Positions 1 to 64,000 of a DNA stretch of 64,000 bases are shown here, piece by piece. The position numbers and the translations under genes are program-made. How positions within the stretch are numbered: the stretch's first letter is position 1; each line of letters begins with the position of its first letter. A model generated the notes under the pieces. That model was not told where the DNA came from, made no database searches, and saw only the letters and a list, made by a program, of their open reading frames with translations. The stretch is from Candidatus Latescibacterota bacterium. Lineage in GTDB: Bacteria; Latescibacterota; UBA2968; GCA-2709665. The DNA is taken from contig OZ241917.1 of NCBI GenBank assembly GCA_965203805.1, positions 2,112,001 to 2,176,000 on the forward strand. Reading direction: 5' to 3'.

Positions 1-482
1 TTGCGACCGGCATGAATCTTCGATACGCCGATAGATTGGGTCCGATCCAAGAATCGGCCTTCGCGACCATACCGGAGGACCTGCCCTCCAACCCCATCAA
101 GGAGATAGACCCTGCCCTCAGGATCCATCGTCATATCGTAAACCGATAAATGCTCCCCGGGACCTCTACCTGTACGCCCGAATGAGCGAATGTACTTTTC
201 GTCCCGGTAGTTGATTTCGTGCGCCTGATGGGTTTCACGGTCGGTAATCATCAAGGTGCCTTCAGATGAAAAACCCATCCACTTAACATGCCCAATCCCA
301 GGCATGTCCTCATCAAACAAAAGCTCGACCGTTTCTCGCAATTCAAGCGCCGCTTTCCCTGCATATCGCAGTGGCCTTTCGGGAACGCGCTCTTCATCCG
401 GAATCCCTTCCACAACGCGTTCCCCTCCACACCCGGCAACAGTACCCACGATGAGCGCCCCGGCGATCAGAAAGACGCGCAT
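1..482 (-). CDS. NHL/6-bladed beta-propeller lipoprotein, partial (runs off window start)
   Basis: Not in the ORF track. Manual translation from ATG 482: MRVFLIAGALIVGTVAGC (lipobox) ... SFGRTGRGPGE ... DPEGRVYLLD, an NHL-type blade motif. The frame is open to the window edge. Confidence 0.75.
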   Translation of the reverse strand, partial: MRVFLIAGALIVGTVAGCGGERVVEGIPDEERVPERPLRYAGKAALELRETVELLFDEDMPGIGHVKWMGFSSEGTLMITDRETHQAHEINYRDEKYIRSFGRTGRGPGEHLSVYDMTMDPEGRVYLLDGVGGQVLRYGREGRFLDRTQSIGVSKIHAGR

Positions 483-553
483 AGGAAAAATCGAGCTCGA
501 ATTAGCGTAGGCACGAATCATAGTCATTGCTGTCAGAGTCGCCTTTCCCGGGA

Positions 554-821
554 TCGAGGGCATCCCTGCCCTCGACGGCGAATTGGACTCGGTTCGAGGG
601 ATGTCACTCCGGATGTGGTTTCGGATGGATGGGAAGCAATTGGCCCCTGGTGTGGAAATTCGTCGGTTGCTCGAAGTTCGAGGGCAGGGATGCCCTCGCT
701 CCGGATACTGGTGGATCCTGAACTGATGCAGGGCGAGATGGACTCGGTTCGAGGGATGTCGGATCGGTTGTTCCGTCGCATCCAACGAACTGGTATCGGA
801 TGCACAGGAAGCAATGGCCCT
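554..821. repeat. REP-like palindromes plus degenerate direct duplication
   Basis: tcgagggcatccctgccctcga (554-575) and its reverse complement at 678-698. A 22-bp direct repeat tggactcggttcgagggatgtc lies at 584-605 and 739-760, and ggaagcaa(t)tggccc at ~632 and ~807. Confidence 0.65.
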
Positions 822-861
822 TGATGCAGTTCCGTTCAGTTTCATGAATTACTCAGGATAG

Positions 862-1878
862 TCAGGCCGACTCAACCGCGCTCAATCGACGAGCGAGAAG
901 GATGCGGATCAAACCGGGGCCTCCGGCAACCAGATAGGTCACGAAAGCGAGGCCGTGCATAACGGTCGCGTAAGCGAGGGCATCCGTGAGTGGCACGTCG
1001 TATACCGCGTTGAGCGTCTGACTGCAGAAATAATGGTAGGTGCCGGTTCCGCCGGGGGTGGGGATGATTACGCCGATGGTGGAGATGACCAGGACAACGA
1101 CGGCATCGAAAAAGCCGAGTTCGTACCGGGTCGGGAACCCGAACGCGAAGAACGCGGCGTAGGCAGTGAAGATATAGGCAAGGTTGAGCAGGATGCTCGC
1201 CACGAGGATGCCGGTATAGTCCGATGTCGCATGAACGCCGCCCAGTCCCTGAAACAGCGATCGGAGAATCCCGGTCAGCCGGTCAGCCATCGATCGGGAG
1301 ACCCATCGGACAGGCAGACGCATTACGGCCAATGCGCGATCGCCGTAGACCGACAGAAGCCCGAATAGAACGAGAATGCCCACCGTAGCCGTCAGTGCCA
1401 GGAGCGCGACCCCCTCCATCCAGGGGAATGCCGTGACAATTTCGACTCTGTAAAGATAGAGGACGCCGCCCAGGAAGATGAGGAGGACCAGCATGTCGAT
1501 GGTCCGTTCGACGAGAATCGTTGCGAGAATACCGCTCAACGGCAGGCGTTCATCCTTTTGAAGCGCGACCCCGCGCGCGATTTCCCCGGCACGGGAAATG
1601 ACATTGGTGGCCGCGTAACCCACGAGAATGGCGTGGCTGGCAGACAGGAAGGAAATCCGTTGACTGACGGGTTTCAAAAGGATCTGCCAGCGCCATGCGC
1701 GCGGGAGAATAGAGAGAACCAGCAGAAAAACGCTTAAAACGAGCCACGAAACCCTGGCCTGACTCAAGGCAGACCACAGTTCTACCGGCGCGACGCCGTG
1801 AAAGGCCAACCACAGAAACCCCGCGGCAAGCGCCACGCCGAGGGAAAATTTAAGCAGTGTCTTTATGATTCGAGGCAA
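862..1878 (-). CDS. Lysylphosphatidylglycerol synthase TM / flippase-like (UPF0104) membrane protein
   Basis: RAWRWQILL, RAGEIAR, ERTID and PTPGGTG motifs, with many TM segments. Confidence 0.85.
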   Translation of the reverse strand: MPRIIKTLLKFSLGVALAAGFLWLAFHGVAPVELWSALSQARVSWLVLSVFLLVLSILPRAWRWQILLKPVSQRISFLSASHAILVGYAATNVISRAGEIARGVALQKDERLPLSGILATILVERTIDMLVLLIFLGGVLYLYRVEIVTAFPWMEGVALLALTATVGILVLFGLLSVYGDRALAVMRLPVRWVSRSMADRLTGILRSLFQGLGGVHATSDYTGILVASILLNLAYIFTAYAAFFAFGFPTRYELGFFDAVVVLVISTIGVIIPTPGGTGTYHYFCSQTLNAVYDVPLTDALAYATVMHGLAFVTYLVAGGPGLIRILLARRLSAVESA

Positions 1879-1891
1879 AAGGGCTCTCGTT

Positions 1892-2785
1892 TCAGTAACC
1901 GAATCTGCGCAGGACCTGTTCCTTTTTCCGCCAGTTCCGGTGAACCTTCACGCGAAGGTCCAGATAAATCGGTGCGTTCAGGAACGCCTCTATCTTGCCT
2001 CGCGCGTTCTTACCGATGGATTTGAGTGTATTTCCATTTGCGCCGATGACAATACCCTTCTGGGACTGTCGTTCAACGACGATACTGGCGCACACATAGG
2101 AACGGGGACTGCCCTCGCGAAATGTCTCCACCTTGACCGCCGCGGCGTAGGGCAATTCCTGCCGGAGTTGCAGGAAAATCTCCTCACGGATGAGTTCGGC
2201 CACGAAGAATCGTTCGGGGTGCTCGGTGAGCATGTCTTCCGGGTAATATTCGGGTCCTGCCGGCAGCGCCTGCTCGAGACTGGCATTGAGCCTTTCGATG
2301 TTGTAGCCGGACCGGGCGGAAACCGGCAGAATTTCCTGGACCGCGGCCTCTTTCCTGACGGTATCGACACACTGCTGCATCCGGGCGGTGGAAACCAGGT
2401 CTGTTTTGTTCACCGCGACAATGCGCGGGCTCCGCACCCTGCGAAGGATGTCACGAACCTCCTCGTCGAAAGTGGCACTGAAGTCGGAGGCGTCGATTAC
2501 ACCGAGAAATACATCCGCGTCGCTTATCGAACGCCTTATGTGATCGCTCATTCGCTCGTGCAGTCCACGGCGGGGCCGTAACAATCCCGGGGTATCCAGA
2601 AAGATCATCTGAGACGTACGGGACGTAAGGATGCCCAATATCCGATGCCGCGTGGTCTGAGGTTTTTCGGTCACTATGGACAGGCGTTCGCCTACGAGCA
2701 GGTTGAACAGCGTGGATTTGCCCACGTTGGGTTTGCCGGCGATGACGATGTATCCGGATCTGAAATCGGACGTGATTCGCATCAC
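1892..2785 (-). CDS. era: GTPase Era
   Basis: GKPNVGKS, PQTTR, DTPG and NKTD GTPase motifs, and a C-terminal KH domain (QKGIVIGANG). Confidence 0.97.
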   Translation of the reverse strand: MMRITSDFRSGYIVIAGKPNVGKSTLFNLLVGERLSIVTEKPQTTRHRILGILTSRTSQMIFLDTPGLLRPRRGLHERMSDHIRRSISDADVFLGVIDASDFSATFDEEVRDILRRVRSPRIVAVNKTDLVSTARMQQCVDTVRKEAAVQEILPVSARSGYNIERLNASLEQALPAGPEYYPEDMLTEHPERFFVAELIREEIFLQLRQELPYAAAVKVETFREGSPRSYVCASIVVERQSQKGIVIGANGNTLKSIGKNARGKIEAFLNAPIYLDLRVKVHRNWRKKEQVLRRFGY

Positions 2786-2809
2786 CCCTTTAACTAAGAA
2801 TATAAACTC

Positions 2810-3371
2810 ACATGGATGGACAGGATGAACAGGATAAAGGCAAAAAGCGAAAGAAAACGAACTTCAGAAACTACGAAACACGATCAGGATTTACAGAATT
2901 AACAGAATTAGAAACCAGGAGCAGGATGAAAATCGAAGAGCGAGACAAAGGCACGAGAAAACCAACATCAGAAACTACGAAACACACAAAAAAACAAACA
3001 ACGCAGACGACAAAACACGCGAAAAAACGAAAAGCGCGAGAAAACGATTAACAGCAGGGAATCGATTTACCATAGACCGCACGTCATCATAGCGAACACC
3101 CTGAAACCCCAACATAACACGGGCCAAACCGATTCCGGACGCTTCAAGGTTTTCGATATATTCTCCGCTAATGTTGTTGAAAATCAACCGATTATGCAAC
3201 AAACCCGCCGGTTTTCATGGATATTTGAGGATTTGGTTTTTTCCGAATTTTGCTTTTCATCCTGCCTATCCTGTGTATCCATGTCTGGCGTCGTTTGCAG
3301 CCATACGGCGAAGGTCACCAACTGCAATTGACAGGATGGACAGGATGAAAACCGAAAAGCGCGAGAAAACG
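2810..3371. repeat. Intergenic element of 9-nt-periodic repeats with ~36-bp imperfect inverted ends
   Basis: acatggatggacaggatgaacaggataaaggcaaa (from 2810) is inverted at ~3249-3284. tcagaaactacgaaacac and gaaaagcgcgagaaaacg each occur twice, and a further acaggatggacaggatgaa lies at ~3331. Confidence 0.7.
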
Positions 3372-3396
3372 GAGAATTTTCGTGAATGATTCACGT

Positions 3397-4344
3397 TCAG
3401 AAATACAATGAACCCGAGATGCGGTAGGTATTGTCCAATTCGCCGTGCTCGAGAAAGGCGAGGTCGAAAGCAACGCGCCCTCGAAGCCGGACGCCCGCGC
3501 CCGCGGTAAAGTGACTTCCCCTTGCGCCAAGGCGGAAGGCCAACGTGTTCCGGTACAGGTATTCCACGCCAATCCGCACACCCTGGAAACGGTCTGCCTC
3601 CGATTCTTCCTCACCGATGTTCAAACTCCCGCTGCAGGTGATCCGTCCGTCAATCGCCGGGACCGGCCGCGCGAGCGCCAGGCCTATGACAAGGACCGGG
3701 GGAACCCGGTCCGTCGAGCCCGTGTCGAAGGTGATCTTCATGGGGATGAGATTGCGAATCTTCATGCCGGCGGTCAGGCCGGGCCGGGGCACATACAGCA
3801 TCCCTAAATCAATACCGAAACCCGATCCTGTGCCCGTCCCCAGCCTTCGCGACACGAGCTTCACGCCGGCGCCGGCGAACAGATTCGACCTCAGGCCTCG
3901 GCCGAAGCCCAGGTGAAGGTGGTATTCGGTTGCACCGACGACACGAGTGACGACGGGCCGGTTATCCGGACCCGGCGAAAGCGTCGGGTCCTCGAGGGTC
4001 GTGAGCTTGACGCCGTCGACGCCGAGGCGTGTCAGGCCGACGCCGAAGCCGCCGAGCGTAGAGGGGACGCACACCGTGAAGACGTCATGTTTGACCGTAC
4101 CGCCGAACTGTTCGGCGTGCTGGATCTGCAATTCTCTCTGACGGAGTCTGTGAAGGCCCGCGGGATTCCAGTATATGGCGGTTGCATCGTCACTCACGGC
4201 CACAAACGCGCTTCCCATCCCCAGCGGTCTTGCGCCAGCGCCCAGCAGCAGAGGGTCTTCCGAGTATCGCGTTTCGTTCTGCGCGGGAACGGGCGCCGGC
4301 CTCGACAGGGCCAGCATCAGTATTGTCAGGAGAAACGGCTTCAC
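3397..4344 (-). CDS. PorV/PorQ (UPF0164)-family outer-membrane beta-barrel
   Basis: Signal peptide, GARPLGMGSAFVAVSDDATAIYWNPAGL signature, and C-terminal Phe. Confidence 0.85.
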   Translation of the reverse strand: MKPFLLTILMLALSRPAPVPAQNETRYSEDPLLLGAGARPLGMGSAFVAVSDDATAIYWNPAGLHRLRQRELQIQHAEQFGGTVKHDVFTVCVPSTLGGFGVGLTRLGVDGVKLTTLEDPTLSPGPDNRPVVTRVVGATEYHLHLGFGRGLRSNLFAGAGVKLVSRRLGTGTGSGFGIDLGMLYVPRPGLTAGMKIRNLIPMKITFDTGSTDRVPPVLVIGLALARPVPAIDGRITCSGSLNIGEEESEADRFQGVRIGVEYLYRNTLAFRLGARGSHFTAGAGVRLRGRVAFDLAFLEHGELDNTYRISGSLYF

Positions 4345-4928
4345 GGAGAGGGCTCGCGGGGCGTGGTTTCGGCGCAGGGAACGAGTATGGCGACGCTCCC
4401 CGGCTGGAGCGCGGAACCCAGGGCTTTGATGTGCGATGAATCGAGGACGATGGCGCCGGAGTTTGAAGGAAGGGGAAATTCGGTCGGCTGAATGAGCAGG
4501 GAAGGAGAAAAATAGAGCCTGGAACGAGCGCGGGGACCCTCGATCAGCCGGCCGCTGAAGTCGAGCGGTAAACGGCGGCCACGAAGCCGTAGTCCGGGAT
4601 TCCCGGGCTCGACGCTTACCGGATCGAGCCGGGCGATCATCCGGAGTTGGGAAGACGATAGGGGCAATGCTCCCGTAAATCGATATTCCTTGATGGCGCA
4701 GGCCCTGAGGATGTGGGCGCCGGCTTTCAGATAAACCTTGCGGGACGGCAGATCGATTACGAGATAGTAGGCGTTCGGGTCTTTTTGCGCGAACTGAAGT
4801 TCAAGTTCCAGGGCCTGTTTTCTGTGCCGGAGCGCCTGTTCGAGCGAGTCGGGCACGCTCTCGCCGCCTGCCGAGGGGGACGGTATGGATACGGCGAATG
4901 GGATGGCAACGAGAACAGAGAGGATCAA
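4341..4928 (-). CDS. Degenerate L,D-transpeptidase (YkuD-like) paralogue, probably non-catalytic
   Basis: An in-frame TTG at 4928 overlaps the upstream TGA. Signal-like N-terminus, a YYLVIDLPSRKVYL strand, and a C-terminus SNSGAIVL...GSVAIL that parallels HGCIRL...GSRV. Confidence 0.6.
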   Translation of the reverse strand: MILSVLVAIPFAVSIPSPSAGGESVPDSLEQALRHRKQALELELQFAQKDPNAYYLVIDLPSRKVYLKAGAHILRACAIKEYRFTGALPLSSSQLRMIARLDPVSVEPGNPGLRLRGRRLPLDFSGRLIEGPRARSRLYFSPSLLIQPTEFPLPSNSGAIVLDSSHIKALGSALQPGSVAILVPCAETTPREPSP

Positions 4929-5548
4929 TAGATGTAGACACGGCTTCCCTCTTGCGCCCGGGCGAATGTGGCTTCGAGGTCCCCGTCGTTCAGACGGATG
5001 CACCCGTGCGTAATGTTCCGTCCGATGAGATTCGGATAGAGGTTGCCGTGAATCTCGTAACCGTCGCCCAATTCGAGGGCGAATTTTCCAAGCGTGACCG
5101 GATCCAGACGCTCGAAATCCCATGGCAGTACCGGAGCCGTCCGACCTGCCTCCACAAAGGCCCATTCCGGTTTCTTCCATATTGGATTCACCACTTTTCG
5201 CAGGACTTCGAACCGCCCTTTCGGTGTGTCGAACCGCCAGGATTTCCGATTGTCGCTCAAAAGGATCTTGCCGCTTCCGCTTGCACAGACCGCTTCATCA
5301 AGGAGACGGTTTCGGTGCCAGACCTGCAGCCGATTGTGGACCGTGTCGATGACGATACGCGGTTTTTCATCCAACATACCGTCCAGGGCGGCCTCCAGCC
5401 TTTCTATTTCCACGCCGAGACGCTTTGCCGAGGAGGCGGTGGACGCACGCTGCTGCCCGGAACCCCGGCTCCGCGCGTCCGGCGGGCTGTTCCGGCAGGC
5501 GACGGCGACGACCAGAGGCAGAAGCAGAAAAACAGGAAACCGGCGCAT
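4925..5548 (-). CDS. L,D-transpeptidase lipoprotein
   Basis: Lipobox VAVAC, IVIDTVHNRL, FDTPKGRF, and the catalytic YEIHG...THGCIRL motif. Start chosen at ATG 5548. Confidence 0.92.
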   Translation of the reverse strand: MRRFPVFLLLPLVVAVACRNSPPDARSRGSGQQRASTASSAKRLGVEIERLEAALDGMLDEKPRIVIDTVHNRLQVWHRNRLLDEAVCASGSGKILLSDNRKSWRFDTPKGRFEVLRKVVNPIWKKPEWAFVEAGRTAPVLPWDFERLDPVTLGKFALELGDGYEIHGNLYPNLIGRNITHGCIRLNDGDLEATFARAQEGSRVYIY

Positions 5549-5636
5549 TCCTACAGTCCCTAAAACCGGAAAACCGAGAAGAGTGCGCACTTCTCGGTTT
5601 TCCATTGTCAAACAACTGATTGAACGTGGCGATGGA

Positions 5637-6239
5637 CTAACGCAGATACCAGGCTTTGTTCTCCTCTTTCCAATCTTCGATTTTCTGCATTGCGGTACTG
5701 ACCGCGTCCTGCACCCCGCCCAACTTGCTTTCTCCGGCCTGGGCCTGGGCAAGGGCATCCTTGAACATGCCGTTTTCCAGGCTGCCCTTTGCGCCGTTCA
5801 ATGATGCTTCGGCCTCGCCAAGATCTGCGTCGAGCTGGTCCAGGTCTTCATCTGCGCCTTTGCCGCGGGGCGCGGCGTTAAGCGCTTCCCGGGCATCCGC
5901 CAGGCTGGAAGAGGCCGAATCGATGATCGCCTGAGCGTCGTCGCGGGTCTTCGCCTTGTTGGTTTCCGCCTGAGTCACGGACTGATTGGCGCGTTCCTCG
6001 GCCTCGATGGCAGCGGCTCTGGCCTCCTGATATTCACCCTGTTCAACTTTGTCTTTGGAGTCTTTCAGGGTATTCGTTGCCGAACGGAAAATCTCCTCGG
6101 CATAGACGTCGGCCTCGGCGGCCTTTGCTTTACTGAGGGCGCCTTCGGCGGCCTTGATTTCCTCCTCGGGAGGTTGTTCGCAGGCCACAAAGGCGGCGGC
6201 AACACAGACAACAAGGCCGATTCTCAGGACAGATCGCAT
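5637..6239 (-). CDS. DUF4398-like Ala-rich helical lipoprotein
   Basis: Lipobox FVAC, PPEEEIKAAEGALSKAKAAEADVYA, two helical repeats, and RBS aaggagg. Confidence 0.75.
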   Translation of the reverse strand: MRSVLRIGLVVCVAAAFVACEQPPEEEIKAAEGALSKAKAAEADVYAEEIFRSATNTLKDSKDKVEQGEYQEARAAAIEAEERANQSVTQAETNKAKTRDDAQAIIDSASSSLADAREALNAAPRGKGADEDLDQLDADLGEAEASLNGAKGSLENGMFKDALAQAQAGESKLGGVQDAVSTAMQKIEDWKEENKAWYLR

Positions 6240-6338
6240 CTCCCCTCCTTGGTTGATAAAGCCTCGAATGATGGCAACAAGTCTAACAGAAATAACTATT
6301 TCCGAAACAAATCACAGTGAATGCACTCATACAGGAAG

Positions 6339-6367
6339 AAGATACATCTAACGTATGACAAAGTCAA
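6339..6367 (-). promoter_or_regulatory. Sigma70-type promoter for the lipoprotein/L,D-transpeptidase operon
   Basis: TTGACT-N17-TATCTT on the minus strand. Confidence 0.55.
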
Positions 6368-6481
6368 GCGATTTCTCCAGAAATTTCGCGGCTGCATGCG
6401 CCGGATGGCTTCAACTCCCAACCGTCGAAAACAGCAGGAATTCCTCCCCCTTTCCGGCAGCGGCGCAACGGCCCTTTACGG

Positions 6482-6510
6482 TTGCGCGCATTCGGCGCAA
6501 GCGCTATATT
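6482..6510 (+). promoter_or_regulatory. Sigma70-type promoter upstream of the small membrane protein
   Basis: TTGCGC-N17-TATATT. Confidence 0.45.
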
Positions 6511-6699
6511 TCGCGCGCCGCAATTCACCGGTGCGCCCGGTCCGCAGTTCCGCTGATGATCCGCTTCCGACGTCGGCGGCCTAGCCCGGAAACCCGCCGG
6601 TTCCGCCAATCGTGAATTCACTGCCGGATGAATCATAAGGCCCCTGAAGACAAAAACACATCGGTATCCTGGTACTGGCAGAGTCAACAGGAGGAATCC

Positions 6700-6936
6700 A
6701 TGGGATTCGAGAACCAGCTGGGTGTGGCCGCGCTTTCTGTTCTGGGAGCGCTTCTGCTTCGATGGATTGGGGTTCCCAAACGCTGGACGCCGGTCTCGCC
6801 GTTGGTTCTGTCGACCCTTATCGTCGCGTTCTTCGGTGAGCTCGAGACGATTGGCGACGTGTTCGTGAGCGCGCTGGTCAGCGGGCTTTTCGCCAATGGA
6901 TTTTTATTCCTTCTTTTTGGCACCCGGAATGGATGA
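6700..6936 (+). CDS. Small 3-TM membrane protein, holin-like
   Basis: Strong RBS caggagg, 78 aa, three hydrophobic segments, and a GVPKRWTP...SGLFANG pattern. Confidence 0.6.
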   Translation: MGFENQLGVAALSVLGALLLRWIGVPKRWTPVSPLVLSTLIVAFFGELETIGDVFVSALVSGLFANGFLFLLFGTRNG

Positions 6937-8073
6937 TCTGATTCGAAGGCGATTCAGGTCGTCCAGAAGTTGTTTGGCGTCGAACACGACCGTGTTTTTT
7001 GAAATGCGTTTCTCCTTACGCACGTAGGTTTCCAGCGCTACCCGGGCGTTTTCATAACGACCGTCGCGAAAGCAGGCCAGTCCAAGGTAGTAGTAGCCGT
7101 CTGTCTGCAGGGAATCGATCCGGACCGCGTTCGCCAGGTGCGTGATGGCACTGTCGTAGTCGCGATGGTTGAAGTGCGACACCCCCAGTTTGAGATGGAC
7201 GGAGGCATCGTCGGCCCCGGCATCGATCGCTTTCCGGTAGGTGTTTACCGCCGCCTTGTAGTCTCCCCGATTAAATGCCAGATTGCCAAGGCTGACAAAC
7301 GCTTCGCCGTATTCCGGATCGATCTCCAGTGCCTTCAGGTAGGCGGTCCGCGCCTTCCCGAGTTTCCCTTCCTGAGCGTAGGCCATTCCAAGATTTCTAT
7401 AAATATAGCGGCGTTCCGTGGCGTCGTACTGGAACCGAAGCGCCTGTTCATAAATCTCAATGGCCTTGTCCGTCTTTCCCGTGTATATATAGGTAAGACC
7501 CAGGTTGAGGTACGCGTCCGTAAACTTGTCGTTAAGCTTGATTGCCCGCCGGTATTCCGCAATGGCCTGATCGGCGTATCCTTTGTGGTAATAGGCCAGA
7601 CCCATCAGATTTCGTACAAATGCCGACCCGGGTTTAAGTTCCAGGGCGGTCTTGTATTGCGCCAGAGCCGAGTCGTAATTCCCCTGGTGATAGTGTGTTC
7701 TGCCCAGGTCGACCCGCGCGTGAAAGATCCGCGGATTGACTCGAATTGACCGTTTCAGGTATTCAATCCGTTCATCCGGACGGGACAGCAGCCGACTGTA
7801 AAGGTAAAGGCCGACGGCCGACCCGGGTCTGGCCTGCAGGCGCCTCAGATATTCGGCAAGCGCCTCCCGCCGTCGGTTCGACTTGAGCATCAGGTCCTGG
7901 TAGTGCACATTCGCCTGGATGTCCTCGGGCCTCACCTTGACCAGGCGCCGAAAATGAGCCAGCTCGGCTTCGCTCCCCTCGCCTTCAGCGCCCTCGACCG
8001 GACATGCGAACCATCCGGTGCCAAGAAGCAAAAGTAAAATCAGGCTCGACAACACATGCTCTCCATGGGACAA
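6904..8073 (-). CDS. Secreted tetratricopeptide repeat protein
   Basis: Signal peptide and multiple TPR units (NLMGLAYYHKG, AYLNLGLTY, YRNLGMAY). Confidence 0.92.
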   Translation of the reverse strand: MSHGEHVLSSLILLLLLGTGWFACPVEGAEGEGSEAELAHFRRLVKVRPEDIQANVHYQDLMLKSNRRREALAEYLRRLQARPGSAVGLYLYSRLLSRPDERIEYLKRSIRVNPRIFHARVDLGRTHYHQGNYDSALAQYKTALELKPGSAFVRNLMGLAYYHKGYADQAIAEYRRAIKLNDKFTDAYLNLGLTYIYTGKTDKAIEIYEQALRFQYDATERRYIYRNLGMAYAQEGKLGKARTAYLKALEIDPEYGEAFVSLGNLAFNRGDYKAAVNTYRKAIDAGADDASVHLKLGVSHFNHRDYDSAITHLANAVRIDSLQTDGYYYLGLACFRDGRYENARVALETYVRKEKRISKNTVVFDAKQLLDDLNRLRIRSSIPGAKKKE

Positions 8074-8183
8074 TAGTCAACGTGCAGTCAATGGACCCGG
8101 CTACGAAAAGGGGTGATAGCATCGTCTCTATCGCCCCTTTATTGCTGCATATGGCTGCTGAGCCATAATTCCAGACAAATTGT

Positions 8184-8438
8184 CAATCTTGATTCGTCAT
8201 TTTTCGGGGACGTTAATTCGAAGTTACGCAAGTTGATAAAGGCGATTTGACATCGGATGTCCAGGAAACTTCAGGTCACTGGGCGTGAACGGAAAAATTG
8301 GCCTTCCCGGCGACCACTTCGGCCCGTTGAGGAAATAACTGCAGGGTCACGGCATTACGACACACGCCGTTTCGTACGGAGGCCTTTTGTGCTTTCTGTG
8401 GCCAGTTTTACGGTGATCTCTTTTCGAATTGACGTTGA
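8184..8438 (+). mobile_element. 255-bp dispersed repeat (MITE-like), copy A
   Basis: Ungapped ~81% match (hand count 47 mismatches in 254 nt) to the reverse complement of 47708-47962. Imperfect terminal inverted repeats tcaatcttgattcg / cgaattgacgttga. Confidence 0.75.
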
Positions 8439-8561
8439 CAACTGACAGCTTATGTCAAGTTCAGGCTGTCGGGGCAGTCGGATCGCCGGGGCCGCGCGAT
8501 CCCGGCTGAGGAAACCAGCACCGGCCGGCGCGGCGGAAGGGACGGGCGCGCCGACGTGAGA

Positions 8562-9422
8562 CTATCTGTCCTTCTTCAGGAGGATATTCAACGGTCGTTT
8601 GGGCTTGTAGAGGTAGATGACGTCGGCCGGGTCGAGCATGGTATTGAATATGGCGATTTCGTCGATCTTGCCGGAATAGGCGGTCTTGTAATTGTTGAAT
8701 CGAATGGCCATTTCGTCCAGGTTCCAGGAAATGTTCCGCTGGATATCCTTCTTGCGACCGATTTCTTCGCCGTCGACGAATAGTGCGTATTCGGCATCGG
8801 TCTTACCGCTGTTGATATTGGACCAAGTGACGACGATATGGTGCCACTGATCGGATTTCCAGTTCAGCCTCTCATACCGGATTGTCCACTGTTTAACCAT
8901 CTCCTCCCCGACGTTCTGCGTCTTGTCGGGGTAACAGCCGAATCGGAGGGCGCTGGGAGGACGATCCGTCCGGCTCTTGTCGAAGTCGACGAAGATGACC
9001 GCGTCGTCCCACTTTTTGCCGATGGAGAAGGGCTCGGGGAACTTTTCCTTGAAGTCGCTGTTGGGATCCACGCTCAACCAGAAAGAAACCCCGCCGGACC
9101 ATGGGCCGCCGGCCCGATACGGAAAGTTGTCCTTGGCCTGATAGCTGAGGTAGGTTGCGCCGTTTGCAAATGAAACGAACCCGTCCTCTTTGCCACCGGT
9201 AAACTCATGCCTCGGAGGGCTGCTCGTTTCCATTGCCGCGACTGTGCCCTTCTTTTTTGTCATCGCTTCGAAACGGGACCTGTCGTCGAAGTTGGCAAAA
9301 AAGAGAACATTCGCCGCGAGCTTTTCCTCGATTTTCTTTTCGGGACCACCGCAGGAAATAAAGCAGACAGCGACAACCGGAATTGTGAACAGGCGCAGGA
9401 GGCGGGGAGGGCACCGCAACAT
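8562..9422 (-). CDS. LamG/concanavalin-like jelly-roll lipoprotein
   Basis: Lipobox CFISC, VSFW, WHHIVVTW, LFVDG and YSGKIDEIAIFN motifs. Confidence 0.85.
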   Translation of the reverse strand: MLRCPPRLLRLFTIPVVAVCFISCGGPEKKIEEKLAANVLFFANFDDRSRFEAMTKKKGTVAAMETSSPPRHEFTGGKEDGFVSFANGATYLSYQAKDNFPYRAGGPWSGGVSFWLSVDPNSDFKEKFPEPFSIGKKWDDAVIFVDFDKSRTDRPPSALRFGCYPDKTQNVGEEMVKQWTIRYERLNWKSDQWHHIVVTWSNINSGKTDAEYALFVDGEEIGRKKDIQRNISWNLDEMAIRFNNYKTAYSGKIDEIAIFNTMLDPADVIYLYKPKRPLNILLKKDR

Positions 9423-9491
9423 AGGGCACTTCTCCTTTCGGGGGACGTACGTTCGATCAACCGGTTTTGCTTGCGGTTACAGCATTTCACC

Positions 9492-9636
9492 AATATAAAG
9501 AATGTGTGTTGGGGCGCAAGCGTTTTTCTTGTTTTCGCGCTGCGGAGGCGGCCGGCGGGCGCCGCGAAGGTCAGAAGAGTCAGATGATTAGTACAAAGGA
9601 AAATGCCTTGACAATAGTATTCTTATTTATTATATC
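9492..9636. promoter_or_regulatory. Divergent promoter region
   Basis: Minus strand: TTGCGC-N16-TATATT (9519-9492). Plus strand: TTGACA (9608)-N17-TATATC in an AT-rich patch. Confidence 0.45.
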
Positions 9637-9876
9637 CAAATTTTGCCGATTGCCGGGAGCGGCACGGATTTTGAACGAGGCCATCGGTGACCGGCGGGCG
9701 GGATCGGCGACCGTCCGCGGTGCTTTTCGTGCGGGTCCGACGCCGGCATCGGGCCGATGCTTCGGAATGCCGTCAGTACCGCGCCGGGACTGGTGTCGGA
9801 TCCTTTGCCTCGGTGCGCTGACAGGGTGGATCCGACCGGAACGAAACTTGCGTTACACAAGATTCAGGAGTTCACA

Positions 9877-12800
9877 ATGCTGCGCAAACTCGGCGGCGCG
9901 ATTCTGTGGTTGATCGCGATTTTTATGCTTTCGTCGGTTACCGTGTTCAATCCGGGACAGGTAACCGACTTTTTTATTCGTGTTTTCAATATCAAGCCGA
10001 GCGTTCCACAGGTGCGCGAGGAGAAGCCCTCCGAACGAGACGAACGCATCCAGGACTTCGCCGATCGGATCTCGGAGGCAAGTCTCCGGGAAACCGTTTC
10101 GGCTCTGGCCGGAATGGGGTCCCGCGTACCGGGGTATCCGGGGCACAGGAAGGCCTTTGATTACGTAAAAAACCGCTTCGAGACGCTGGGCCTGGAAGAT
10201 ATCACGGTCGAGGAACACCACGTTACGGTGCCCATTGACAAGGGAGCGACTCTGGAGGTTCCCGAATCGGGACTCAGGATCCGGCTGTACGGACTCTGGC
10301 CCAATCACGTACAAACGCCGTCTCTGCCGGAAGGCGGCGTTTCCGGCGCGCTGATCGACGCCGGGGACGGTTCTTTCAAAGCGCTGAATTCAAAGCCGGT
10401 GGAGAACAGCGTCGCGCTGATGCAATTCGATTGCGGCCAGAACTATCTCAACCCCCGCATGCTGGGCGCGCAGGCCGTCATCTTCTACGACAACGGCGGC
10501 GTAAGCAGAGGACAGGCCCTGGAAAAGATCCTGCAGGTACCGGTCGACGTGCCCAGGTTCTGGGTGGAGAAAGCCGACGCTGCCCGTCTGGCGGCACTCG
10601 CGCAATCCAATTCCACGCTCGTGCGGGTGACGTCCAGAATGGCGTGGGAAAAGGTCCCCACGTGGAATATCTACGCCACCCTGCCCGGCTCGGACGCCTT
10701 CGTCACGGAACGTGAAGAACGGAAGTGGAAGGACGAGATGGTTGTCCTGAGTTCATTTTACGACGCCGTCTCCGTCGTGCCCGCATTGGCGCCGGGCGCG
10801 GAGAACGCCACCGGGCTGGCTGCCCTGCTGGAAGTCGCGGCGGCGCTGAAAGACGAATCGTGGCTCGACGATTCCTCGCGTCTTGGACAACTGCCTCGAT
10901 ACACGGTAAAATTCCTGGTTACCGGCGCTCACTTCCAGGGGTTGGCCGGGGTCAATGACTTTCTGTTCAGGCATTCCAGGGAAAGCGACCACTTCCGGGA
11001 GAAGATTCCGGACGATCAGAAAATTGACTTCCGGCTCTTCGTGGGCTTCGACCTGTCGAGCGAGACGGACCAGATCGCCAGCTTCTCTCACGGAACGTTC
11101 ATCAACCCGAACTGGTCAACCAACAACTACGAAAACAACCTGCTTGCGCCCTACGCGAAGAAGTTCAACAAATACCTGGCCAAGGTCTATCCTGGCGAAA
11201 CGCGTCACGTCGACGCCGTCGCGCCGCCGAAACGAACCTGGAAGAACTACATGCCCGTCCGGCTGGGATTTGACAGCGAGGCGGTCAAATTCGTCGGCAA
11301 GGAAGGCATTACCCTTGCCAGCCCGTCCACAACGCGCGAAAAGGTGGACACGCCCGTCGACCGGGTGGAATTCGTCAACTTCACCAACCTGACCCTGCAA
11401 ACCCGCACGGCGACCGGCATGCTGCTGAAAGCCCTGGAGGATCCTGAATTCTTCCGGGTATCCAAACTCAAACTTCAGGATCTCGGACACAGTATGAAGG
11501 GGCGCATCCTCTGGTTCGAACGGGATGCCGATTTTGCGATTCCACGCGTGCCCGTACCGGGGGCTATCGTCACGTATCAGCAACCCGGGCCGGTTGCCAG
11601 CTGCGGCGGTGTACGCACCCTGATTGTGGATAAGACCACGGAGGGTCCGAGATACGTGAGCGATCGCGCCCAGGGACCCATGGTCGGCACGAAAGAGGAA
11701 GTGGAAGCCACCGGCCGATTCCAGTTCAACATCATGCGCAACCGGTTTACGAACCAGATATTGGCGTATGAAATCGACGATGACGGCAGAATCATATCGG
11801 CGCCGGACCTCGGCACGGAAGGAGAGGAGAAGTTCCCCACGCGGCAGGGTTACGGCTGGTGGGAGAACGAGATGCTGGCGGTCCTTTTCAAGTGCCGTTC
11901 TCTGAGCGTGTTCGAAATCATCGATTCCAGTTATCTTTCGGCGCTCGATTTCATGACGGTGCTGAACCCTGGCGACTCCCAGCCGATGGAATACGGGTAC
12001 TATTATATTGAAAATCAGAGCATCAAGGAAGGCGACGTCACGCGGGCGGCGGTCGCGTTTACCGCGATGAACCCTACAACCGGCAGTCCCGATCCCATCA
12101 AGATTCTGATGAGCACGGGGCTTTTCGGTGTGAAATACCTGCTGACAAACGCCCCTGAATCGCTGCTGGAAGCGCCGGTGGACAAGTGGGACGTTGACGA
12201 CGAACTGCTGGAGTTGTCCCGCGGCGCCGGATATCCTCCCGGCGTAATCCTCCATCCTTCGTACAAGGCTGCCAAGGATATGTGGGTCGTCGACGATATC
12301 CGGATGAAACAGCTTGCGCAGTACGGCATTACAAACGCCCGTCTGGAAAAGCTGCACACCCATGCGGCCGACGCGCTGAAGCGGGCGCGTGAGCATCTTG
12401 CCAACCAAGACTACGAAGGGTTTATCGCCGCGTCCAGAGAGGCGTGGGGTCTGGAAGCACGCGGATATCCTGAGGTCATGTCCACGGCAAACGACACCGT
12501 CCGCGGCATTATCTTCTATTTCATCCTCCTGCTGCCATTTTCCTTTTTCTGCGAGCGGCTGCTGTTCGGATTTCCGGATATCACCCGGCGTCTGGTCGGT
12601 TTCGCGGGAATCTTCGTGCTGTTTTTCATCATCCTTCGATACGTCCATCCGGCATTCAAGCTGAGCAGCACGCCCTACATCATTTTTCTCGCATTTGTGA
12701 TCATGGCGTTGGGCGGCATTGCGATGTTCATTGTCGTTTCCAAGTTCGGCGAAGAGGTCCGGAAGATGAAACAGGCCTCGGCGGGAACCTACGAGGCCGA

Positions 12801-14673
12801 CGTGGGCCGGTTGAGCGCGACCGCCGCTTCCATCATTCTGGGCATCTCCAATCTGCGAAAACGTCCTCTCCGTACCGGACTGACCGCCATCACCCTCACG
12901 CTGCTTACGTTTACGGCATTATCGTTCACGTCGGTACAGACGTCCATAAAATTCTACCGGTTGCCGAGGGACAACCAGCCGCCGTACCAGGGAGGCCTGG
13001 TGCGGGACCGTTCCTGGCGGGGCTTGCAGGAATCGGTGCTCCAGTACCTGACCAGCGCGTTCAAAGGCCGGGCGACCATTGTTCCCCGCGCGTGGTACCT
13101 TTCTCAGGTACGGGGCGAACGGGCGTACGTCAATTTCTCCCGCATCACCGAGCAGACCTCGTACCTCGGCTCCAGGGACACCTATGTCGACTTCGACGTG
13201 GGCATCACCACCGGAAAAGACAGCTTTGTGAACGGATTACTGGGGCTCACCGCGGAAGAACCGGAAATTACCGGGGTCGACCGGTACCTGATGAGCGGGC
13301 GATGGTTCGATCCCGGAGAAACAGATGTGTGCATTCTGCCGAACGACTTGGCGGAGCTTGTGGGCATTTTTCCGGAAGACGCCGGTACCGCGCAGATCGA
13401 GATGCTGGGCGGGGTCTTCACCGTCATTGGAATTGTGGACTCCGAAGGATTCAACAAATACAAGGATATGGACGACGAGAAGCTGACGCCGGTGGATACC
13501 GTAAAGGAAAAGGACGACCTGGCGGACGCCCAGGACCAGGACCCGCGGGTTGTCGCGGCGGCTCCAATCGAGACGTTTACGCATCTGGAATCGACCAACG
13601 TGATGATATTGCCGTATGATTACGTGCGGAATATCGGAGGCACTCTCAACTCCGTCGCTCTGGCGAACTTCGTGGACTCCCAGGGCAACGCCAGGGCGAA
13701 CTTCCTGCCCGACGTCGAAGAATTCATGACCCGCGTATCCCTGACCATGTTCGTGGGCCATGAGAACAAGGTCACCGTATACAGTTCCATCGGCTCCACG
13801 TCTCTTTCCGGACTGGGCACGCTTTTCATTCCGATTCTGATCGCGGCGCTGATCGTGCTGAATACCATGATGGGCGCCGTGTACGAACGCTTCAACGAAA
13901 TTGGCATTTATTCGGCGGTTGGCCTGGCGCCCAACCACATCGCGGCGCTGTTCCTGGCCGAGGCGACGGTATTCGCCACGGTGGGCGCCGTCTTCGGATA
14001 CCTGATCGGACAGGTGCTGGTCCTTGTGTTGTTTACCCAGGCGCAGGCCCAGGGACAGCTGCTCAGCCTGGAGTTGAATTATTCTTCGTTGTCGGCCATT
14101 TCCTCGACACTGATCGTAATGGCGACGGTTTTCCTCTCAACGCTGTACCCGGCGAAGAAGGCCGCCGATATGGCCGTGCCGGATGTGACGCGGAAGTGGG
14201 AGTTTCCGGAGCCCGAAGGCGACAGATGGGTGTTCGACTTTCCATTTACGGTTGGCGGCTCGGAAGTACTGGGTATGTACACGTATCTGACGCGTGTTTT
14301 CGAGTCGTACGGCGAGGGTTCCGTCGGCGACTTCGTGGCCGATTACGTCCGGTTTACGTCCCGTGACATGCAGGGCGAACCGCAATACGAAATCAACCTC
14401 ACGTGCTGGCTTGCGCCTTACGATCTGGGCATCAGCCAGGAGGTGGTGCTGCTGGCCATACCAACGAGGGAATACAACATCTACAAGATCGAGGTGGTTA
14501 TCAACCGGCTCAGCGGTGACGTGGCGTCCTGGAAGCGCATCAACCGGGGGTTCCTGAACGTGCTCCGCAAAAGGTTCCTGGTCTGGCGTACCATTCCACC
14601 CGAGCTGAAACACCAGTACGCCGACGAAGGCAAACGCATGCTTTCAGACCCCGTGGAAGAGGCCGCAGTATAG
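9877..14673 (+). CDS. Giant membrane protein: M28-peptidase-like ectodomain fused to FtsX/MacB-type ABC permease
   Basis: RBS caggag before ATG 9877. M28-fold motifs SRVPGYPG and YDAVS..APGAENATGLAALLE. Permease motifs ISNLRKRPLRTGLT, VYERFNEIGIYSAVG and LYPAKKAA. Confidence 0.85.
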   Translation: MLRKLGGAILWLIAIFMLSSVTVFNPGQVTDFFIRVFNIKPSVPQVREEKPSERDERIQDFADRISEASLRETVSALAGMGSRVPGYPGHRKAFDYVKNRFETLGLEDITVEEHHVTVPIDKGATLEVPESGLRIRLYGLWPNHVQTPSLPEGGVSGALIDAGDGSFKALNSKPVENSVALMQFDCGQNYLNPRMLGAQAVIFYDNGGVSRGQALEKILQVPVDVPRFWVEKADAARLAALAQSNSTLVRVTSRMAWEKVPTWNIYATLPGSDAFVTEREERKWKDEMVVLSSFYDAVSVVPALAPGAENATGLAALLEVAAALKDESWLDDSSRLGQLPRYTVKFLVTGAHFQGLAGVNDFLFRHSRESDHFREKIPDDQKIDFRLFVGFDLSSETDQIASFSHGTFINPNWSTNNYENNLLAPYAKKFNKYLAKVYPGETRHVDAVAPPKRTWKNYMPVRLGFDSEAVKFVGKEGITLASPSTTREKVDTPVDRVEFVNFTNLTLQTRTATGMLLKALEDPEFFRVSKLKLQDLGHSMKGRILWFERDADFAIPRVPVPGAIVTYQQPGPVASCGGVRTLIVDKTTEGPRYVSDRAQGPMVGTKEEVEATGRFQFNIMRNRFTNQILAYEIDDDGRIISAPDLGTEGEEKFPTRQGYGWWENEMLAVLFKCRSLSVFEIIDSSYLSALDFMTVLNPGDSQPMEYGYYYIENQSIKEGDVTRAAVAFTAMNPTTGSPDPIKILMSTGLFGVKYLLTNAPESLLEAPVDKWDVDDELLELSRGAGYPPGVILHPSYKAAKDMWVVDDIRMKQLAQYGITNARLEKLHTHAADALKRAREHLANQDYEGFIAASREAWGLEARGYPEVMSTANDTVRGIIFYFILLLPFSFFCERLLFGFPDITRRLVGFAGIFVLFFIILRYVHPAFKLSSTPYIIFLAFVIMALGGIAMFIVVSKFGEEVRKMKQASAGTYEADVGRLSATAASIILGISNLRKRPLRTGLTAITLTLLTFTALSFTSVQTSIKFYRLPRDNQPPYQGGLVRDRSWRGLQESVLQYLTSAFKGRATIVPRAWYLSQVRGERAYVNFSRITEQTSYLGSRDTYVDFDVGITTGKDSFVNGLLGLTAEEPEITGVDRYLMSGRWFDPGETDVCILPNDLAELVGIFPEDAGTAQIEMLGGVFTVIGIVDSEGFNKYKDMDDEKLTPVDTVKEKDDLADAQDQDPRVVAAAPIETFTHLESTNVMILPYDYVRNIGGTLNSVALANFVDSQGNARANFLPDVEEFMTRVSLTMFVGHENKVTVYSSIGSTSLSGLGTLFIPILIAALIVLNTMMGAVYERFNEIGIYSAVGLAPNHIAALFLAEATVFATVGAVFGYLIGQVLVLVLFTQAQAQGQLLSLELNYSSLSAISSTLIVMATVFLSTLYPAKKAADMAVPDVTRKWEFPEPEGDRWVFDFPFTVGGSEVLGMYTYLTRVFESYGEGSVGDFVADYVRFTSRDMQGEPQYEINLTCWLAPYDLGISQEVVLLAIPTREYNIYKIEVVINRLSGDVASWKRINRGFLNVLRKRFLVWRTIPPELKHQYADEGKRMLSDPVEEAAV

Positions 14674-14771
14674 CAACCCGTTGACAGGTAACGTGTATAT
14701 CAGTCACCCGGCAGGTTGACACGGGCAATCTGTTTCCGGGAAAGAACCCTCGCTGCTCCCAATGAGGAGGG

Positions 14772-16826
14772 GTGGTTTTGGCAATCGATCCCAAGGATCC
14801 CAGAGAAGAGCAGGAACAGTACGAACATATCATGCCGGCGGACGCGCCGTTTGAAGATGGCTTCAATATGAAGACCCTGTGGGCGACGCTGTTCGTGGGG
14901 CTGGTGATGCTGCCCGGCGCGATCTACCTCGGGTTGGTTACCGGACAGAATATGGCCGGCGCATCCGAATGGGTGACCATCATCCTCTTCCTGGAGATCG
15001 CAAAGCGGTCCTTTGTGCGGCTGAAAACACAGGAGGTTCTGGTCATCTACTGGGTCGCCGGCGGGCTGCTTGGCGTGGGTGTGCGGCTGGGCAGTGCGGC
15101 GCTGGTGTACGGCGGTCCCTTCGGCGGATTGATCTGGGACCAATACCTGATCCAATCTCCGGCGGCGAGAGGGCTCGCGGATTATATCCCGGACTGGGTG
15201 GTTCCCCGGATCAGCGAACATCCGGAAATCTACGCGGAACGGACGTTCCTTCACGCCGCGTGGCTGAAGCCCATTGGCATCCTTGTCGCGTTGACGCTCT
15301 TAAGCAATACCGCAAGACTGTCGCTTGGGTACGTGATGTTTCGTATTACGAGCGACATCGAACGGTTGCCGTTTCCGCTGGCGCCGGTACAAGCCCGCGG
15401 GGCCACGGCGCTTGCCGAGACATCGGCCAAGCAGGAGGGCTGGAGATGGCGGGTATTCAGTACCGGCGCGTGCATCGGACTGGTCTGGGGCCTGCTCTAC
15501 GTTGTCGTCCCAACGCTTTCCAGCATCTTCCTGACCGATACGGTCCAGATTCTGCCCATTCCCTGGATCGATTTTACGGAACAGATCAAAACCATCCTGC
15601 CTGCCGCGCTGTTTGGAATTGCAACCGACCTGGGACACCTGATTGTCGGATTCGTGCTGCCGTTCTGGGTGGTTATCGGGTCGTTTGCCGGCGCCGTCCT
15701 GGGCAACCTGGTTGTCAATCCGTTTCTCTACAAATACGAAATCCTGGACCGCTGGTCTGCCGGGATGACGGCAATCCCGACGTCGATCTCCAACCAGTTC
15801 GACTTCTGGCTGAGTTTCGGAATCGGCACGTCGTTCGTCATCGCGTTCACGGGATTTTACCAGGTGTTTCGGGTGCTTGCGGAACAACGCCGTCAGAAAC
15901 GGGAAACCGGACATCATACAACCGGCATCGACCTCGAAGACCTGCCGGAGGGCCGCTCGGATATGAAGATGATCTACCCGATTCTGGCCTGGGGCGCCGC
16001 CACGCTGGGCTTCATTGTGATGTGCCAGATGCTGGTTCCGGAATTCCACTGGGGCTGGGTTGTGTTCTTCGGACTCATCTACACGCCGATATCTTCTTAT
16101 ATCGGCGCACGAATGATCGGCCTGACCGGAAGTCCGTACGGGGCGAGTATTCCCTACTTGCGGGAGGCGGGGATTCTTCTGTCCGGGTACAAGGGCGTCG
16201 CGGTCTGGTTCGCGCCCCTTCCCCTGCACGACCACGGCCTTGCGGTCCCGACATACAAACAGATGGAGTTGACCAAAACGAAATTCGTCAGTTACGTGAA
16301 ATTGACCGCGGTAACCATGGTCGTGATCTTTATTTTCAGCTTCATCTTCTGGGAATTCATCTGGCGACTGGGGCCCATTCCCTCGTCAAGCTATTACTAT
16401 GTGCAGACCTTCTGGCCATACGACGCCACCATGACCACGATGTGGCTGAAGTCGACCATGCCGGACCTCGAAGGTCAGGGAACCGTTGGCGTCGAGCTCC
16501 TTAAAGACATCATCAAGCCGGAAATCATCGGCGCGGGATTCGCCGTCGGCGGCCTCATGTATCTGATCCTGGCCGCGTTGAAAGCGCCGACGCTGTTCTT
16601 TTTCGGATTTGTGGGCTCGCTTGCCACCTGGCCGCATTTCGTCATCTTGCAGTTCGCCGGCGCGCTCCTCGGGCGTTACTACTTCTCCAGACGGTTCGGC
16701 GAATCCAAATGGAGGGCCTACGCGCCGATTCTGCTGGCCGGTTATTACTGCGGCATGGGGCTCATCGGGATGACGTCGGTTTCGGTCGTGCTGATTTCAA
16801 AGGCCGTTTCCCAGGTCGTCTTCTAG
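14772..16826 (+). CDS. OPT-superfamily-like multi-pass peptide transporter
   Basis: RBS gaggagg, 684 aa almost entirely TM helices, and EDGFN..T and DIERLPFP motifs reminiscent of OPT/YSL proteins. Confidence 0.7.
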   Translation: MVLAIDPKDPREEQEQYEHIMPADAPFEDGFNMKTLWATLFVGLVMLPGAIYLGLVTGQNMAGASEWVTIILFLEIAKRSFVRLKTQEVLVIYWVAGGLLGVGVRLGSAALVYGGPFGGLIWDQYLIQSPAARGLADYIPDWVVPRISEHPEIYAERTFLHAAWLKPIGILVALTLLSNTARLSLGYVMFRITSDIERLPFPLAPVQARGATALAETSAKQEGWRWRVFSTGACIGLVWGLLYVVVPTLSSIFLTDTVQILPIPWIDFTEQIKTILPAALFGIATDLGHLIVGFVLPFWVVIGSFAGAVLGNLVVNPFLYKYEILDRWSAGMTAIPTSISNQFDFWLSFGIGTSFVIAFTGFYQVFRVLAEQRRQKRETGHHTTGIDLEDLPEGRSDMKMIYPILAWGAATLGFIVMCQMLVPEFHWGWVVFFGLIYTPISSYIGARMIGLTGSPYGASIPYLREAGILLSGYKGVAVWFAPLPLHDHGLAVPTYKQMELTKTKFVSYVKLTAVTMVVIFIFSFIFWEFIWRLGPIPSSSYYYVQTFWPYDATMTTMWLKSTMPDLEGQGTVGVELLKDIIKPEIIGAGFAVGGLMYLILAALKAPTLFFFGFVGSLATWPHFVILQFAGALLGRYYFSRRFGESKWRAYAPILLAGYYCGMGLIGMTSVSVVLISKAVSQVVF

Positions 16827-16944
16827 CTGAATTCGACAATGGAACGCCGCCCGGATTCGGACTGTCTAAGGAAATTAAGAAGAGGGCGAATCCGGGCGGA
16901 ATCACGTCCGGCCGACACGGAACTCCAATCACGGGGAGGCTTCG

Positions 16945-17415
16945 ATGAGAATCGGTAATGGGATCGCGGGAATGACGCTCATTGCCTGTTTGGTATTGGC
17001 GTTTGCCGTGGAGGCGACGGCGCAGCCCGACAGACGAGGCGGTCGTGGACGCGGAGGGCGCGGCGGCGCAAGGCTACGAATGATGCTGCCCCTCGAACAG
17101 ACGCTGGGTTTCCTGGCCTTCGACAAAGGGCTCGCATTAAAGGACAATCAGCTGATCAAGATCCGCAGTGAACTCAAGGATATCCACGAAAAGCGCGCCG
17201 AACTGGAAAAGGAAATGCGGAGCGGCGCCGACAGGCAGCAACTGATGCAGAAGCTCGGTGGGATTCGGGGCGCCATGTTTGAAAAGATAAAGGCCGTTCT
17301 GGACGATCGGCAGGACAAGATTCTTGACCGCTACCTGGAGAGACTGCGGCGGGGGCTTCAACGTGGACGCGGGGGCGGACGGCGGGGAGGCGGCCCTCCC
17401 GGCGGCGGCGTTTGA
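16945..17415 (+). CDS. Secreted helical protein with RGG-rich termini (Spy/CpxP-like core)
   Basis: RBS gggagg, signal peptide ending ATA, RRGGRGRGGRGG and RGRGGGRRGGG tails, and an LDDRQ motif. Confidence 0.7.
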   Translation: MRIGNGIAGMTLIACLVLAFAVEATAQPDRRGGRGRGGRGGARLRMMLPLEQTLGFLAFDKGLALKDNQLIKIRSELKDIHEKRAELEKEMRSGADRQQLMQKLGGIRGAMFEKIKAVLDDRQDKILDRYLERLRRGLQRGRGGGRRGGGPPGGGV

Positions 17416-17444
17416 CGCGATCATTCCCCGCCAGGATCGATCAC

Positions 17445-17475
17445 ATGGCGGCCCCCGGCGGGGTCGCCATTTTTT
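17445..17475 (+). terminator. Intrinsic terminator
   Basis: ATGGCGGCCCC/GGGGTCGCCAT stem followed by a T-run. Confidence 0.75.
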
Positions 17476-17612
17476 GACAGATTGCAGGATCCATTCATGC
17501 GCGGCCGTTCTGATTCAAGAGACGGTCGGAATACGCCGTTGCCGCCAATTGTGCCCCGGACGATTACTCACGAACCATCTCAAGTAGTTGCGGCCTCGAG
17601 GAGAGCATTCAG

Positions 17613-18998
17613 ATGAATCTCCAGGCGGTCGGGGAACGGCTCGACAAACCGTTCACGTTTGCCGTTGTGGGCGACACTCATTTTCTGCATCCGAAGTTCG
17701 GCCGGCAGGCCGAAGGGTCCGGCGTTTCGTTTCGCCCGTTGCAGGTTGACCAGTATCTCGAAAGCGTCCAATACGTCCTGATGCCGATGATGGCTTCTCT
17801 GAAGGAAGCGTCTCCGGCCTTTCTTGTGATCACCGGGGATGTGGTGGAGGGACATCAGGACGTCGAACTCTCCATCGACGAGATTAAGGAAGGGCTGGAA
17901 TTCTTCGAGGGATACGGGATTCCGCTTCTGTTCGCGTGCGGAAACAGAGACCGCGTCGAGGCATTCGACGGCGTTGTTCGACCGTATCTTGGCCGCTGGC
18001 TGGGCAGCACGCCCCACGAGCGGTTTTTCTATATGGATATTGCCGGTTGCCGGCTGATATTCCTCGACACGCCCGCCTGGACGCGGAACGGCAAACAGCG
18101 AAAGTGGCTGGAAAGCACGTTAGGTTCGCGGGAGGATGCGGGAATCGACCGGACGTTTCTGTTCGGACACCATCCGGTCTGGCCGATGGCAAGGGCCTTT
18201 TTCACCAGTCTCGACCTCCATCTCGATATGCCGGAAATATTGCGCGAGCATCCCGTAGACGCCTTTTTCTGCGGGCATACTCACAACCAGAGCGTGTTGC
18301 TTCACCGTACGGATGGGCGACCCGTTTTGCAATGCATGTGCGCTTCCATCGGCCTTTCCAGTGAGATGCCGACGCCGCTGGATCGTGTGCAGAACCTGCT
18401 GCCCCATCCCCGGGACGTGCTTGGCTGTTGGCCGGGGTATCTCGAGAATACGGCGCCTGGATGGTTTATTGTCCGCGTCCGCGAAACATCCGTCGAAGCC
18501 GAATGGCATCACCTGAACCGGGGAGTTGAAACCCGACTCGCCTGGCATCGACCCGGGGATCTTTCGACATTCGAGAAAATGGAACACCCACCCGATGCGC
18601 GTCTGATTTACGATGACCTGAACCATATCCGGCGCGTTTCCCTGCGATTCTGCGGATGGCATGCCTTGCGCGAGGACAAGCAGGTTTTCCTCAATGGCGA
18701 ACCGATCGGCCGCCTGCCTCCCGCAAACGACTATGCGCCGATCCGGATGGAGTTGCCGGCCGGATGTATTGAACATCTTCGCATGGAGAATCGGATCGAG
18801 ATCCAGGTTGCCCGGAGCGATGCAAGTACTCTAGGGAATTTCGCGCTCGAAGCGGTCCTGCCCGGTGGACGATTCGTGAGAACCCGGCCCATCGGTGAAA
18901 TATTCACCTGGTCCGACCGGTGGGGCGCGTGGAACTCGAACTGGCTGCAGAAAATGAAACCCGGACGGACGGCCACGACACTGCTGTGCTTTCAGTGA
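17613..18998 (+). CDS. Calcineurin-like metallophosphoesterase with C-terminal beta domain
   Basis: GDTH, ITGD, GNRD, GHHP and GHTH motifs. Confidence 0.85.
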   Translation: MNLQAVGERLDKPFTFAVVGDTHFLHPKFGRQAEGSGVSFRPLQVDQYLESVQYVLMPMMASLKEASPAFLVITGDVVEGHQDVELSIDEIKEGLEFFEGYGIPLLFACGNRDRVEAFDGVVRPYLGRWLGSTPHERFFYMDIAGCRLIFLDTPAWTRNGKQRKWLESTLGSREDAGIDRTFLFGHHPVWPMARAFFTSLDLHLDMPEILREHPVDAFFCGHTHNQSVLLHRTDGRPVLQCMCASIGLSSEMPTPLDRVQNLLPHPRDVLGCWPGYLENTAPGWFIVRVRETSVEAEWHHLNRGVETRLAWHRPGDLSTFEKMEHPPDARLIYDDLNHIRRVSLRFCGWHALREDKQVFLNGEPIGRLPPANDYAPIRMELPAGCIEHLRMENRIEIQVARSDASTLGNFALEAVLPGGRFVRTRPIGEIFTWSDRWGAWNSNWLQKMKPGRTATTLLCFQ

Positions 18999-19205
18999 AT
19001 CCGCTTGGATCCCGCCTGCGCCGGAAACTGAAGCGTCGAACGACAGCCTCAGCCTACGGCGGAATCGAACCTCCGCCGTCAGTAGCCGTAACAATCGCCC
19101 GCTGAGACCCACACAGCCGCTGCGGACACAGCCTGTGCCGATTCCCGGTCAGTCTCACCCGGGCATGCACTCGGCGCCCTCAATACCAGGACATCGGAAG
19201 TTGCC

Positions 19206-21284
<2,079 letters not shown>

Positions 21285-21335
21285 GAAACGCGATGGCGCC
21301 AACCGCGGACACTAAAGCCCCGACAGGAGGTTGTG

Positions 21336-21881
21336 ATGGCATCGGTACTGGTGGTAGGAGATGGTCCTGGCGGCCTGAGTGCGGCCCTGTTTCTGGCCAA
21401 AAACGGCATGGACGTCACGGTGTTCGGGCAGGACACGACGCCCATGCATAAGGCCATGCTCTACAATTACCTGGGCATTCCGGCGTTGACCGGGAGCGAA
21501 TTTCAACGCGTCACACGGGATCAGGTGAAAGCACAGGGGGCTCGCATCGAAGATGTGCAGGTCTCCGGCATCGAAAAATCCGGAAACGGATTCACGCTGA
21601 CCACCGGGGGCGGGGCTACCCACGAAGGGGACTATCTGATCCTGGCGGCGGGAACCAACGTGAAACTGGGCGTGAGTATGGGTCTGGAGAGAGGACCGGA
21701 CGGGCTGGTATGCGACCGGGACGGGCGCACGGCGGTTGAAGGCCTGTACGTCGTGGGATGGAGTACGCGTCTGCGGAAGACACAGGCGATCATTTCCGCC
21801 GGCCAGGGAGCCTCCGCCGCGCTCGACATTCTATCGGCCGAAGCGGGAGAAGACGTACACGATTTCGACGTGGTATCGTGA
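21336..21881 (+). CDS. Short FAD-dependent oxidoreductase (thioredoxin-reductase-like FAD domain)
   Basis: GDGPGGLSAA, LILAAG, TAVEGLYVVG and QAIISAGQG motifs, with RBS aggagg. Confidence 0.85.
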   Translation: MASVLVVGDGPGGLSAALFLAKNGMDVTVFGQDTTPMHKAMLYNYLGIPALTGSEFQRVTRDQVKAQGARIEDVQVSGIEKSGNGFTLTTGGGATHEGDYLILAAGTNVKLGVSMGLERGPDGLVCDRDGRTAVEGLYVVGWSTRLRKTQAIISAGQGASAALDILSAEAGEDVHDFDVVS

Positions 21882-21991
21882 CGCCACCGGGAAGCGCCCG
21901 TTGCGCGATTCGGACGCGTCGAAACCTCGGCGGCGCGCCGGCCGGCGGTCTGAACGTCACTCGCGTTGGACGGGCGTCTGCCTCCGATGGG

Positions 21992-22561
21992 TCAAAAGTA
22001 CCTGGGCGACTTGCGGGGTGCGGCCGGCCGGGGAGGCGCGTCCTTTTCCGGAACGCCGTGGCTGTCAATGATGCCGCGTACCACGTGGACCGGAAGGCCC
22101 ATCCGGACGGCCAATGCCATCGAATCACTCGGACGCGCGTCCATTTTGAACGTCGTTCCATCCGGACTCTGCAGGGTAAGAACGGCAAAGTAAGTACTCC
22201 TCAGCCCCCCTTCTTCCAGCGGGCGAAGTTCATCGATCACGATGGACCGAAGACGGACTCCGGCCTCCTTCATAACATTGTGAAACAGGTCGTGGGTGAA
22301 CGGACGTGGAAACGTCTCGTCGTTCAGCTTGCGCCAGATTGCCATCGCTTCGCATGGGCCGATCCAGATGGGCAGAAGTCTGCCGGTCTCGCTGTCTCGC
22401 AAAAAGACGACATACTGATCGTCCGAATCCCGCCCGACCTGATGGACCTCGGCTTTGATCAGGTCCTTTGCCCCTGGATCCGCGGGCGGCGCGAGGACGG
22501 GGCTCGGACACATCCAGAATGCGCAGAGAAACAACACCGAAATTCGGCATCTATGGTGCAT
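21992..22561 (-). CDS. Bifunctional nuclease family (DUF151) protein
   Basis: LPIWIGPCEA, RPFTHDL and DARPSDSMALA motifs. ATG 22561 with RBS aagga. Confidence 0.9.
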   Translation of the reverse strand: MHHRCRISVLFLCAFWMCPSPVLAPPADPGAKDLIKAEVHQVGRDSDDQYVVFLRDSETGRLLPIWIGPCEAMAIWRKLNDETFPRPFTHDLFHNVMKEAGVRLRSIVIDELRPLEEGGLRSTYFAVLTLQSPDGTTFKMDARPSDSMALAVRMGLPVHVVRGIIDSHGVPEKDAPPRPAAPRKSPRYF

Positions 22562-22687
22562 CTTGATTCCTTTCAGTGCGTGAGAGACCGGTGCTGGTCC
22601 GCATGAATTCTGTGGCTTTGCCGAATATACGCCGGCGCTTTTCCGGTAGCAATTCGAAAATTCCGTCGTGGCGGCGAGGTTCGCCGG

Positions 22688-22716
22688 TTGACAAGCACTA
22701 TCCAATATGCTATCTT
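22688..22716 (+). promoter_or_regulatory. Promoter of the yicC-gmk-rpoZ-coaBC cluster
   Basis: TTGACA-N17-TATCTT with an extended -10 TG. Confidence 0.7.
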
Positions 22717-22768
22717 TATAAGTTTCAGAATTTTACACCCTCTGTGCGTCGCAGAGACGGGAGAATGC

Positions 22769-23647
22769 ATGGTCGTCAGCATGACGGGTTTCGGGAGGGG
22801 TGAAGCCGAAACCAACGGATTTCGCGCCACGGTCGAGGTAAAATCGGTCAACGGACGTTACGGCGAGGTTTCCGTCCATCTGCCCAGGCAACTGTCTGCC
22901 CTGGAATCCCGGATCAAGGACCTGGTGCTTAAGGTTCTTTCACGCGGCCACATTCGCGTCTCGCTGAACCTGGACGGCGACGCGCTCGAACAGGGTATTC
23001 CGGTTCTGAACGAGCGCGTATTCGAAGGGTACCGGAACGGGCTCGTTCGGCTTCAAACGCGCCTGGGGCTTTCGGATGTGCCCGATCCCATGCAGGTCGC
23101 GCTGATGCCGAATGTATTTGATATCGAATCCAGGGCGCCGGATCTGGACGCCGTCTGGAAGGCGGTCGCGTCGGCCTGCGATCAGGCCGTAGCCCAATGT
23201 CAGTCGATGCGAACCAGAGAGGGAGCGCGGCTGGCGGAAGACTTCATGCGGCGGGTTCAACACCTCGAGGATTTGATCGCGCAGATCCGGAAGCAGGCGC
23301 CTCAACAGGTCGAGTCCGCCCGAAGACGGCTCGATGAAAAACTCCGGGAACTGATCGCCCCGGAACAGATCGACCGGAACCGTCTGATTACGGAAATTGC
23401 CGTGCTTGCGGAACGCATGGACATTACCGAGGAAACGGTCCGTTTCCACAGCCACAACGAACAGTTTCTGAAAACCCTCGACCGCGACGAGCCGATCGGC
23501 AGGCGTCTGAATTTTCTACTCCAGGAGATGCACCGGGAAGCGAATACGATCGGTTCCAAAGCGGGCGACGTGGAAATCGCGCATCTGGTGGTCGACGTCA
23601 AGGAAGAAATCGAGAAGCTCAAGGAGCAGGTACAGAATATAGAATAA
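22769..23647 (+). CDS. yicC: YicC/YloC endoribonuclease
   Basis: SMTGFGRG, EVKSVNGRY and GRRLNFLLQEMHREANTIGSK motifs, in its usual position upstream of gmk. Confidence 0.95.
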   Translation: MVVSMTGFGRGEAETNGFRATVEVKSVNGRYGEVSVHLPRQLSALESRIKDLVLKVLSRGHIRVSLNLDGDALEQGIPVLNERVFEGYRNGLVRLQTRLGLSDVPDPMQVALMPNVFDIESRAPDLDAVWKAVASACDQAVAQCQSMRTREGARLAEDFMRRVQHLEDLIAQIRKQAPQQVESARRRLDEKLRELIAPEQIDRNRLITEIAVLAERMDITEETVRFHSHNEQFLKTLDRDEPIGRRLNFLLQEMHREANTIGSKAGDVEIAHLVVDVKEEIEKLKEQVQNIE

Positions 23648-23807
23648 CAGTCCGTTGAAAAAGTCGCTCTGCAGGCGAGGCCGAGACATTGTGGCCGAAG
23701 ACAAGGCGTGCGACCGACGCGAATCCCTGGATTCGGGGAGGGAGCGCAACGCCGTATTTCGGTCACAAGGGCCGGACGCAGACCGGATGGACTTTATCAA
23801 CGGGCTG
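23648..23807. mobile_element. 160-bp MITE-like element with 18-bp terminal inverted repeats
   Basis: cagtccgttgaaaaagtc ... gactttatcaacgggctg (16/18 complementary). It begins immediately after the yicC TAA. Confidence 0.75.
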
Positions 23808-23831
23808 ATTTCGGCGGGACCGGTTTCGCAT

Positions 23832-24497
23832 ATGGAAGAATCGCGTGGAATTGATTCCCTTCAGGACCGACTCGACTGCAATCCGGGTTCGTTCGCCGTG
23901 GTGCTTTCAGGTCCTGCCGGGGCGGGCAAAACGTCAGTCGCCCAGGGACTCCTCGCGCGCGACGCCTCCCTCCGGAGATGCGTGACCACGACCACCCGCG
24001 CGAAGCGTCCCGACGAGACGGACGGCGTCGACTACTATTTCGTTTCGGAAGCGGCGTTTCGTTCCGGCATGAAACAGGGGTGTTTTCTGGAATGGGCGGA
24101 GGTCTATGGCTGTTTCTATGGGGCGACCTTCGAGGCGGCCGCGAGCGCAATCGGAAACGGCGGGGTATCGCTGCTCGTGGTAGACGTACAGGGCGCGGCG
24201 GCGTGGAAGCGCGTGCTCAATGAACGTTGCGTAAGCGTGTTCGTGCTGCCTCAGTCGGCCAGCGTGCTGGAAGCGCGACTGCGAGGACGGCAGTCGGAAG
24301 GGGCCGGGGCCCTGGACCGGAGGCTGAAAAACGCACGAACGGAACTCGCCAGAGCCAGGGAATTTGATTATCTCGTCGTCAATACAGATCTGGACCGCGC
24401 CATCGCCGATGTTGAGGGAATGATTCGCGCCGAACGTCGCAGGCCTCGCCGAACACCCGATCTTCTCGCCGAATTCGAGCGGGGGATCGGGCCCTGA
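23832..24497 (+). CDS. gmk: Guanylate kinase
   Basis: SGPAGAGKT, TTTRAKRPDETDGVDYYF and FLEWAEVYG motifs. Start placed after the MITE. Confidence 0.95.
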   Translation: MEESRGIDSLQDRLDCNPGSFAVVLSGPAGAGKTSVAQGLLARDASLRRCVTTTTRAKRPDETDGVDYYFVSEAAFRSGMKQGCFLEWAEVYGCFYGATFEAAASAIGNGGVSLLVVDVQGAAAWKRVLNERCVSVFVLPQSASVLEARLRGRQSEGAGALDRRLKNARTELARAREFDYLVVNTDLDRAIADVEGMIRAERRRPRRTPDLLAEFERGIGP

Positions 24498-24595
24498 CGC
24501 CGAGTCAGAAGAGGCAGCCATAACATTGTGAATATAAGGAATCTCAATCTACCCGAAGACGGTTGCGGCACGCAAAAATGGAGGATGGTCCACCC

Positions 24596-24856
24596 ATGTC
24601 ACGGATTTTCTTTCTGGAAGAGATCAGCAACGACGAGATGAACCCGTACGAGGCGGTCAGCGCCGCATCGAGGGAGTCCCGTCGGATTAATCAGGCCCGG
24701 ATGGCCAGGGACGTCTCGGGAGAGGTGGAAAAACCCACAACGCTGTCGCTCGACCGCCTTTCGACGGGCAAAGTGCAGGTTTCGTACGAAGGCGACGCGG
24801 AGATGGAAGCGGAACATGGCAATGCCGGCGAAGATGAGGATCCTTCTGGGAATTAG
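24596..24856 (+). CDS. rpoZ: RNA polymerase omega subunit
   Basis: NPYEAVSAASRESRRIN and KPTTLSL motifs, and gmk-rpoZ-coaBC synteny. Confidence 0.85.
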   Translation: MSRIFFLEEISNDEMNPYEAVSAASRESRRINQARMARDVSGEVEKPTTLSLDRLSTGKVQVSYEGDAEMEAEHGNAGEDEDPSGN

Positions 24857-26015
24857 CGGCGGGATTGCCGCCTACAAGGGTGTTGACGTGCTTCGCGGCC
24901 TGCAGCGCGAGGGCGCCGAAGTGCGGGTGGTTATGACCGCCGCCGCACAGAAGTTCATTCAGCCGATCACGTTTGAAGTACTTTCCGGCCACCGCGTCTA
25001 TACCCGTCTTTTTCCTGAGACGGGTGATCCTGACGTTATCCACGTCACACTGGGCGGGTGGCCGGACCTGATCCTGATTGCGCCCGCAACCGCCAATGTC
25101 ATCGGAAAGATGGCGAACGGGCTGGCGGACGACCTGCTCACGTGCACCGTGCTGTCAAGTGAGGCGCCGGTGATGGTTGCGCCGGCAATGGAAACGGCAA
25201 TGTACCGGCATCCTGCTTCACAGCGCAATCTTCAGCGACTTGCCGATATGGGGTATCGTCTGATCGGTCCTGAGGACGGCGTGCTTGCTTCAGGCCGCAG
25301 CGGAGTGGGACGGCTATCGGATCCTGAGCGCATTGTCTCCGAAGCCGTTTCCGCCGCAGCTGCATCCGGAGATTTTTCAGGACGCAGGATTGTGGTCACC
25401 GGCGGACGGACGGAAGAAGACATCGATCCCGTTCGCTTTATCACAAACCGGTCCACGGGAAAGATGGGGTATGCCGTAGCCCGCCGCGCCAGGCAGCGCG
25501 GTGCTGAAGTGGTACTGGTAAGCGGCCCGGGAAATCTGGATCCGCCCGCAGGCGTCGACCTGATTCGGGTAAGAACGGTGTCTGAAATGCGCACGGCGAC
25601 GGAATCGGCGTTCGAAGGCGCGGACGCCCTGGTCATGACGGCGGCCGTACTTGATTTCAGGCCTCGCGTCGTCTCCGAGGGGAAAATCAAGAAAAGCGTC
25701 AACGGGCTGACCCTGGATCTGGTCGCGAACGAGGATTTTCTGGTGGAACTTGGGGCCCGGAAACGAGGCCGTGTGGTGGTCGGATTCGCGATGGAAACGG
25801 AAAATGGCCTGTCCAACGCACGCAAGAAACTGACGGAGAAACATCTGGATATGATTGTCTTGAACAATTTGAAGGAGGCTGGCGCCGGATTCGGCGTGGA
25901 CACGAACGTGGTCACGCTGATCGACGCGGACGGTGCGGCGGAACCGTTGCCGAAATTGGCCAAGCTCGAGGTTGCCGACCGAATTCTGGACAGGATAAGA
26001 GACCGGTGGACTTAG
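24816..26015 (+). CDS. coaBC: Phosphopantothenoylcysteine decarboxylase/ligase
   Basis: GISGGIAAYK, APATAN, DPVRFITNRSTGKMG and VGFAMET motifs. The start may be a few codons later. Confidence 0.96.
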   Translation: MAMPAKMRILLGISGGIAAYKGVDVLRGLQREGAEVRVVMTAAAQKFIQPITFEVLSGHRVYTRLFPETGDPDVIHVTLGGWPDLILIAPATANVIGKMANGLADDLLTCTVLSSEAPVMVAPAMETAMYRHPASQRNLQRLADMGYRLIGPEDGVLASGRSGVGRLSDPERIVSEAVSAAAASGDFSGRRIVVTGGRTEEDIDPVRFITNRSTGKMGYAVARRARQRGAEVVLVSGPGNLDPPAGVDLIRVRTVSEMRTATESAFEGADALVMTAAVLDFRPRVVSEGKIKKSVNGLTLDLVANEDFLVELGARKRGRVVVGFAMETENGLSNARKKLTEKHLDMIVLNNLKEAGAGFGVDTNVVTLIDADGAAEPLPKLAKLEVADRILDRIRDRWT

Positions 26016-26671
26016 ACGTCGAGGCGAGAGAGACGCTGGAAGCGGTGCGGACGTTCATTAAGGCTCAGGCGGAGTATGGCCTGACCGAATTCAGACTCAC
26101 GCGTACGGACGCAGGGGCACAGCTTGCCGATTTTCACGAATCGATCCGGGACTGCCGGATGTGCGGGCTTTCCGAGGGACGGCGCACCGTGGTCTTCGGC
26201 AGCGGAAGCCCGAATGCGGATCTGATGTTTGTCGGCGAGGCGCCCGGAGCGGACGAAGACAGGACGGGCCTTCCGTTCGTCGGATCCGCCGGCGCATTAC
26301 TGACCCGCATGATCGAGGCCATCGGGTTTCGACGCGAGGACGTCTATATTGCCAATGTCATCAAATGCAGGCCGCCTGCGAACCGGGACCCTTTGCCGAC
26401 GGAAATCGAGACGTGCAGGCCCTATCTCGAACGGCAGATTGAACTCGTTCAGCCAGTAGCCATCTGCGCGCTCGGTCTATTCGCCGCGCAGACACTGCTG
26501 GAATCGGACGAATCGATGGGCAGTCTGCGCGGTCGGCTCTTTTCGTACCGGGGCATTCATCTCATTCCCACCTATCATCCGGCCGCGCTGCTCCGAAACC
26601 AACAATGGAAACGCCCCGCCTGGCAGGACCTGCAGCTTCTCAGGCGGGTGTGCGACGGCGCGTCCGGTTAG
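26006..26671 (+). CDS. Family-4 (Fe-S) uracil-DNA glycosylase
   Basis: Cxx[23 protein letters not shown] and TYHPAALLR motifs. Confidence 0.95.
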
Positions 26672-26730
26672 AGTCGACCGCGCGGCCGCCTGTCAGTAGA
26701 CGGGACGCGAACCTCTTCAATGGGTATCCA

Positions 26731-28113
26731 ATGGCTTCCCAACCCACCACACAGACACCCGCAGATCGTCCGCATCCCCAGGCGCAGGAGGTGGAACGGG
26801 CGGTACTGGGCGCGATGTTCATTGACAACGCGGCCATCAGCCGGGTGATCGAGGTCCTGGGCGACGAGACGGCGTTTTACCATTCCGCAAACCGCCGGGT
26901 TTACGCTGCCGTCCTCGCACTGTACGAGCGGGGCCTTCCGGTGGATGAAGTCACGGTTGCGGAGGAATTGAAGCGCCGCGGGCAATTCGAAGACGTGGGC
27001 GGGTACGCCTATGTTGCGGGTCTGGGCGGCGAAATGGCAACAGGCGCCAACGCCGAATACCATGCCAGAATCGTGCTCGAACGCGCGCAGCGCCGCAGGT
27101 TGATCGACGCGTCCACGCAGACGATTGCCGAGTGTTACGACGATGGGAAAGAGGTCCGCGAGGTGATCGACAGCGCCGAGCAGCGGGTGTTCCGAATCGC
27201 TGAGGGCGAACTCGGACAGGGCGTCGTTTCGCTTGAGGCCAAGCTGCACGATACGCTGGAACTCATCGAAAGAGCACAGAGACAGGCTGGCGTCCTGTCC
27301 GGCGTCACCACCGGGTATTCCGATCTCAATGGAATAACGGCCGGGCTGCAACGATCGGATCTGATTATCATTGCCTCTCGTCCGTCAATGGGCAAAACGG
27401 CGCTGACATTGTGCATGGCGCGCAATGCCGCCCTGGACGAGGAGACCAGGACACCGGTGCTGTATTTCTCCCTGGAAATGAGTATGCAGCAACTCGCGTT
27501 GCGTCTGCTATGCGCCGAGGCAAGCGTGTCTTCGCACGGATTGCGCACGGGAAGGCTGGCGGCGGAGGACTGGCAGCGGCTGGCGGCCCACGCGGAAAAA
27601 CTGTCGGAGGCGCCTATCTTTATTGACGACACGCCGGGCATCTCCGCACTGGAACTTCGGGCCAAAGCCCGGCGCGCGAAGATGGAGCACAAGATCGGCC
27701 TGATTTTCGTGGATTACATGCAACTGATGACCACCTCGGCGCGAGTGGACAACCGCGAACAGGAAATCGCAAGCATTTCCCGCTCGCTCAAGGCGTTGGC
27801 CAAAGAACTGGACCTTCCGGTCGTGGCCTGCGCGCAGTTGTCGCGGGCCGTCGAATCCAGAACGGACAAGCGACCGCAGCTTTCCGACCTGCGCGAAAGC
27901 GGCAGTATCGAGCAGGACGCCGACGTGGTCGCGTTTCTCTATCGTCCGGGTCACTACGGCCTGTTGGATGACGAGGGCCAGCCTATTCCTGAGGGGAAGG
28001 CTGAGATCATTATCGGCAAGCACCGGAACGGCCCGACGGACAGCGTTCCGCTTACCTTCTTACCGGAAACCTTGCGTTTTGAAAGCAGTCACATACCTGA
28101 CGATCCTTTCTAA
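26731..28113 (+). CDS. dnaB: Replicative DNA helicase
   Basis: ERAVLGA, SRPSMGKT, VDYMQL, QLSRAVE and DLRESGSIEQDAD motifs. Confidence 0.98.
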   Translation: MASQPTTQTPADRPHPQAQEVERAVLGAMFIDNAAISRVIEVLGDETAFYHSANRRVYAAVLALYERGLPVDEVTVAEELKRRGQFEDVGGYAYVAGLGGEMATGANAEYHARIVLERAQRRRLIDASTQTIAECYDDGKEVREVIDSAEQRVFRIAEGELGQGVVSLEAKLHDTLELIERAQRQAGVLSGVTTGYSDLNGITAGLQRSDLIIIASRPSMGKTALTLCMARNAALDEETRTPVLYFSLEMSMQQLALRLLCAEASVSSHGLRTGRLAAEDWQRLAAHAEKLSEAPIFIDDTPGISALELRAKARRAKMEHKIGLIFVDYMQLMTTSARVDNREQEIASISRSLKALAKELDLPVVACAQLSRAVESRTDKRPQLSDLRESGSIEQDADVVAFLYRPGHYGLLDDEGQPIPEGKAEIIIGKHRNGPTDSVPLTFLPETLRFESSHIPDDPF

Positions 28114-28212
28114 CACAATACGTGCAGCGCGTCGCGGTGGGCAGGCAAACGGCCCGCCCTAAAGTCAGCAACAACCGATTGAGTCAGATCATTCTGATCT
28201 GTCAACACGAGG

Positions 28213-28869
28213 ATGGATATGGAACGTCGACGATCTCCACACCGTTCACACGTAAGGGTTTCCAAACTGCTCTCTCTCATGCTTCGCCATCGGCCGGAAG
28301 AGTTCGGCGTTGAGGTCGATGGGTACGGCTATGCGGATTTCGACGCCGTGATATCCGCATTGAAGAAACAAGACGCGAGTATTGAAACCGAAGACGTCGA
28401 AGCTCTGGTCTACCGGGCCGACAAGAAACGATTCGAGATTGTCGACGGCCGAATCCGGGCGCGCTACGGGCACAGCATTTCCATGGAATTGGGAACCGAT
28501 CCCGTGGAACCTCCGGAACACCTGTACAAGGGCTCAGGCGCATCGGAGGTGGAAGACATCCTGAAAAGCGGCTTGAAGCCCGTCGACCGGCAGTATGTTC
28601 ACCTCTCTTTCGAGGCTGCCGTCGCGCTCAGGCTGGCGGAACACAGGCGGGAGCCAGGCGCCGTGATACGGGTGGAGGCACGCAGGGCCGCCACGGACGG
28701 TATTCAATTCTTCGACTGCGGACCCACGATCCTGGCACGGGAGATTCCGTCTGAGTTTCTGTCCGTCGACGCCCCACCCGCGCCGGCGCCGGATGACGGG
28801 TTGACGGTGAAACAAAGCGAGGGGCCGGTGACGTACGGCAGAAAACGCCGATTCGGGTCCCGGAGATAG
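28213..28869 (+). CDS. kptA: RNA 2'-phosphotransferase (Tpt1/KptA)
   Basis: SKLLSLMLRH, KKRFE, IRARYGHS and RQYVHLS motifs. Confidence 0.9.
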   Translation: MDMERRRSPHRSHVRVSKLLSLMLRHRPEEFGVEVDGYGYADFDAVISALKKQDASIETEDVEALVYRADKKRFEIVDGRIRARYGHSISMELGTDPVEPPEHLYKGSGASEVEDILKSGLKPVDRQYVHLSFEAAVALRLAEHRREPGAVIRVEARRAATDGIQFFDCGPTILAREIPSEFLSVDAPPAPAPDDGLTVKQSEGPVTYGRKRRFGSRR

Positions 28870-28893
28870 CGCGCGGCGGGAGATATTGATCCG

Positions 28894-29784
28894 ATGGCAA
28901 AACAGGATCGGTCCGGAGCATACGCGTTATTGAATGCAGCCGCCAATCTCACCGGAGAGATTGGCGCCGATCTCGTGTTGCTCGTGGCGGATTCCGGCGT
29001 GAGCCGGACGGCGGTACAATCCCTGAACGATGCCTGCCCGGTCCTGCTGGTCACCCGGCGCGATCGATTTCTTCAGGGCATCGAGGACAACGGGATCCGC
29101 CGGTTAAGGCTGGACCATGACGAGGTCTCCCATCTGGAACGGGTGCGGCATGGGATCACTCTGGGCATGGAAGCCGGTCACATCAAGAAGGGCAGTCGGC
29201 TGATCTGCCTGGCGAGCGCTCTGGAACATGGTGGCGTGGACACCCTGATGACCGTGGACACGCGCAGGGAGTTGGAGGACTTCGATCCGGAGAGCCTGGC
29301 CGCTCTCGCGGGAGAACTGCCCGTTGAAGTGGTCAAATCGGTGCTGGATATCGCCCTTGACATCGGGCGGGAAGGCCGGGAAGGAGAACAGCTCGGCACG
29401 CTCTTCGTGCTTGGCGACTCGGACCGCGTCCTGGCCAATTCCCGCGTGATGACGTATGATCCGTTCCGCGGGTATTCAAAACGAGAGCGGAACATCTGTG
29501 ATCCCGACAACCGCGAAGGCGTAAAGGAAGTCGCCCTGATGGACGGCGCCTTCATCATCCAGGAGGATGGCGTAATACGCTCAGGTTGTCGTTACATTAC
29601 CTCGTATGTGAGGGGTCTCACACTGCCCAAGGGACTGGGCGCACGGCATGTTGCCGCGGCGGCGGTCACCAAAAACACTGACGCCATCGCAGTGGCGGTT
29701 TCGGAGTCCACCGGAACCGTAAGGGCATTCAAACGCGGAGAGATTGTCCTCCGGCGAGATCCGGGCCGACGGATCGCCCGTTAA
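28894..29784 (+). CDS. Diadenylate cyclase (DisA_N/DAC domain) with DacZ-like N-terminal domain
   Basis: GREGEQLGTLF, MDGA, GLGARH and VSES motifs. No TM segments. Confidence 0.85.
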   Translation: MAKQDRSGAYALLNAAANLTGEIGADLVLLVADSGVSRTAVQSLNDACPVLLVTRRDRFLQGIEDNGIRRLRLDHDEVSHLERVRHGITLGMEAGHIKKGSRLICLASALEHGGVDTLMTVDTRRELEDFDPESLAALAGELPVEVVKSVLDIALDIGREGREGEQLGTLFVLGDSDRVLANSRVMTYDPFRGYSKRERNICDPDNREGVKEVALMDGAFIIQEDGVIRSGCRYITSYVRGLTLPKGLGARHVAAAAVTKNTDAIAVAVSESTGTVRAFKRGEIVLRRDPGRRIAR

Positions 29785-29833
29785 GCGGCCCGTTCCGGCC
29801 TATGGTGTTCTGTCCCGTCGGAACAAAACCGTG

Positions 29834-30337
29834 ATGAAGATTCGGCTGATCCGGCGCAAGGACGGTATCAAGGCCGTCATTGGGGACAACGTTCAATCGG
29901 TGGCCCGGGTCGCCAGAGCGTTCCCCAGAAGCAAGCCCGACCACTTCGTGGGCCTGTTGGGAGAAGACGGTCGTGAGATCTGTCTGATTGAAGATCCGGG
30001 AACACTGGACAGGCGCTCCCGGGAAGTGTTGAATGCCGCGTTGAAGGAGGCCTACTTCATTCCCCGGATCCGGGAGATCCTGTCGGTGACACCTCAAGGA
30101 ACGGGCGGCGAATGGTCCGTCGTGGCGGAAGACGGTGAACTCGCGTTCCGAACGCAGGATCGCGAGGCGCTGGACGGATCGGAATCCCCGTCCATCACGA
30201 TAACCGACGAGAGCGGCAGGCGTTATCTGATCGAGGACTACTGGGCGTTGGACCGGGACAGTCAGAATACAATCCGCAATCTCGTCCCGGATGAGGTCTT
30301 GCGACGCCGGTCCAGGGTCGTTTCGCTCCGCCGCTGA
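29834..30337 (+). CDS. DUF1854-domain protein
   Basis: ARAFP..P...VGLLGEDGREI, YFIPRIREILSV and ITDESGRRYLI motifs. Confidence 0.75.
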   Translation: MKIRLIRRKDGIKAVIGDNVQSVARVARAFPRSKPDHFVGLLGEDGREICLIEDPGTLDRRSREVLNAALKEAYFIPRIREILSVTPQGTGGEWSVVAEDGELAFRTQDREALDGSESPSITITDESGRRYLIEDYWALDRDSQNTIRNLVPDEVLRRRSRVVSLRR

Positions 30338-30365
30338 CAAGTGCGCGCCTGTAGCGTGGTGCAAT

Positions 30366-31676
30366 ATGGAGGAAAGGCAACGCAGGTTCTTCCTTGCAGG
30401 TATCCTGATCGGACTGTGCGCAATCGGCATGCTGGCAATGGGCGAAGCCCGGTACCGGATGCCGCTTTTTTTTGTACTGTTCGGCCTCTGGATGGTTTTC
30501 TACCTGGCGGCTGTATTGCATTGTACTGCCGCCGCACTCAAGACGGTCGTGCTGTTTGGCATTCTGTTCCGGGTCATCATGCTGTTTTCCCCGCCCGGTC
30601 TATCCGATGACGTGTATAGATACCTGTGGGACGGACGCGTCCAGGCTGCGGGGATAAACCCGTACGCGTACCCGCCGGCTTCGGAAGAACTCGCCGATCT
30701 CAGAGACGATACGGTGTTCCCCCATATAAACCATCCCGACGTTCCGACCATCTACCCGCCACTGTCTCAGGTTTTGTTCAGGCTCTGCAATCTCGTCCAT
30801 CCGTCGATCTGGACCATAAAGTCGGTGCTGGTTCTCTTCGATCTGCTGACGGCATGGTTTCTGCTGGGCCTGATCCGGCTTTACGATCAGCATCCGGGAC
30901 AATTGCTCATCTACCTCTGGCATCCGCTGTTGCTTGTAGAGGTGGCCGGCAACGCCCACGTCGACGCGATGGGCGTCGCGTTCATGGTATTTGCACTCCT
31001 GTATCTTCAAATTGGAGGATACACGCGGGCATTCGTCGCACTGGCCCTCTCCGTTTTGAGCAAGTTCTTTGCCATCTGCCTGGTTCCCGTCTTCTGGCGC
31101 TGGATCAGCGGGAGGATCTCCCGGCGGTCCGGGGGGCGGCTGCCGGCAGGCCTGAGAACGCAGGCCGTGGCGCCCGTACTGATATTCGCCGCGCTGATAG
31201 CGGCCGGGTACCTGCCCTACCGGGAGGCAGGACAAAACCTGTTCGCAGGCTTCCTGATCTACGCCGAACACTGGAGCTTCAACGCGCCGGTCTTTGGCAT
31301 CCTGAGTTATCTGCTGGATAGCCCGCTGTGGGCTCGCATGGTCATCGCGGTTGGGTTTTCGGGGGCGGTGATTCTGTTCACGTTCAGCCGGATGCCGCCG
31401 ATTCAGGCGGCGTTCTTCCTTGTTGGGACCTTTCTGTTACTCACGCCGACGTTACACCCCTGGTATGCGATCTGGATCTTACCCTTCATGGTATTTTACA
31501 GACAGCCCGCATGGCTGGTCTTTACCGGGCTTATCGCAGTCTCGTATCACGTGCTGATAAAATACGCGAGCGAGGAAATATGGGAGGAGGCGGTCTGGGT
31601 GAAGTTCGTGTTATTCGGCGGATTTGCGCTTGTCTGGGGATTCGAACGGATTAAGCGGAGACGCGGTCATACTTGA
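30366..31676 (+). CDS. GT-C fold membrane glycosyltransferase (GT87/MptB-like)
   Basis: SDDVYRYLWDG, INPY, TIYPP, GNAHVD and HPWY motifs, with many TM segments. Confidence 0.85.
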   Translation: MEERQRRFFLAGILIGLCAIGMLAMGEARYRMPLFFVLFGLWMVFYLAAVLHCTAAALKTVVLFGILFRVIMLFSPPGLSDDVYRYLWDGRVQAAGINPYAYPPASEELADLRDDTVFPHINHPDVPTIYPPLSQVLFRLCNLVHPSIWTIKSVLVLFDLLTAWFLLGLIRLYDQHPGQLLIYLWHPLLLVEVAGNAHVDAMGVAFMVFALLYLQIGGYTRAFVALALSVLSKFFAICLVPVFWRWISGRISRRSGGRLPAGLRTQAVAPVLIFAALIAAGYLPYREAGQNLFAGFLIYAEHWSFNAPVFGILSYLLDSPLWARMVIAVGFSGAVILFTFSRMPPIQAAFFLVGTFLLLTPTLHPWYAIWILPFMVFYRQPAWLVFTGLIAVSYHVLIKYASEEIWEEAVWVKFVLFGGFALVWGFERIKRRRGHT

Positions 31677-31794
31677 AATTCGTCGGAAGACGCCGTTCAG
31701 ATTGGACGGCGTCTCTTTGACGTGGAGGTCTGGGACCCATTGGTGAGCTTCTTGAAAGCACCAACGGCCGGTCCCGTCGACTGGCTGTCGCAGT

Positions 31795-34700
31795 CTAAAC
31801 AGCCTTGCCGAACAGGAGCGCGAACCGCACGAAGTCCGAAAAGGCGACTCTACCATCGTCGTCCAGGTCGAACCGGGGATCGGAGGAGCCGAAGGCGCTG
31901 GCGAAGAGTAGAAAATCGGTAAAATCAACCGCGCCGCTTCCGTCGAAGTCCGCGACTGCCGCCGCAGGAAAGATGGTCCGATCAGGAGTAAACGTAATGT
32001 TTCTGTACCCGGGGGCAAGGGGCACACCTGACGAATCGGCCGCCATAGATAGGGTTATGGTGTAGGCGACACCGGCTTCAAAGGGCATCGCAAACGTCAA
32101 GAGGGCACGTTGGCTGGCGCGGTCCAGGACGACTGAGGTCGGGCGTCCGAGGACGGGGGTCACCGAGTAGCCATGAGGATCGGCCGTTTCGGCCGCCATC
32201 GGTTCGCTGAACGTGAGTGAAAGCCTCCTCTCGCGCAGGACTTCGACGCGATCCAGTTCCGGAGCCGGGTTGGGGCGAAGGGCATGTGGCGCGGAGCGGA
32301 ATTCGTCGCCGCCGGGAAGCGTGGCGACAACCACGTAACGGTAAACCCTGTTTTCGACCAGTCCGGTATCCGTGTAGGTATTGGATTCCAGGTGATCCCT
32401 GATGACCGTAAGTGTGTTTCCGTCGACGCCGCGAAGGATGCGATAGGTGGCGCCGCCATCCACAGGCGCCCATGTGAGCCTGGCGCTGTCTGGTCCCAGC
32501 GGATGGGCATGCGCAACTTGCAGGACCCTCGTGAAACCTGCCTCGGTACGTTCCATCAGGCGCACGGCGCCATCCCGGTTGTACAGAAGCTCGGCGTACC
32601 CATCCTTGTCCAGATCCGCGATGAGCGGACGGGAGGTCAACGATACGGTCCCGTGCCAGAAGGGCTCGTATGAATCCGGCCCGATGGCGCGGACCAGGTA
32701 AAGGTCCGGACGCAGGCAGACCGCCAGGTCGGGTATCCCGTTGCCGTCCACGTCGCCCGTTGCAATGCCGTTTCCCGTTGAAAGTACCCCCGAAACCCGA
32801 ATCGACCACTCCATAGCGTAGGAGGACGGCCCGTCCGCGCTGTAGATTTCGAGGGTCCAGAACCCGTTGAGCGCGTCGTTACGGTCTTCCGCCGCGCGGG
32901 CGACGGCGAATTCCACGTTTCCGTCATTGTCAATATCCGCGCCTCCGCCAACCCATTGGGTGTTGGTGCTGTCGCTACCCGCCAATTGCCAAGGCCGGTT
33001 GTCAAAGCCACCACCCTGCCGGGCTTCGTATATCCACAGGTCGCCGTCGTAGTCGCCCGAAAGAATCTCCTTCCTGCCGTTGTCGTTCAGATCCGCGATG
33101 ACAAACCTGAGGCCGGGCAGGTTGAACCCCTCGGTGGGGTTCGCCAGCCGGGTGGTTTCCACGAAGGCGCCTTCCGGCGTACTCCTCAGAATCAGGATGC
33201 CCCCCGCTTCAGCCGATCGGGTTACGATCTCGTTTCGGCCGTCGCCGTCGACATCGGCGATCTCACCGCCCTCGACCTGCGTCGTATCCAGAAGGGTCTC
33301 GGACGGAAACGGCGTCCCCCCGAAGAGCAGAACATGCGGGAACCTCGTGCCGAGCAGGTCGGTACTGCCATCGTTGTTCGCGTCGCCCAATGCCCATGGA
33401 AGGAATGCCTCGGCAGTCCGGAAGACGGTTGTAAAGCTCCCGTCGTCCCCGCGTTCCATGATCAGGTTCGTGTTGTAGCGACGGCCGCGAGCGTAGGGCA
33501 TCAGCACAATTTCGGGGCGCCCGTCCATATCGAAGTCGGTGGCCTCACTGGCGAGAAACCCGTCGGGCAGCGTGCCGCGTTGAACGAATCCGCGAGACGG
33601 GATACGCATCGGGTTGACCGCAACCGTCCCCGGTTCGGAAACCTCCTCCAGTCCGGCGGCGTCCTGCGCCATAATGCGGTACTCCAGGGACCCGGGGTCG
33701 AGGTCCGGGGGCAGGGTGACGCGGTGGCGGGTGTAGACAATGTCCGAAAAGAGACTGTCTTCCCGCGCGGCTGCAGACGAGCGATAGAGCAGGGCGCCGC
33801 GTGTCGGATATCGTGTGTGCCATTCGGCGCGGTATGCCTGGCGGTTTCCAATGAGGATGGGCGAGAATGACACCTTCGATATGGCCGGAGAGGTCCGTCG
33901 TATGCCGATTCGAACCCGGTCTTCAAGCGTCGTGCCGTCGTTCAGCCGGGCCAGCAGCCGCACGACGGCTGAGGCGCGGGCTGGCGTACCCGGCATCCAG
34001 GAGTGCCTGATGTCCGATCCCGGCGGCCCGCCCGAGAGCCGGATCCAGGTCTGGGGATCTTCTCCCGGGCCCCATAAAAGCTCGTAACCGGCAACATCCG
34101 GACCGGCGGCCCGCCCGATGATATCTACGTTCCGCCAAACGCCGTCGTCCGTTTGAGGCCGGTCGATCCGCACGACGGGAGGGGCGGGCCATCGGGTGAA
34201 TTTCTCCAGCAATATGCCGGCGTCGATTCGGCCGGCGCCGTAGCTGCTGTCCCAACCCTCCGGTCCGAGGTCGATCACGGACGCGATGAGCAGCGAGCGA
34301 ACCTGCTCGGCGGAAAGACCGGGACGGCGTGAGAGCAAAAGCGCCGCCAGTCCGGATATGTGGGGCGCAGCGAAGGACGTGCCCGACGCGCGCCTGTACC
34401 CGTTCCCGGGCACCGTCGTGACCGTGCCGGACCCTGGCGCCACCAGGTCGAGCGGGACGCCCGTGCTGCTGAACGCGGCAATGCGGTCCAGGGGCGCTGT
34501 GGCGCCCACGGCAATGGTTTCATCCATGGCCGCCGGATGGGACAGGCCGGATTCGCCGCTGTTGCCAGCGGAGCTGACGAGAACAACGCCACTCGCAGCC
34601 GCGTAACCCAACACGTCCCGGATGAGCAACGCGCTTTCCGGCCCTCCCCAGCTCATATTGAGGATGTGGGCGCCGTTTTCCACCGCATAGAGTATGGCGG

Positions 34701-35571
34701 CGGCCAGGTCGTCTTCTTCCAGAAATGTTAAATCGGACTGCAGCGTCACGCCGGCGCGCAGGCACATCAGCGCTGCATCGGGGGCAACGCCGGCAATGCC
34801 CAGGCCATTGTCTGTCACCGCCGCGGCGACGCCCGCTACGCGGGTGCCGTGGCTGGACTCGTCCATGGGATCGTTGTCGGGCGAAAGGTAGTCACCCTTC
34901 GCCGGAAGCGTCGGGGCGTGGGTGAAGTCCCAGCCGCGTATATCGTCCACGTACCCGTTGTTGTCGTCGTCAACGCCCGGCCTGCCGGATGCTTCGACCG
35001 TGTTGATCCAGATATTTTCCGCCAGGTCTTCGTGGGTATAGTCCACGCCGGAATCGATGATGGCGATAACGACGCCCTGTTCGGCCGGCGGAAGGCCGTC
35101 CAGCAGGATCTGCCATCTGATCTGTTCCAGGCCGTACTGATCGCTCAGGCGGGGATCGTCGGGCACACCGTGGTGTGAAAACAGGTGAACCGGCTGCGCG
35201 TACTGAACTGCAGGGTGTTCCGAATAGGCGGCCGCGGCTTCCACGGGGCTCGCATCAGCGTCTATTTCCAGACGGTAGACCTGCGCGAATCCCCGGGCGC
35301 GCTTGGACAGGACCGTACGCGTCTGAAACACGGGTTCGGGGGCGCCTGCGCCAAAGCGCACGTGCAGAGCCTCGAGACTTCCGGCAGCTATTTTGGAAGC
35401 CGACGTCTTGAATTTGATGAGAATCTGTCCGGGGGAGTAAGCAGGTTGGGCAGCGGCGGAACGCAGGGCCAGCAGAGACACCAGAAGTTGAAATGTGATT
35501 GATATCGCGCGTATCCGGTTGGTCCGGTTCAATGTCCGGCTCCTGAATTGTGAACTTTCGATAACCTGCAA
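31795..35571 (-). CDS. Secreted S8 subtilase with FG-GAP repeats, FN3/Ig-like and C-terminal EF-hand/dockerin-like domains
   Basis: Catalytic triad IIDSG / HGTRVAG / GTSFAAP, multiple DxDGDG repeats, and terminal DFDGSGAVDFTDF...DLDDDGRVAFSDF. Confidence 0.92.
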   Translation of the reverse strand: MQVIESSQFRSRTLNRTNRIRAISITFQLLVSLLALRSAAAQPAYSPGQILIKFKTSASKIAAGSLEALHVRFGAGAPEPVFQTRTVLSKRARGFAQVYRLEIDADASPVEAAAAYSEHPAVQYAQPVHLFSHHGVPDDPRLSDQYGLEQIRWQILLDGLPPAEQGVVIAIIDSGVDYTHEDLAENIWINTVEASGRPGVDDDNNGYVDDIRGWDFTHAPTLPAKGDYLSPDNDPMDESSHGTRVAGVAAAVTDNGLGIAGVAPDAALMCLRAGVTLQSDLTFLEEDDLAAAILYAVENGAHILNMSWGGPESALLIRDVLGYAAASGVVLVSSAGNSGESGLSHPAAMDETIAVGATAPLDRIAAFSSTGVPLDLVAPGSGTVTTVPGNGYRRASGTSFAAPHISGLAALLLSRRPGLSAEQVRSLLIASVIDLGPEGWDSSYGAGRIDAGILLEKFTRWPAPPVVRIDRPQTDDGVWRNVDIIGRAAGPDVAGYELLWGPGEDPQTWIRLSGGPPGSDIRHSWMPGTPARASAVVRLLARLNDGTTLEDRVRIGIRRTSPAISKVSFSPILIGNRQAYRAEWHTRYPTRGALLYRSSAAAREDSLFSDIVYTRHRVTLPPDLDPGSLEYRIMAQDAAGLEEVSEPGTVAVNPMRIPSRGFVQRGTLPDGFLASEATDFDMDGRPEIVLMPYARGRRYNTNLIMERGDDGSFTTVFRTAEAFLPWALGDANNDGSTDLLGTRFPHVLLFGGTPFPSETLLDTTQVEGGEIADVDGDGRNEIVTRSAEAGGILILRSTPEGAFVETTRLANPTEGFNLPGLRFVIADLNDNGRKEILSGDYDGDLWIYEARQGGGFDNRPWQLAGSDSTNTQWVGGGADIDNDGNVEFAVARAAEDRNDALNGFWTLEIYSADGPSSYAMEWSIRVSGVLSTGNGIATGDVDGNGIPDLAVCLRPDLYLVRAIGPDSYEPFWHGTVSLTSRPLIADLDKDGYAELLYNRDGAVRLMERTEAGFTRVLQVAHAHPLGPDSARLTWAPVDGGATYRILRGVDGNTLTVIRDHLESNTYTDTGLVENRVYRYVVVATLPGGDEFRSAPHALRPNPAPELDRVEVLRERRLSLTFSEPMAAETADPHGYSVTPVLGRPTSVVLDRASQRALLTFAMPFEAGVAYTITLSMAADSSGVPLAPGYRNITFTPDRTIFPAAAVADFDGSGAVDFTDFLLFASAFGSSDPRFDLDDDGRVAFSDFVRFALLFGKAV

Positions 35572-35634
35572 TGTCGATTCACCTTTGTTCTCTCGCCCTT
35601 TGTTATGGACGGGATATCCGCCGGGAGGTTCCGC

Positions 35635-36831
35635 TTATGTCGATGGCCGGTCGGGAAGCGTGCCCGCGCTTTCCCGATCCGGCGTGCCGGGTAGCGCTGC
35701 GACAAGCGCGGCGGAAGGGAGCAAAACAAGGGAGACGCAAGCCAGCGCAAACGCCATGGTTGTAATATCCGCCAGGAAACCGATACCCGGCAGCATGAGG
35801 CCCGAGACGCCCCACGCAAACCCCATCACCAGTCCGGTGGCCGTGCTGGCGTGTTGCGGCAGGATGCGCTGCGCCAGCACGATATTGGTGGTTGCGCCGA
35901 GGTCGAAGATGAACGCGGCAAACAGGAAACAAACCAGCGAGACGGGACCGGAGGTGAAGCAAAAAGCAATGTAGAAGACGGTTGAGCACGCACAGGACCA
36001 CCCCAGAAGCTTGCGGGGAGCCACACGGTCGCCGAGATAACCGCCGGCCAGCCGCCCCAGTGTGGCCGCGATCAGATAGGCGGATAACACCCAACCGATC
36101 CTGGAGATATCCCACATTCTCTCGTGGCCGAGAATGGAGATGAAGCTCACGCAGGCTGCGTGGACCAGAGATCGAAATACGGCGATCGCGTACAGGATCC
36201 AGAGCGGACGCATGGCCGCCGTCCTCAGAAACGCGTAGCTGATGCGGGCCGGCGCTCTGGTACTTTCGGCCCGGATGGCGGTCCTGGACATGCGCAATAG
36301 CACCGCCGAAGCCGCAAGACAGGGAAAAACAACGATCCAGAGTGACTCCAGCCCGAAGCGTGAAATCAACTGAGTTCCCGTTACCGGCGCAATCGCCATT
36401 CCCAGAGGTCCACCGGTCAGGAAGACCGCCATGGCAAAGTTGGATCGTCCGGGTAACGACGTCGTCACCAGACCGCCGGCAGTCGGATGAAAGAGTGACG
36501 AACCGAGAGAGGCCAGAATCAGAAAGCCGGCGAGCACGGCGGCCGTGGGCAGCATTCCGATAACCGAAACGCAGAGGCCGCACGCAAGTACGCCGAGCGC
36601 AGCGAGACGCACCCGATTGGACCGGTCGCCGATATAGCCCATAAACGGTTGCGGGATATTGCCAAAAAGAGAGACGACCATCGGGAGGAGGGACGCTTCC
36701 ACCAGCGTAAGCCCGAACTTGCCCTTGAAGAGCGCCAGCAACGGTGGAAACAGGGTCATGTAGAAGTCGACGGTGGTGTGCGCATACGTAATCAGACAGA
36801 CGCGGAGCAATGGTCGTTTTGTCAGGGACAT
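35635..36831 (-). CDS. MFS transporter (Fsr-like)
   Basis: About 12 TM segments, with QPFMGYIGDR, FHP and GGYLGDR motifs. Confidence 0.9.
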   Translation of the reverse strand: MSLTKRPLLRVCLITYAHTTVDFYMTLFPPLLALFKGKFGLTLVEASLLPMVVSLFGNIPQPFMGYIGDRSNRVRLAALGVLACGLCVSVIGMLPTAAVLAGFLILASLGSSLFHPTAGGLVTTSLPGRSNFAMAVFLTGGPLGMAIAPVTGTQLISRFGLESLWIVVFPCLAASAVLLRMSRTAIRAESTRAPARISYAFLRTAAMRPLWILYAIAVFRSLVHAACVSFISILGHERMWDISRIGWVLSAYLIAATLGRLAGGYLGDRVAPRKLLGWSCACSTVFYIAFCFTSGPVSLVCFLFAAFIFDLGATTNIVLAQRILPQHASTATGLVMGFAWGVSGLMLPGIGFLADITTMAFALACVSLVLLPSAALVAALPGTPDRESAGTLPDRPST

Positions 36832-36906
36832 CGGTGTTCCTGGCGCCACGAAACGGCGCAACTGTGACATGGAGCTGTCGACCCGATGACGCACGACCCC
36901 GCAGAC

Positions 36907-37269
36907 TTACGCGAGACCGGCGCGCTCGATAACGACTTCTCCGAGTTTGTCATGGATGCCCAGCGGGCCGGTGACGCGGAAGGTGACGCGCCGAAAACGA
37001 ACCGCGGCACGTTCAACCATGGCAGGGATGTCGCGGGTGGCGTGGCGGCCGGGTGAGAGCATGTAGGGGTGAACGATGACCTCGGTTGCCCCGTCGCGGA
37101 CACAGGCTTCTACGCCCTCCTCCAACGTGGGCCGGGCGAGTTCCATGTGGGCGATGTGCACGAGAAGCCCCGGCCGTTTTCGGCGCACGATTTCCGCAAC
37201 GGCTTCCAGCATGCGGTTGGCTTCGTCCCGGGTAGATCCGTGATCGACAATCAGAAGGGCTTTGGGCAT
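36907..37269 (-). CDS. Small CbiX/SirB sirohydrochlorin chelatase
   Basis: VDHGS, HMELARP and LSPGRHATRDIP motifs. Confidence 0.9.
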   Translation of the reverse strand: MPKALLIVDHGSTRDEANRMLEAVAEIVRRKRPGLLVHIAHMELARPTLEEGVEACVRDGATEVIVHPYMLSPGRHATRDIPAMVERAAVRFRRVTFRVTGPLGIHDKLGEVVIERAGLA

Positions 37270-37344
37270 GGCAAATTTACGTTCAGGAGTAGAAGGAACA
37301 ATCTTCGGTTCGTTCCGCTGGCAACGTCTACTCGACGATTCGAT

Positions 37345-40308
37345 TCAATCGTCCCAGCGTCTGAATCCGACGTGGACAACCTTAAACGCGTCGCCTGGTT
37401 CAAAGTCGTAGCGGAACCCTTTCGAATAATCCAGGTTGTCCACCATACCGCGGATAAAATCTTCATCGCCAACTCGGATGAATGTCGTATTGTTTTTACG
37501 CTCGACGCTTCGGATCCGATAGCAGGCATCGCGTTCATTTTCGTTCCGGATGGAAATGTAAGCGCCTGAGAGCGGTCCGTTTGGTGGCGGTTCGGTTGTG
37601 TGGATGACCCCGGGCTCGCGGGTGGAAACGATGCCGGTCCAGGCGGCTTCGGCCAGCCGGATGCCGTGTGAATCGGTACCTAAGACAGTCCCGCCAACGA
37701 GCGTGGCCCATTGCGGACCGTTTTTCGATTCCGCAAAGATTCCGAACCTGCCGTTGAAGCAGATGCGGCCGTCTACGTTGATGCAGCTGTGTCCGTCGCC
37801 GAAAATGACCGTGTGGGTATGTTCGTCCTGCAGGCGGACTCTTAGTGCACGGAAAGCAGGGCCGCCAGGGAGGTCGATCTCTTCAATTTGCACGATATTC
37901 CGGTTTTTCCTGAACGCTTCGATGATGCTCAAATAGCCCGAGTCGAGAGGTTGTTCGCCCTCATGGGCGGCAATGCCGTAGGTCAGACGCCGGGGGTTGC
38001 CGGGTTTGTTGCGTGGTGGATCGCCGTGACAGAGGGCAATCTCGCCAGGGGAGTTTATCAGGTTCCATCGCAGGTGAATGTCGGTCGCAGCACCGTGCAC
38101 GGGTGAGGCGGGGAGCACCTGCCACGTGTCCGCAATGGTCCAGTCGACGGAGACCGTGTCCGCCGGTGCTGCACACCGCTTTACGTCGTAAAGGTACTGG
38201 AAGCCGCTGCCACCATAATTACGAACTTCGCCATCGTAAAATTCCCCAAACTTCACGTCTTCACCCGCGTAGGTGCCTTTATCCTGCGGGTTCAACTCGA
38301 GACCCTCAGTCCTGACGATCCCTTCGGCCGCGTGGAAGAGAAAGTGGTGGGAAGATCCGCCGGAGACCTGGAAAAAATCTGCCACATAGAATTCCGTATC
38401 GGAGATTCGAACCAGCGCGCTGGTGCGGCGGTAGATCGAGCACTGCGGGTAGACGTCAGTCGACGACACGGAGACCACCTGAGCTTCCCCGGTGGTGGCA
38501 TAGAAGTCGACTTTTCCGGAGTAGCCGCCAATCTGTTTGCTGCGATCGACAAGGACCGTGTTGTGGGAGACGGTGTGGCTGGTCCAGCCTGAGCGTTTCG
38601 GCCATACGCGCGCGTGTTCCGGATAGCCCAGATCAGGCAGCAGGTCCAGTCCGTAGGCATAGAGGCCCAGATTCAATCGGTCCGCATGCCCGTGGCCGGT
38701 GTTGCGGCCGTAGTAAAGCCAGAGGGTGCGTTCGGTTTCATCCGCGCCGTCTCTGAGAAGTGCCAGACCATACCCCGACATCAGATCAGAAACGAGACGG
38801 AAGGGTCCCTCTCGCGCTGTCGTCTCTGCCACACGACGCCGGATGGCATCGGGATCCTCGTTGAAGATGCTGCCGTGAATCCGTGTCAGGTCTCCACCTG
38901 CGAGGTGGTGTGCAGCCCTGGCGAAAATGGGATCGCCAAACAGCTCGAGGCCCTCCAGACACTGCTCGACGGTGAGACCGCAAAGGTTGGGGTTACCCGT
39001 CTGGCCGGTGTCGCCAATGTTCGGGATGTATCTGCCCAGACAGATCATGCGGATGTGCCCCAGGAACATCTGCTTGTAACGCAGATACCCCCGGACGTTG
39101 TGACGTGTGTACGAGCGCCGGCATCTGAGAACACGGTCCAGGTCGTTCATGCCCTGCGATTTGTGGAGCCAGCCCAGGCTGTAGGAGGGCGCGGCTTCGG
39201 AACCGATACCGTCCCGGTCGATTTCTCCCGCGAAAAGTCTCGGGATGTGTCCACCGCTCGGTTTTCGACCGCGCAGTTCGCCGGCTTTGAAGACCCAGTC
39301 CAGCCAGTGGTCGGTATCTTCAGCATCCAGGGCGACGGAGAGGACGGCCATCGTGACCTGGTCGCCGGGTTCGTTTCGGGCGACGTCGCCCGCGAGGATG
39401 GCGGCAATGCCCTCGCGGATGATACGATCCTCAATGTGGCGGCACAGTTCGTCCACGGTGTTCTGAGACGATAGACCGTGGTCGATCTGTTTGCGTGAGA
39501 GGAATGTGAAGAGCGGGTCGTCATTCCGCCACGCCGATCTCACGGCGTCAAAACATTCCGTGAACGTGATGAGCAGGCCCGGTTCCCAGATGCGGCCGTA
39601 GATACGCCCCCGGCCGCTCAATCCGTCCGAGTTGAAGAATCCGAGTCCAGCCCAGCAGGACCAGTGCATATCGGGATAGACGTCGGCGATCCTGGCCAGC
39701 AAGATGCCGGCTTTGTGGGCGTACATGGGGTTGCCCGTGAGCACGTATGCCCGCTTCAATCCCTGGCAGGCGGTCTGTATTTCGTTCCAGATGCCATGGT
39801 GTCCGTACACACCAATGAGTTTGAATGATTCTCCGGTGTCGTCGGTCCAGCCGGTACCGTCGTCAACACACCAGCCGTGAAGGGGGTCGTTTCTGTCCGG
39901 ATGTTGGGTGTTGAAGAGCAGGCTGCGGTCGGCTTTGTCGGGATGGAAGAGTCCGTCACGGCCGATGCCGCTCTTGTAGAAAGCGGCATAGTCGTTGCTG
40001 GGGAAACGGCCGCTGCAGTTGGGGCAGATGATCTTCCAGGGGTCGCGGAGAACATCCACTTTGAAGGCACCCCCGTAACGATTTATGCCGTCGCCGCATC
40101 TCGGACACCCTTTGGTGACGCTTGCGTTGGTGCTCCGACCGGTGGTTTGCCCGGCAACCAGGGACCACAGGGCGTCATCGTCGAGATCAAGCCAGCGCCG
40201 GGCACAGTCGACGGCAGCGTCCCGCTCGGCGGCAGCCCAGTTCGCCTGTTCAATGTTGCGGCGTGCGTTGGCGATCCGTTCGGAGGCGATAAAATGTCCG
40301 CCGGGCAT
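37345..40308 (-). CDS. Heparinase II/III-family lyase-like protein
   Basis: GHGHADRLNLGLY, LLPDLGY and SHNTVLVD motifs, preceded by an alpha-helical N-terminal region. Confidence 0.85.
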   Translation of the reverse strand: MPGGHFIASERIANARRNIEQANWAAAERDAAVDCARRWLDLDDDALWSLVAGQTTGRSTNASVTKGCPRCGDGINRYGGAFKVDVLRDPWKIICPNCSGRFPSNDYAAFYKSGIGRDGLFHPDKADRSLLFNTQHPDRNDPLHGWCVDDGTGWTDDTGESFKLIGVYGHHGIWNEIQTACQGLKRAYVLTGNPMYAHKAGILLARIADVYPDMHWSCWAGLGFFNSDGLSGRGRIYGRIWEPGLLITFTECFDAVRSAWRNDDPLFTFLSRKQIDHGLSSQNTVDELCRHIEDRIIREGIAAILAGDVARNEPGDQVTMAVLSVALDAEDTDHWLDWVFKAGELRGRKPSGGHIPRLFAGEIDRDGIGSEAAPSYSLGWLHKSQGMNDLDRVLRCRRSYTRHNVRGYLRYKQMFLGHIRMICLGRYIPNIGDTGQTGNPNLCGLTVEQCLEGLELFGDPIFARAAHHLAGGDLTRIHGSIFNEDPDAIRRRVAETTAREGPFRLVSDLMSGYGLALLRDGADETERTLWLYYGRNTGHGHADRLNLGLYAYGLDLLPDLGYPEHARVWPKRSGWTSHTVSHNTVLVDRSKQIGGYSGKVDFYATTGEAQVVSVSSTDVYPQCSIYRRTSALVRISDTEFYVADFFQVSGGSSHHFLFHAAEGIVRTEGLELNPQDKGTYAGEDVKFGEFYDGEVRNYGGSGFQYLYDVKRCAAPADTVSVDWTIADTWQVLPASPVHGAATDIHLRWNLINSPGEIALCHGDPPRNKPGNPRRLTYGIAAHEGEQPLDSGYLSIIEAFRKNRNIVQIEEIDLPGGPAFRALRVRLQDEHTHTVIFGDGHSCINVDGRICFNGRFGIFAESKNGPQWATLVGGTVLGTDSHGIRLAEAAWTGIVSTREPGVIHTTEPPPNGPLSGAYISIRNENERDACYRIRSVERKNNTTFIRVGDEDFIRGMVDNLDYSKGFRYDFEPGDAFKVVHVGFRRWDD

Positions 40309-40442
40309 CGGGCACCCCAAAAGACGAAGACTTGAGGTTGTTACTCGAGATGAAGCACAAGTGATGGCATGACGCGCCGTCCCTCTCCCGGCGGGATAGT
40401 ACAGGGCCAACGGGCGAGGCTTTGGTCCGGTCGATTCGAGCG

Positions 40443-41978
40443 TCAGGCCAGATCCCTGAGGACCTCCTGCGCGGCATTGTGGCCTGGAATGCCGCTCACC
40501 TCGCCGCCGGGATGCTGTCCGGCGCCGCAGAGGTACAGGCCCTTATGCGGCGCCCGATATTGTGAGAGTTCCGGAAGCGGCCGATTCCAGAAGAGATGCT
40601 CGCCCGCGTGTTGCACATGCCAGATACACCCGTCCGTCAGGCCGTTCTCCCGTTCGATGTCCAGGGGCGTCCGGAAGATGTGGTTTCGGATGGAAGATCT
40701 GAAGTTGGGCGCGAACTCCGTGATCTGATCGATGATGCCTTCGGCGATCTCCTCCCGGACGTCGTCCCAGGATCCGGTGCGAAGCGTCGCGGGCGCGGGG
40801 TAGATCCACACGGAGGCGGTGTGATAACCCGGCTGCGTGAGTGTGGGGTCCGCGAACGAGGGCATTGAAAAACTGATCACGGGTTTCCGAACGGGCAGGC
40901 CTGCTTCCAGTTCATCGTAGGCCGCGTCGATTTCCGGCCTCGACGCGTGAAGGGTGATCGCACCGCGGTAAGGTTGTTCCGGGTCGCCGTCCCAGTACTT
41001 CCATTGCGGCGCTTCACTGACAACGGCCAGCAGCTTGTAGCAACTCACGTGGGTGATGAGTCCCTCGAGGCGCTTGCGCAACCGGCCGTCGACCGATTCG
41101 GACGGCATGAGCCTGAGGAACGTGCACTTGGGGTCCGGGTTGGAAACCGTGACGCGGCTTCGGACTTCCTTCCCGTTTTCCAGTCGGACGCCAATAACCG
41201 CGTTGTCCTCCACGAGCAACCTCTGCACGCCCGTGTCGAGGTGGATGGTCGCGCCGGCCTCCCGCGCCGCGTCGGCGATCGCGTCGCTGACGGCGCCCAT
41301 TCCGCCTTCAACGTAGCCATAGGGATGGGCTTCACCGGTCTCGGTGTCGGGACGGTTGATGGAACCGTAGGCGAAGTGCAGGCCCAGTGGATTCCGACCC
41401 ACGGCGGCGCCTTCCGAGGCGTGCAGGTCCTTCAGGTGGTCGGTAGAGAGGAATTCTTCCTGCAGTTCGCGGATCCGGGTGGTAACGGCCCGGTCGAGCA
41501 CGCTCGCCGCGGGGGTGCCGGCGATCCGGGAACGCACGTCGTCCAGGGACGGGGGCGCCTGGAATCTGAACGGGGTCACGATATCGGAGAGGATCCGCTT
41601 GAATTCGCCATACCGGCGAACGTCCTCCCGTTCGGCGCCGGTGAGGCGGCTACGGTGGGTCCGGTTTCTGGGAGAATCGTGATCCGAGGGTCCATGATAG
41701 GTGCCATCTGGTCGAAGGCGGATATACCCCTCGCGGGGAAGCATCTTCATTCCGCGTTCGTAGAGTTCCAGATCCCGGATGATTCTTGGGGGCAGGCCGT
41801 GGATCATGTGGGCGCAGGTCGAGAAGTGAAACCCCGGCCAGAGTTCTTCCGTGATTGACGCGCCGCCGACGAAGGAACGACGTTCAAACACACTGACGTC
41901 GAGTCCGGCTCCTGCCAGATAGGCAGCGGCGGTGAGGCCATTGTGGCCGGCGCCGACCACGATAACATCCGTATCCAT
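40443..41978 (-). CDS. Phytoene-desaturase-family FAD oxidoreductase
   Basis: GAGHNGL, GGMGAV, TPLDIE and LYLCGAGQHPGG motifs. Confidence 0.9.
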   Translation of the reverse strand: MDTDVIVVGAGHNGLTAAAYLAGAGLDVSVFERRSFVGGASITEELWPGFHFSTCAHMIHGLPPRIIRDLELYERGMKMLPREGYIRLRPDGTYHGPSDHDSPRNRTHRSRLTGAEREDVRRYGEFKRILSDIVTPFRFQAPPSLDDVRSRIAGTPAASVLDRAVTTRIRELQEEFLSTDHLKDLHASEGAAVGRNPLGLHFAYGSINRPDTETGEAHPYGYVEGGMGAVSDAIADAAREAGATIHLDTGVQRLLVEDNAVIGVRLENGKEVRSRVTVSNPDPKCTFLRLMPSESVDGRLRKRLEGLITHVSCYKLLAVVSEAPQWKYWDGDPEQPYRGAITLHASRPEIDAAYDELEAGLPVRKPVISFSMPSFADPTLTQPGYHTASVWIYPAPATLRTGSWDDVREEIAEGIIDQITEFAPNFRSSIRNHIFRTPLDIERENGLTDGCIWHVQHAGEHLFWNRPLPELSQYRAPHKGLYLCGAGQHPGGEVSGIPGHNAAQEVLRDLA

Positions 41979-42047
41979 AATAAACGTTCCCTTCGATTCA
42001 CGACGACCCCGCCCATGGGGCTGTGTCGGGATGGAGAACAGCGTTGT

Positions 42048-43514
42048 CTACAGCCGTGGGCTAACGTGCCCGGCTGCGCCGGACGCTTCGACGTAAGCGT
42101 TGAGGCGCGCCGCGGCGCGTCCGCTGTCGATCACGTCTTCGGCACGCTCGACCGCCTGTGTCGCATCCACTTCAAATCCGAGTAGATGATCCTTGATTGC
42201 GGCGTTGAGCACGATCTGGTCGTAGGCCGGGCCTTTTTGTCCCGCAAGAGCGGCGCAACCCGCTTTTGCAAACGCTTCGGCAGAAACGGTTTCGGGTCTG
42301 GGATGCCCGTTGTAACGGAATCCGGCGGCTGCCGGGTCGATGTCGCGATCGTAAGTTTCGATCCGTCCGCCTCGGATCCGGAAGCCCCTCACATTGTTGA
42401 TGGCTTTTCGTTCCTCGTCGGAGGCTTTGCCCAGCCGCAGGCCGAAGGAACCGGCTCCTTCCACGCCCTTCACGACCAGGCCGGAGTCGAGGCCGCGGTC
42501 CGCTGCCAGTTGAAGAAACAGGTCTTCGTAGCCCGGATGGTAATAGCCGACGACCATGTGGTTTTCGCCGGCACACGTAAAAAGCTGCTGTGCTTTTTCC
42601 GTTGCCGCCCAGGGGGGTCGCTTTCCGATATGGGCACGCATGCCTCTGGCAGCATACGCGGCTGCCGAAAAGACGCGCTGGCTGACGTAGGCGAAACCAA
42701 CCCTTGGGTGCTCAATCAGACCGCCGGCCTGTTTCAGCGTGAGATTCACGTTTGCACCCAGCACCTTCAGGATCTGTTCGTCGTTCACCCCCCATTTCGG
42801 CGGCATTCCGTCCACGCCGTGCAGAACCGACGGGCGTCCCAGCGCGGCCCTGACGGCCGCAACGAACAGGGTCGGACGAAAATACTTGCTCGACCCGTCG
42901 TACGGTTCACCGAAATGGGTGAGCGACCCGACGTCGACCTTCACGACATTGGACGGGTCAAACCCGGCATCCAGGTATCCTCGCGCCTCATCGTATGTCT
43001 CGCGATTCATCCTCTGGCCGATCAGCGCCGCGCCTTTGAGCGCGTCTCGCACCCGCCCGTTCAGGATCACGCCGCACATCCGGCGAGTCTCCCCATAGCC
43101 GAGGTGCTGTCCGGCGAGGATTTTATGGAGAGCGGAAATGAGAACGGCTTCCTCCTCATTCCGCGCTTCCGGTTTCGCGCGTGTGTCCAGCAGATACAGG
43201 ATTTCGGGCGGCAGGTCCCGGCGGAGGGCGGCACGATATCTATCGAAAGCATCGGTTTCCGCGACACTCCACCGCGTCCCGGACGGAAAGCGGCGTCGAA
43301 GGGCCATGGCCGCGAAGAACGCGCCCATCTGGACGGAGGACACCCGCTGCGTATCGGACAATTCACCCCTGACCGAACCCAGTATCAGATCCAGAATGCG
43401 GTCGGGTTGGGGGTCCGTGGGTTTTACTCCCAGCGGGCGGGACTGATGCGGTCCGGTGCAGACCCGGGCCTGGGCTTCCAGCACTTCGGGATTCGGGTGA
43501 GGCTCAGTCGGCAT
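42048..43514 (-). CDS. Anthranilate-phosphoribosyltransferase-like (YbiB/GT3 fold) protein with duplicated N-terminal helical region
   Basis: QMGAFF, GEPYDGS, LHGVDGMPPKWG, IGKRPPWAT and VKGVEG motifs. A promoter TTGATG-N17-TATACT (43579-43551) supports ATG 43514. Confidence 0.8.
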   Translation of the reverse strand: MPTEPHPNPEVLEAQARVCTGPHQSRPLGVKPTDPQPDRILDLILGSVRGELSDTQRVSSVQMGAFFAAMALRRRFPSGTRWSVAETDAFDRYRAALRRDLPPEILYLLDTRAKPEARNEEEAVLISALHKILAGQHLGYGETRRMCGVILNGRVRDALKGAALIGQRMNRETYDEARGYLDAGFDPSNVVKVDVGSLTHFGEPYDGSSKYFRPTLFVAAVRAALGRPSVLHGVDGMPPKWGVNDEQILKVLGANVNLTLKQAGGLIEHPRVGFAYVSQRVFSAAAYAARGMRAHIGKRPPWAATEKAQQLFTCAGENHMVVGYYHPGYEDLFLQLAADRGLDSGLVVKGVEGAGSFGLRLGKASDEERKAINNVRGFRIRGGRIETYDRDIDPAAAGFRYNGHPRPETVSAEAFAKAGCAALAGQKGPAYDQIVLNAAIKDHLLGFEVDATQAVERAEDVIDSGRAAARLNAYVEASGAAGHVSPRL

Positions 43515-43744
43515 GGCATTGATTTTCGTCGGTGAAGTGGCGTCGGCGATAGTATACGTGAAATCAAGTGTGTCATCAAGCGAGGCGGGCTGTGCCTCGG
43601 ATCTGAAAACTGGGCGCCGAGACACGGCCTGCCTGCCGGTCAAGGGCGTTTCGGGAGTGAAAAAACGGTTTGCACGAAAGGTGTTTTTTGTTAAATAAGA
43701 CGTGATTGAAGCATCGGAAATCCACGCCGTACCCGGGATCGGCG

Positions 43745-44536
43745 ATGACGGTAACCCGTTTGGCATGGTGCCTTGTCATATTAGGTTGGATGAGTTCCCG
43801 GCTTCAGGCCGAACCTGTCCGGGTTTATGCCGCGGTCAGTCTGATCGGTTCATTGAAGCAGATTGAGGGGATGTTCGAAAGGGAATCGGACGTGGAAGTC
43901 CGGTTCTCGTTCGCGGCGTCTTCCACGCTGGCCAGGCAGATCGAGCGCGGGGCGCCGGCCGCGGTTTTCATTTCCGCGAACCCCGCGTGGATGGATTATC
44001 TGGAGTCGCGGGGACTGATTCACCCTGACAGCAGGACCGACCTGCTCGGCAATGCGCTGGTGGTGGTTACGCCGGCGGGCGAGGGCTTCGACGTTAAATG
44101 GGAACAGGCGTTCGATTTCGCCGGGGCGTTTGAAGGACCGCTGGCAATTGCGGACCCCGATCTCGTTCCTGCCGGCATATATGCAAGACAGGCGCTCGTC
44201 AACCTGGGATGGTGGACGGATTTGAGCCGGCGCCTCGCCGTGGGTCAGGACGTGCGTTCCGCGCTCGCATTCGTGGAACAGGGCGCTTGCGCAGCGGGAA
44301 TTGTGTACGCAACCGATGCGGCCTCGAGCGACCGGGTGGACGCGCTGGGCGTGTTACCGTCAGGGACGCATGATGAGATTGTCTATGCCGTTGCGATCGT
44401 AAAGGGTCGGGTTACCGTGACGACGCGAAGATTCGTGGACTTCCTGAAGTCCGAGCAGGCCCACGACGTATTCACAGGCGATGGTTTTCGGGTTCCTGTT
44501 TTTCGGCGGAACCACGATCGATCTGATCGGGACTGA
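43745..44536 (+). CDS. modA: Molybdate ABC transporter substrate-binding protein
   Basis: YAAVSL, FAASSTLARQI, VPAGIYA, DVRSAL and GIVYATDA motifs. Confidence 0.92.
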   Translation: MTVTRLAWCLVILGWMSSRLQAEPVRVYAAVSLIGSLKQIEGMFERESDVEVRFSFAASSTLARQIERGAPAAVFISANPAWMDYLESRGLIHPDSRTDLLGNALVVVTPAGEGFDVKWEQAFDFAGAFEGPLAIADPDLVPAGIYARQALVNLGWWTDLSRRLAVGQDVRSALAFVEQGACAAGIVYATDAASSDRVDALGVLPSGTHDEIVYAVAIVKGRVTVTTRRFVDFLKSEQAHDVFTGDGFRVPVFRRNHDRSDRD

Positions 44537-44553
44537 CGCGCAGGGGAGAGGTC

Positions 44554-45675
44554 ATGGCAATTCTGGAGCGGTTGAACGTCGGCGTTGCGGGCGCGGCGGG
44601 CAGAGGCGGGAGTTTTCGTGCGGCCTTCGACGCCCATCCCGTGGCCCGCCTGCATGCCGTCTGCGATATCCGGGAGGACATGCTGGATGCGGCAGCCGAA
44701 AAGCTCGGCGCCACGGAGACCTATTCGGACTACGAGGAAATGCTGGAGAGGTCCGAGCTGGATGCCGTGGTCATCGGCACGCCCATGCAGTTTCACGCGC
44801 CTCAGGCGATCGCTGCCCTGGAGTCTAACGTCCACGTGCTGAGCGAGGTGACAGCCGCGGTTTCAGTCGACGAATGCAGACGCCTCGTCGTTGCGGCCGC
44901 TGCAACCCCCGCGATATACATGATGGCCGAGAACTTCACGTACATGAAACCCAATGTGCTCGTGAAAGCGCTGGTGCGGCGGGGGCTGTTCGGGGAGGTC
45001 TATTACGCGGAGGGGGAATATGTCCACGAGTTGAAGGGATTGAACGAGATAACAACCTGGCGCCGGAAATGGCAGACGGGAATCGACGGCGTCACCTATG
45101 GCACGCACAGCCTGGGACCGATTCTTCAGTGGATGGAAGGCGACCGTGTGTCCCGGGTGTGCTGCGAGGGCAGCGGCCATCACTACGTAGATCCCAGAGG
45201 GAACCGGTATGAGAATCAGGACTCCTGCGTGATGCTGTGCAAGACGGCCGGCGGCGCGCTGATCAAAATACGGGTCGATATGCTGTCGGAGCGCCCGCAT
45301 TCAATGGCGAACTACGCCCTTCAGGGCACCACCGGGTGTTACGAGTCCGCCCGCGCGAAGGGAGAGGCGAACCGGATCTGGCTCGCGGACCTGTGCGAAG
45401 ACAGGAATACATGGTTGGACCTTACGGAACTGGAAGGAGAATACCTGCCGGAGATGTGGCGCGACCCTTCCGAAGACGCGTTGAAGGCGGGTCACGGGGG
45501 CGGGGACTATTTCGAGATTCTGGATTTCGTGAACGCCATTGTGGGAACGGCGCCCTGTCCGATCGGAATCCACGAGGCTATGGACATGACACTCCCCGGC
45601 CTGATCAGCCAGGCATCCGTCGCCAATGGCGGCGCGTGGATGGACGTACCCGATTCGAGGGCGTGGGTCCAGTGA
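44554..45675 (+). CDS. Gfo/Idh/MocA oxidoreductase (GH109-like)
   Basis: Rossmann fold, TPMQFHA, HVLSEV, YMMAEN, YGTHSLGP and GHGGGD motifs. Confidence 0.88.
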   Translation: MAILERLNVGVAGAAGRGGSFRAAFDAHPVARLHAVCDIREDMLDAAAEKLGATETYSDYEEMLERSELDAVVIGTPMQFHAPQAIAALESNVHVLSEVTAAVSVDECRRLVVAAAATPAIYMMAENFTYMKPNVLVKALVRRGLFGEVYYAEGEYVHELKGLNEITTWRRKWQTGIDGVTYGTHSLGPILQWMEGDRVSRVCCEGSGHHYVDPRGNRYENQDSCVMLCKTAGGALIKIRVDMLSERPHSMANYALQGTTGCYESARAKGEANRIWLADLCEDRNTWLDLTELEGEYLPEMWRDPSEDALKAGHGGGDYFEILDFVNAIVGTAPCPIGIHEAMDMTLPGLISQASVANGGAWMDVPDSRAWVQ

Positions 45676-45781
45676 CCTTTTCCAACGATATCTCACCCTT
45701 CGGCCGATTTCAGGCTACCTGTTGCGGGACAGAACACCAGCGACCCCGACGCCGGGATGCAGGAGGGGCCGCCCGGCAACC

Positions 45782-46579
45782 TCAGACAACCGTTGGCTTC
45801 AATGCATTCTCGCCGAATATTACCGGGAAGATATGACCGCGTGCGGATCGGGTAGCCGCGTGCATGTAACAGGTGCTGAACGCCCTGCGGGGAACGCCGG
45901 TATGATTTGTACCGGAGCTGTGCAACAGCCAGTTGTGCAGGAGAACGACTTCACCTTCTTCGAGCTCCAGATACACGTGCTCCGCCTTTCGGGTCAGTGC
46001 TTCCTTCTGCTCTGAGTTGAGGAAGCCGCTCGCGTTTTCGGGGTTGACCAGCCCCCATTTGTGAGACCCGGGGATGATTTTGACGCAGCCGTTGTCGACC
46101 GTGGACGGATCCAACGCCGTCCAGACGGTAACGAGCGGATCACGGTCGAGGTCGGTCCAGCGATCCTGGTGCCACGTCAGGTCGTGGCCATGTCCTGCCG
46201 GTTTGTTCATGAACATCGCGCGAAAACTGGCCACCGGGGCGTCCTGCCCGTAGGCCCTGGAACAGACATCCCGGAACAGCGGGTGCTGCATGTACACGAG
46301 GAAGAGGTCGTCGTATTCCAGATCCTGAATCTTCCGGTAGTTCAGGGTAGCGCCCTTGTGGCCTTTGGTCTGGGGTCCCGGACCCTCCCTGCCGTCGACG
46401 ACGTCCAGTTGCATCAGCGTGCGACTGTAGTCCAGCCGGGCCGTGCCCATCATGATCTCGTCGATACGACGCCTGAGGGCTTCCAGGGACGCCGCGGTCG
46501 CGACCTTGCCGAGGTGAAGATATCCCCCGGTTTGAAACCGTTCCCACTGTTCGTCAGTCAGAAAGTCCATAGGCTTCAC
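45782..46579 (-). CDS. Phytanoyl-CoA dioxygenase (PhyH) family protein
   Basis: WHQD, WTALD, IPGSH, LLHSS and RRA motifs. Confidence 0.92.
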   Translation of the reverse strand: MKPMDFLTDEQWERFQTGGYLHLGKVATAASLEALRRRIDEIMMGTARLDYSRTLMQLDVVDGREGPGPQTKGHKGATLNYRKIQDLEYDDLFLVYMQHPLFRDVCSRAYGQDAPVASFRAMFMNKPAGHGHDLTWHQDRWTDLDRDPLVTVWTALDPSTVDNGCVKIIPGSHKWGLVNPENASGFLNSEQKEALTRKAEHVYLELEEGEVVLLHNWLLHSSGTNHTGVPRRAFSTCYMHAATRSARGHIFPVIFGENALKPTVV

Positions 46580-46725
46580 TCATCAGCGTACCCGTGAGCC
46601 CGGCGTCCGCCATACCGGTCCGCAGGATCCGGGTCGGACACGTCCCGATTCCGCCGGAGCGGGTTACTCATTGGTAAGATAATGAAGTCGGGATCGCGCA
46701 TCAAGCATCCAGCGAGGAGCGTCCA

Positions 46726-47697
46726 ATGTCGGAGACGGTATTGTATCTCTCGAAAGACGATGTGGCGGCGGTGAATCTGTCGATGGGGGAAATCATCGAC
46801 GGGCTGGACCGGATGTTTGTGGAAAAGGGAGAAGGCAAAGTGGAGATGCCTCCCAAGCCGGGCATCCACACACAGCCGGACGCATTCATTCACGCAATGC
46901 CGGCGTTTATACCGAGCCTTGAATCCGCGGGGATGAAATGGGTATCCGGATACCCGGCGAACCAGGCGAAAGGGCTGCCGTACATCAGCGGACTGTTGAT
47001 TCTGAACGATCCTGAAACCGGCATTCCAACGTGCGTTATGGACTGCACGTGGATCACGGCGATGCGGACGGGTGCGGCGACCGCGGTTGCCGCGAAATAT
47101 CTCGCGCGAAAGGACAGTTCGACGGTCGGCATTGTCGCCTGCGGCGTACAGGGCCGCGGCAATCTGGAGGCCCTGTCGTGCATTTTTGACATCAGCGAAG
47201 TAAGGGCGTACGATCTGTATCCTGAGGTCGCGGACCGGTTCGCGGCGGAAATGGGGCCCCGACTCGGGGTGCGCATCGAGCCGGTTAGAGAGGTTTCGCA
47301 GGCCGTCAGGGAACTGGATCTCGTTGTTACGAGCGGGCCCATCAGGGAACGGCCGGAACCGATTGTGGGGGCCGGCTGGCTCGCGGAGGGATCTTTTGCC
47401 TGCCCGCTGGACTTCGATGCCTACTTCCGGGCCGATGCATTTCGTGAAGCGGACAAGCTGGCAAGCGACGATTCGGATCAGTTGGAATATTACCGGCAGA
47501 CCGGTTTTTTCGAAGATACACCGGAGCCATATGCAGACCTGGGTGAAATCGCCGCCGGGCTGAAGCCGGGACGGGAGTCGGACCGGGAACGCACGATCGC
47601 GATCAATCTGGGCCTCGGTCTGGAGGACATGGCCACGGCGATTCTGGTATATCGTCGTGCAGTGGCGCTGGGAATCGGGACTGAGCTACCGCTGTAA
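46726..47697 (+). CDS. Ornithine cyclodeaminase/mu-crystallin family protein
   Basis: MPPK, KWVSGYP.N, ITAMRTGAA and GLGLED motifs. Confidence 0.92.
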   Translation: MSETVLYLSKDDVAAVNLSMGEIIDGLDRMFVEKGEGKVEMPPKPGIHTQPDAFIHAMPAFIPSLESAGMKWVSGYPANQAKGLPYISGLLILNDPETGIPTCVMDCTWITAMRTGAATAVAAKYLARKDSSTVGIVACGVQGRGNLEALSCIFDISEVRAYDLYPEVADRFAAEMGPRLGVRIEPVREVSQAVRELDLVVTSGPIRERPEPIVGAGWLAEGSFACPLDFDAYFRADAFREADKLASDDSDQLEYYRQTGFFEDTPEPYADLGEIAAGLKPGRESDRERTIAINLGLGLEDMATAILVYRRAVALGIGTELPL

Positions 47698-47707
47698 TCG
47701 GGCCCCA

Positions 47708-47962
47708 TCAGCCTCAATTCGAAAAAAGAAAACCGAAGAATTGGCCACAAAAAGCACAAAGAGCATCCGTTCAAAGTAGCGTGTGTCGTAACGCCGTGAC
47801 CCTGCGGTTATTTCCTCACCGGGCAGAAAAGGTCGTCCGGAAGGACATTTTTTTCGTTCACGTCCAGCGACCTGAAGGATCATGGAAATCAGCAGTTAAA
47901 TCGCCTTTATTCACTTGCACACATTCGAATTAACGTCCCCGAATAACGACGAATCAAGGTTA
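47708..47962 (-). mobile_element. 255-bp dispersed repeat (MITE-like), copy B
   Basis: Its reverse complement aligns without gaps to 8184-8438. The ends are cagcctcaattcg and cgaatcaaggtta. Confidence 0.75.
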
Positions 47963-47985
47963 GATCAAGATGCCGAGGAGGCGCA

Positions 47986-49107
47986 ATGACTCGACAGACT
48001 GACAATCCGGAACAGATCGGGATTTCCGCTGGAGGCTTGCAGGCAGCTTGCGGTATCCTCGAGGAGGCGGTGGTGCGGGGCGAGTTGATGGGCGCGGCGC
48101 TCCAGGTTTCCCGGGGCGGCGTCGCTATTCGGCCGGCGTGTTTCGGGCGCCGTACCCTGGACCCCGGGGGACCTCCGGTTGCGCCGGACACCGTCTTCCT
48201 GATCGCGTCCATCACCAAGCCGATCGTGGCGGCGGCGGTGATGTTGCTCGTGGAGCGGGGCAAGGTCTGCCTGGACGACCCGGTGACGGCGTTCGTACCG
48301 GAGTTCGGCCGGGCGGGCAAGGAAGGCGTTCAGGTGCGGCATCTCCTGACCCACACGTCCGGGCTGCCGGACATGCTGCCTGAGAACCTGGCATTGCGCG
48401 CCGAACACGCGCCGCTGGATGTCTTTATTCAACACATCTGCAAGGTAAAGCTGCTATTCAGACCCGGCACCAGAATCTCTTACCAGAGCTGTGGAATCGC
48501 CATGCTGGGCGAAATCGTCCGGCAGATCGAGGCAATGCCGGTGCGGGCATTCCTCAGGCGGGCGTTTTTCGAACCGCTGGACCTCGTGGATACCTCGCTG
48601 GGTCGTCCGAACCGGAACCCGCGCGATTCAGACGTGAAAATACACAGCGGAGAATACGGCGCAGCGGACGCCGTGTCCTGGAACTGGAACTCGGAATACT
48701 GGAGAGGGTTCGGCGCCCCCTGGGGCGGGCTGTTGACCACCACGGCAGAGATGACGGCGCTCTGTCAGGCCTTTCTGTACAAGGGCGCGCTGAACGGGAC
48801 CCGCATCCTGAGCCCGGCGACGGTTTCCGCAATGACGGCGGACCAGACGTCGGCGATGCCGGATTTGAGCCGGTCCGACCGGCTCCGACAGCGTTGGGGG
48901 CTGGGATGGCGCGTGCGCGACCGGGTATGTTCAATCTTCGGAGATCTGACTTCGGACGCCACCTTCGGACACGAGGGAGCGACGGGAACCGTGGCCTGGG
49001 TGGACCCGGAGACGGAGACGACGTGCGTGCTGTTCACCAACGACCCGCACGGTGCGGCTTCCCTGCGTCCACGGGTAGGTAATGCCGTTGCCGCCGCCGT
49101 CATGTAG
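47986..49107 (+). CDS. Beta-lactamase-fold serine hydrolase
   Basis: ASITK (SxxK), LLTHTSG, YQS and FGHEG motifs. No signal peptide. Confidence 0.92.
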   Translation: MTRQTDNPEQIGISAGGLQAACGILEEAVVRGELMGAALQVSRGGVAIRPACFGRRTLDPGGPPVAPDTVFLIASITKPIVAAAVMLLVERGKVCLDDPVTAFVPEFGRAGKEGVQVRHLLTHTSGLPDMLPENLALRAEHAPLDVFIQHICKVKLLFRPGTRISYQSCGIAMLGEIVRQIEAMPVRAFLRRAFFEPLDLVDTSLGRPNRNPRDSDVKIHSGEYGAADAVSWNWNSEYWRGFGAPWGGLLTTTAEMTALCQAFLYKGALNGTRILSPATVSAMTADQTSAMPDLSRSDRLRQRWGLGWRVRDRVCSIFGDLTSDATFGHEGATGTVAWVDPETETTCVLFTNDPHGAASLRPRVGNAVAAAVM

Positions 49108-49204
49108 TGCGCGTTTCGGGCCACGTCCTGGAAGGATCGAGTTCCGCACTTTGTCCTGCATCCCTGTTGCTCCCGCCGACACGAACCGGCGAAAACCCTG
49201 GACG

Positions 49205-50173
49205 TTATCCTTCCACGTGAACGTTGCCGAAGAGTGTGCTGACCGACTCGTCGTTGTGGATACGACGGATGGCTTCCGCCAGAATGGAAGCAACGGAAAG
49301 CACCTTGATTTTCCCGTTCTGCACGGTTTCAGGAACGGGAATGGAATTCGAAACGACCAATTCGGTAAGGACGGAGTTCTCAACGCGTTCCACGGCAGGG
49401 CCGGCCAGCACCGGGTGGACGATTACGGCGCTGATATCCAGGGCCCCATGTTCTCTCAGGACCGTAGCGGCCTCGACGAGCGACCCGCCGGTGGAAATGA
49501 GATCGTCGATGATCACGACGTTCTTACCTTCCACATCGCCAATTATGTTCAGAACTTCCGTTTGAGTACCGCTCGAGCGTCGTTTGTCCACGATGGCCAG
49601 TGGAGCGTCCAGCAGTTCGGAATAGGCGCGTGTCATCTTGATGTTGCCCACGTCGGGCGTGACCGTGACCAGGTTTTCCATGCGCCTTTCCATCAGGTAG
49701 CTTCCGAAGACATTGATGGAGTACAGGTGGTCCATGGGGATGTCGAAGAATCCCTGGATCTGGTTGGAATGCAAGTCCAGCGAGAGGACCCGCCTGGCGC
49801 CGGCGGTGACGATGAGGTTCCCGATCAGTTTGGCGGTAATCGGCACCCGCGGCCTGTCTTTTCGGTCCTGCCGGGCATAGCCGTAATAGGGCAGTACGGC
49901 GGTAATCCGCCGGGCGGAGGCGCGACGGGCGGCGTCGATGAGAATGAGGATTTCCATCAGGGCGTCGTTTGGCGTAAACACCCCGTTGCCGCAGATTGGC
50001 TGAACGATGTAGACGTCGTTGCCGCGCACGTTTTCGCGAATCTGAACGCCTGTCTCTCCTCCGGGAAAGCTCTCGACTTCAGCATCTCCCAGGCTGATGT
50101 TGAGGTGTTGGCAGATTTCTTCGGCCAGAGGTCTGTTGATGTTGCCTGTGAAAACTTGAAAGTCGTAAGCCAA
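49205..50173 (-). CDS. prs: Ribose-phosphate pyrophosphokinase
   Basis: PYYGYARQDRK, DLHSNQIQGFF and IIDDLISTGGS motifs. Promoter TTGCTC-N17-TATATT at 50265-50237. Confidence 0.97.
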   Translation of the reverse strand: MAYDFQVFTGNINRPLAEEICQHLNISLGDAEVESFPGGETGVQIRENVRGNDVYIVQPICGNGVFTPNDALMEILILIDAARRASARRITAVLPYYGYARQDRKDRPRVPITAKLIGNLIVTAGARRVLSLDLHSNQIQGFFDIPMDHLYSINVFGSYLMERRMENLVTVTPDVGNIKMTRAYSELLDAPLAIVDKRRSSGTQTEVLNIIGDVEGKNVVIIDDLISTGGSLVEAATVLREHGALDISAVIVHPVLAGPAVERVENSVLTELVVSNSIPVPETVQNGKIKVLSVASILAEAIRRIHNDESVSTLFGNVHVEG

Positions 50174-50357
50174 AACATCAGCCTCCTTGGGAGTTCGAAT
50201 CGCGCGGTTGAAAGTTCGTCTCGGGACTGCGGGTGAAATATATGCCCCGTCTTACGGCGGAGCAATTGAATTTGACAACGCGAAGGGATTCAGGTTGCCC
50301 GCTGCGAGGGCGCCTCCGCTCGTCCCCGGAATATTTCTTACCTTGCAGTAGGGTATC

Positions 50358-51086
50358 ATGTTGACCATTCTCTACCAGGACGACCATTACGTGGCCGTTG
50401 ACAAACCGAGCGGCATCTTCGTACACCCCACCCGCCTCGGGCCAAGGGAACCCAACTGCATGTCCCGACTCGGCAGGCAACTGGGTCGTCCCGTCTACAC
50501 CATTCACAGGCTGGACCGCGCCACCTCGGGCGTGCTCCTCTTCGCCCTGAGTTCCGAAGCGGCCAGGGAGATGTGCGTCCTGTTCGAAGAGCGCCGCATC
50601 CAGAAGGAATACCTGGCCGTGGTTCGGGGGTTTGCGCCCGAAGCCGGACGGATCGATCATCCCCTGCGAAAAGAAAAGAAAAAGCCGGCGGTGGAAGCGG
50701 TGACCCACTATGTCCGGATCGGGACGGTCGAACTTCAGGAGCCCGTCGGCAGACACGAGACAGCGCGTTTCTCGCTGGTGCGGGCTGTTCCTCAAACCGG
50801 CCGCATGCACCAGATTCGACGACACATGGCGCATATATCCCATCCCGTTCTGGGCGACACCCGGTACGGGGACGGCGCCCAGAACCGGTTCTTTCGCGCC
50901 AGGTTCGGTATGTGCCGCCTCGCGCTGATGGCCTCCCGGCTTGCGTTTCGGCACCCGTATACCTGCAACGGCGTTGCCGTTGTCGCGAATCCGTCGGAAG
51001 ATCTCCAGGCGACGTTCGCCGGGTTGGGATGGGACGGGTCGCTGCCTCCCTACCCGCATCCGCCGCTCGACTCCCTGACGCTCTGA
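50358..51086 (+). CDS. truC: tRNA pseudouridine synthase C (RluA family)
   Basis: DKPSG, HRLDRATSG and TGRMHQIRRHMAHISHP motifs. Confidence 0.85.
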   Translation: MLTILYQDDHYVAVDKPSGIFVHPTRLGPREPNCMSRLGRQLGRPVYTIHRLDRATSGVLLFALSSEAAREMCVLFEERRIQKEYLAVVRGFAPEAGRIDHPLRKEKKKPAVEAVTHYVRIGTVELQEPVGRHETARFSLVRAVPQTGRMHQIRRHMAHISHPVLGDTRYGDGAQNRFFRARFGMCRLALMASRLAFRHPYTCNGVAVVANPSEDLQATFAGLGWDGSLPPYPHPPLDSLTL

Positions 51087-51231
51087 GGACGGCCCGAAAC
51101 ACCCCCACCGGCCCGCCTGCATTTGCCGGGAAACAGCGATAGCGACCGATCCGAGAACTGCAGGGGCGGGGCAACGCACTGCCCTGCGCAAAAGGGTCGA
51201 CGCAGAATGACCGAAACGGGGTCCTGACCGC

Positions 51232-52185
51232 ATGCCCGCCGATCCGGAACACATCACGATTATCCGAAGCGGCGCCATTGGAGATTTCGTCCTGACGCTT
51301 CCCGCGGTGAACGCGTTGCAACTGGCTTACCCGCGCTCGCGTCTTCGACTCATCGGCAACCCCTCGATCCTGCGCCTTGGGCCCGTGAGAAACCTGATTG
51401 ACATCAACAGTGCCGAAATCGCCGGCCTGTACAATCCCGAAGGCGCCGTTCCCGAACGCACCCGGGCCCTCTTTGCCGGTGTCGACCTGCTTCTGGCCTA
51501 CGCCGTCGACCCGGACCGGCGGCTTCAAACGCGCCTCTCGGAGATTGTCCGCGGCCGGGCAATCGTATTCGATCCCCGCCCCAAACGGGACACCCACATT
51601 ACAGACCACCTGCTGGCGCCGCTCCACAGGATTTCCGTACCCGTGTCCGACCCGATCCCCAGGATCCCGTTGAACGAGATTGATTTGGATCATTCCCGCG
51701 GCATCCTTCAAAGACAACGTCTGCCTTCGCCCCTGGTCGCCATCCACCCGGGCAGCGGCGGCCGGGGAAAGTGCTGGCCATTACCGTCCTTTCTGAAGCT
51801 TGCCCGGAAACTCCGCGCCCGAGGCGCAGGTGTCTTCACGTTATGCGGGCCCGTGGAACGACAGAGGGTCGATGCGCTGCGGGCTCACGTTCCATCCCTG
51901 ATTCCCGGGGACCTTCGCAGCCTGGCGGGACTGCTGCGACACGCCGACCTTTTCGTTGGAAACGACTCCGGCCCGGGACACGTAGCCGCGGCGATCGGCA
52001 CCCCCACGCTAACCCTGTTCGGGCCCACGGACGCGGAAACGTGGGGCCCCCGGCACCCTCTCTCCCGCGTATTGAAGGCCCCGGACGGACACCTCCCGTC
52101 CCTTTCGGTCGAATCCGTCCTGCGGGCCGTGCTCGAAATGTTCGCGTCCGTACCGTCACGGCCACCCGATTCACAGCTGACGTGA
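51232..52185 (+). CDS. Glycosyltransferase family 9 (heptosyltransferase-like)
   Basis: GAIGDF, HPGSG..KCWP, GNDSGPGH and LFGPT motifs. Confidence 0.92.
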   Translation: MPADPEHITIIRSGAIGDFVLTLPAVNALQLAYPRSRLRLIGNPSILRLGPVRNLIDINSAEIAGLYNPEGAVPERTRALFAGVDLLLAYAVDPDRRLQTRLSEIVRGRAIVFDPRPKRDTHITDHLLAPLHRISVPVSDPIPRIPLNEIDLDHSRGILQRQRLPSPLVAIHPGSGGRGKCWPLPSFLKLARKLRARGAGVFTLCGPVERQRVDALRAHVPSLIPGDLRSLAGLLRHADLFVGNDSGPGHVAAAIGTPTLTLFGPTDAETWGPRHPLSRVLKAPDGHLPSLSVESVLRAVLEMFASVPSRPPDSQLT

Positions 52186-52328
52186 TCCTGTGTCGTCTTG
52201 ACACTCTTGTCTGTTCATCGTATTGAATTTGACAGCCCGGGACGAATGTGGGATATTACGAACGGGCATCGAAGGCGCATTGAGCCCGTCTTGTACGCAG
52301 GACGGGTACCCAAAACAAGGAGATTTGA

Positions 52329-53291
52329 ATGAGCGCCCTGCTCGACCTGACCTTTCGCGGGAATCGCCTGGCAGGATGCGTCGACGACGCCGGCGAACTG
52401 CGGCGTTCCAACGACATTGCGCACGATCCCGCGGCGCTGCACGCCCGCATGGCCGACGACGGCTACCTCTACCTGCCGGGGCTCCTCGATCCGGAAGAAG
52501 CGCTGGCAGCGCGCCTTGAAGTGATGAAGCGCCTCGCCGGGCTGGGCTCGGTGGATGAATCGCTTCCGCTTATCGAAGGGAAATACAAGCCGGGCGGCGG
52601 GCTCGGCGCGATGTTCGACTTCACACTCGATAATCCGGCCCTGATGAAACTCCTCTACGACGGCCCCATGATCCGGTTCTATGAACGATTCCTGGGCGGG
52701 CCCGTCACCCATTTCGATTATACATGGTTCCGGGTCAAGGCGCCGGGCGCCACGTCTCCCACCCAGCCCCACTACGACGTGGTCTATATGGGCCGCGGGA
52801 CCCCCCGGCTCTATACCTCCTGGACGCCGCTGGGGGACGTGCCGTTTGAAATGGGCGGTCTGATCATTCTGGAGAATTCACACAAGAGCGAACGCCTTCG
52901 GCACACGTATGCCCGCACCGACGTCGATAAATACTGCGAGAACGAAAACGAAGCCAGACGGATCGTGGAAGCCGCCAGGGTGCAGGAGCGCGAACTGACC
53001 GGCGAGGAACAGTCCCGGATCCGCTGGAATTCCACCGGGTCTTACGCGTCTGACGCCATTCAGGCCCGAAAGGAAATCGGCGGCCGCTGGGTGACGGCGG
53101 ACTACAAGCTGGGTGACGTGCTCGTCTTTTCGATGCGCACGCTGCATGCCAGTTCCGACAACCACACCGACCGGATCCGCATCTCGTCGGACTCGCGATA
53201 TCAACTCGCCTCCGAACCGCAGGACGAACGCTGGATCGGGACCAGCCCGCCGGCGCATGGCATACGAGCGAAACAGGGCATGATCTGCTGA
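52329..53291 (+). CDS. Phytanoyl-CoA dioxygenase (PhyH) family protein
   Basis: PHYD, WTPLGD, LHAS and RISSDSRYQ motifs. Confidence 0.9.
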   Translation: MSALLDLTFRGNRLAGCVDDAGELRRSNDIAHDPAALHARMADDGYLYLPGLLDPEEALAARLEVMKRLAGLGSVDESLPLIEGKYKPGGGLGAMFDFTLDNPALMKLLYDGPMIRFYERFLGGPVTHFDYTWFRVKAPGATSPTQPHYDVVYMGRGTPRLYTSWTPLGDVPFEMGGLIILENSHKSERLRHTYARTDVDKYCENENEARRIVEAARVQERELTGEEQSRIRWNSTGSYASDAIQARKEIGGRWVTADYKLGDVLVFSMRTLHASSDNHTDRIRISSDSRYQLASEPQDERWIGTSPPAHGIRAKQGMIC

Positions 53292-53375
53292 CGCCGCGGG
53301 CCGATGGCAGCCTGAATTCCCCGAAACGCGACCGCCGGCGGATCGGTTGAGAACTGCACAGGCAAGCCCTCCGGA

Positions 53376-55298
53376 TCAGAACATGGTTTCCGTCCCTTGT
53401 TCGCGCATCTGCCGCACGAACGAATTTCCCGAAAAGTCGCCGCGGACGGCCATGAAATCGGCCGTCACGTCCTCTTCCCCGCCGTCGGCGCCATAGCCGA
53501 TTGTCGCGGCGCCGGCAAACTCCTTTTCCGCATCCGCCAGCACCTTTTTCGTGGTCGAGGCGCGCGCCTTCCGGTGCGCCGCCCTCATTTCCTCGATGTC
53601 CTCCGCCGTCAGCGCCTCCACTCCGGCGCCGGTACGGTCCCTGTACGCCCGCCGCACCCATGCCCATTCGTCCGCTTCGTACATGCTGCCGGCCGTTTCG
53701 AATGCCGCATTGAACGCCGCGACCGTGTCGATGCTTCCGGACACGATATCCTCTTCAATTTGCGCCAGGCGCGCCCCGGCAAGCAGCAGGCCGCCCACGT
53801 CCGCCCAGCGTTCGTCGTACACCTCGCCTTCATCCGGCGCCAACGCCTTCCGGTCGGCAACCCTCCGGAGAACCCTTCCAATGAGGTACATATCGATCGC
53901 CGCGGCGTAATTCCTGATGCCGTGGCGCAACACGAGGCGCCGGATCCTTACACCGTTGTGGCGCACGTGTGCCACCTCGCGCGGCGTCTTATCGTAAAGC
54001 TCCTTCAACAGCGCCTCTCCCCGCGTCATCCGCTCGACCGTATAGGGACTGAATACCTCGTACCTGATCTGGTCCCGTTTGACGGAAGCCGTTCGCCTGT
54101 CCCGGTTCGGCCACTTTTCACCGTCACGGACGGTACCGACCGTGTGGAGGTTCATCGCAGGCGTGAGAAAACTGGCGCCCTTTTCTTCGACGACGTAGGA
54201 AAACGGCAAGTCCCGAGTGTCCAGATTCGTCATGTGTTTACCGATAACAACGCTGAACGGCCCCACGGCGCTCGGCAGCAGCAAATAGGAAGTCGATCCC
54301 GTTTTGCTGCCGCGTTCCAGCACACCCTGGTGCACGGGACCGAGCTTATACATATGGTTGCTCTGGTTGGTCCCGCTGCCGGCGTTATAGAACGAAAAGA
54401 GCCCGGCGATCAGCAACGTACTCCTGTGGTGCGTTACCGTGTAGGGGCCGCCGAATACGGAACAGGCTTCACCGTTGAAGCACTCCGAATTTGCGAAGAA
54501 GAGAGAATTCTCGGCCGAAAACTGCTTCCCGATTTCTACCCCCTGTCCGATAAAGCATCTGTTGATGATGGCGCCGCTATCCACACGGGAGCCTTCGCAA
54601 ATGATGAAATCCTCGGCCACAACGGATGCGCCAACCCGTGTCTGCGCGTCCGCCTCGCTCAGGACGGTTCCGTTCTTGAGCATGGCCGCCCCTGCAACCA
54701 CCGCGCAGGAGCCGATATTCACGTCGACAATCTCATTCACATGCGCAACGACGGCGCGGTCGCCAACCGTTCCCGCGTCCGAGGAAACTTCCGCGACAAA
54801 TGCCTTCGCCATTGCCAGCAGGCGCTCGGTCATCTCCGCTCGATACCGGTGCATGCTTAGCAGGTATGCAAACTGGCAGGACATCTCGTTGAACATGGGC
54901 ACCTCACGCCCGCCCCCCTCGTTTACAGGTTCCAAGACCACGCCGTTCCCGAACGTCGCGCCGGCGCGCGTCGTGATCTGCCCCACGTCGGTTACGACCG
55001 CCCCATCCCCGATCCGGTAGTTCGCGAGGTGACTCCGGACACGCGTCACCCGCACATTGTCCCCCAGTTCGCAGTTGATCAGCGTGGCATCGGAGATTTC
55101 CGCCGGTAAATCCACACCTGCGAACGATACGGTACCTTCCAGGACGCCCAATCTTACCCGCCCACCAAAAACCGCATTCTTCACGCGACCCGGATCGAAT
55201 CCGTGCTTCACCGCCACCATCGACCAATCCGCGGCCGTGCATCCGTTTCGTTGCAGCGCCGCGACCTCAGCCCCGGAAAGCGAACGATAGCCGGCCAT
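53376..55298 (-). CDS. DUF4954-family left-handed beta-helix protein
   Basis: NEGGGREV, FSAENSLFFANSE, GPYTVTHHRSTLLI and GSGTNQSNHMYKLGP motifs, with RBS aaggagg. Confidence 0.85.
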   Translation of the reverse strand: MAGYRSLSGAEVAALQRNGCTAADWSMVAVKHGFDPGRVKNAVFGGRVRLGVLEGTVSFAGVDLPAEISDATLINCELGDNVRVTRVRSHLANYRIGDGAVVTDVGQITTRAGATFGNGVVLEPVNEGGGREVPMFNEMSCQFAYLLSMHRYRAEMTERLLAMAKAFVAEVSSDAGTVGDRAVVAHVNEIVDVNIGSCAVVAGAAMLKNGTVLSEADAQTRVGASVVAEDFIICEGSRVDSGAIINRCFIGQGVEIGKQFSAENSLFFANSECFNGEACSVFGGPYTVTHHRSTLLIAGLFSFYNAGSGTNQSNHMYKLGPVHQGVLERGSKTGSTSYLLLPSAVGPFSVVIGKHMTNLDTRDLPFSYVVEEKGASFLTPAMNLHTVGTVRDGEKWPNRDRRTASVKRDQIRYEVFSPYTVERMTRGEALLKELYDKTPREVAHVRHNGVRIRRLVLRHGIRNYAAAIDMYLIGRVLRRVADRKALAPDEGEVYDERWADVGGLLLAGARLAQIEEDIVSGSIDTVAAFNAAFETAGSMYEADEWAWVRRAYRDRTGAGVEALTAEDIEEMRAAHRKARASTTKKVLADAEKEFAGAATIGYGADGGEEDVTADFMAVRGDFSGNSFVRQMREQGTETMF

Positions 55299-55382
55299 AT
55301 GTGATTTCCCTCCTTTTCCATACCAATTCCGTGGCGCGTATCTTACTGAAAAACCGGTCATTACTGAGAATTACAGACGGGT

Positions 55383-55496
55383 AAGATATCCAGCTCCGTG
55401 CCCGACGGCAAGCGTTTTCTAGGGAATTCCGGTGCGTTCTTCCTCTTCATGTCGAAGGGCAAAACGCTTTACTTCAATCCGACCCTTTGGTATATT
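55383..55496. promoter_or_regulatory. Divergent promoters for the DUF4954 gene and nagB
   Basis: Minus strand: TTGCCG-N17-TATCTT (55411-55383). Plus strand: TTTACT-N17-TATATT (55468-55496) with an extended TG. Confidence 0.55.
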
Positions 55497-55548
55497 GGCT
55501 GTCCTCAATAGTCCATCGTCCGTACAATCATTCGGCGAAAGGACGGCA

Positions 55549-56298
55549 ATGGCCGGCGGCATCAAACTCAGAGTATGCGAGACCAGCGCCGAGGTGGCGG
55601 TGGAAGCGTCGGAAATCATCGCAAATCTGGTCCGCGTCCGGCCAAATGCAGTGATCGGACTGGCGACCGGATCGACGCCGGAACAGACCTACGCCAGACT
55701 CGCGGAGCAGCACGACGGCGAGGGCCTTGAATTCCGCCGGGTGACCTCGTTCAACCTGGACGAATACTGGGGCCTGGATGGCGATCACGACCAGAGCTAC
55801 CGGTATTTCATGAACGACCGTCTGTTCCGGAAGATCGACATCCGGCCCTGGAACACGCATGTACTGAACGGTACCGCCGCCAATCCCGACCTGGAATGCC
55901 GGGCCTTCGAAACCGGCATCCTCGCGGCGGGCGGCATCGACCTCTGGCTGCTCGGCATCGGCACGAACGGTCATGTCGCGTTCAACGAACCCGGCAGCCC
56001 GGTGGACAGCCGGACGCGCCTCGTGAACCTGGCTCCCAGCACAATCGAGGCGAACAGCGACGGCCGTTTCTTCAAAGATGCCGCAAGCGTCCCGCGATTC
56101 GCCCTCTCGGTTGGAATCGGCACGATCCGCGAGGCCCGGCGCATTCTCCTGCTGGCCACGGGCGACCAGAAGGCTGGCGCCGTCGCACAGGCTCTGGAAG
56201 GACCTCCCACAACGGACTGCCCCGCCAGCCTGCTGCAGAGCCATCCGGACTGTACATTTATCGTGGACCGTGAAGCGGCGTCAATGCTCGCATCCTGA
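55549..56298 (+). CDS. nagB: Glucosamine-6-phosphate deaminase
   Basis: GLATGSTP, FNLDEY, GIGTNGHVAFNEP and PASLLQ motifs. Confidence 0.96.
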   Translation: MAGGIKLRVCETSAEVAVEASEIIANLVRVRPNAVIGLATGSTPEQTYARLAEQHDGEGLEFRRVTSFNLDEYWGLDGDHDQSYRYFMNDRLFRKIDIRPWNTHVLNGTAANPDLECRAFETGILAAGGIDLWLLGIGTNGHVAFNEPGSPVDSRTRLVNLAPSTIEANSDGRFFKDAASVPRFALSVGIGTIREARRILLLATGDQKAGAVAQALEGPPTTDCPASLLQSHPDCTFIVDREAASMLAS

Positions 56299-56382
56299 CA
56301 GAACCGGCCAACGAGAGCACACGTCGCACTGCGGCGCGACGGAGAATCCTTCAAACCATTCTGCAATTTCACGGAGCGTCAA

Positions 56383-56628
56383 ATGGATCGCGAAGAGATC
56401 AAGGCAGGCGTGTACCGGGTCATATCCAGCGTTCTAGGAATCGACACAACCGAGGTGTCGGAAAACCAGAGCTTCACGGCCGACCTCGGCGCCGAGTCTG
56501 TGCAATCCGTAGAACTCATGGCCGGCTTTGAAGAAGCGTTCGATATAGAAATGGACGAAGATGAAGCCCTGGCCGTGCAATCCGTAGGCGGCGCCATCGA
56601 CTTCATCGCAAAGTACGTAAACAATTGA
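56383..56628 (+). CDS. Acyl carrier protein (atypical)
   Basis: Acidic 81 aa with DLGAESVQSVELM..FEEAFDI; the phosphopantetheine Ser position is retained. Confidence 0.88.
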   Translation: MDREEIKAGVYRVISSVLGIDTTEVSENQSFTADLGAESVQSVELMAGFEEAFDIEMDEDEALAVQSVGGAIDFIAKYVNN

Positions 56629-56668
56629 TTTGGAAACACTTGTCCCCGATTATGCAGGAGCGTTCCCC

Positions 56669-58060
56669 ATGAAGACAGCAGACCTGATCGAGGTCGACGA
56701 GCCCAATCTCCTCGACGAGCAATTCGACTACAATCTGCCGCCCAGGATTCTGTTCGACGGTCCTCTGTACGAAGAAATCGGCGACCGGATCGTCAGATTC
56801 GATCCGGAAGAAGCCCTCGCAAGGGACCTCGTCATCACCGACACCACATTTCGGGACGGCCAGCAGGCCCGGCCTCCGTATACGGTGGAACAGCAGGTCA
56901 GACTCTACGATATGATGGCCAGGCTCGGCGGGCCGAACGGCGTGATCCGACAGACCGAGTTCTTCCTCTATACGAGAAACGACCGGCGCACGCTGGAAGA
57001 GTGCCGTGCGCTCGGGCACCGTTTCCCCGAAATCACTTCCTGGATTCGCGCGGACAAGGGTGACTTCAGGCTGGTCAGGGAAGCCGGTGTTCGGGAAACC
57101 GGGATGCTTACGCCCAGCTCCGACTATCATATCTTTTATAAGTTGAAAAAAGACCGCAGGAAAGCGTTCAACGACTACCTGGAAGTCGTCGAAGCCGCCT
57201 GGGAAGCCGGCATCCGGCCGCGCTGCCACCTGGAGGACGTGACGCGTGCGGACGTCGAAGGCTACGTGCTGCCCTTTGTCCAGGAACTGATGCGCCGTTC
57301 CGAGCAGGTGCCGCCGGAACTCCACGCGAAAATCCGTCTTTGCGACACCATGGGCTTCGGAATAAGCTATCCCGGCGCAGGCCTTCCTCGTTCAATTCCC
57401 AAGCTCGTCTACCTAATGACCAACGACGGCGGGGTTCCGCACGATTGCCTCGAATGGCACGGACACAACGACTTCCACAAGGTCCATGTCAATGGGGCGA
57501 CCGCGTGGTTGTACGGATGCAATGCGCTCAACACCACGTTGTTCGGTTTCGGCGAACGGACCGGCAACCCGCCCCTCGAAGGGGCGATACTCGAATACAT
57601 CGGCCTTCACGGCAGCCTCCGCGGCATCGATACCATGATGATTCAGGAAATGGCCGATTACATGCGTTCCATCGGGGTGGACATTGCGCCGAACTACCCG
57701 TTTGTCGGCAGGGACTTCAACACCACGCGGGCCGGCATCCACGCGGGCGGGCTGCGGTCCGATGAACGCATCTACAACATTTTCGATACCACCGCCCTGT
57801 TCGGCCGCCCGCCCCGGGTGGCCATTACGGACAAAACCGGCGTGGACGGGGTCGCCCTCTGGGTCAACGAATTCCTGGGTCTCAAGGGCAACGACCGGCT
57901 CAGCAAAATCAGAGTGCACAAAATCGCCCGCTGGGTTATGGATCAGTACGAAGTGCACGGCCGGATGAGCGCGATCACCGACGAGGAACTGGAAGAACAG
58001 GTCAAAGTCAACCTGCCCGACCGGTACGCGACCTATCAGGCCGGCCGCAAGGCAGGCTGA
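56669..58060 (+). CDS. DRE-TIM metallolyase, Re-citrate-synthase-like
   Basis: ITDTTFRDGQQARPPY, RCHLEDVTRAD, EWHGHNDF, GERTGN and TRAGIHA motifs. Confidence 0.85.
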   Translation: MKTADLIEVDEPNLLDEQFDYNLPPRILFDGPLYEEIGDRIVRFDPEEALARDLVITDTTFRDGQQARPPYTVEQQVRLYDMMARLGGPNGVIRQTEFFLYTRNDRRTLEECRALGHRFPEITSWIRADKGDFRLVREAGVRETGMLTPSSDYHIFYKLKKDRRKAFNDYLEVVEAAWEAGIRPRCHLEDVTRADVEGYVLPFVQELMRRSEQVPPELHAKIRLCDTMGFGISYPGAGLPRSIPKLVYLMTNDGGVPHDCLEWHGHNDFHKVHVNGATAWLYGCNALNTTLFGFGERTGNPPLEGAILEYIGLHGSLRGIDTMMIQEMADYMRSIGVDIAPNYPFVGRDFNTTRAGIHAGGLRSDERIYNIFDTTALFGRPPRVAITDKTGVDGVALWVNEFLGLKGNDRLSKIRVHKIARWVMDQYEVHGRMSAITDEELEEQVKVNLPDRYATYQAGRKAG

Positions 58061-58102
58061 TCGCCCGTTTCACCTCAAATCGCCGGCTTCCGGCGGCATA
58101 TC

Positions 58103-59122
58103 GTGACGACCCGCACCGTCTCCCACACCCATCTGAACGCCTGTTGCGTTGACCTCCTGATAGCAGCGGGTGTGCCTGAACCCGACGCCCGAATCACGGC
58201 CCGCATCCAGGTTGAAGCGGATCTCCGCGGCGTACACTCCCATGGTGCGCGCGGAATTGCGGGCTATATCCGCCAGATCCTGAAAGGCGAGATCAACCCG
58301 GAAGCCCGCCCCCGCATCCTGAGCGAGGGGGCCGCGTACGTTCACATCGACGCGGATAACGCCCTCGGACAGGTTGCCGCGTACGGCGCGATGAAGCGCG
58401 CCATCCGGAAAGCCGAAGGCGCGGGCATCGGGATGGCCTCGGTCCGCAACACCAATCACTATGGCGCCGCGGCCTTCTACGCCAACATGGCGGCCGAGGC
58501 CCGTATGGTGGGCTTCAACACCACCGGCGGACGCAAGAACCGGGGCAACATGGCGCCGTACGGGAGCATCGAACCCGCCATCGGAAACGCGCCGTTCGCC
58601 TACGGCATCCCCGCAGGCCGTGAACGCCCCATCATCCTCGACATGGCCACCGGGGTGGTTGCCGCCGGCAAGATCGCCGTCGCCCGCGACCGTGGCCGGA
58701 AAATCCCCCTGGGCTGGGCACTCGACGCGGCGGGCCGACCGACCGACGACCCGGCGGAGGCGCGGATCGTCCTGCCCCTCGGACCGAAGGGGTCGGGCCT
58801 CGCCATCGTGATGCAATGTATCGGCGGCATCCTGGCCGGCGCCGCCTTTCCGGACGTGGAAAAATTCGGTTATTTGTTCATCGCGATCAGGATTTCCACG
58901 TTCGCCGATCCTGAGATCTTCGCGACGGAAGTCGACGCGCGAATCCGGACCATCCGTGAGGCCAGACCCGCGGAGGGGGTCGACCGCGTCTACTACCCCG
59001 GAGAACCCGAATGGATCGCTCGCGCGCGAAACCTCGAAAACGGCATCCCCATGCTGCTTCCGCATCTGAACGACCTGGACGCCGTTGCGGCCGAACTGGG
59101 CGTTTCGAATCGATTCGGATGA
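58103..59122 (+). CDS. Ldh_2 family (type-2 malate/L-lactate dehydrogenase-like) oxidoreductase
   Basis: ADLRGVHSHG, NHYGAA, IGNAP, LDMAT and KGSGL motifs. Confidence 0.92.
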   Translation: MTTRTVSHTHLNACCVDLLIAAGVPEPDARITARIQVEADLRGVHSHGARGIAGYIRQILKGEINPEARPRILSEGAAYVHIDADNALGQVAAYGAMKRAIRKAEGAGIGMASVRNTNHYGAAAFYANMAAEARMVGFNTTGGRKNRGNMAPYGSIEPAIGNAPFAYGIPAGRERPIILDMATGVVAAGKIAVARDRGRKIPLGWALDAAGRPTDDPAEARIVLPLGPKGSGLAIVMQCIGGILAGAAFPDVEKFGYLFIAIRISTFADPEIFATEVDARIRTIREARPAEGVDRVYYPGEPEWIARARNLENGIPMLLPHLNDLDAVAAELGVSNRFG

Positions 59123-59198
59123 CGCTCCCGACGTCCGGTCCTGAAGCCACGTCGTCCCGGTCCGTCTTCGATGCCCCTTCCCCCACTGCGAACAACGC

Positions 59199-59933
59199 AT
59201 GGACATCCTCGTCCTGACAGCCACCGCTCTCGAGCAGGAAACGCTCCGCGGCAGCATTCGGAATCCGGCCACGCGGACGTTCGCCCACCGCGCGCGCGCA
59301 GAGGGCCGGCTGGGGGCCCGCCGCATCGCCCTGATCGAGACCGGTATCGGCGCCGTCAACACGGCCCAGGCGCTGACCGCCGTCCTGGAATCCGCCCGCC
59401 CGCAATTCGTTCTGCAGGTCGGCGTCGGCGGCGCTTACGCCGGGGCAAAACTGAACGTGGGCGACCTTGCCGTGGCCACCGAGGAGAACGACGGGGAACT
59501 GGGGATTCTCGCCCCCGACGGATGGCTTCCGGCGGATAACATCGGCATCCCCGTCCTCAAGAACAACCGAGACCTCTACAATACCTTTCCGCTCGATACG
59601 GCCCTCGCCCGCCGCGCGACAACCCTGATCCTCGATGCCGACCGTCCGTGCGGCGCCCCGGCCGTGCGCGCAGGTCCTTTTGTCACCGTACAACAGTGCA
59701 GCGGCCTCGCCGCCAGGGGCGCCGAACTCGCGGCGCGGTACAGCGCCATCTGTGAGAATATGGAAGGCGCGGCTGCGGCGCAACTCTGCACGCTGTACGA
59801 GGTTCCGTTCGTCGAGCTTCGAGGCATCAGCAACCTCGTCGAAGACCGGAACACAGACGCCTGGAATCTCTCTCTGGCCTCCCGGAACGCACAGCAGGCT
59901 GCCCGAGTACTGATAGAAAACCTGGACCTGTGA
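59199..59933 (+). CDS. mqnB: Futalosine hydrolase
   Basis: PNP/MTAN fold, GPFVTV..CSG, ENMEGAA and RGISNLVEDR..W motifs, adjacent to mqnD. Confidence 0.9.
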   Translation: MDILVLTATALEQETLRGSIRNPATRTFAHRARAEGRLGARRIALIETGIGAVNTAQALTAVLESARPQFVLQVGVGGAYAGAKLNVGDLAVATEENDGELGILAPDGWLPADNIGIPVLKNNRDLYNTFPLDTALARRATTLILDADRPCGAPAVRAGPFVTVQQCSGLAARGAELAARYSAICENMEGAAAAQLCTLYEVPFVELRGISNLVEDRNTDAWNLSLASRNAQQAARVLIENLDL

Positions 59934-60042
59934 ACCGCAAGTCGCATACCGGTACGGCACACCCCGTCCGCCGGGATATCCAGAAACGACTGCCGTCCCG
60001 TTGTCCCGGCCGCCGTTCGGTTTCGCGCATCTCGAGGAACTC

Positions 60043-60876
60043 ATGGCTTCCGTTTCGCTCGGCTACTCACCCAGCCCGAACGATACCTGCATCTTTTTCG
60101 GCCTTCAACAGGGCAAAATTCCCGGCGCGCCCCGGTTCGAGACGCGCCTCGAAGATATCGAAACCCTCAACCGGCTGGCCACGGATGGCCGATTGGACGT
60201 CACCAAGGTCTCCTTCCACGCCCTCGGCCGCCTCCGGGACCGGTACTGCCTCCTCCATTCGGGCGGCGCGATGGGCCGGGGCTGCGGTCCGCTCGTCGTG
60301 GCCGCCAGACCACTTCATCCGTCGGAGTTGCCTGGCGAGACAATCGCGATTCCCGGAAAACTCACCACCGCGTCGCTGCTGCTGCGGCTGTTCGAACCCG
60401 CCCTGGAAAATCTCGTCGTTCTGCCTTATCACCGCATCATGGACGCCGTCCGGAGGGGCGAAGCCGGCGCGGGGCTCATCATACACGAAAGCCGGTTTAC
60501 CTTTCCGGAATTCGGACTGCACGAAGTCCTCGACTTGGGCGAATGGTGGGAACGCACCACCCGCCGCCCCATTCCGCTGGGAGGCATCCTCGCCCGCCGG
60601 GACCTGGGCGCCGACAGGATCCTGGCCATTGATCATGCGGTACGGGGCAGTGTGGAATACGCCCGCGCCCATGCCGGCGAGGTCCGGAAACACATCCTGC
60701 GGCAAACCCCGGACATGGACGCGCCCCTCGCAAGACGGTTCATCGATCTGTACGTCAACGCGTATACCCAGGACTACGGTCCCGACGGCGAGGCCGCCAT
60801 TGCCGATCTCTTCGCCCGAGCCGAAACCGCGGGCATCATTCCTGCATCGGACAAAACCCTCTTTATCGACCGGTAA
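60043..60876 (+). CDS. mqnD: 1,4-dihydroxy-6-naphthoate synthase
   Basis: SPxPNDT, DIETLN, GRGCGPL, IIHESRFT, PIPLGG and IDLYVN motifs. Confidence 0.92.
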   Translation: MASVSLGYSPSPNDTCIFFGLQQGKIPGAPRFETRLEDIETLNRLATDGRLDVTKVSFHALGRLRDRYCLLHSGGAMGRGCGPLVVAARPLHPSELPGETIAIPGKLTTASLLLRLFEPALENLVVLPYHRIMDAVRRGEAGAGLIIHESRFTFPEFGLHEVLDLGEWWERTTRRPIPLGGILARRDLGADRILAIDHAVRGSVEYARAHAGEVRKHILRQTPDMDAPLARRFIDLYVNAYTQDYGPDGEAAIADLFARAETAGIIPASDKTLFIDR

Positions 60877-60894
60877 GTGAAAGGAGCCGCACCC

Positions 60895-61800
60895 ATGTCA
60901 AGACCCAGAATCGGATTCATCGGACTCGGAATTATGGGAAAACCCATGTCCGGTCACCTGCTTCAGGCCGGTTACGTCGTTATGGTGCACAACCGCAGCC
61001 GGGAGCCCGTGGCCGAACTGGTTGAGGCGGGCGCCGGGGAAGCCCATTCCCCAGGAGAGGTGGCCGAAAACAGCGATGTGATTATTACCATGTTGCCCGA
61101 CTCGCCGGACGTGCAGGAAGTCGCCCTCGGACCCGGCGGCATCATCGAAGGGGTGAGCCCGGGCGACGTCTACATCGACATGAGTACCATCGCGCCCAGC
61201 GTTGCCCTCGAGGTTGGCGGGGCGATGGCGGAAAAAGGCGTCCGATGCCTGGATGCGCCGGTGAGCGGAGGCGACGTCGGCGCGCGGAACGCCACCCTTT
61301 CCATCATGGTGGGCGGCCAGGAGGAGGTATTCGATTCAGTACGACCGATCTTCGCGGCAATGGGTCAGAACGTCGTGCTGTGCGGACCATTGGGCGCCGG
61401 ACAGACCGTGAAGGCCTGCAACCAGGTTCTGGTTGCCGTCACCATCGCCGGCGTGTCGGAAGCGTTGACACTCGGCGCCAGGGCGGGCGTTGACCCTGCA
61501 AACATCGTACAGGTCCTGAGCGGGGGCCTTGCCCGATGCGGCGTACTCGAGAACCGGGGCGAGCGCATGGTCAACGGCGACTTCGACCCCGGCTTCCGCA
61601 TCCGGCTTCACTACAAGGACCTCAACATCATCATGAAAACCGGCAGCGACTACAATGTGCCGCTGCCGGTTACGAGCATCGTTCACGAACTGTTCAATCT
61701 GGCGATGGCCAAAGAACGGGGCGAACTGGATCACTCCGGTTTGCTGACCGTGGTCGAAGACTTGGCCGGTGTAAAGGCCCGCACGGCCGGGACGGGATGA
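60895..61800 (+). CDS. 2-hydroxy-3-oxopropionate reductase / 3-hydroxyisobutyrate dehydrogenase family
   Basis: GFIGLGIMG, DAPVSGG, KACNQ and FDPGFRIRLHYKDL motifs. Confidence 0.9.
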   Translation: MSRPRIGFIGLGIMGKPMSGHLLQAGYVVMVHNRSREPVAELVEAGAGEAHSPGEVAENSDVIITMLPDSPDVQEVALGPGGIIEGVSPGDVYIDMSTIAPSVALEVGGAMAEKGVRCLDAPVSGGDVGARNATLSIMVGGQEEVFDSVRPIFAAMGQNVVLCGPLGAGQTVKACNQVLVAVTIAGVSEALTLGARAGVDPANIVQVLSGGLARCGVLENRGERMVNGDFDPGFRIRLHYKDLNIIMKTGSDYNVPLPVTSIVHELFNLAMAKERGELDHSGLLTVVEDLAGVKARTAGTG

Positions 61801-61854
61801 ATTCCCTCAGGCGATCTCAGGGCTTTCGCGTCAGCAAAGGTTGAACGAGACGTA

Positions 61855-61882
61855 AAACGCCCGGGAGATCTCCCGGGCGTTT
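61855..61882. terminator. Probable bidirectional intrinsic terminator
   Basis: Perfect 28-bp palindrome aaacgcccgggagatctcccgggcgttt between convergent genes. Confidence 0.75.
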
Positions 61883-61990
61883 CTCATTTCCTGTATGGAG
61901 GCATGGAATTGATCTGGGGCTGTGGAATTCTCTCCTCTTTGCCACCACAGGCAGATTTCGCTTTCGGATTTTGTGCCTGCCGGGAAGCAC

Positions 61991-62332
61991 TCATTTTTTC
62001 GTTCGATCCCCCTTGTAAATATCCCCTCGGGTGTCCATATCTGTTATATGGATATTGCCATCTTTTCTCTTATACACAATCCTGCATTTTCCTGCCCTGA
62101 TTCTGAACGCAGGATCGTTGGCTGGACGTCCTTCGATCTTGGAAGATCCTCTTCTATTCAAGGGGTCTTTAAGACCCTCTATCTTTGCGATTGCCACCCG
62201 TCCAACATCTGCAGGCAGACGATTCAAGAATTCCAAGACTTCATCCCTGAAGACGATTCTTGGTTCCGGCCGATCTGGGAGCTCTTTCTCTGCGGGACTT
62301 TTTCTCTTCTTCCGACGCCGTGACTCATTCAC
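61991..62332 (-). CDS. RelE/ParE-family toxin-like protein
   Basis: FLNRLP...KIEG...FRIRAGKCRIVY...TRGDIYK. The GTG at 62332 overlaps the upstream TGA. Confidence 0.75.
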   Translation of the reverse strand: MNESRRRKKRKSPAEKELPDRPEPRIVFRDEVLEFLNRLPADVGRVAIAKIEGLKDPLNRRGSSKIEGRPANDPAFRIRAGKCRIVYKRKDGNIHITDMDTRGDIYKGDRTKK

Positions 62333-62565
62333 TCCATTCCCCATTTGTGCTTAAGCCTTTTGATGGCGCGATCCGACTCCTCAGCAGACAGCATCCTACT
62401 CTTGCCGGTCCGAAGATCCTCGTCCACCTGCAACGACCGAGCCAGATCAGAGTCTACGGTCCTGTCATCATCATCCTCGGAGAGAACGACTCGCCCAAAT
62501 CGCCGGTTCAGAAATCCCGTTGCAGACACCCAACTAGCCCTCAGAACATCCGTCGCATACCCCAT
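62329..62565 (-). CDS. Putative antitoxin (small protein upstream of RelE-like gene)
   Basis: RBS aaggagg, 78 aa with an acidic core, translationally coupled to the RelE-like gene. Confidence 0.5.
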   Translation of the reverse strand: MGYATDVLRASWVSATGFLNRRFGRVVLSEDDDDRTVDSDLARSLQVDEDLRTGKSRMLSAEESDRAIKRLKHKWGME

Positions 62566-62616
62566 ATCACCCTCCTTTTTGTAATTTCCCCCATACGCCT
62601 GATCTCTGCAGAAACA

Positions 62617-63574
62617 TCAAGCCGGCAGTTGGTCACATCCTGGCCGTTTACCAATCACGCCTACCACCACGTCCCGCATCTGGTCAATCGTATCCAAATC
62701 GCGATGTTGTGCCGGCCGGTAAAGTCATTGACGAACCGGTGCATGTGCTTTACCGGCATCTTGTGATACGTTCCATAATACCCCACTTCAGCATCGACCA
62801 GAAGGTTTCAATGCCGTTCGTATGGGCCTGACCACGCACATACTCGCCCTCCGAATGCTGGACAGCCTCACGCTCGATATCCCCAGACCATCGAAAACCG
62901 ATGCCTCATCACGGTAAATATACGGGCGTTCGTCCGGACTGGCAACTCCAGACAAGAAATTCCTCAGCGTCTCTCTGTTGGTACGCTCCGGAACCTGTGC
63001 CTTCACCTGCTTGGTCTCCCTGTCTTTCGCACCCATGACAGGCGTTTTACCCACCGTCCCACGCCCTGCACGAAGCTTCTTGCTCGCATGCTTGTTGCCT
63101 TCCTTCCCACCCATATACGTCTCAACCATCTCGATCGGGCCAGCAAAAACCTCGCCGACCTGCTGCCTCGCGTCTTGCAGGCGACGGAACATGAACTACG
63201 CCGTTTTTTAAGTCACGCCGAGACCCCGATGCAGTTTCATGCTCGACACGCCCTTCAAGCTCGTCACGCTTAGATAGATCGCCTACACCCACTTCTTTAC
63301 CGGCACCCTCGACTGCTCCATGACCGTGCCCGTCCTGCAGCTAAATTACGACCTGCAGTCATTGCATCGATACGGCATCGGCTTGCCGCTCTTAACAACC
63401 CGCATTCAAACCACCATAATGCCCACAACACCGATCGCCATCGGGCCAGATTTGCGCCTCAAACCATTTCACCGCAGAAGCCTCGTCCGGAAACATATCC
63501 GCCAACTCCGTTACCTAGATGCCGTCACGATCTGCCTTTCCAGGGCCCTTCTGCATCTCGTTACGCCGCCCCAT
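62617..63574 (-). pseudogene. IS1595-family transposase pseudogene
   Basis: Manual translation gives MFPDEASAVKWFE..IWP, PYRCNDC, SLKGVSSMKLHR, GRGTVGKTPVMG, HTNGIETFWSMLK and GTYHKM. It carries at least five in-frame stops and several frameshifts. Confidence 0.9.
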
Positions 63575-63669
63575 GATTTCCTCTATCTCTATCAGCCCAT
63601 AACCTACTGCGTACCAATAAGATACAGGAAAATTATGGGGAAGCCAAGCTAAATACCCAGTTTTCGGGC

Positions 63670-63698
63670 TTGAGTTTGTGAGAGATGTGCGCTATAAT
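63670..63698 (+). promoter_or_regulatory. Sigma70-type promoter
   Basis: TTGAGT-N17-TATAAT, about 30 nt upstream of an RBS and ATG. Confidence 0.65.
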
Positions 63699-63729
63699 AA
63701 GAAGACCAACCCCCTCTTAACAGGAGAGA

Positions 63730-64000
63730 ATGATGGATATAGTCGGAATCAAGAAGGCGTACTATCTCGTTTTGAACGAGATTTCGAAGCTGGAAAAGAT
63801 CCATGACGACCCCTTTATGATCGAGGATATCCACGAATCCCTCGGTGAAGCCGAAAACATCACCATCGACGACATCGAAGATTGTGTAAGGGAGTTTTTC
63901 AAACAGAATTGGATTAGAGGAACAATGTCCGATAAAATGATAGATGGTCAATACTTCGAGATCGAACGTTTGACGATGACGGGAAAAGCCGCCCTCGAAC
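63730..64000 (+). CDS. Winged-helix-like protein, partial (runs off window end)
   Basis: Not in the ORF track. RBS aggag, then MMDIVGIKKAYYLVLNEI...FKQNWIRG...ERLTMTGKAALE, with a wHTH-type LTxxG wing end. Confidence 0.65.
   Translation, partial: MMDIVGIKKAYYLVLNEISKLEKIHDDPFMIEDIHESLGEAENITIDDIEDCVREFFKQNWIRGTMSDKMIDGQYFEIERLTMTGKAALE

Follow-up and report, generated by a model that had tools for sequence, protein, structure and literature searches.

A conserved gene pair of the Latescibacterota combines a MacB/FtsX-fold permease bearing an M28-like ectodomain with an OPT-like membrane protein

Expulsion, extraction and signalling are the known activities of ABC systems with the MacB fold, and in their permeases a coupling helix between TM2 and TM3 docks the NBD. 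The known OPT proteins act on their own as proton symporters and have been studied chiefly in fungi and plants. No characterised complex of a MacB/FtsX permease with an OPT protein was known when the locus described here received its initial annotation, and text searches of the literature likewise found no description of one; the names DUF6785 and DUF6784 occur in no paper that such searches found. The conserved, co-duplicated and multi-copy pairing that we describe would represent a new working mode for type VII ABC transporters and would provide a functional handle on the bacterial OPT relatives and on DUF6785/DUF6784. It would also help to explain how breakdown products pass the inner membrane in an uncultured, polymer-degrading phylum.

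The window, by which we mean the entire stretch of 64,000 nucleotides analysed (positions 2,112,001 to 2,176,000 of contig OZ241917.1, Candidatus Latescibacterota bacterium), contains three genes of the same (+) strand, at 9877-14673, 14778-16826 and 16945-17415, that share one strong terminator. Both their co-orientation and the single terminator at 17445, as initially annotated, were borne out by the ORF calls and a terminator scan. This intrinsic terminator (17445..17476, +; listed by the scan at 17445-17470) has an 11-pair stem, with 8 G-C pairs, followed by TTTTTT, and ranks first among 14 terminator-like sites, shuffled sequences giving 8.2 +/- 2.8 such sites. The gene 1 ORF (9757-14673, +) encodes 1638 aa when counted from its first ATG and 1598 aa from the ATG at 9877; residue numbers given here count from 9757. 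The annotated start at ATG 9877 is the most likely one, with CAGGAG 8 nt upstream and homologues that align from residue ~36-42, and in the database the protein of this window likewise has 1598 aa. For gene 2 (ORF 14772-16826, +) the GTG at 14772, which would give 684 aa, sits just 1 nt after GAGGAGG; the start is probably the TTG at 14778, which gives the 682 aa of the database forms P0004 and P0005. The gene 3 ORF (16945-17415, +) encodes 156 aa.

The transcription signals upstream are less clear. A promoter candidate upstream had been suggested, and the sigma-70-like elements TTGACA (9608-9613) and TATATC, separated by a 17-nt spacer, are visible by eye (9608..9636, +); a consensus promoter scan found no site upstream of gene 1, and the promoter stays a candidate. 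A leader of ~240 nt, ending at 9876, separates it from gene 1. In one study, RNA-library contigs of a close relative start at 9654/9655 in two runs (X1, X3) and so hint weakly at a 5' end. In the four libraries of that one study, contigs span all three genes of a relative of 95-97% identity and, in three of the four runs, continue from gene 1 across the junction into gene 2, although such contigs prove neither transcription nor a single transcript. An Rfam search of 9300-17700 matched no family. In the gap between genes 2 and 3 an inverted repeat with 12-nt arms (CGCCCGGATTCG / CGAATCCGGGCG) and a 27-nt loop can be seen by eye (16848..16898, +); it has no T run and is absent from the terminator scan. 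Small insertions occur at 16826-16877 in a close relative.

Gene 1 (9877..14673, +) encodes a type II membrane protein in which a PA/M28-like ectodomain is fused to a type VII ABC (MacB/FtsX-fold) permease. The architecture proposed for it, that is an anchor, an ectodomain of ~850 aa, three extra TM helices, a full MacB-type module and a tail, was recovered in all its parts by Pfam, hydropathy and fold matches. Its MacB/LolC/FtsX-fold permease module (12814..14160, +; residues ~1020-1468) consists, in order, of an amphipathic N-helix, TM1, a periplasmic domain of ~290 aa, TM2, the coupling helix and TM3-4. The hydropathy scan places the FtsX TM1 at residues 1042-1060 and TM2-4 at 1357-1463, and Pfam FtsX (PF02687) matches residues 1357-1471 with 53.5 bits (cut-off 25.5; E 3e-14). 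By sequence, the module matches the PDB chains of YtrF, MacB, LolC, LolF and FtsX. An AF2 model of it has a pLDDT of 69.7 overall and of 80-93 in the periplasmic domain; a Foldseek search with this model returned MacB (5lil, E 1.3e-11) first, then LolCDE, YtrEF, HrtBA, YbbAP, BceAB and FtsEX, and VIA-align gave Z 17.0 for YtrF and Z 16.5 for MacB. The MacB periplasmic domain 3ftj aligns with the model over 180 aa (Z 12.5, rmsd 3.8), and the same periplasmic fold is matched by YknZ (5f9q) and LolC (5naa), both with Z 11.0. The coupling-helix motif E-R-x-x-E-I-G between TM2 and TM3 aligns with the corresponding segment of YtrF and MacB and does not vary among 21 relatives, the most distant of them at 45% identity (E478, R479, E482 and I483 in alignment numbering).

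The chain outside this module is more unusual. A signal-anchor helix, located by the hydropathy scan at residues ~40-62 (9889..9942, +, for residues ~45-62), precedes the PA and M28-like part of the ectodomain (10054..11313, +; residues 100-519), which was recognised by Pfam and profile searches. Pfam M28 (PF04389) matches residues 322-470 above its cut-off (28.8 bits vs 21.3), and Pfam PA matches residues 197-278 below its own (E 0.0026). A profile of 18 homologues matches the PA-containing M28 aminopeptidases 2ek8 (E 6.7e-14) and YwaD, as well as AAP, Nicalin (E 2.7e-5) and transferrin receptor 1 (E 8e-5). The active site is degenerate: in the alignment with 2ek8, 'HHDS' is replaced by 'YYDA', 'NDDASG' by 'ENAxG' and 'AEENGL' by 'AHF(Q/E)GL', and these replacements are kept across the 18 sequences, with the Tyr, Glu and His invariant (Y236, E250 and H293, alignment numbering). 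When the canonical zinc ligands and catalytic Glu of the M28 motifs (H-x-D, D, E-E) were sought in alignments with 2ek8 and YwaD, the catalytic Glu-Glu and one His ligand proved to be absent. An active peptidase is thus less likely, given the changes of HHDS/DD/EE to YYDA/EN/HF, and to judge from the alignments the M28-like domain is more likely to be a binding domain. Since the PA/M28-like ectodomain has lost the canonical peptidase residues, we propose for it a binding or receptor role.

The second half of the ectodomain (11314..12471, +; residues 520-905) belongs to no recognised family and has no Pfam match at E<=5. The hydropathy scan then reveals three extra TM helices (12496..12735, +; residues 914-993), whose mean identity among 20 non-redundant relatives is 0.74, as against 0.56-0.59 for the outer domains. 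The cytoplasmic C-terminal tail (14161..14670, +; residues 1469-1638), an alpha+beta domain of ~150 aa (169 aa by the hydropathy scan), is also conserved, with a mean identity of 0.74 among relatives. It has no Pfam match and is not an ATPase; its model has a beta-alpha-beta4-alpha2 order with a pLDDT of ~70-90 and gives marginal fold matches to BamC-N, KA1, Aha1 and START-like domains (Z 7.2-8.5).

Gene 2 (14778..16826, +) is by hydropathy and profiles a polytopic, divergent member of the OPT / DUF6785-DUF6784 superfamily. It has no Pfam match even at E<=10, neither to OPT (PF03169) nor to DUF6785/DUF6784 (PF20581/PF20580), and the initial label 'OPT-like' therefore required deeper tests. Six close homologues also lack a Pfam OPT match, though 4 of the 6 bear a precomputed PF03169 label. 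A gene 2 profile search led to 1051 representatives, and among the 22 of these that were scanned 9 match PF03169 (8 above cut-off, up to 64 bits), some such intermediates spanning nearly all of the Pfam OPT model. An hhalign comparison of an 82-sequence gene 2 alignment with 9 true OPT proteins gave a probability of 97.3% (E 2.5e-11, 520 columns), although with a shallow alignment it gave just 32%; against DUF6785/6784 the 82-sequence alignment gave 98.8% (E 1.1e-16, 544 columns), and another alignment (A1) gave 96%. By these profile comparisons gene 2 is a full-length remote homologue of both OPT and DUF6785/DUF6784; the annotated relationship thus stands through intermediates and profiles, whereas gene 2 itself misses the Pfam OPT family. 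The same 82-sequence profile matches no PDB chain at E<=1, whereas the true OPT proteins of Latescibacterota match 7wsr at E 9.5e-24, and a structure model of gene 2 was unusable (pLDDT 42.5). True OPT genes occur in 19/121 Latescibacterota genomes, compared with 106/121 for gene 2.

These two genes are inherited together. Clustering and co-occurrence, a check that had been set beforehand, were both found: a same-strand gene 1 relative is present in 68/80 of the loci anchored on gene 2, and gene 2 and/or a DUF6785 gene in 70/80 of the metagenome loci anchored on gene 1. Among the 76 loci having a long gene 1, an OPT-like gene lies at most 400 nt away in 57. The linkage occurs in four different arrangements, including gene 1 directly upstream, upstream with a DUF6785 gene between, and downstream at 0-8 kb. 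In 121 Latescibacterota genomes both genes were found in 106, gene 1 alone in 1 (a 67%-complete bin), gene 2 alone in 0 and neither in 14, a count that depends in effect on one family-level absence, since both genes are missing from all 13 genomes (up to 97% complete) of the family f10, and related genomes are not independent. Six genomes have two loci each, and in these both proteins split alike: for gene 1, identity is 86-90% within a locus type and 52% between types, and for gene 2 the values are 92-93% and 71%. Such concordance indicates that the paralogous gene 1-gene 2 pairs are duplicated as units.

In many lineages the system includes a third family, DUF6785/DUF6784, which replaces or flanks gene 2 beside the gene 1 relatives. 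The present genome has 23 DUF6785 genes; 19 of them have no adjoining gene 1, and the stand-alone copies sit in catabolic clusters. Could genes 1 and 2 be mere neighbours, retained by descent, each acting alone? The frequency of stand-alone DUF6785 genes would agree with this, as would the few loci in which a partner is missing: some gene 1 loci with at least 3.5 kb on each side (L176, L219) have no OPT-like gene, and some gene 2 loci with 10 kb on each side (L042, L054, L063) have no gene 1. Moreover, most loci come from one phylum, and shared ancestry therefore inflates all counts. Yet the genes have stayed together through repeated reshuffling of their order, gene 1 lacks gene 2 only in the incomplete bin mentioned above, the pairs are co-duplicated, and each of the four gene 1 paralogues in this genome directly adjoins a DUF6785 or gene 2 gene. 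We regard the absence of any functional coupling as very improbable.

The surroundings of the paralogous loci bear upon function. Their neighbours encode heparinase-like and carrageenase-like proteins, a BMC shell protein and a DHDPS-family enzyme, a context that points as much to glycan catabolism as to the peptides or glycopeptides first suggested. A role in export or extraction has also to be weighed, in which gene 1, like MacB or LolCDE, would remove a peptide, a lipoprotein or a molecule linked to a lipid from the inner membrane or the periplasm, and the OPT-like protein would pass it across the membrane as an exporter or flippase. Characterised MacB-fold systems do expel or extract and are not known to import; the matched entries, by their titles, are MacAB-TolC, lipoprotein-bound LolCDE, the heme exporter HrtBA and YbbAP. 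The tail has a marginal likeness (Z 7-8.5) to folds of the helix-grip and KA1-like types, which bind lipids or ligands. However, the DUF6785 paralogues lie in catabolic and not biosynthetic clusters, the pair conserves no gene for a membrane-fusion adaptor or outer-membrane duct in 80+80 loci, and the characterised OPT members are known as importers; export thus seems decidedly unlikely.

Other surroundings would fit an envelope function as well. In distant clades the genes belong to a conserved cluster that also encodes ExbB, two copies of ExbD, a long TPR protein and a PPIase of the PpiD/SurA type; an FtsEX-like pair follows gene 2, 1-3 kb downstream, in 5/80 metagenome loci; and FtsEX complexes are among the fold matches of the permease (8tzj, Z 16.1; 8hd0, Z 14.0). 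Gene 3 (16945..17415, +) may contribute to the same picture. Its N-terminus resembles a signal peptide, its ends are rich in RG and its helical middle contains LxxxQ motifs; it is possibly a lineage-specific periplasmic accessory akin to CpxP/Spy, which are envelope-stress proteins. In its cluster of 23 sequences, all have at least 6 RG dipeptides and 22 have at least two LxxxQ motifs. The LTXXQ-type Pfam models do not match it, its sole match being Metal_resist at E 1.7, and the LTXXQ family cluster assigned by the Atlas at 0.88 is a lead only. Gene 3 had been included in the proposed system, but tblastn found it in 26/80 loci, all of close relatives; it is clade-specific and not part of the core.

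An envelope-maintenance machine of this kind, in which an FtsEX-like gene 1, through ATP-driven movement of its periplasmic parts, would control remodelling of the cell wall or envelope via its fused M28-like domain while its OPT-like partner recycled (muro)peptides, we nevertheless consider unlikely. Housekeeping envelope machines are usually single-copy, whereas here there are 1-10 gene 1 and 1-7 gene 2 matches per genome, with ancient paralogous pairs, and several paralogues are placed among glycan-catabolic genes. Furthermore, this genome contains no homologue (E<=1e-8) of the distant-clade cluster partners c5 and c2 or of the PPIase, an entire family (f10) dispenses with both genes, and the M28-like domain is without the canonical catalytic residues.

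A permease of the MacB type is expected to have a LolD/MacB-type ATPase as partner. As had been noted, the window contains none: a tblastn search with the LolD-type ATPase of this genome (E<=1e-20) gives 23 ABC ATPase genes, and none falls in 2112001-2176000. Pfam and fold comparison reveal no ATPase domain fused to gene 1, and no ATPase was found within +/-10 kb in 80 genome loci. Any ABC ATPase is present in 10/80 metagenome loci, and 5 of these 10 contain orthologues of a different, FtsE-like ATPase with its own small FtsX partner. A paralogous cluster elsewhere in the genome has the order ATPase-DUF6785-gene1'-gene2', with a LolD-type ATPase of 262 aa at its head (best NCBIfam matches LolD, DarD, FtsE, MacB, YbbA and DevA). 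Orthologues of this ATPase occur in 30/31 relatives with 79-99% identity; it adjoins the paralogous cluster in 15/15 genomes of the genus and in 3/7 other inspected genomes, and stands alone, far from any gene 1, in the remaining 4/7. The proposal that the ATPase acts in trans has hence gained a concrete candidate, and its link to the window's copy of gene 1 we infer from the paralogous cluster. The many orphan FtsX-type permeases of this genome (47 FtsX domain matches) could equally be its clients.

The joint inheritance of genes 1 and 2 across the phylum points to an undescribed uptake machine. Our preferred, though tentative, interpretation, whose chances we put a shade short of even, is that the two genes specify an ATP-driven capture and hand-over device coupled to an OPT-like importer, as a conserved multi-copy inner-membrane module of the Latescibacterota. 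The separately encoded LolD-type ATPase would hydrolyse ATP and the gene 1 permease would thereby move its periplasmic parts; the PA/M28-like ectodomain would serve as the binding or receptor domain; and gene 2, or elsewhere its DUF6785/DUF6784 paralogue, would act as an OPT-superfamily secondary carrier that imports the captured or extracted substrate. The cargo of this presumably proton-driven importer would be an organic oligomer, be it a peptide, a glycopeptide or an oligosaccharide. Contact between the two proteins, the inward direction and such a substrate are what we infer for the pair. A bolder version, which we hold to be unlikely, envisages a supercomplex of a gene 1 dimer, the LolD-type ATPase and one or more OPT-like carriers, a hybrid primary/secondary transporter. 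In it, MacB-fold mechanotransmission, powered by ATP, would capture a polymer-derived substrate on the receptor-like pseudo-peptidase ectodomain, and this would then load or gate the proton-driven OPT-type importer. Such a supercomplex, if true, would be the first type VII ABC system coupled to a secondary carrier, a main oligomer-uptake route of the Latescibacterota and the first function for DUF6785/DUF6784. The candidate ATPase and the cognate paralogous pairs provide testable partners.

With the type VII ABC transporters (MacB, LolCDE, FtsEX, YtrEF, HrtBA, YbbAP, BceAB), gene 1 shares the four-helix FtsX-type TM module, the large MacB-like periplasmic domain between TM1 and TM2, the conserved coupling helix and the expectation of a LolD/MacB-type ATPase partner. 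Unlike them, it has in the same chain, ahead of the module, an anchor, a PA/M28-like ectodomain of ~850 aa and three extra TM helices, and it ends in a conserved cytoplasmic domain; it mostly lacks an adjacent ATPase, has no adaptor or duct genes, and has an OPT-like carrier as its constant neighbour. Gene 2 resembles the OPT/YSL transporters of oligopeptides and metal chelates (PF03169), among which the iron-phytosiderophore transporter 7wsr is the only solved relative found, in its length of ~680 aa, its polytopic nature and its full-length profile homology, but differs in having no Pfam OPT match and a profile with no PDB match. To the uncharacterised DUF6785/DUF6784 families (PF20581/PF20580) it is similar over its full length and in its place adjacent to gene 1, although the DUF6785 genes greatly outnumber it and for the most part occur on their own in catabolic clusters. 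The order of an N-terminal anchor and then a protease-like domain, into which a PA domain is inserted and whose canonical catalytic residues are lost, recalls transferrin receptor 1 and Nicalin, both of which are inactive as peptidases; unlike these, gene 1 is bacterial and joins its ectodomain, whose second half matches nothing known, to an ABC-type permease. In BceAB-BceS the partner is a sensor kinase with a signalling output, whereas here it is of the carrier type and the complex is putative; nonetheless, that assembly (8g3a 'BceAB-S', itself among the fold matches) is an earlier example of a MacB-fold, type VII ABC permease that forms a stable complex with, and works together with, another polytopic integral membrane protein.

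Gene 1 (9877-14673, +), which fuses a PA/M28-like ectodomain to a MacB/FtsX permease, and gene 2 (14778-16826, +), which encodes an OPT-like polytopic protein, were proposed in the initial annotation to belong to one membrane system, and the conservation of such a system is well supported whichever gene is taken as the anchor. Among the best 80 of 550 stretches encoding a gene 2 relative (contigs from one genome per species), 68 carry a gene 1 relative, always on the same strand: directly upstream in 33, upstream at a distance in 16, directly downstream in one and 0.3-8 kb downstream in 18. Of the 12 loci without gene 1, seven have a gene 2 flank shorter than 2.5 kb; the gene is missing despite flanks of 10 kb each only in L042, L054 and L063, and despite flanks of at least 7.5 kb each in L055 and L058. 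When gene 1 is the anchor (the best 80 of 522 loci, on metagenome contigs), gene 2 and/or a gene of the DUF6785/DUF6784 family (hereafter DUF6785) is present in 70, gene 2 in 54 and DUF6785 in 46, and in 57 of the 76 loci with a long gene 1 the partner lies no more than 400 nt away. Of the ten loci without a partner, all but L176 and L219 have less than 3.5 kb on at least one side. The window's own genome has four gene 1 paralogues, two gene 2 paralogues and 23 DUF6785 genes, and each gene 1 paralogue adjoins a DUF6785 or gene 2 gene.

The same association is seen across the phylum. In a sample of 121 genomes, 107 have gene 1 and 106 have gene 2: each of the 106 with gene 2 also has gene 1, one 67%-complete bin has gene 1 without gene 2, and the other 14 have neither gene. 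Because related genomes are not independent, this co-occurrence amounts to about one joint absence. Thirteen of the 14 genomes without either gene come from one family, f10, whose 13 sampled members (e.g., G036, G045 and G062; 64-97% complete) all lack both genes; all 13 other Latescibacterota families sampled have both. In six genomes with two loci each, the division into two types is the same for both genes: within a type, gene 1 copies are 86-90% identical and gene 2 copies 92-93%, and across the types the figures are 52% and 71%, respectively. The pair was thus duplicated, or has been kept, as a unit. These observations bear on the last of three rival readings of the system, namely that genes 1 and 2 are not coupled at all: a linkage that has outlasted repeated rearrangement speaks against mere neighbourhood. 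A complex prediction for gene 2 (82-sequence alignment) with gene 1 residues 900-1074 (three extra transmembrane helices and the first FtsX helix; residues numbered from 9757) gave a score of 0.06 against a mark of 0.32, which counts neither for nor against binding.

Gene 3 (16945-17415, +) had been counted as part of the system and has to be removed from its core: it occurs in only 26 of the 80 gene-2-anchored loci, all of them close relatives, and is accessory. Its product begins like a signal peptide, is RG-rich at both ends and contains LxxxQ motifs; there is a weak lead toward a possible relationship with the LTXXQ (CpxP/Spy-like) proteins. The synteny of the downstream metallophosphoesterase and DUF255-type genes is likewise confined to the window's clade. 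Distant clades have another conserved set, composed of an 815-aa familyless protein, a TPR protein of ~1090 aa, ExbB, two ExbD, a 255-aa familyless protein and a PpiD/SurA-like PPIase of ~600 aa, and this set stands beside gene 2, DUF6785 and gene 1 (L032-L064, L062-L079; e.g., L043 103-9968). The window's genome has no homologue of the 815-aa protein, the 255-aa protein or the PPIase at E<=1e-8.

The layout that had been read from the sequence of gene 1 is borne out by domain, hydropathy and fold comparisons. Pfam finds M28 above its cut-off, PA below it, and FtsX, with no match at residues 520-905 or in the C-terminal tail. Hydropathy gives a signal anchor, an outside domain of ~850 aa, three transmembrane helices (914-993), a four-helix FtsX module with a periplasmic domain of ~290 aa and, finally, a cytoplasmic tail of 169 aa. 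An AF2 model of residues 900-1638 (pLDDT 69.7, 21-sequence alignment) is matched by Foldseek to MacB (E 1.3e-11), LolCDE, YtrEF, HrtBA, YbbAP, BceAB and FtsEX, and by VIA-align to YtrF (Z 17.0), MacB (Z 16.5) and the periplasmic domain of MacB on its own (Z 12.5). The motif E-R-x-x-E-I-G, which aligns to the coupling helix of YtrF and MacB, is invariant in 21 gene 1 relatives (at least 45% identity). Across 20 non-redundant relatives the tail equals the membrane core in conservation (mean identity 0.74, versus 0.56-0.59 for the outer domains); its fold matches (KA1, BamC-N, Aha1, START-like) are marginal, at Z 7.2-8.5, the tool's "common" range, and it is not a nucleotide-binding domain. Databases name the protein "M28 family peptidase", "FtsX-like permease family protein" or "hypothetical protein". 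Some relatives (P0197, P0202 and P0207) reach ~2770 aa and have a Big_5 (PF13205) domain.

A profile of the ectodomain built from 18 relatives matches PA-bearing M28 aminopeptidases (2ek8, E 6.7e-14; YwaD) as well as AAP, Nicalin and transferrin receptor 1. The last two are non-catalytic relatives. In gene 1 the aminopeptidase motifs HHDS, NDDASG and AEENGL have become YYDA, ENAxG and AHF(Q/E)GL, and the replacing Tyr, Glu and His are invariant across the family. Judged by M28 enzymes, these replacements take away the catalytic Glu together with two or more metal ligands, and the ectodomain is for this reason read as a putative binding domain.

The assignment of gene 2 required more distant comparisons. 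Neither Pfam nor NCBIfam gives a match, even at E<=10, and a profile search of the PDB returned nothing. The gene has more than 2218 close relatives, some of which their sources call "peptide transporter"; a precomputed PF03169 label is attached to 8 of the 120 relatives listed, and our own Pfam scan of four so labelled found no OPT match. A full HMMER search with the family profile gave 1051 representatives, and Pfam OPT is matched by 9 of the 22 that were scanned, 8 of them above the cut-off (up to 64 bits) and some over almost the whole OPT model. An 82-sequence gene 2 alignment made from such representatives aligns nearly end to end with nine true OPT proteins from the phylum (prob 97.3%, E 2.5e-11, 520 columns), and with DUF6785/DUF6784 over 544 columns (prob 98.8%, E 1.1e-16). 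With shallow alignments, hhalign gave a probability of only 32% for gene 2 versus OPT and 2% for DUF6785 versus OPT, and in the window's own genome the best Pfam OPT match (E 0.016) falls on a DUF6785 gene; a language-model atlas agrees with the OPT/DUF6785 relationship of gene 2 and has gene-2-like clusters from Lentisphaerota, Armatimonadota and Verrucomicrobiota. The solved iron-phytosiderophore transporter 7wsr is matched by the phylum's true OPT proteins but not by the gene 2 profile. Taken together, the intermediates and the two profile comparisons place gene 2, by sequence homology, as a divergent branch linking OPT with DUF6785/6784 and a member of neither by Pfam thresholds; the OPT-like label given to it at the outset holds for full-length profile homology and fails for the protein's own Pfam score. 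Its AF2 model (16-sequence alignment, pLDDT 42.5) was too poor for a fold search. Gene-2-like sequence also occurs within open frames of 1482-1483 aa (G114:C168:3786-5705 and G118:C1:964380-966299), and relatives of 806-1083 aa, the second copy in the window's genome included, have a large insertion near residue 562.

At the level of the locus, which lies in a single-contig genome of 5.87 Mb, the three co-oriented genes and their single terminator were confirmed. The open frame of gene 1 runs from 9757 or 9877 to 14673; ATG 9877 is the most likely start, with CAGGAG 8 nt upstream, an alignment of homologues that begins at residue ~36-42 and a database form of 1598 aa. For gene 2 (14772/14778-16826), TTG 14778 is most likely, as it gives the 682 aa of the closest relatives. 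Gaps of about 100 nt and 118 nt separate genes 1-2 and 2-3, and the region's best terminator-like site, an 11-pair stem followed by a T run at 17445-17470 (+), lies just 3' of gene 3. A candidate upstream promoter, TTGACA-17-TATATC at 9608-9636 (+), is visible by eye; a consensus scan lists none 5' of gene 1; Rfam finds no family at E<=1 in 9300-17700. In one study, four marine RNA libraries have contigs that cover the three genes with a match of ~95-97%, filling 26-30 of 30 bins in each run. The junction of genes 1 and 2 is spanned in all but one of the four runs, and in two runs contigs start at 9654/9655, just 3' of the promoter candidate. Such contigs are no proof of transcription or of one continuous transcript, and stretches uncovered in some runs (e.g., X2 at 9600-10127) carry no information. 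In contigs from three of these runs, which represent a relative of ~95-97% identity, 19 nt of the gene 1 leader (9787-9807) are swapped for 75 other letters, so that the long GC-rich leader varies among close relatives. The interval between genes 2 and 3 holds an inverted repeat at 16848-16898 (arms of 12 nt, a loop of 27 nt, no T run), which could serve in RNA processing or stability or as a partial attenuator, and close relatives have small insertions just 5' of it. Further downstream, the DUF255/thioredoxin-like gene (19206-21284, +) is overlapped by an antisense frame of 654 aa without a Pfam match (19155-21119, -), most likely a shadow ORF of that GC-rich gene.

As had been reported for the window, no ABC ATPase lies there, and a search of the 80 genome loci gave none at E<=1e-10. 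The suggestion that an ATPase is supplied in trans gains a candidate from a paralogous locus at 5.84-5.85 Mb, where a 262-aa ATPase at genome position 5853573-5854358, a DUF6785 gene, a gene 1 paralogue, a gene 2 paralogue, a BMC shell protein with four domains and a DHDPS-family enzyme lie in this order on one strand. The last two (L094, G000:C1:5840001-5858000; a 603-aa protein with four BMC domains at 1928-3739, -, then the enzyme at 719-1888, -) follow directly behind the gene 2 paralogue. The best NCBIfam matches of the ATPase are LolD, DarD, FtsE, MacB, YbbA and DevA, a class whose members work for FtsX-type permeases, and no other permease adjoins it. Orthologues at 79-99% identity are present in 30 of 31 relatives, and in all 15 genomes of the genus the orthologue adjoins the DUF6785 gene. 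Of seven further genomes inspected, two have the same cluster, one has the gene 1-gene 2 paralogues 5 kb away behind a transposase, and in four the ATPase stands alone beside unrelated genes; other FtsX-type permeases are many in the window's genome (47 domain matches). The evidence thus fits, without amounting to proof, a dedicated ATPase able to act in trans.

Two other candidates fared less well. A 255-aa protein, c2, encoded immediately 5' of gene 1 in one type of locus, matches nothing in Pfam or NCBIfam and was rejected as an ATPase; it comes after ExbB-ExbD-ExbD, from which a TonB/TolA-like role may be guessed. In 5 of the 80 metagenome loci (L157, L158, L193, L208 and L220) an ATPase lies 1-3 kb downstream of gene 2, and these are orthologues (71-77% identity) of an FtsE-like ATPase at 2417102-2417887 of the window's genome; they are a lead only, weakened by the pairing of that orthologue with a 234-aa FtsX-like protein. 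There (L234, G000:C1:2411001-2425000; 6096-9410, -) an S41 C-terminal processing peptidase, the 234-aa protein and the LolD/FtsE-type ATPase come in this order, with the permease ahead of the ATPase, an unusual form of what is probably FtsEX; it is orthologues of this pair that lie behind gene 2 in the five loci. An FtsEX-like envelope role with peptide recycling ranks first among the rival readings; FtsEX is among the fold matches of gene 1.

The genomic surroundings look like those of nutrient acquisition, with no one substrate class singled out. One gene 1 paralogue lies between heparinase-like and carrageenase-like proteins. The 23 DUF6785 genes of the window's genome (e.g., L081-L088 and L135-L153), versus none in 14 well-known control genomes, stand mostly in clusters of sugar- and polysaccharide-catabolic enzymes, and the neighbours of the stand-alone copies include GFO/IDH/MocA oxidoreductases, PhyH dioxygenases, heparinase II/III-like and carrageenase-like proteins (propellers), sulfatase, UxuA, enolase-superfamily enzymes and amidohydrolases. 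DUF6785/DUF6784 looks like a major uncharacterised importer family of the Latescibacterota. The remaining rival, second of the three, would give the system an export or extraction role; the MacB and LolCDE fold matches of gene 1 have to be set beside this nutrient context and the OPT homology of gene 2. The mechanism that we infer, and to which we give about an even chance, is that gene 1 would act as an ATP-driven capture or extraction device that feeds gene 2, which would be an OPT-type importer.

Outside subscription journals, our literature search found no mention of "DUF6785" or "DUF6784" and no account of MacB/FtsX being paired with OPT or of M28 being fused to FtsX. Nor is the gene 1-gene 2 system among the items named in the portion consulted of a genomic survey of the Latescibacteria (PMC4454575), which includes M28 among the nutritional peptidases and, for transport, mentions ABC, symport and PTS systems.
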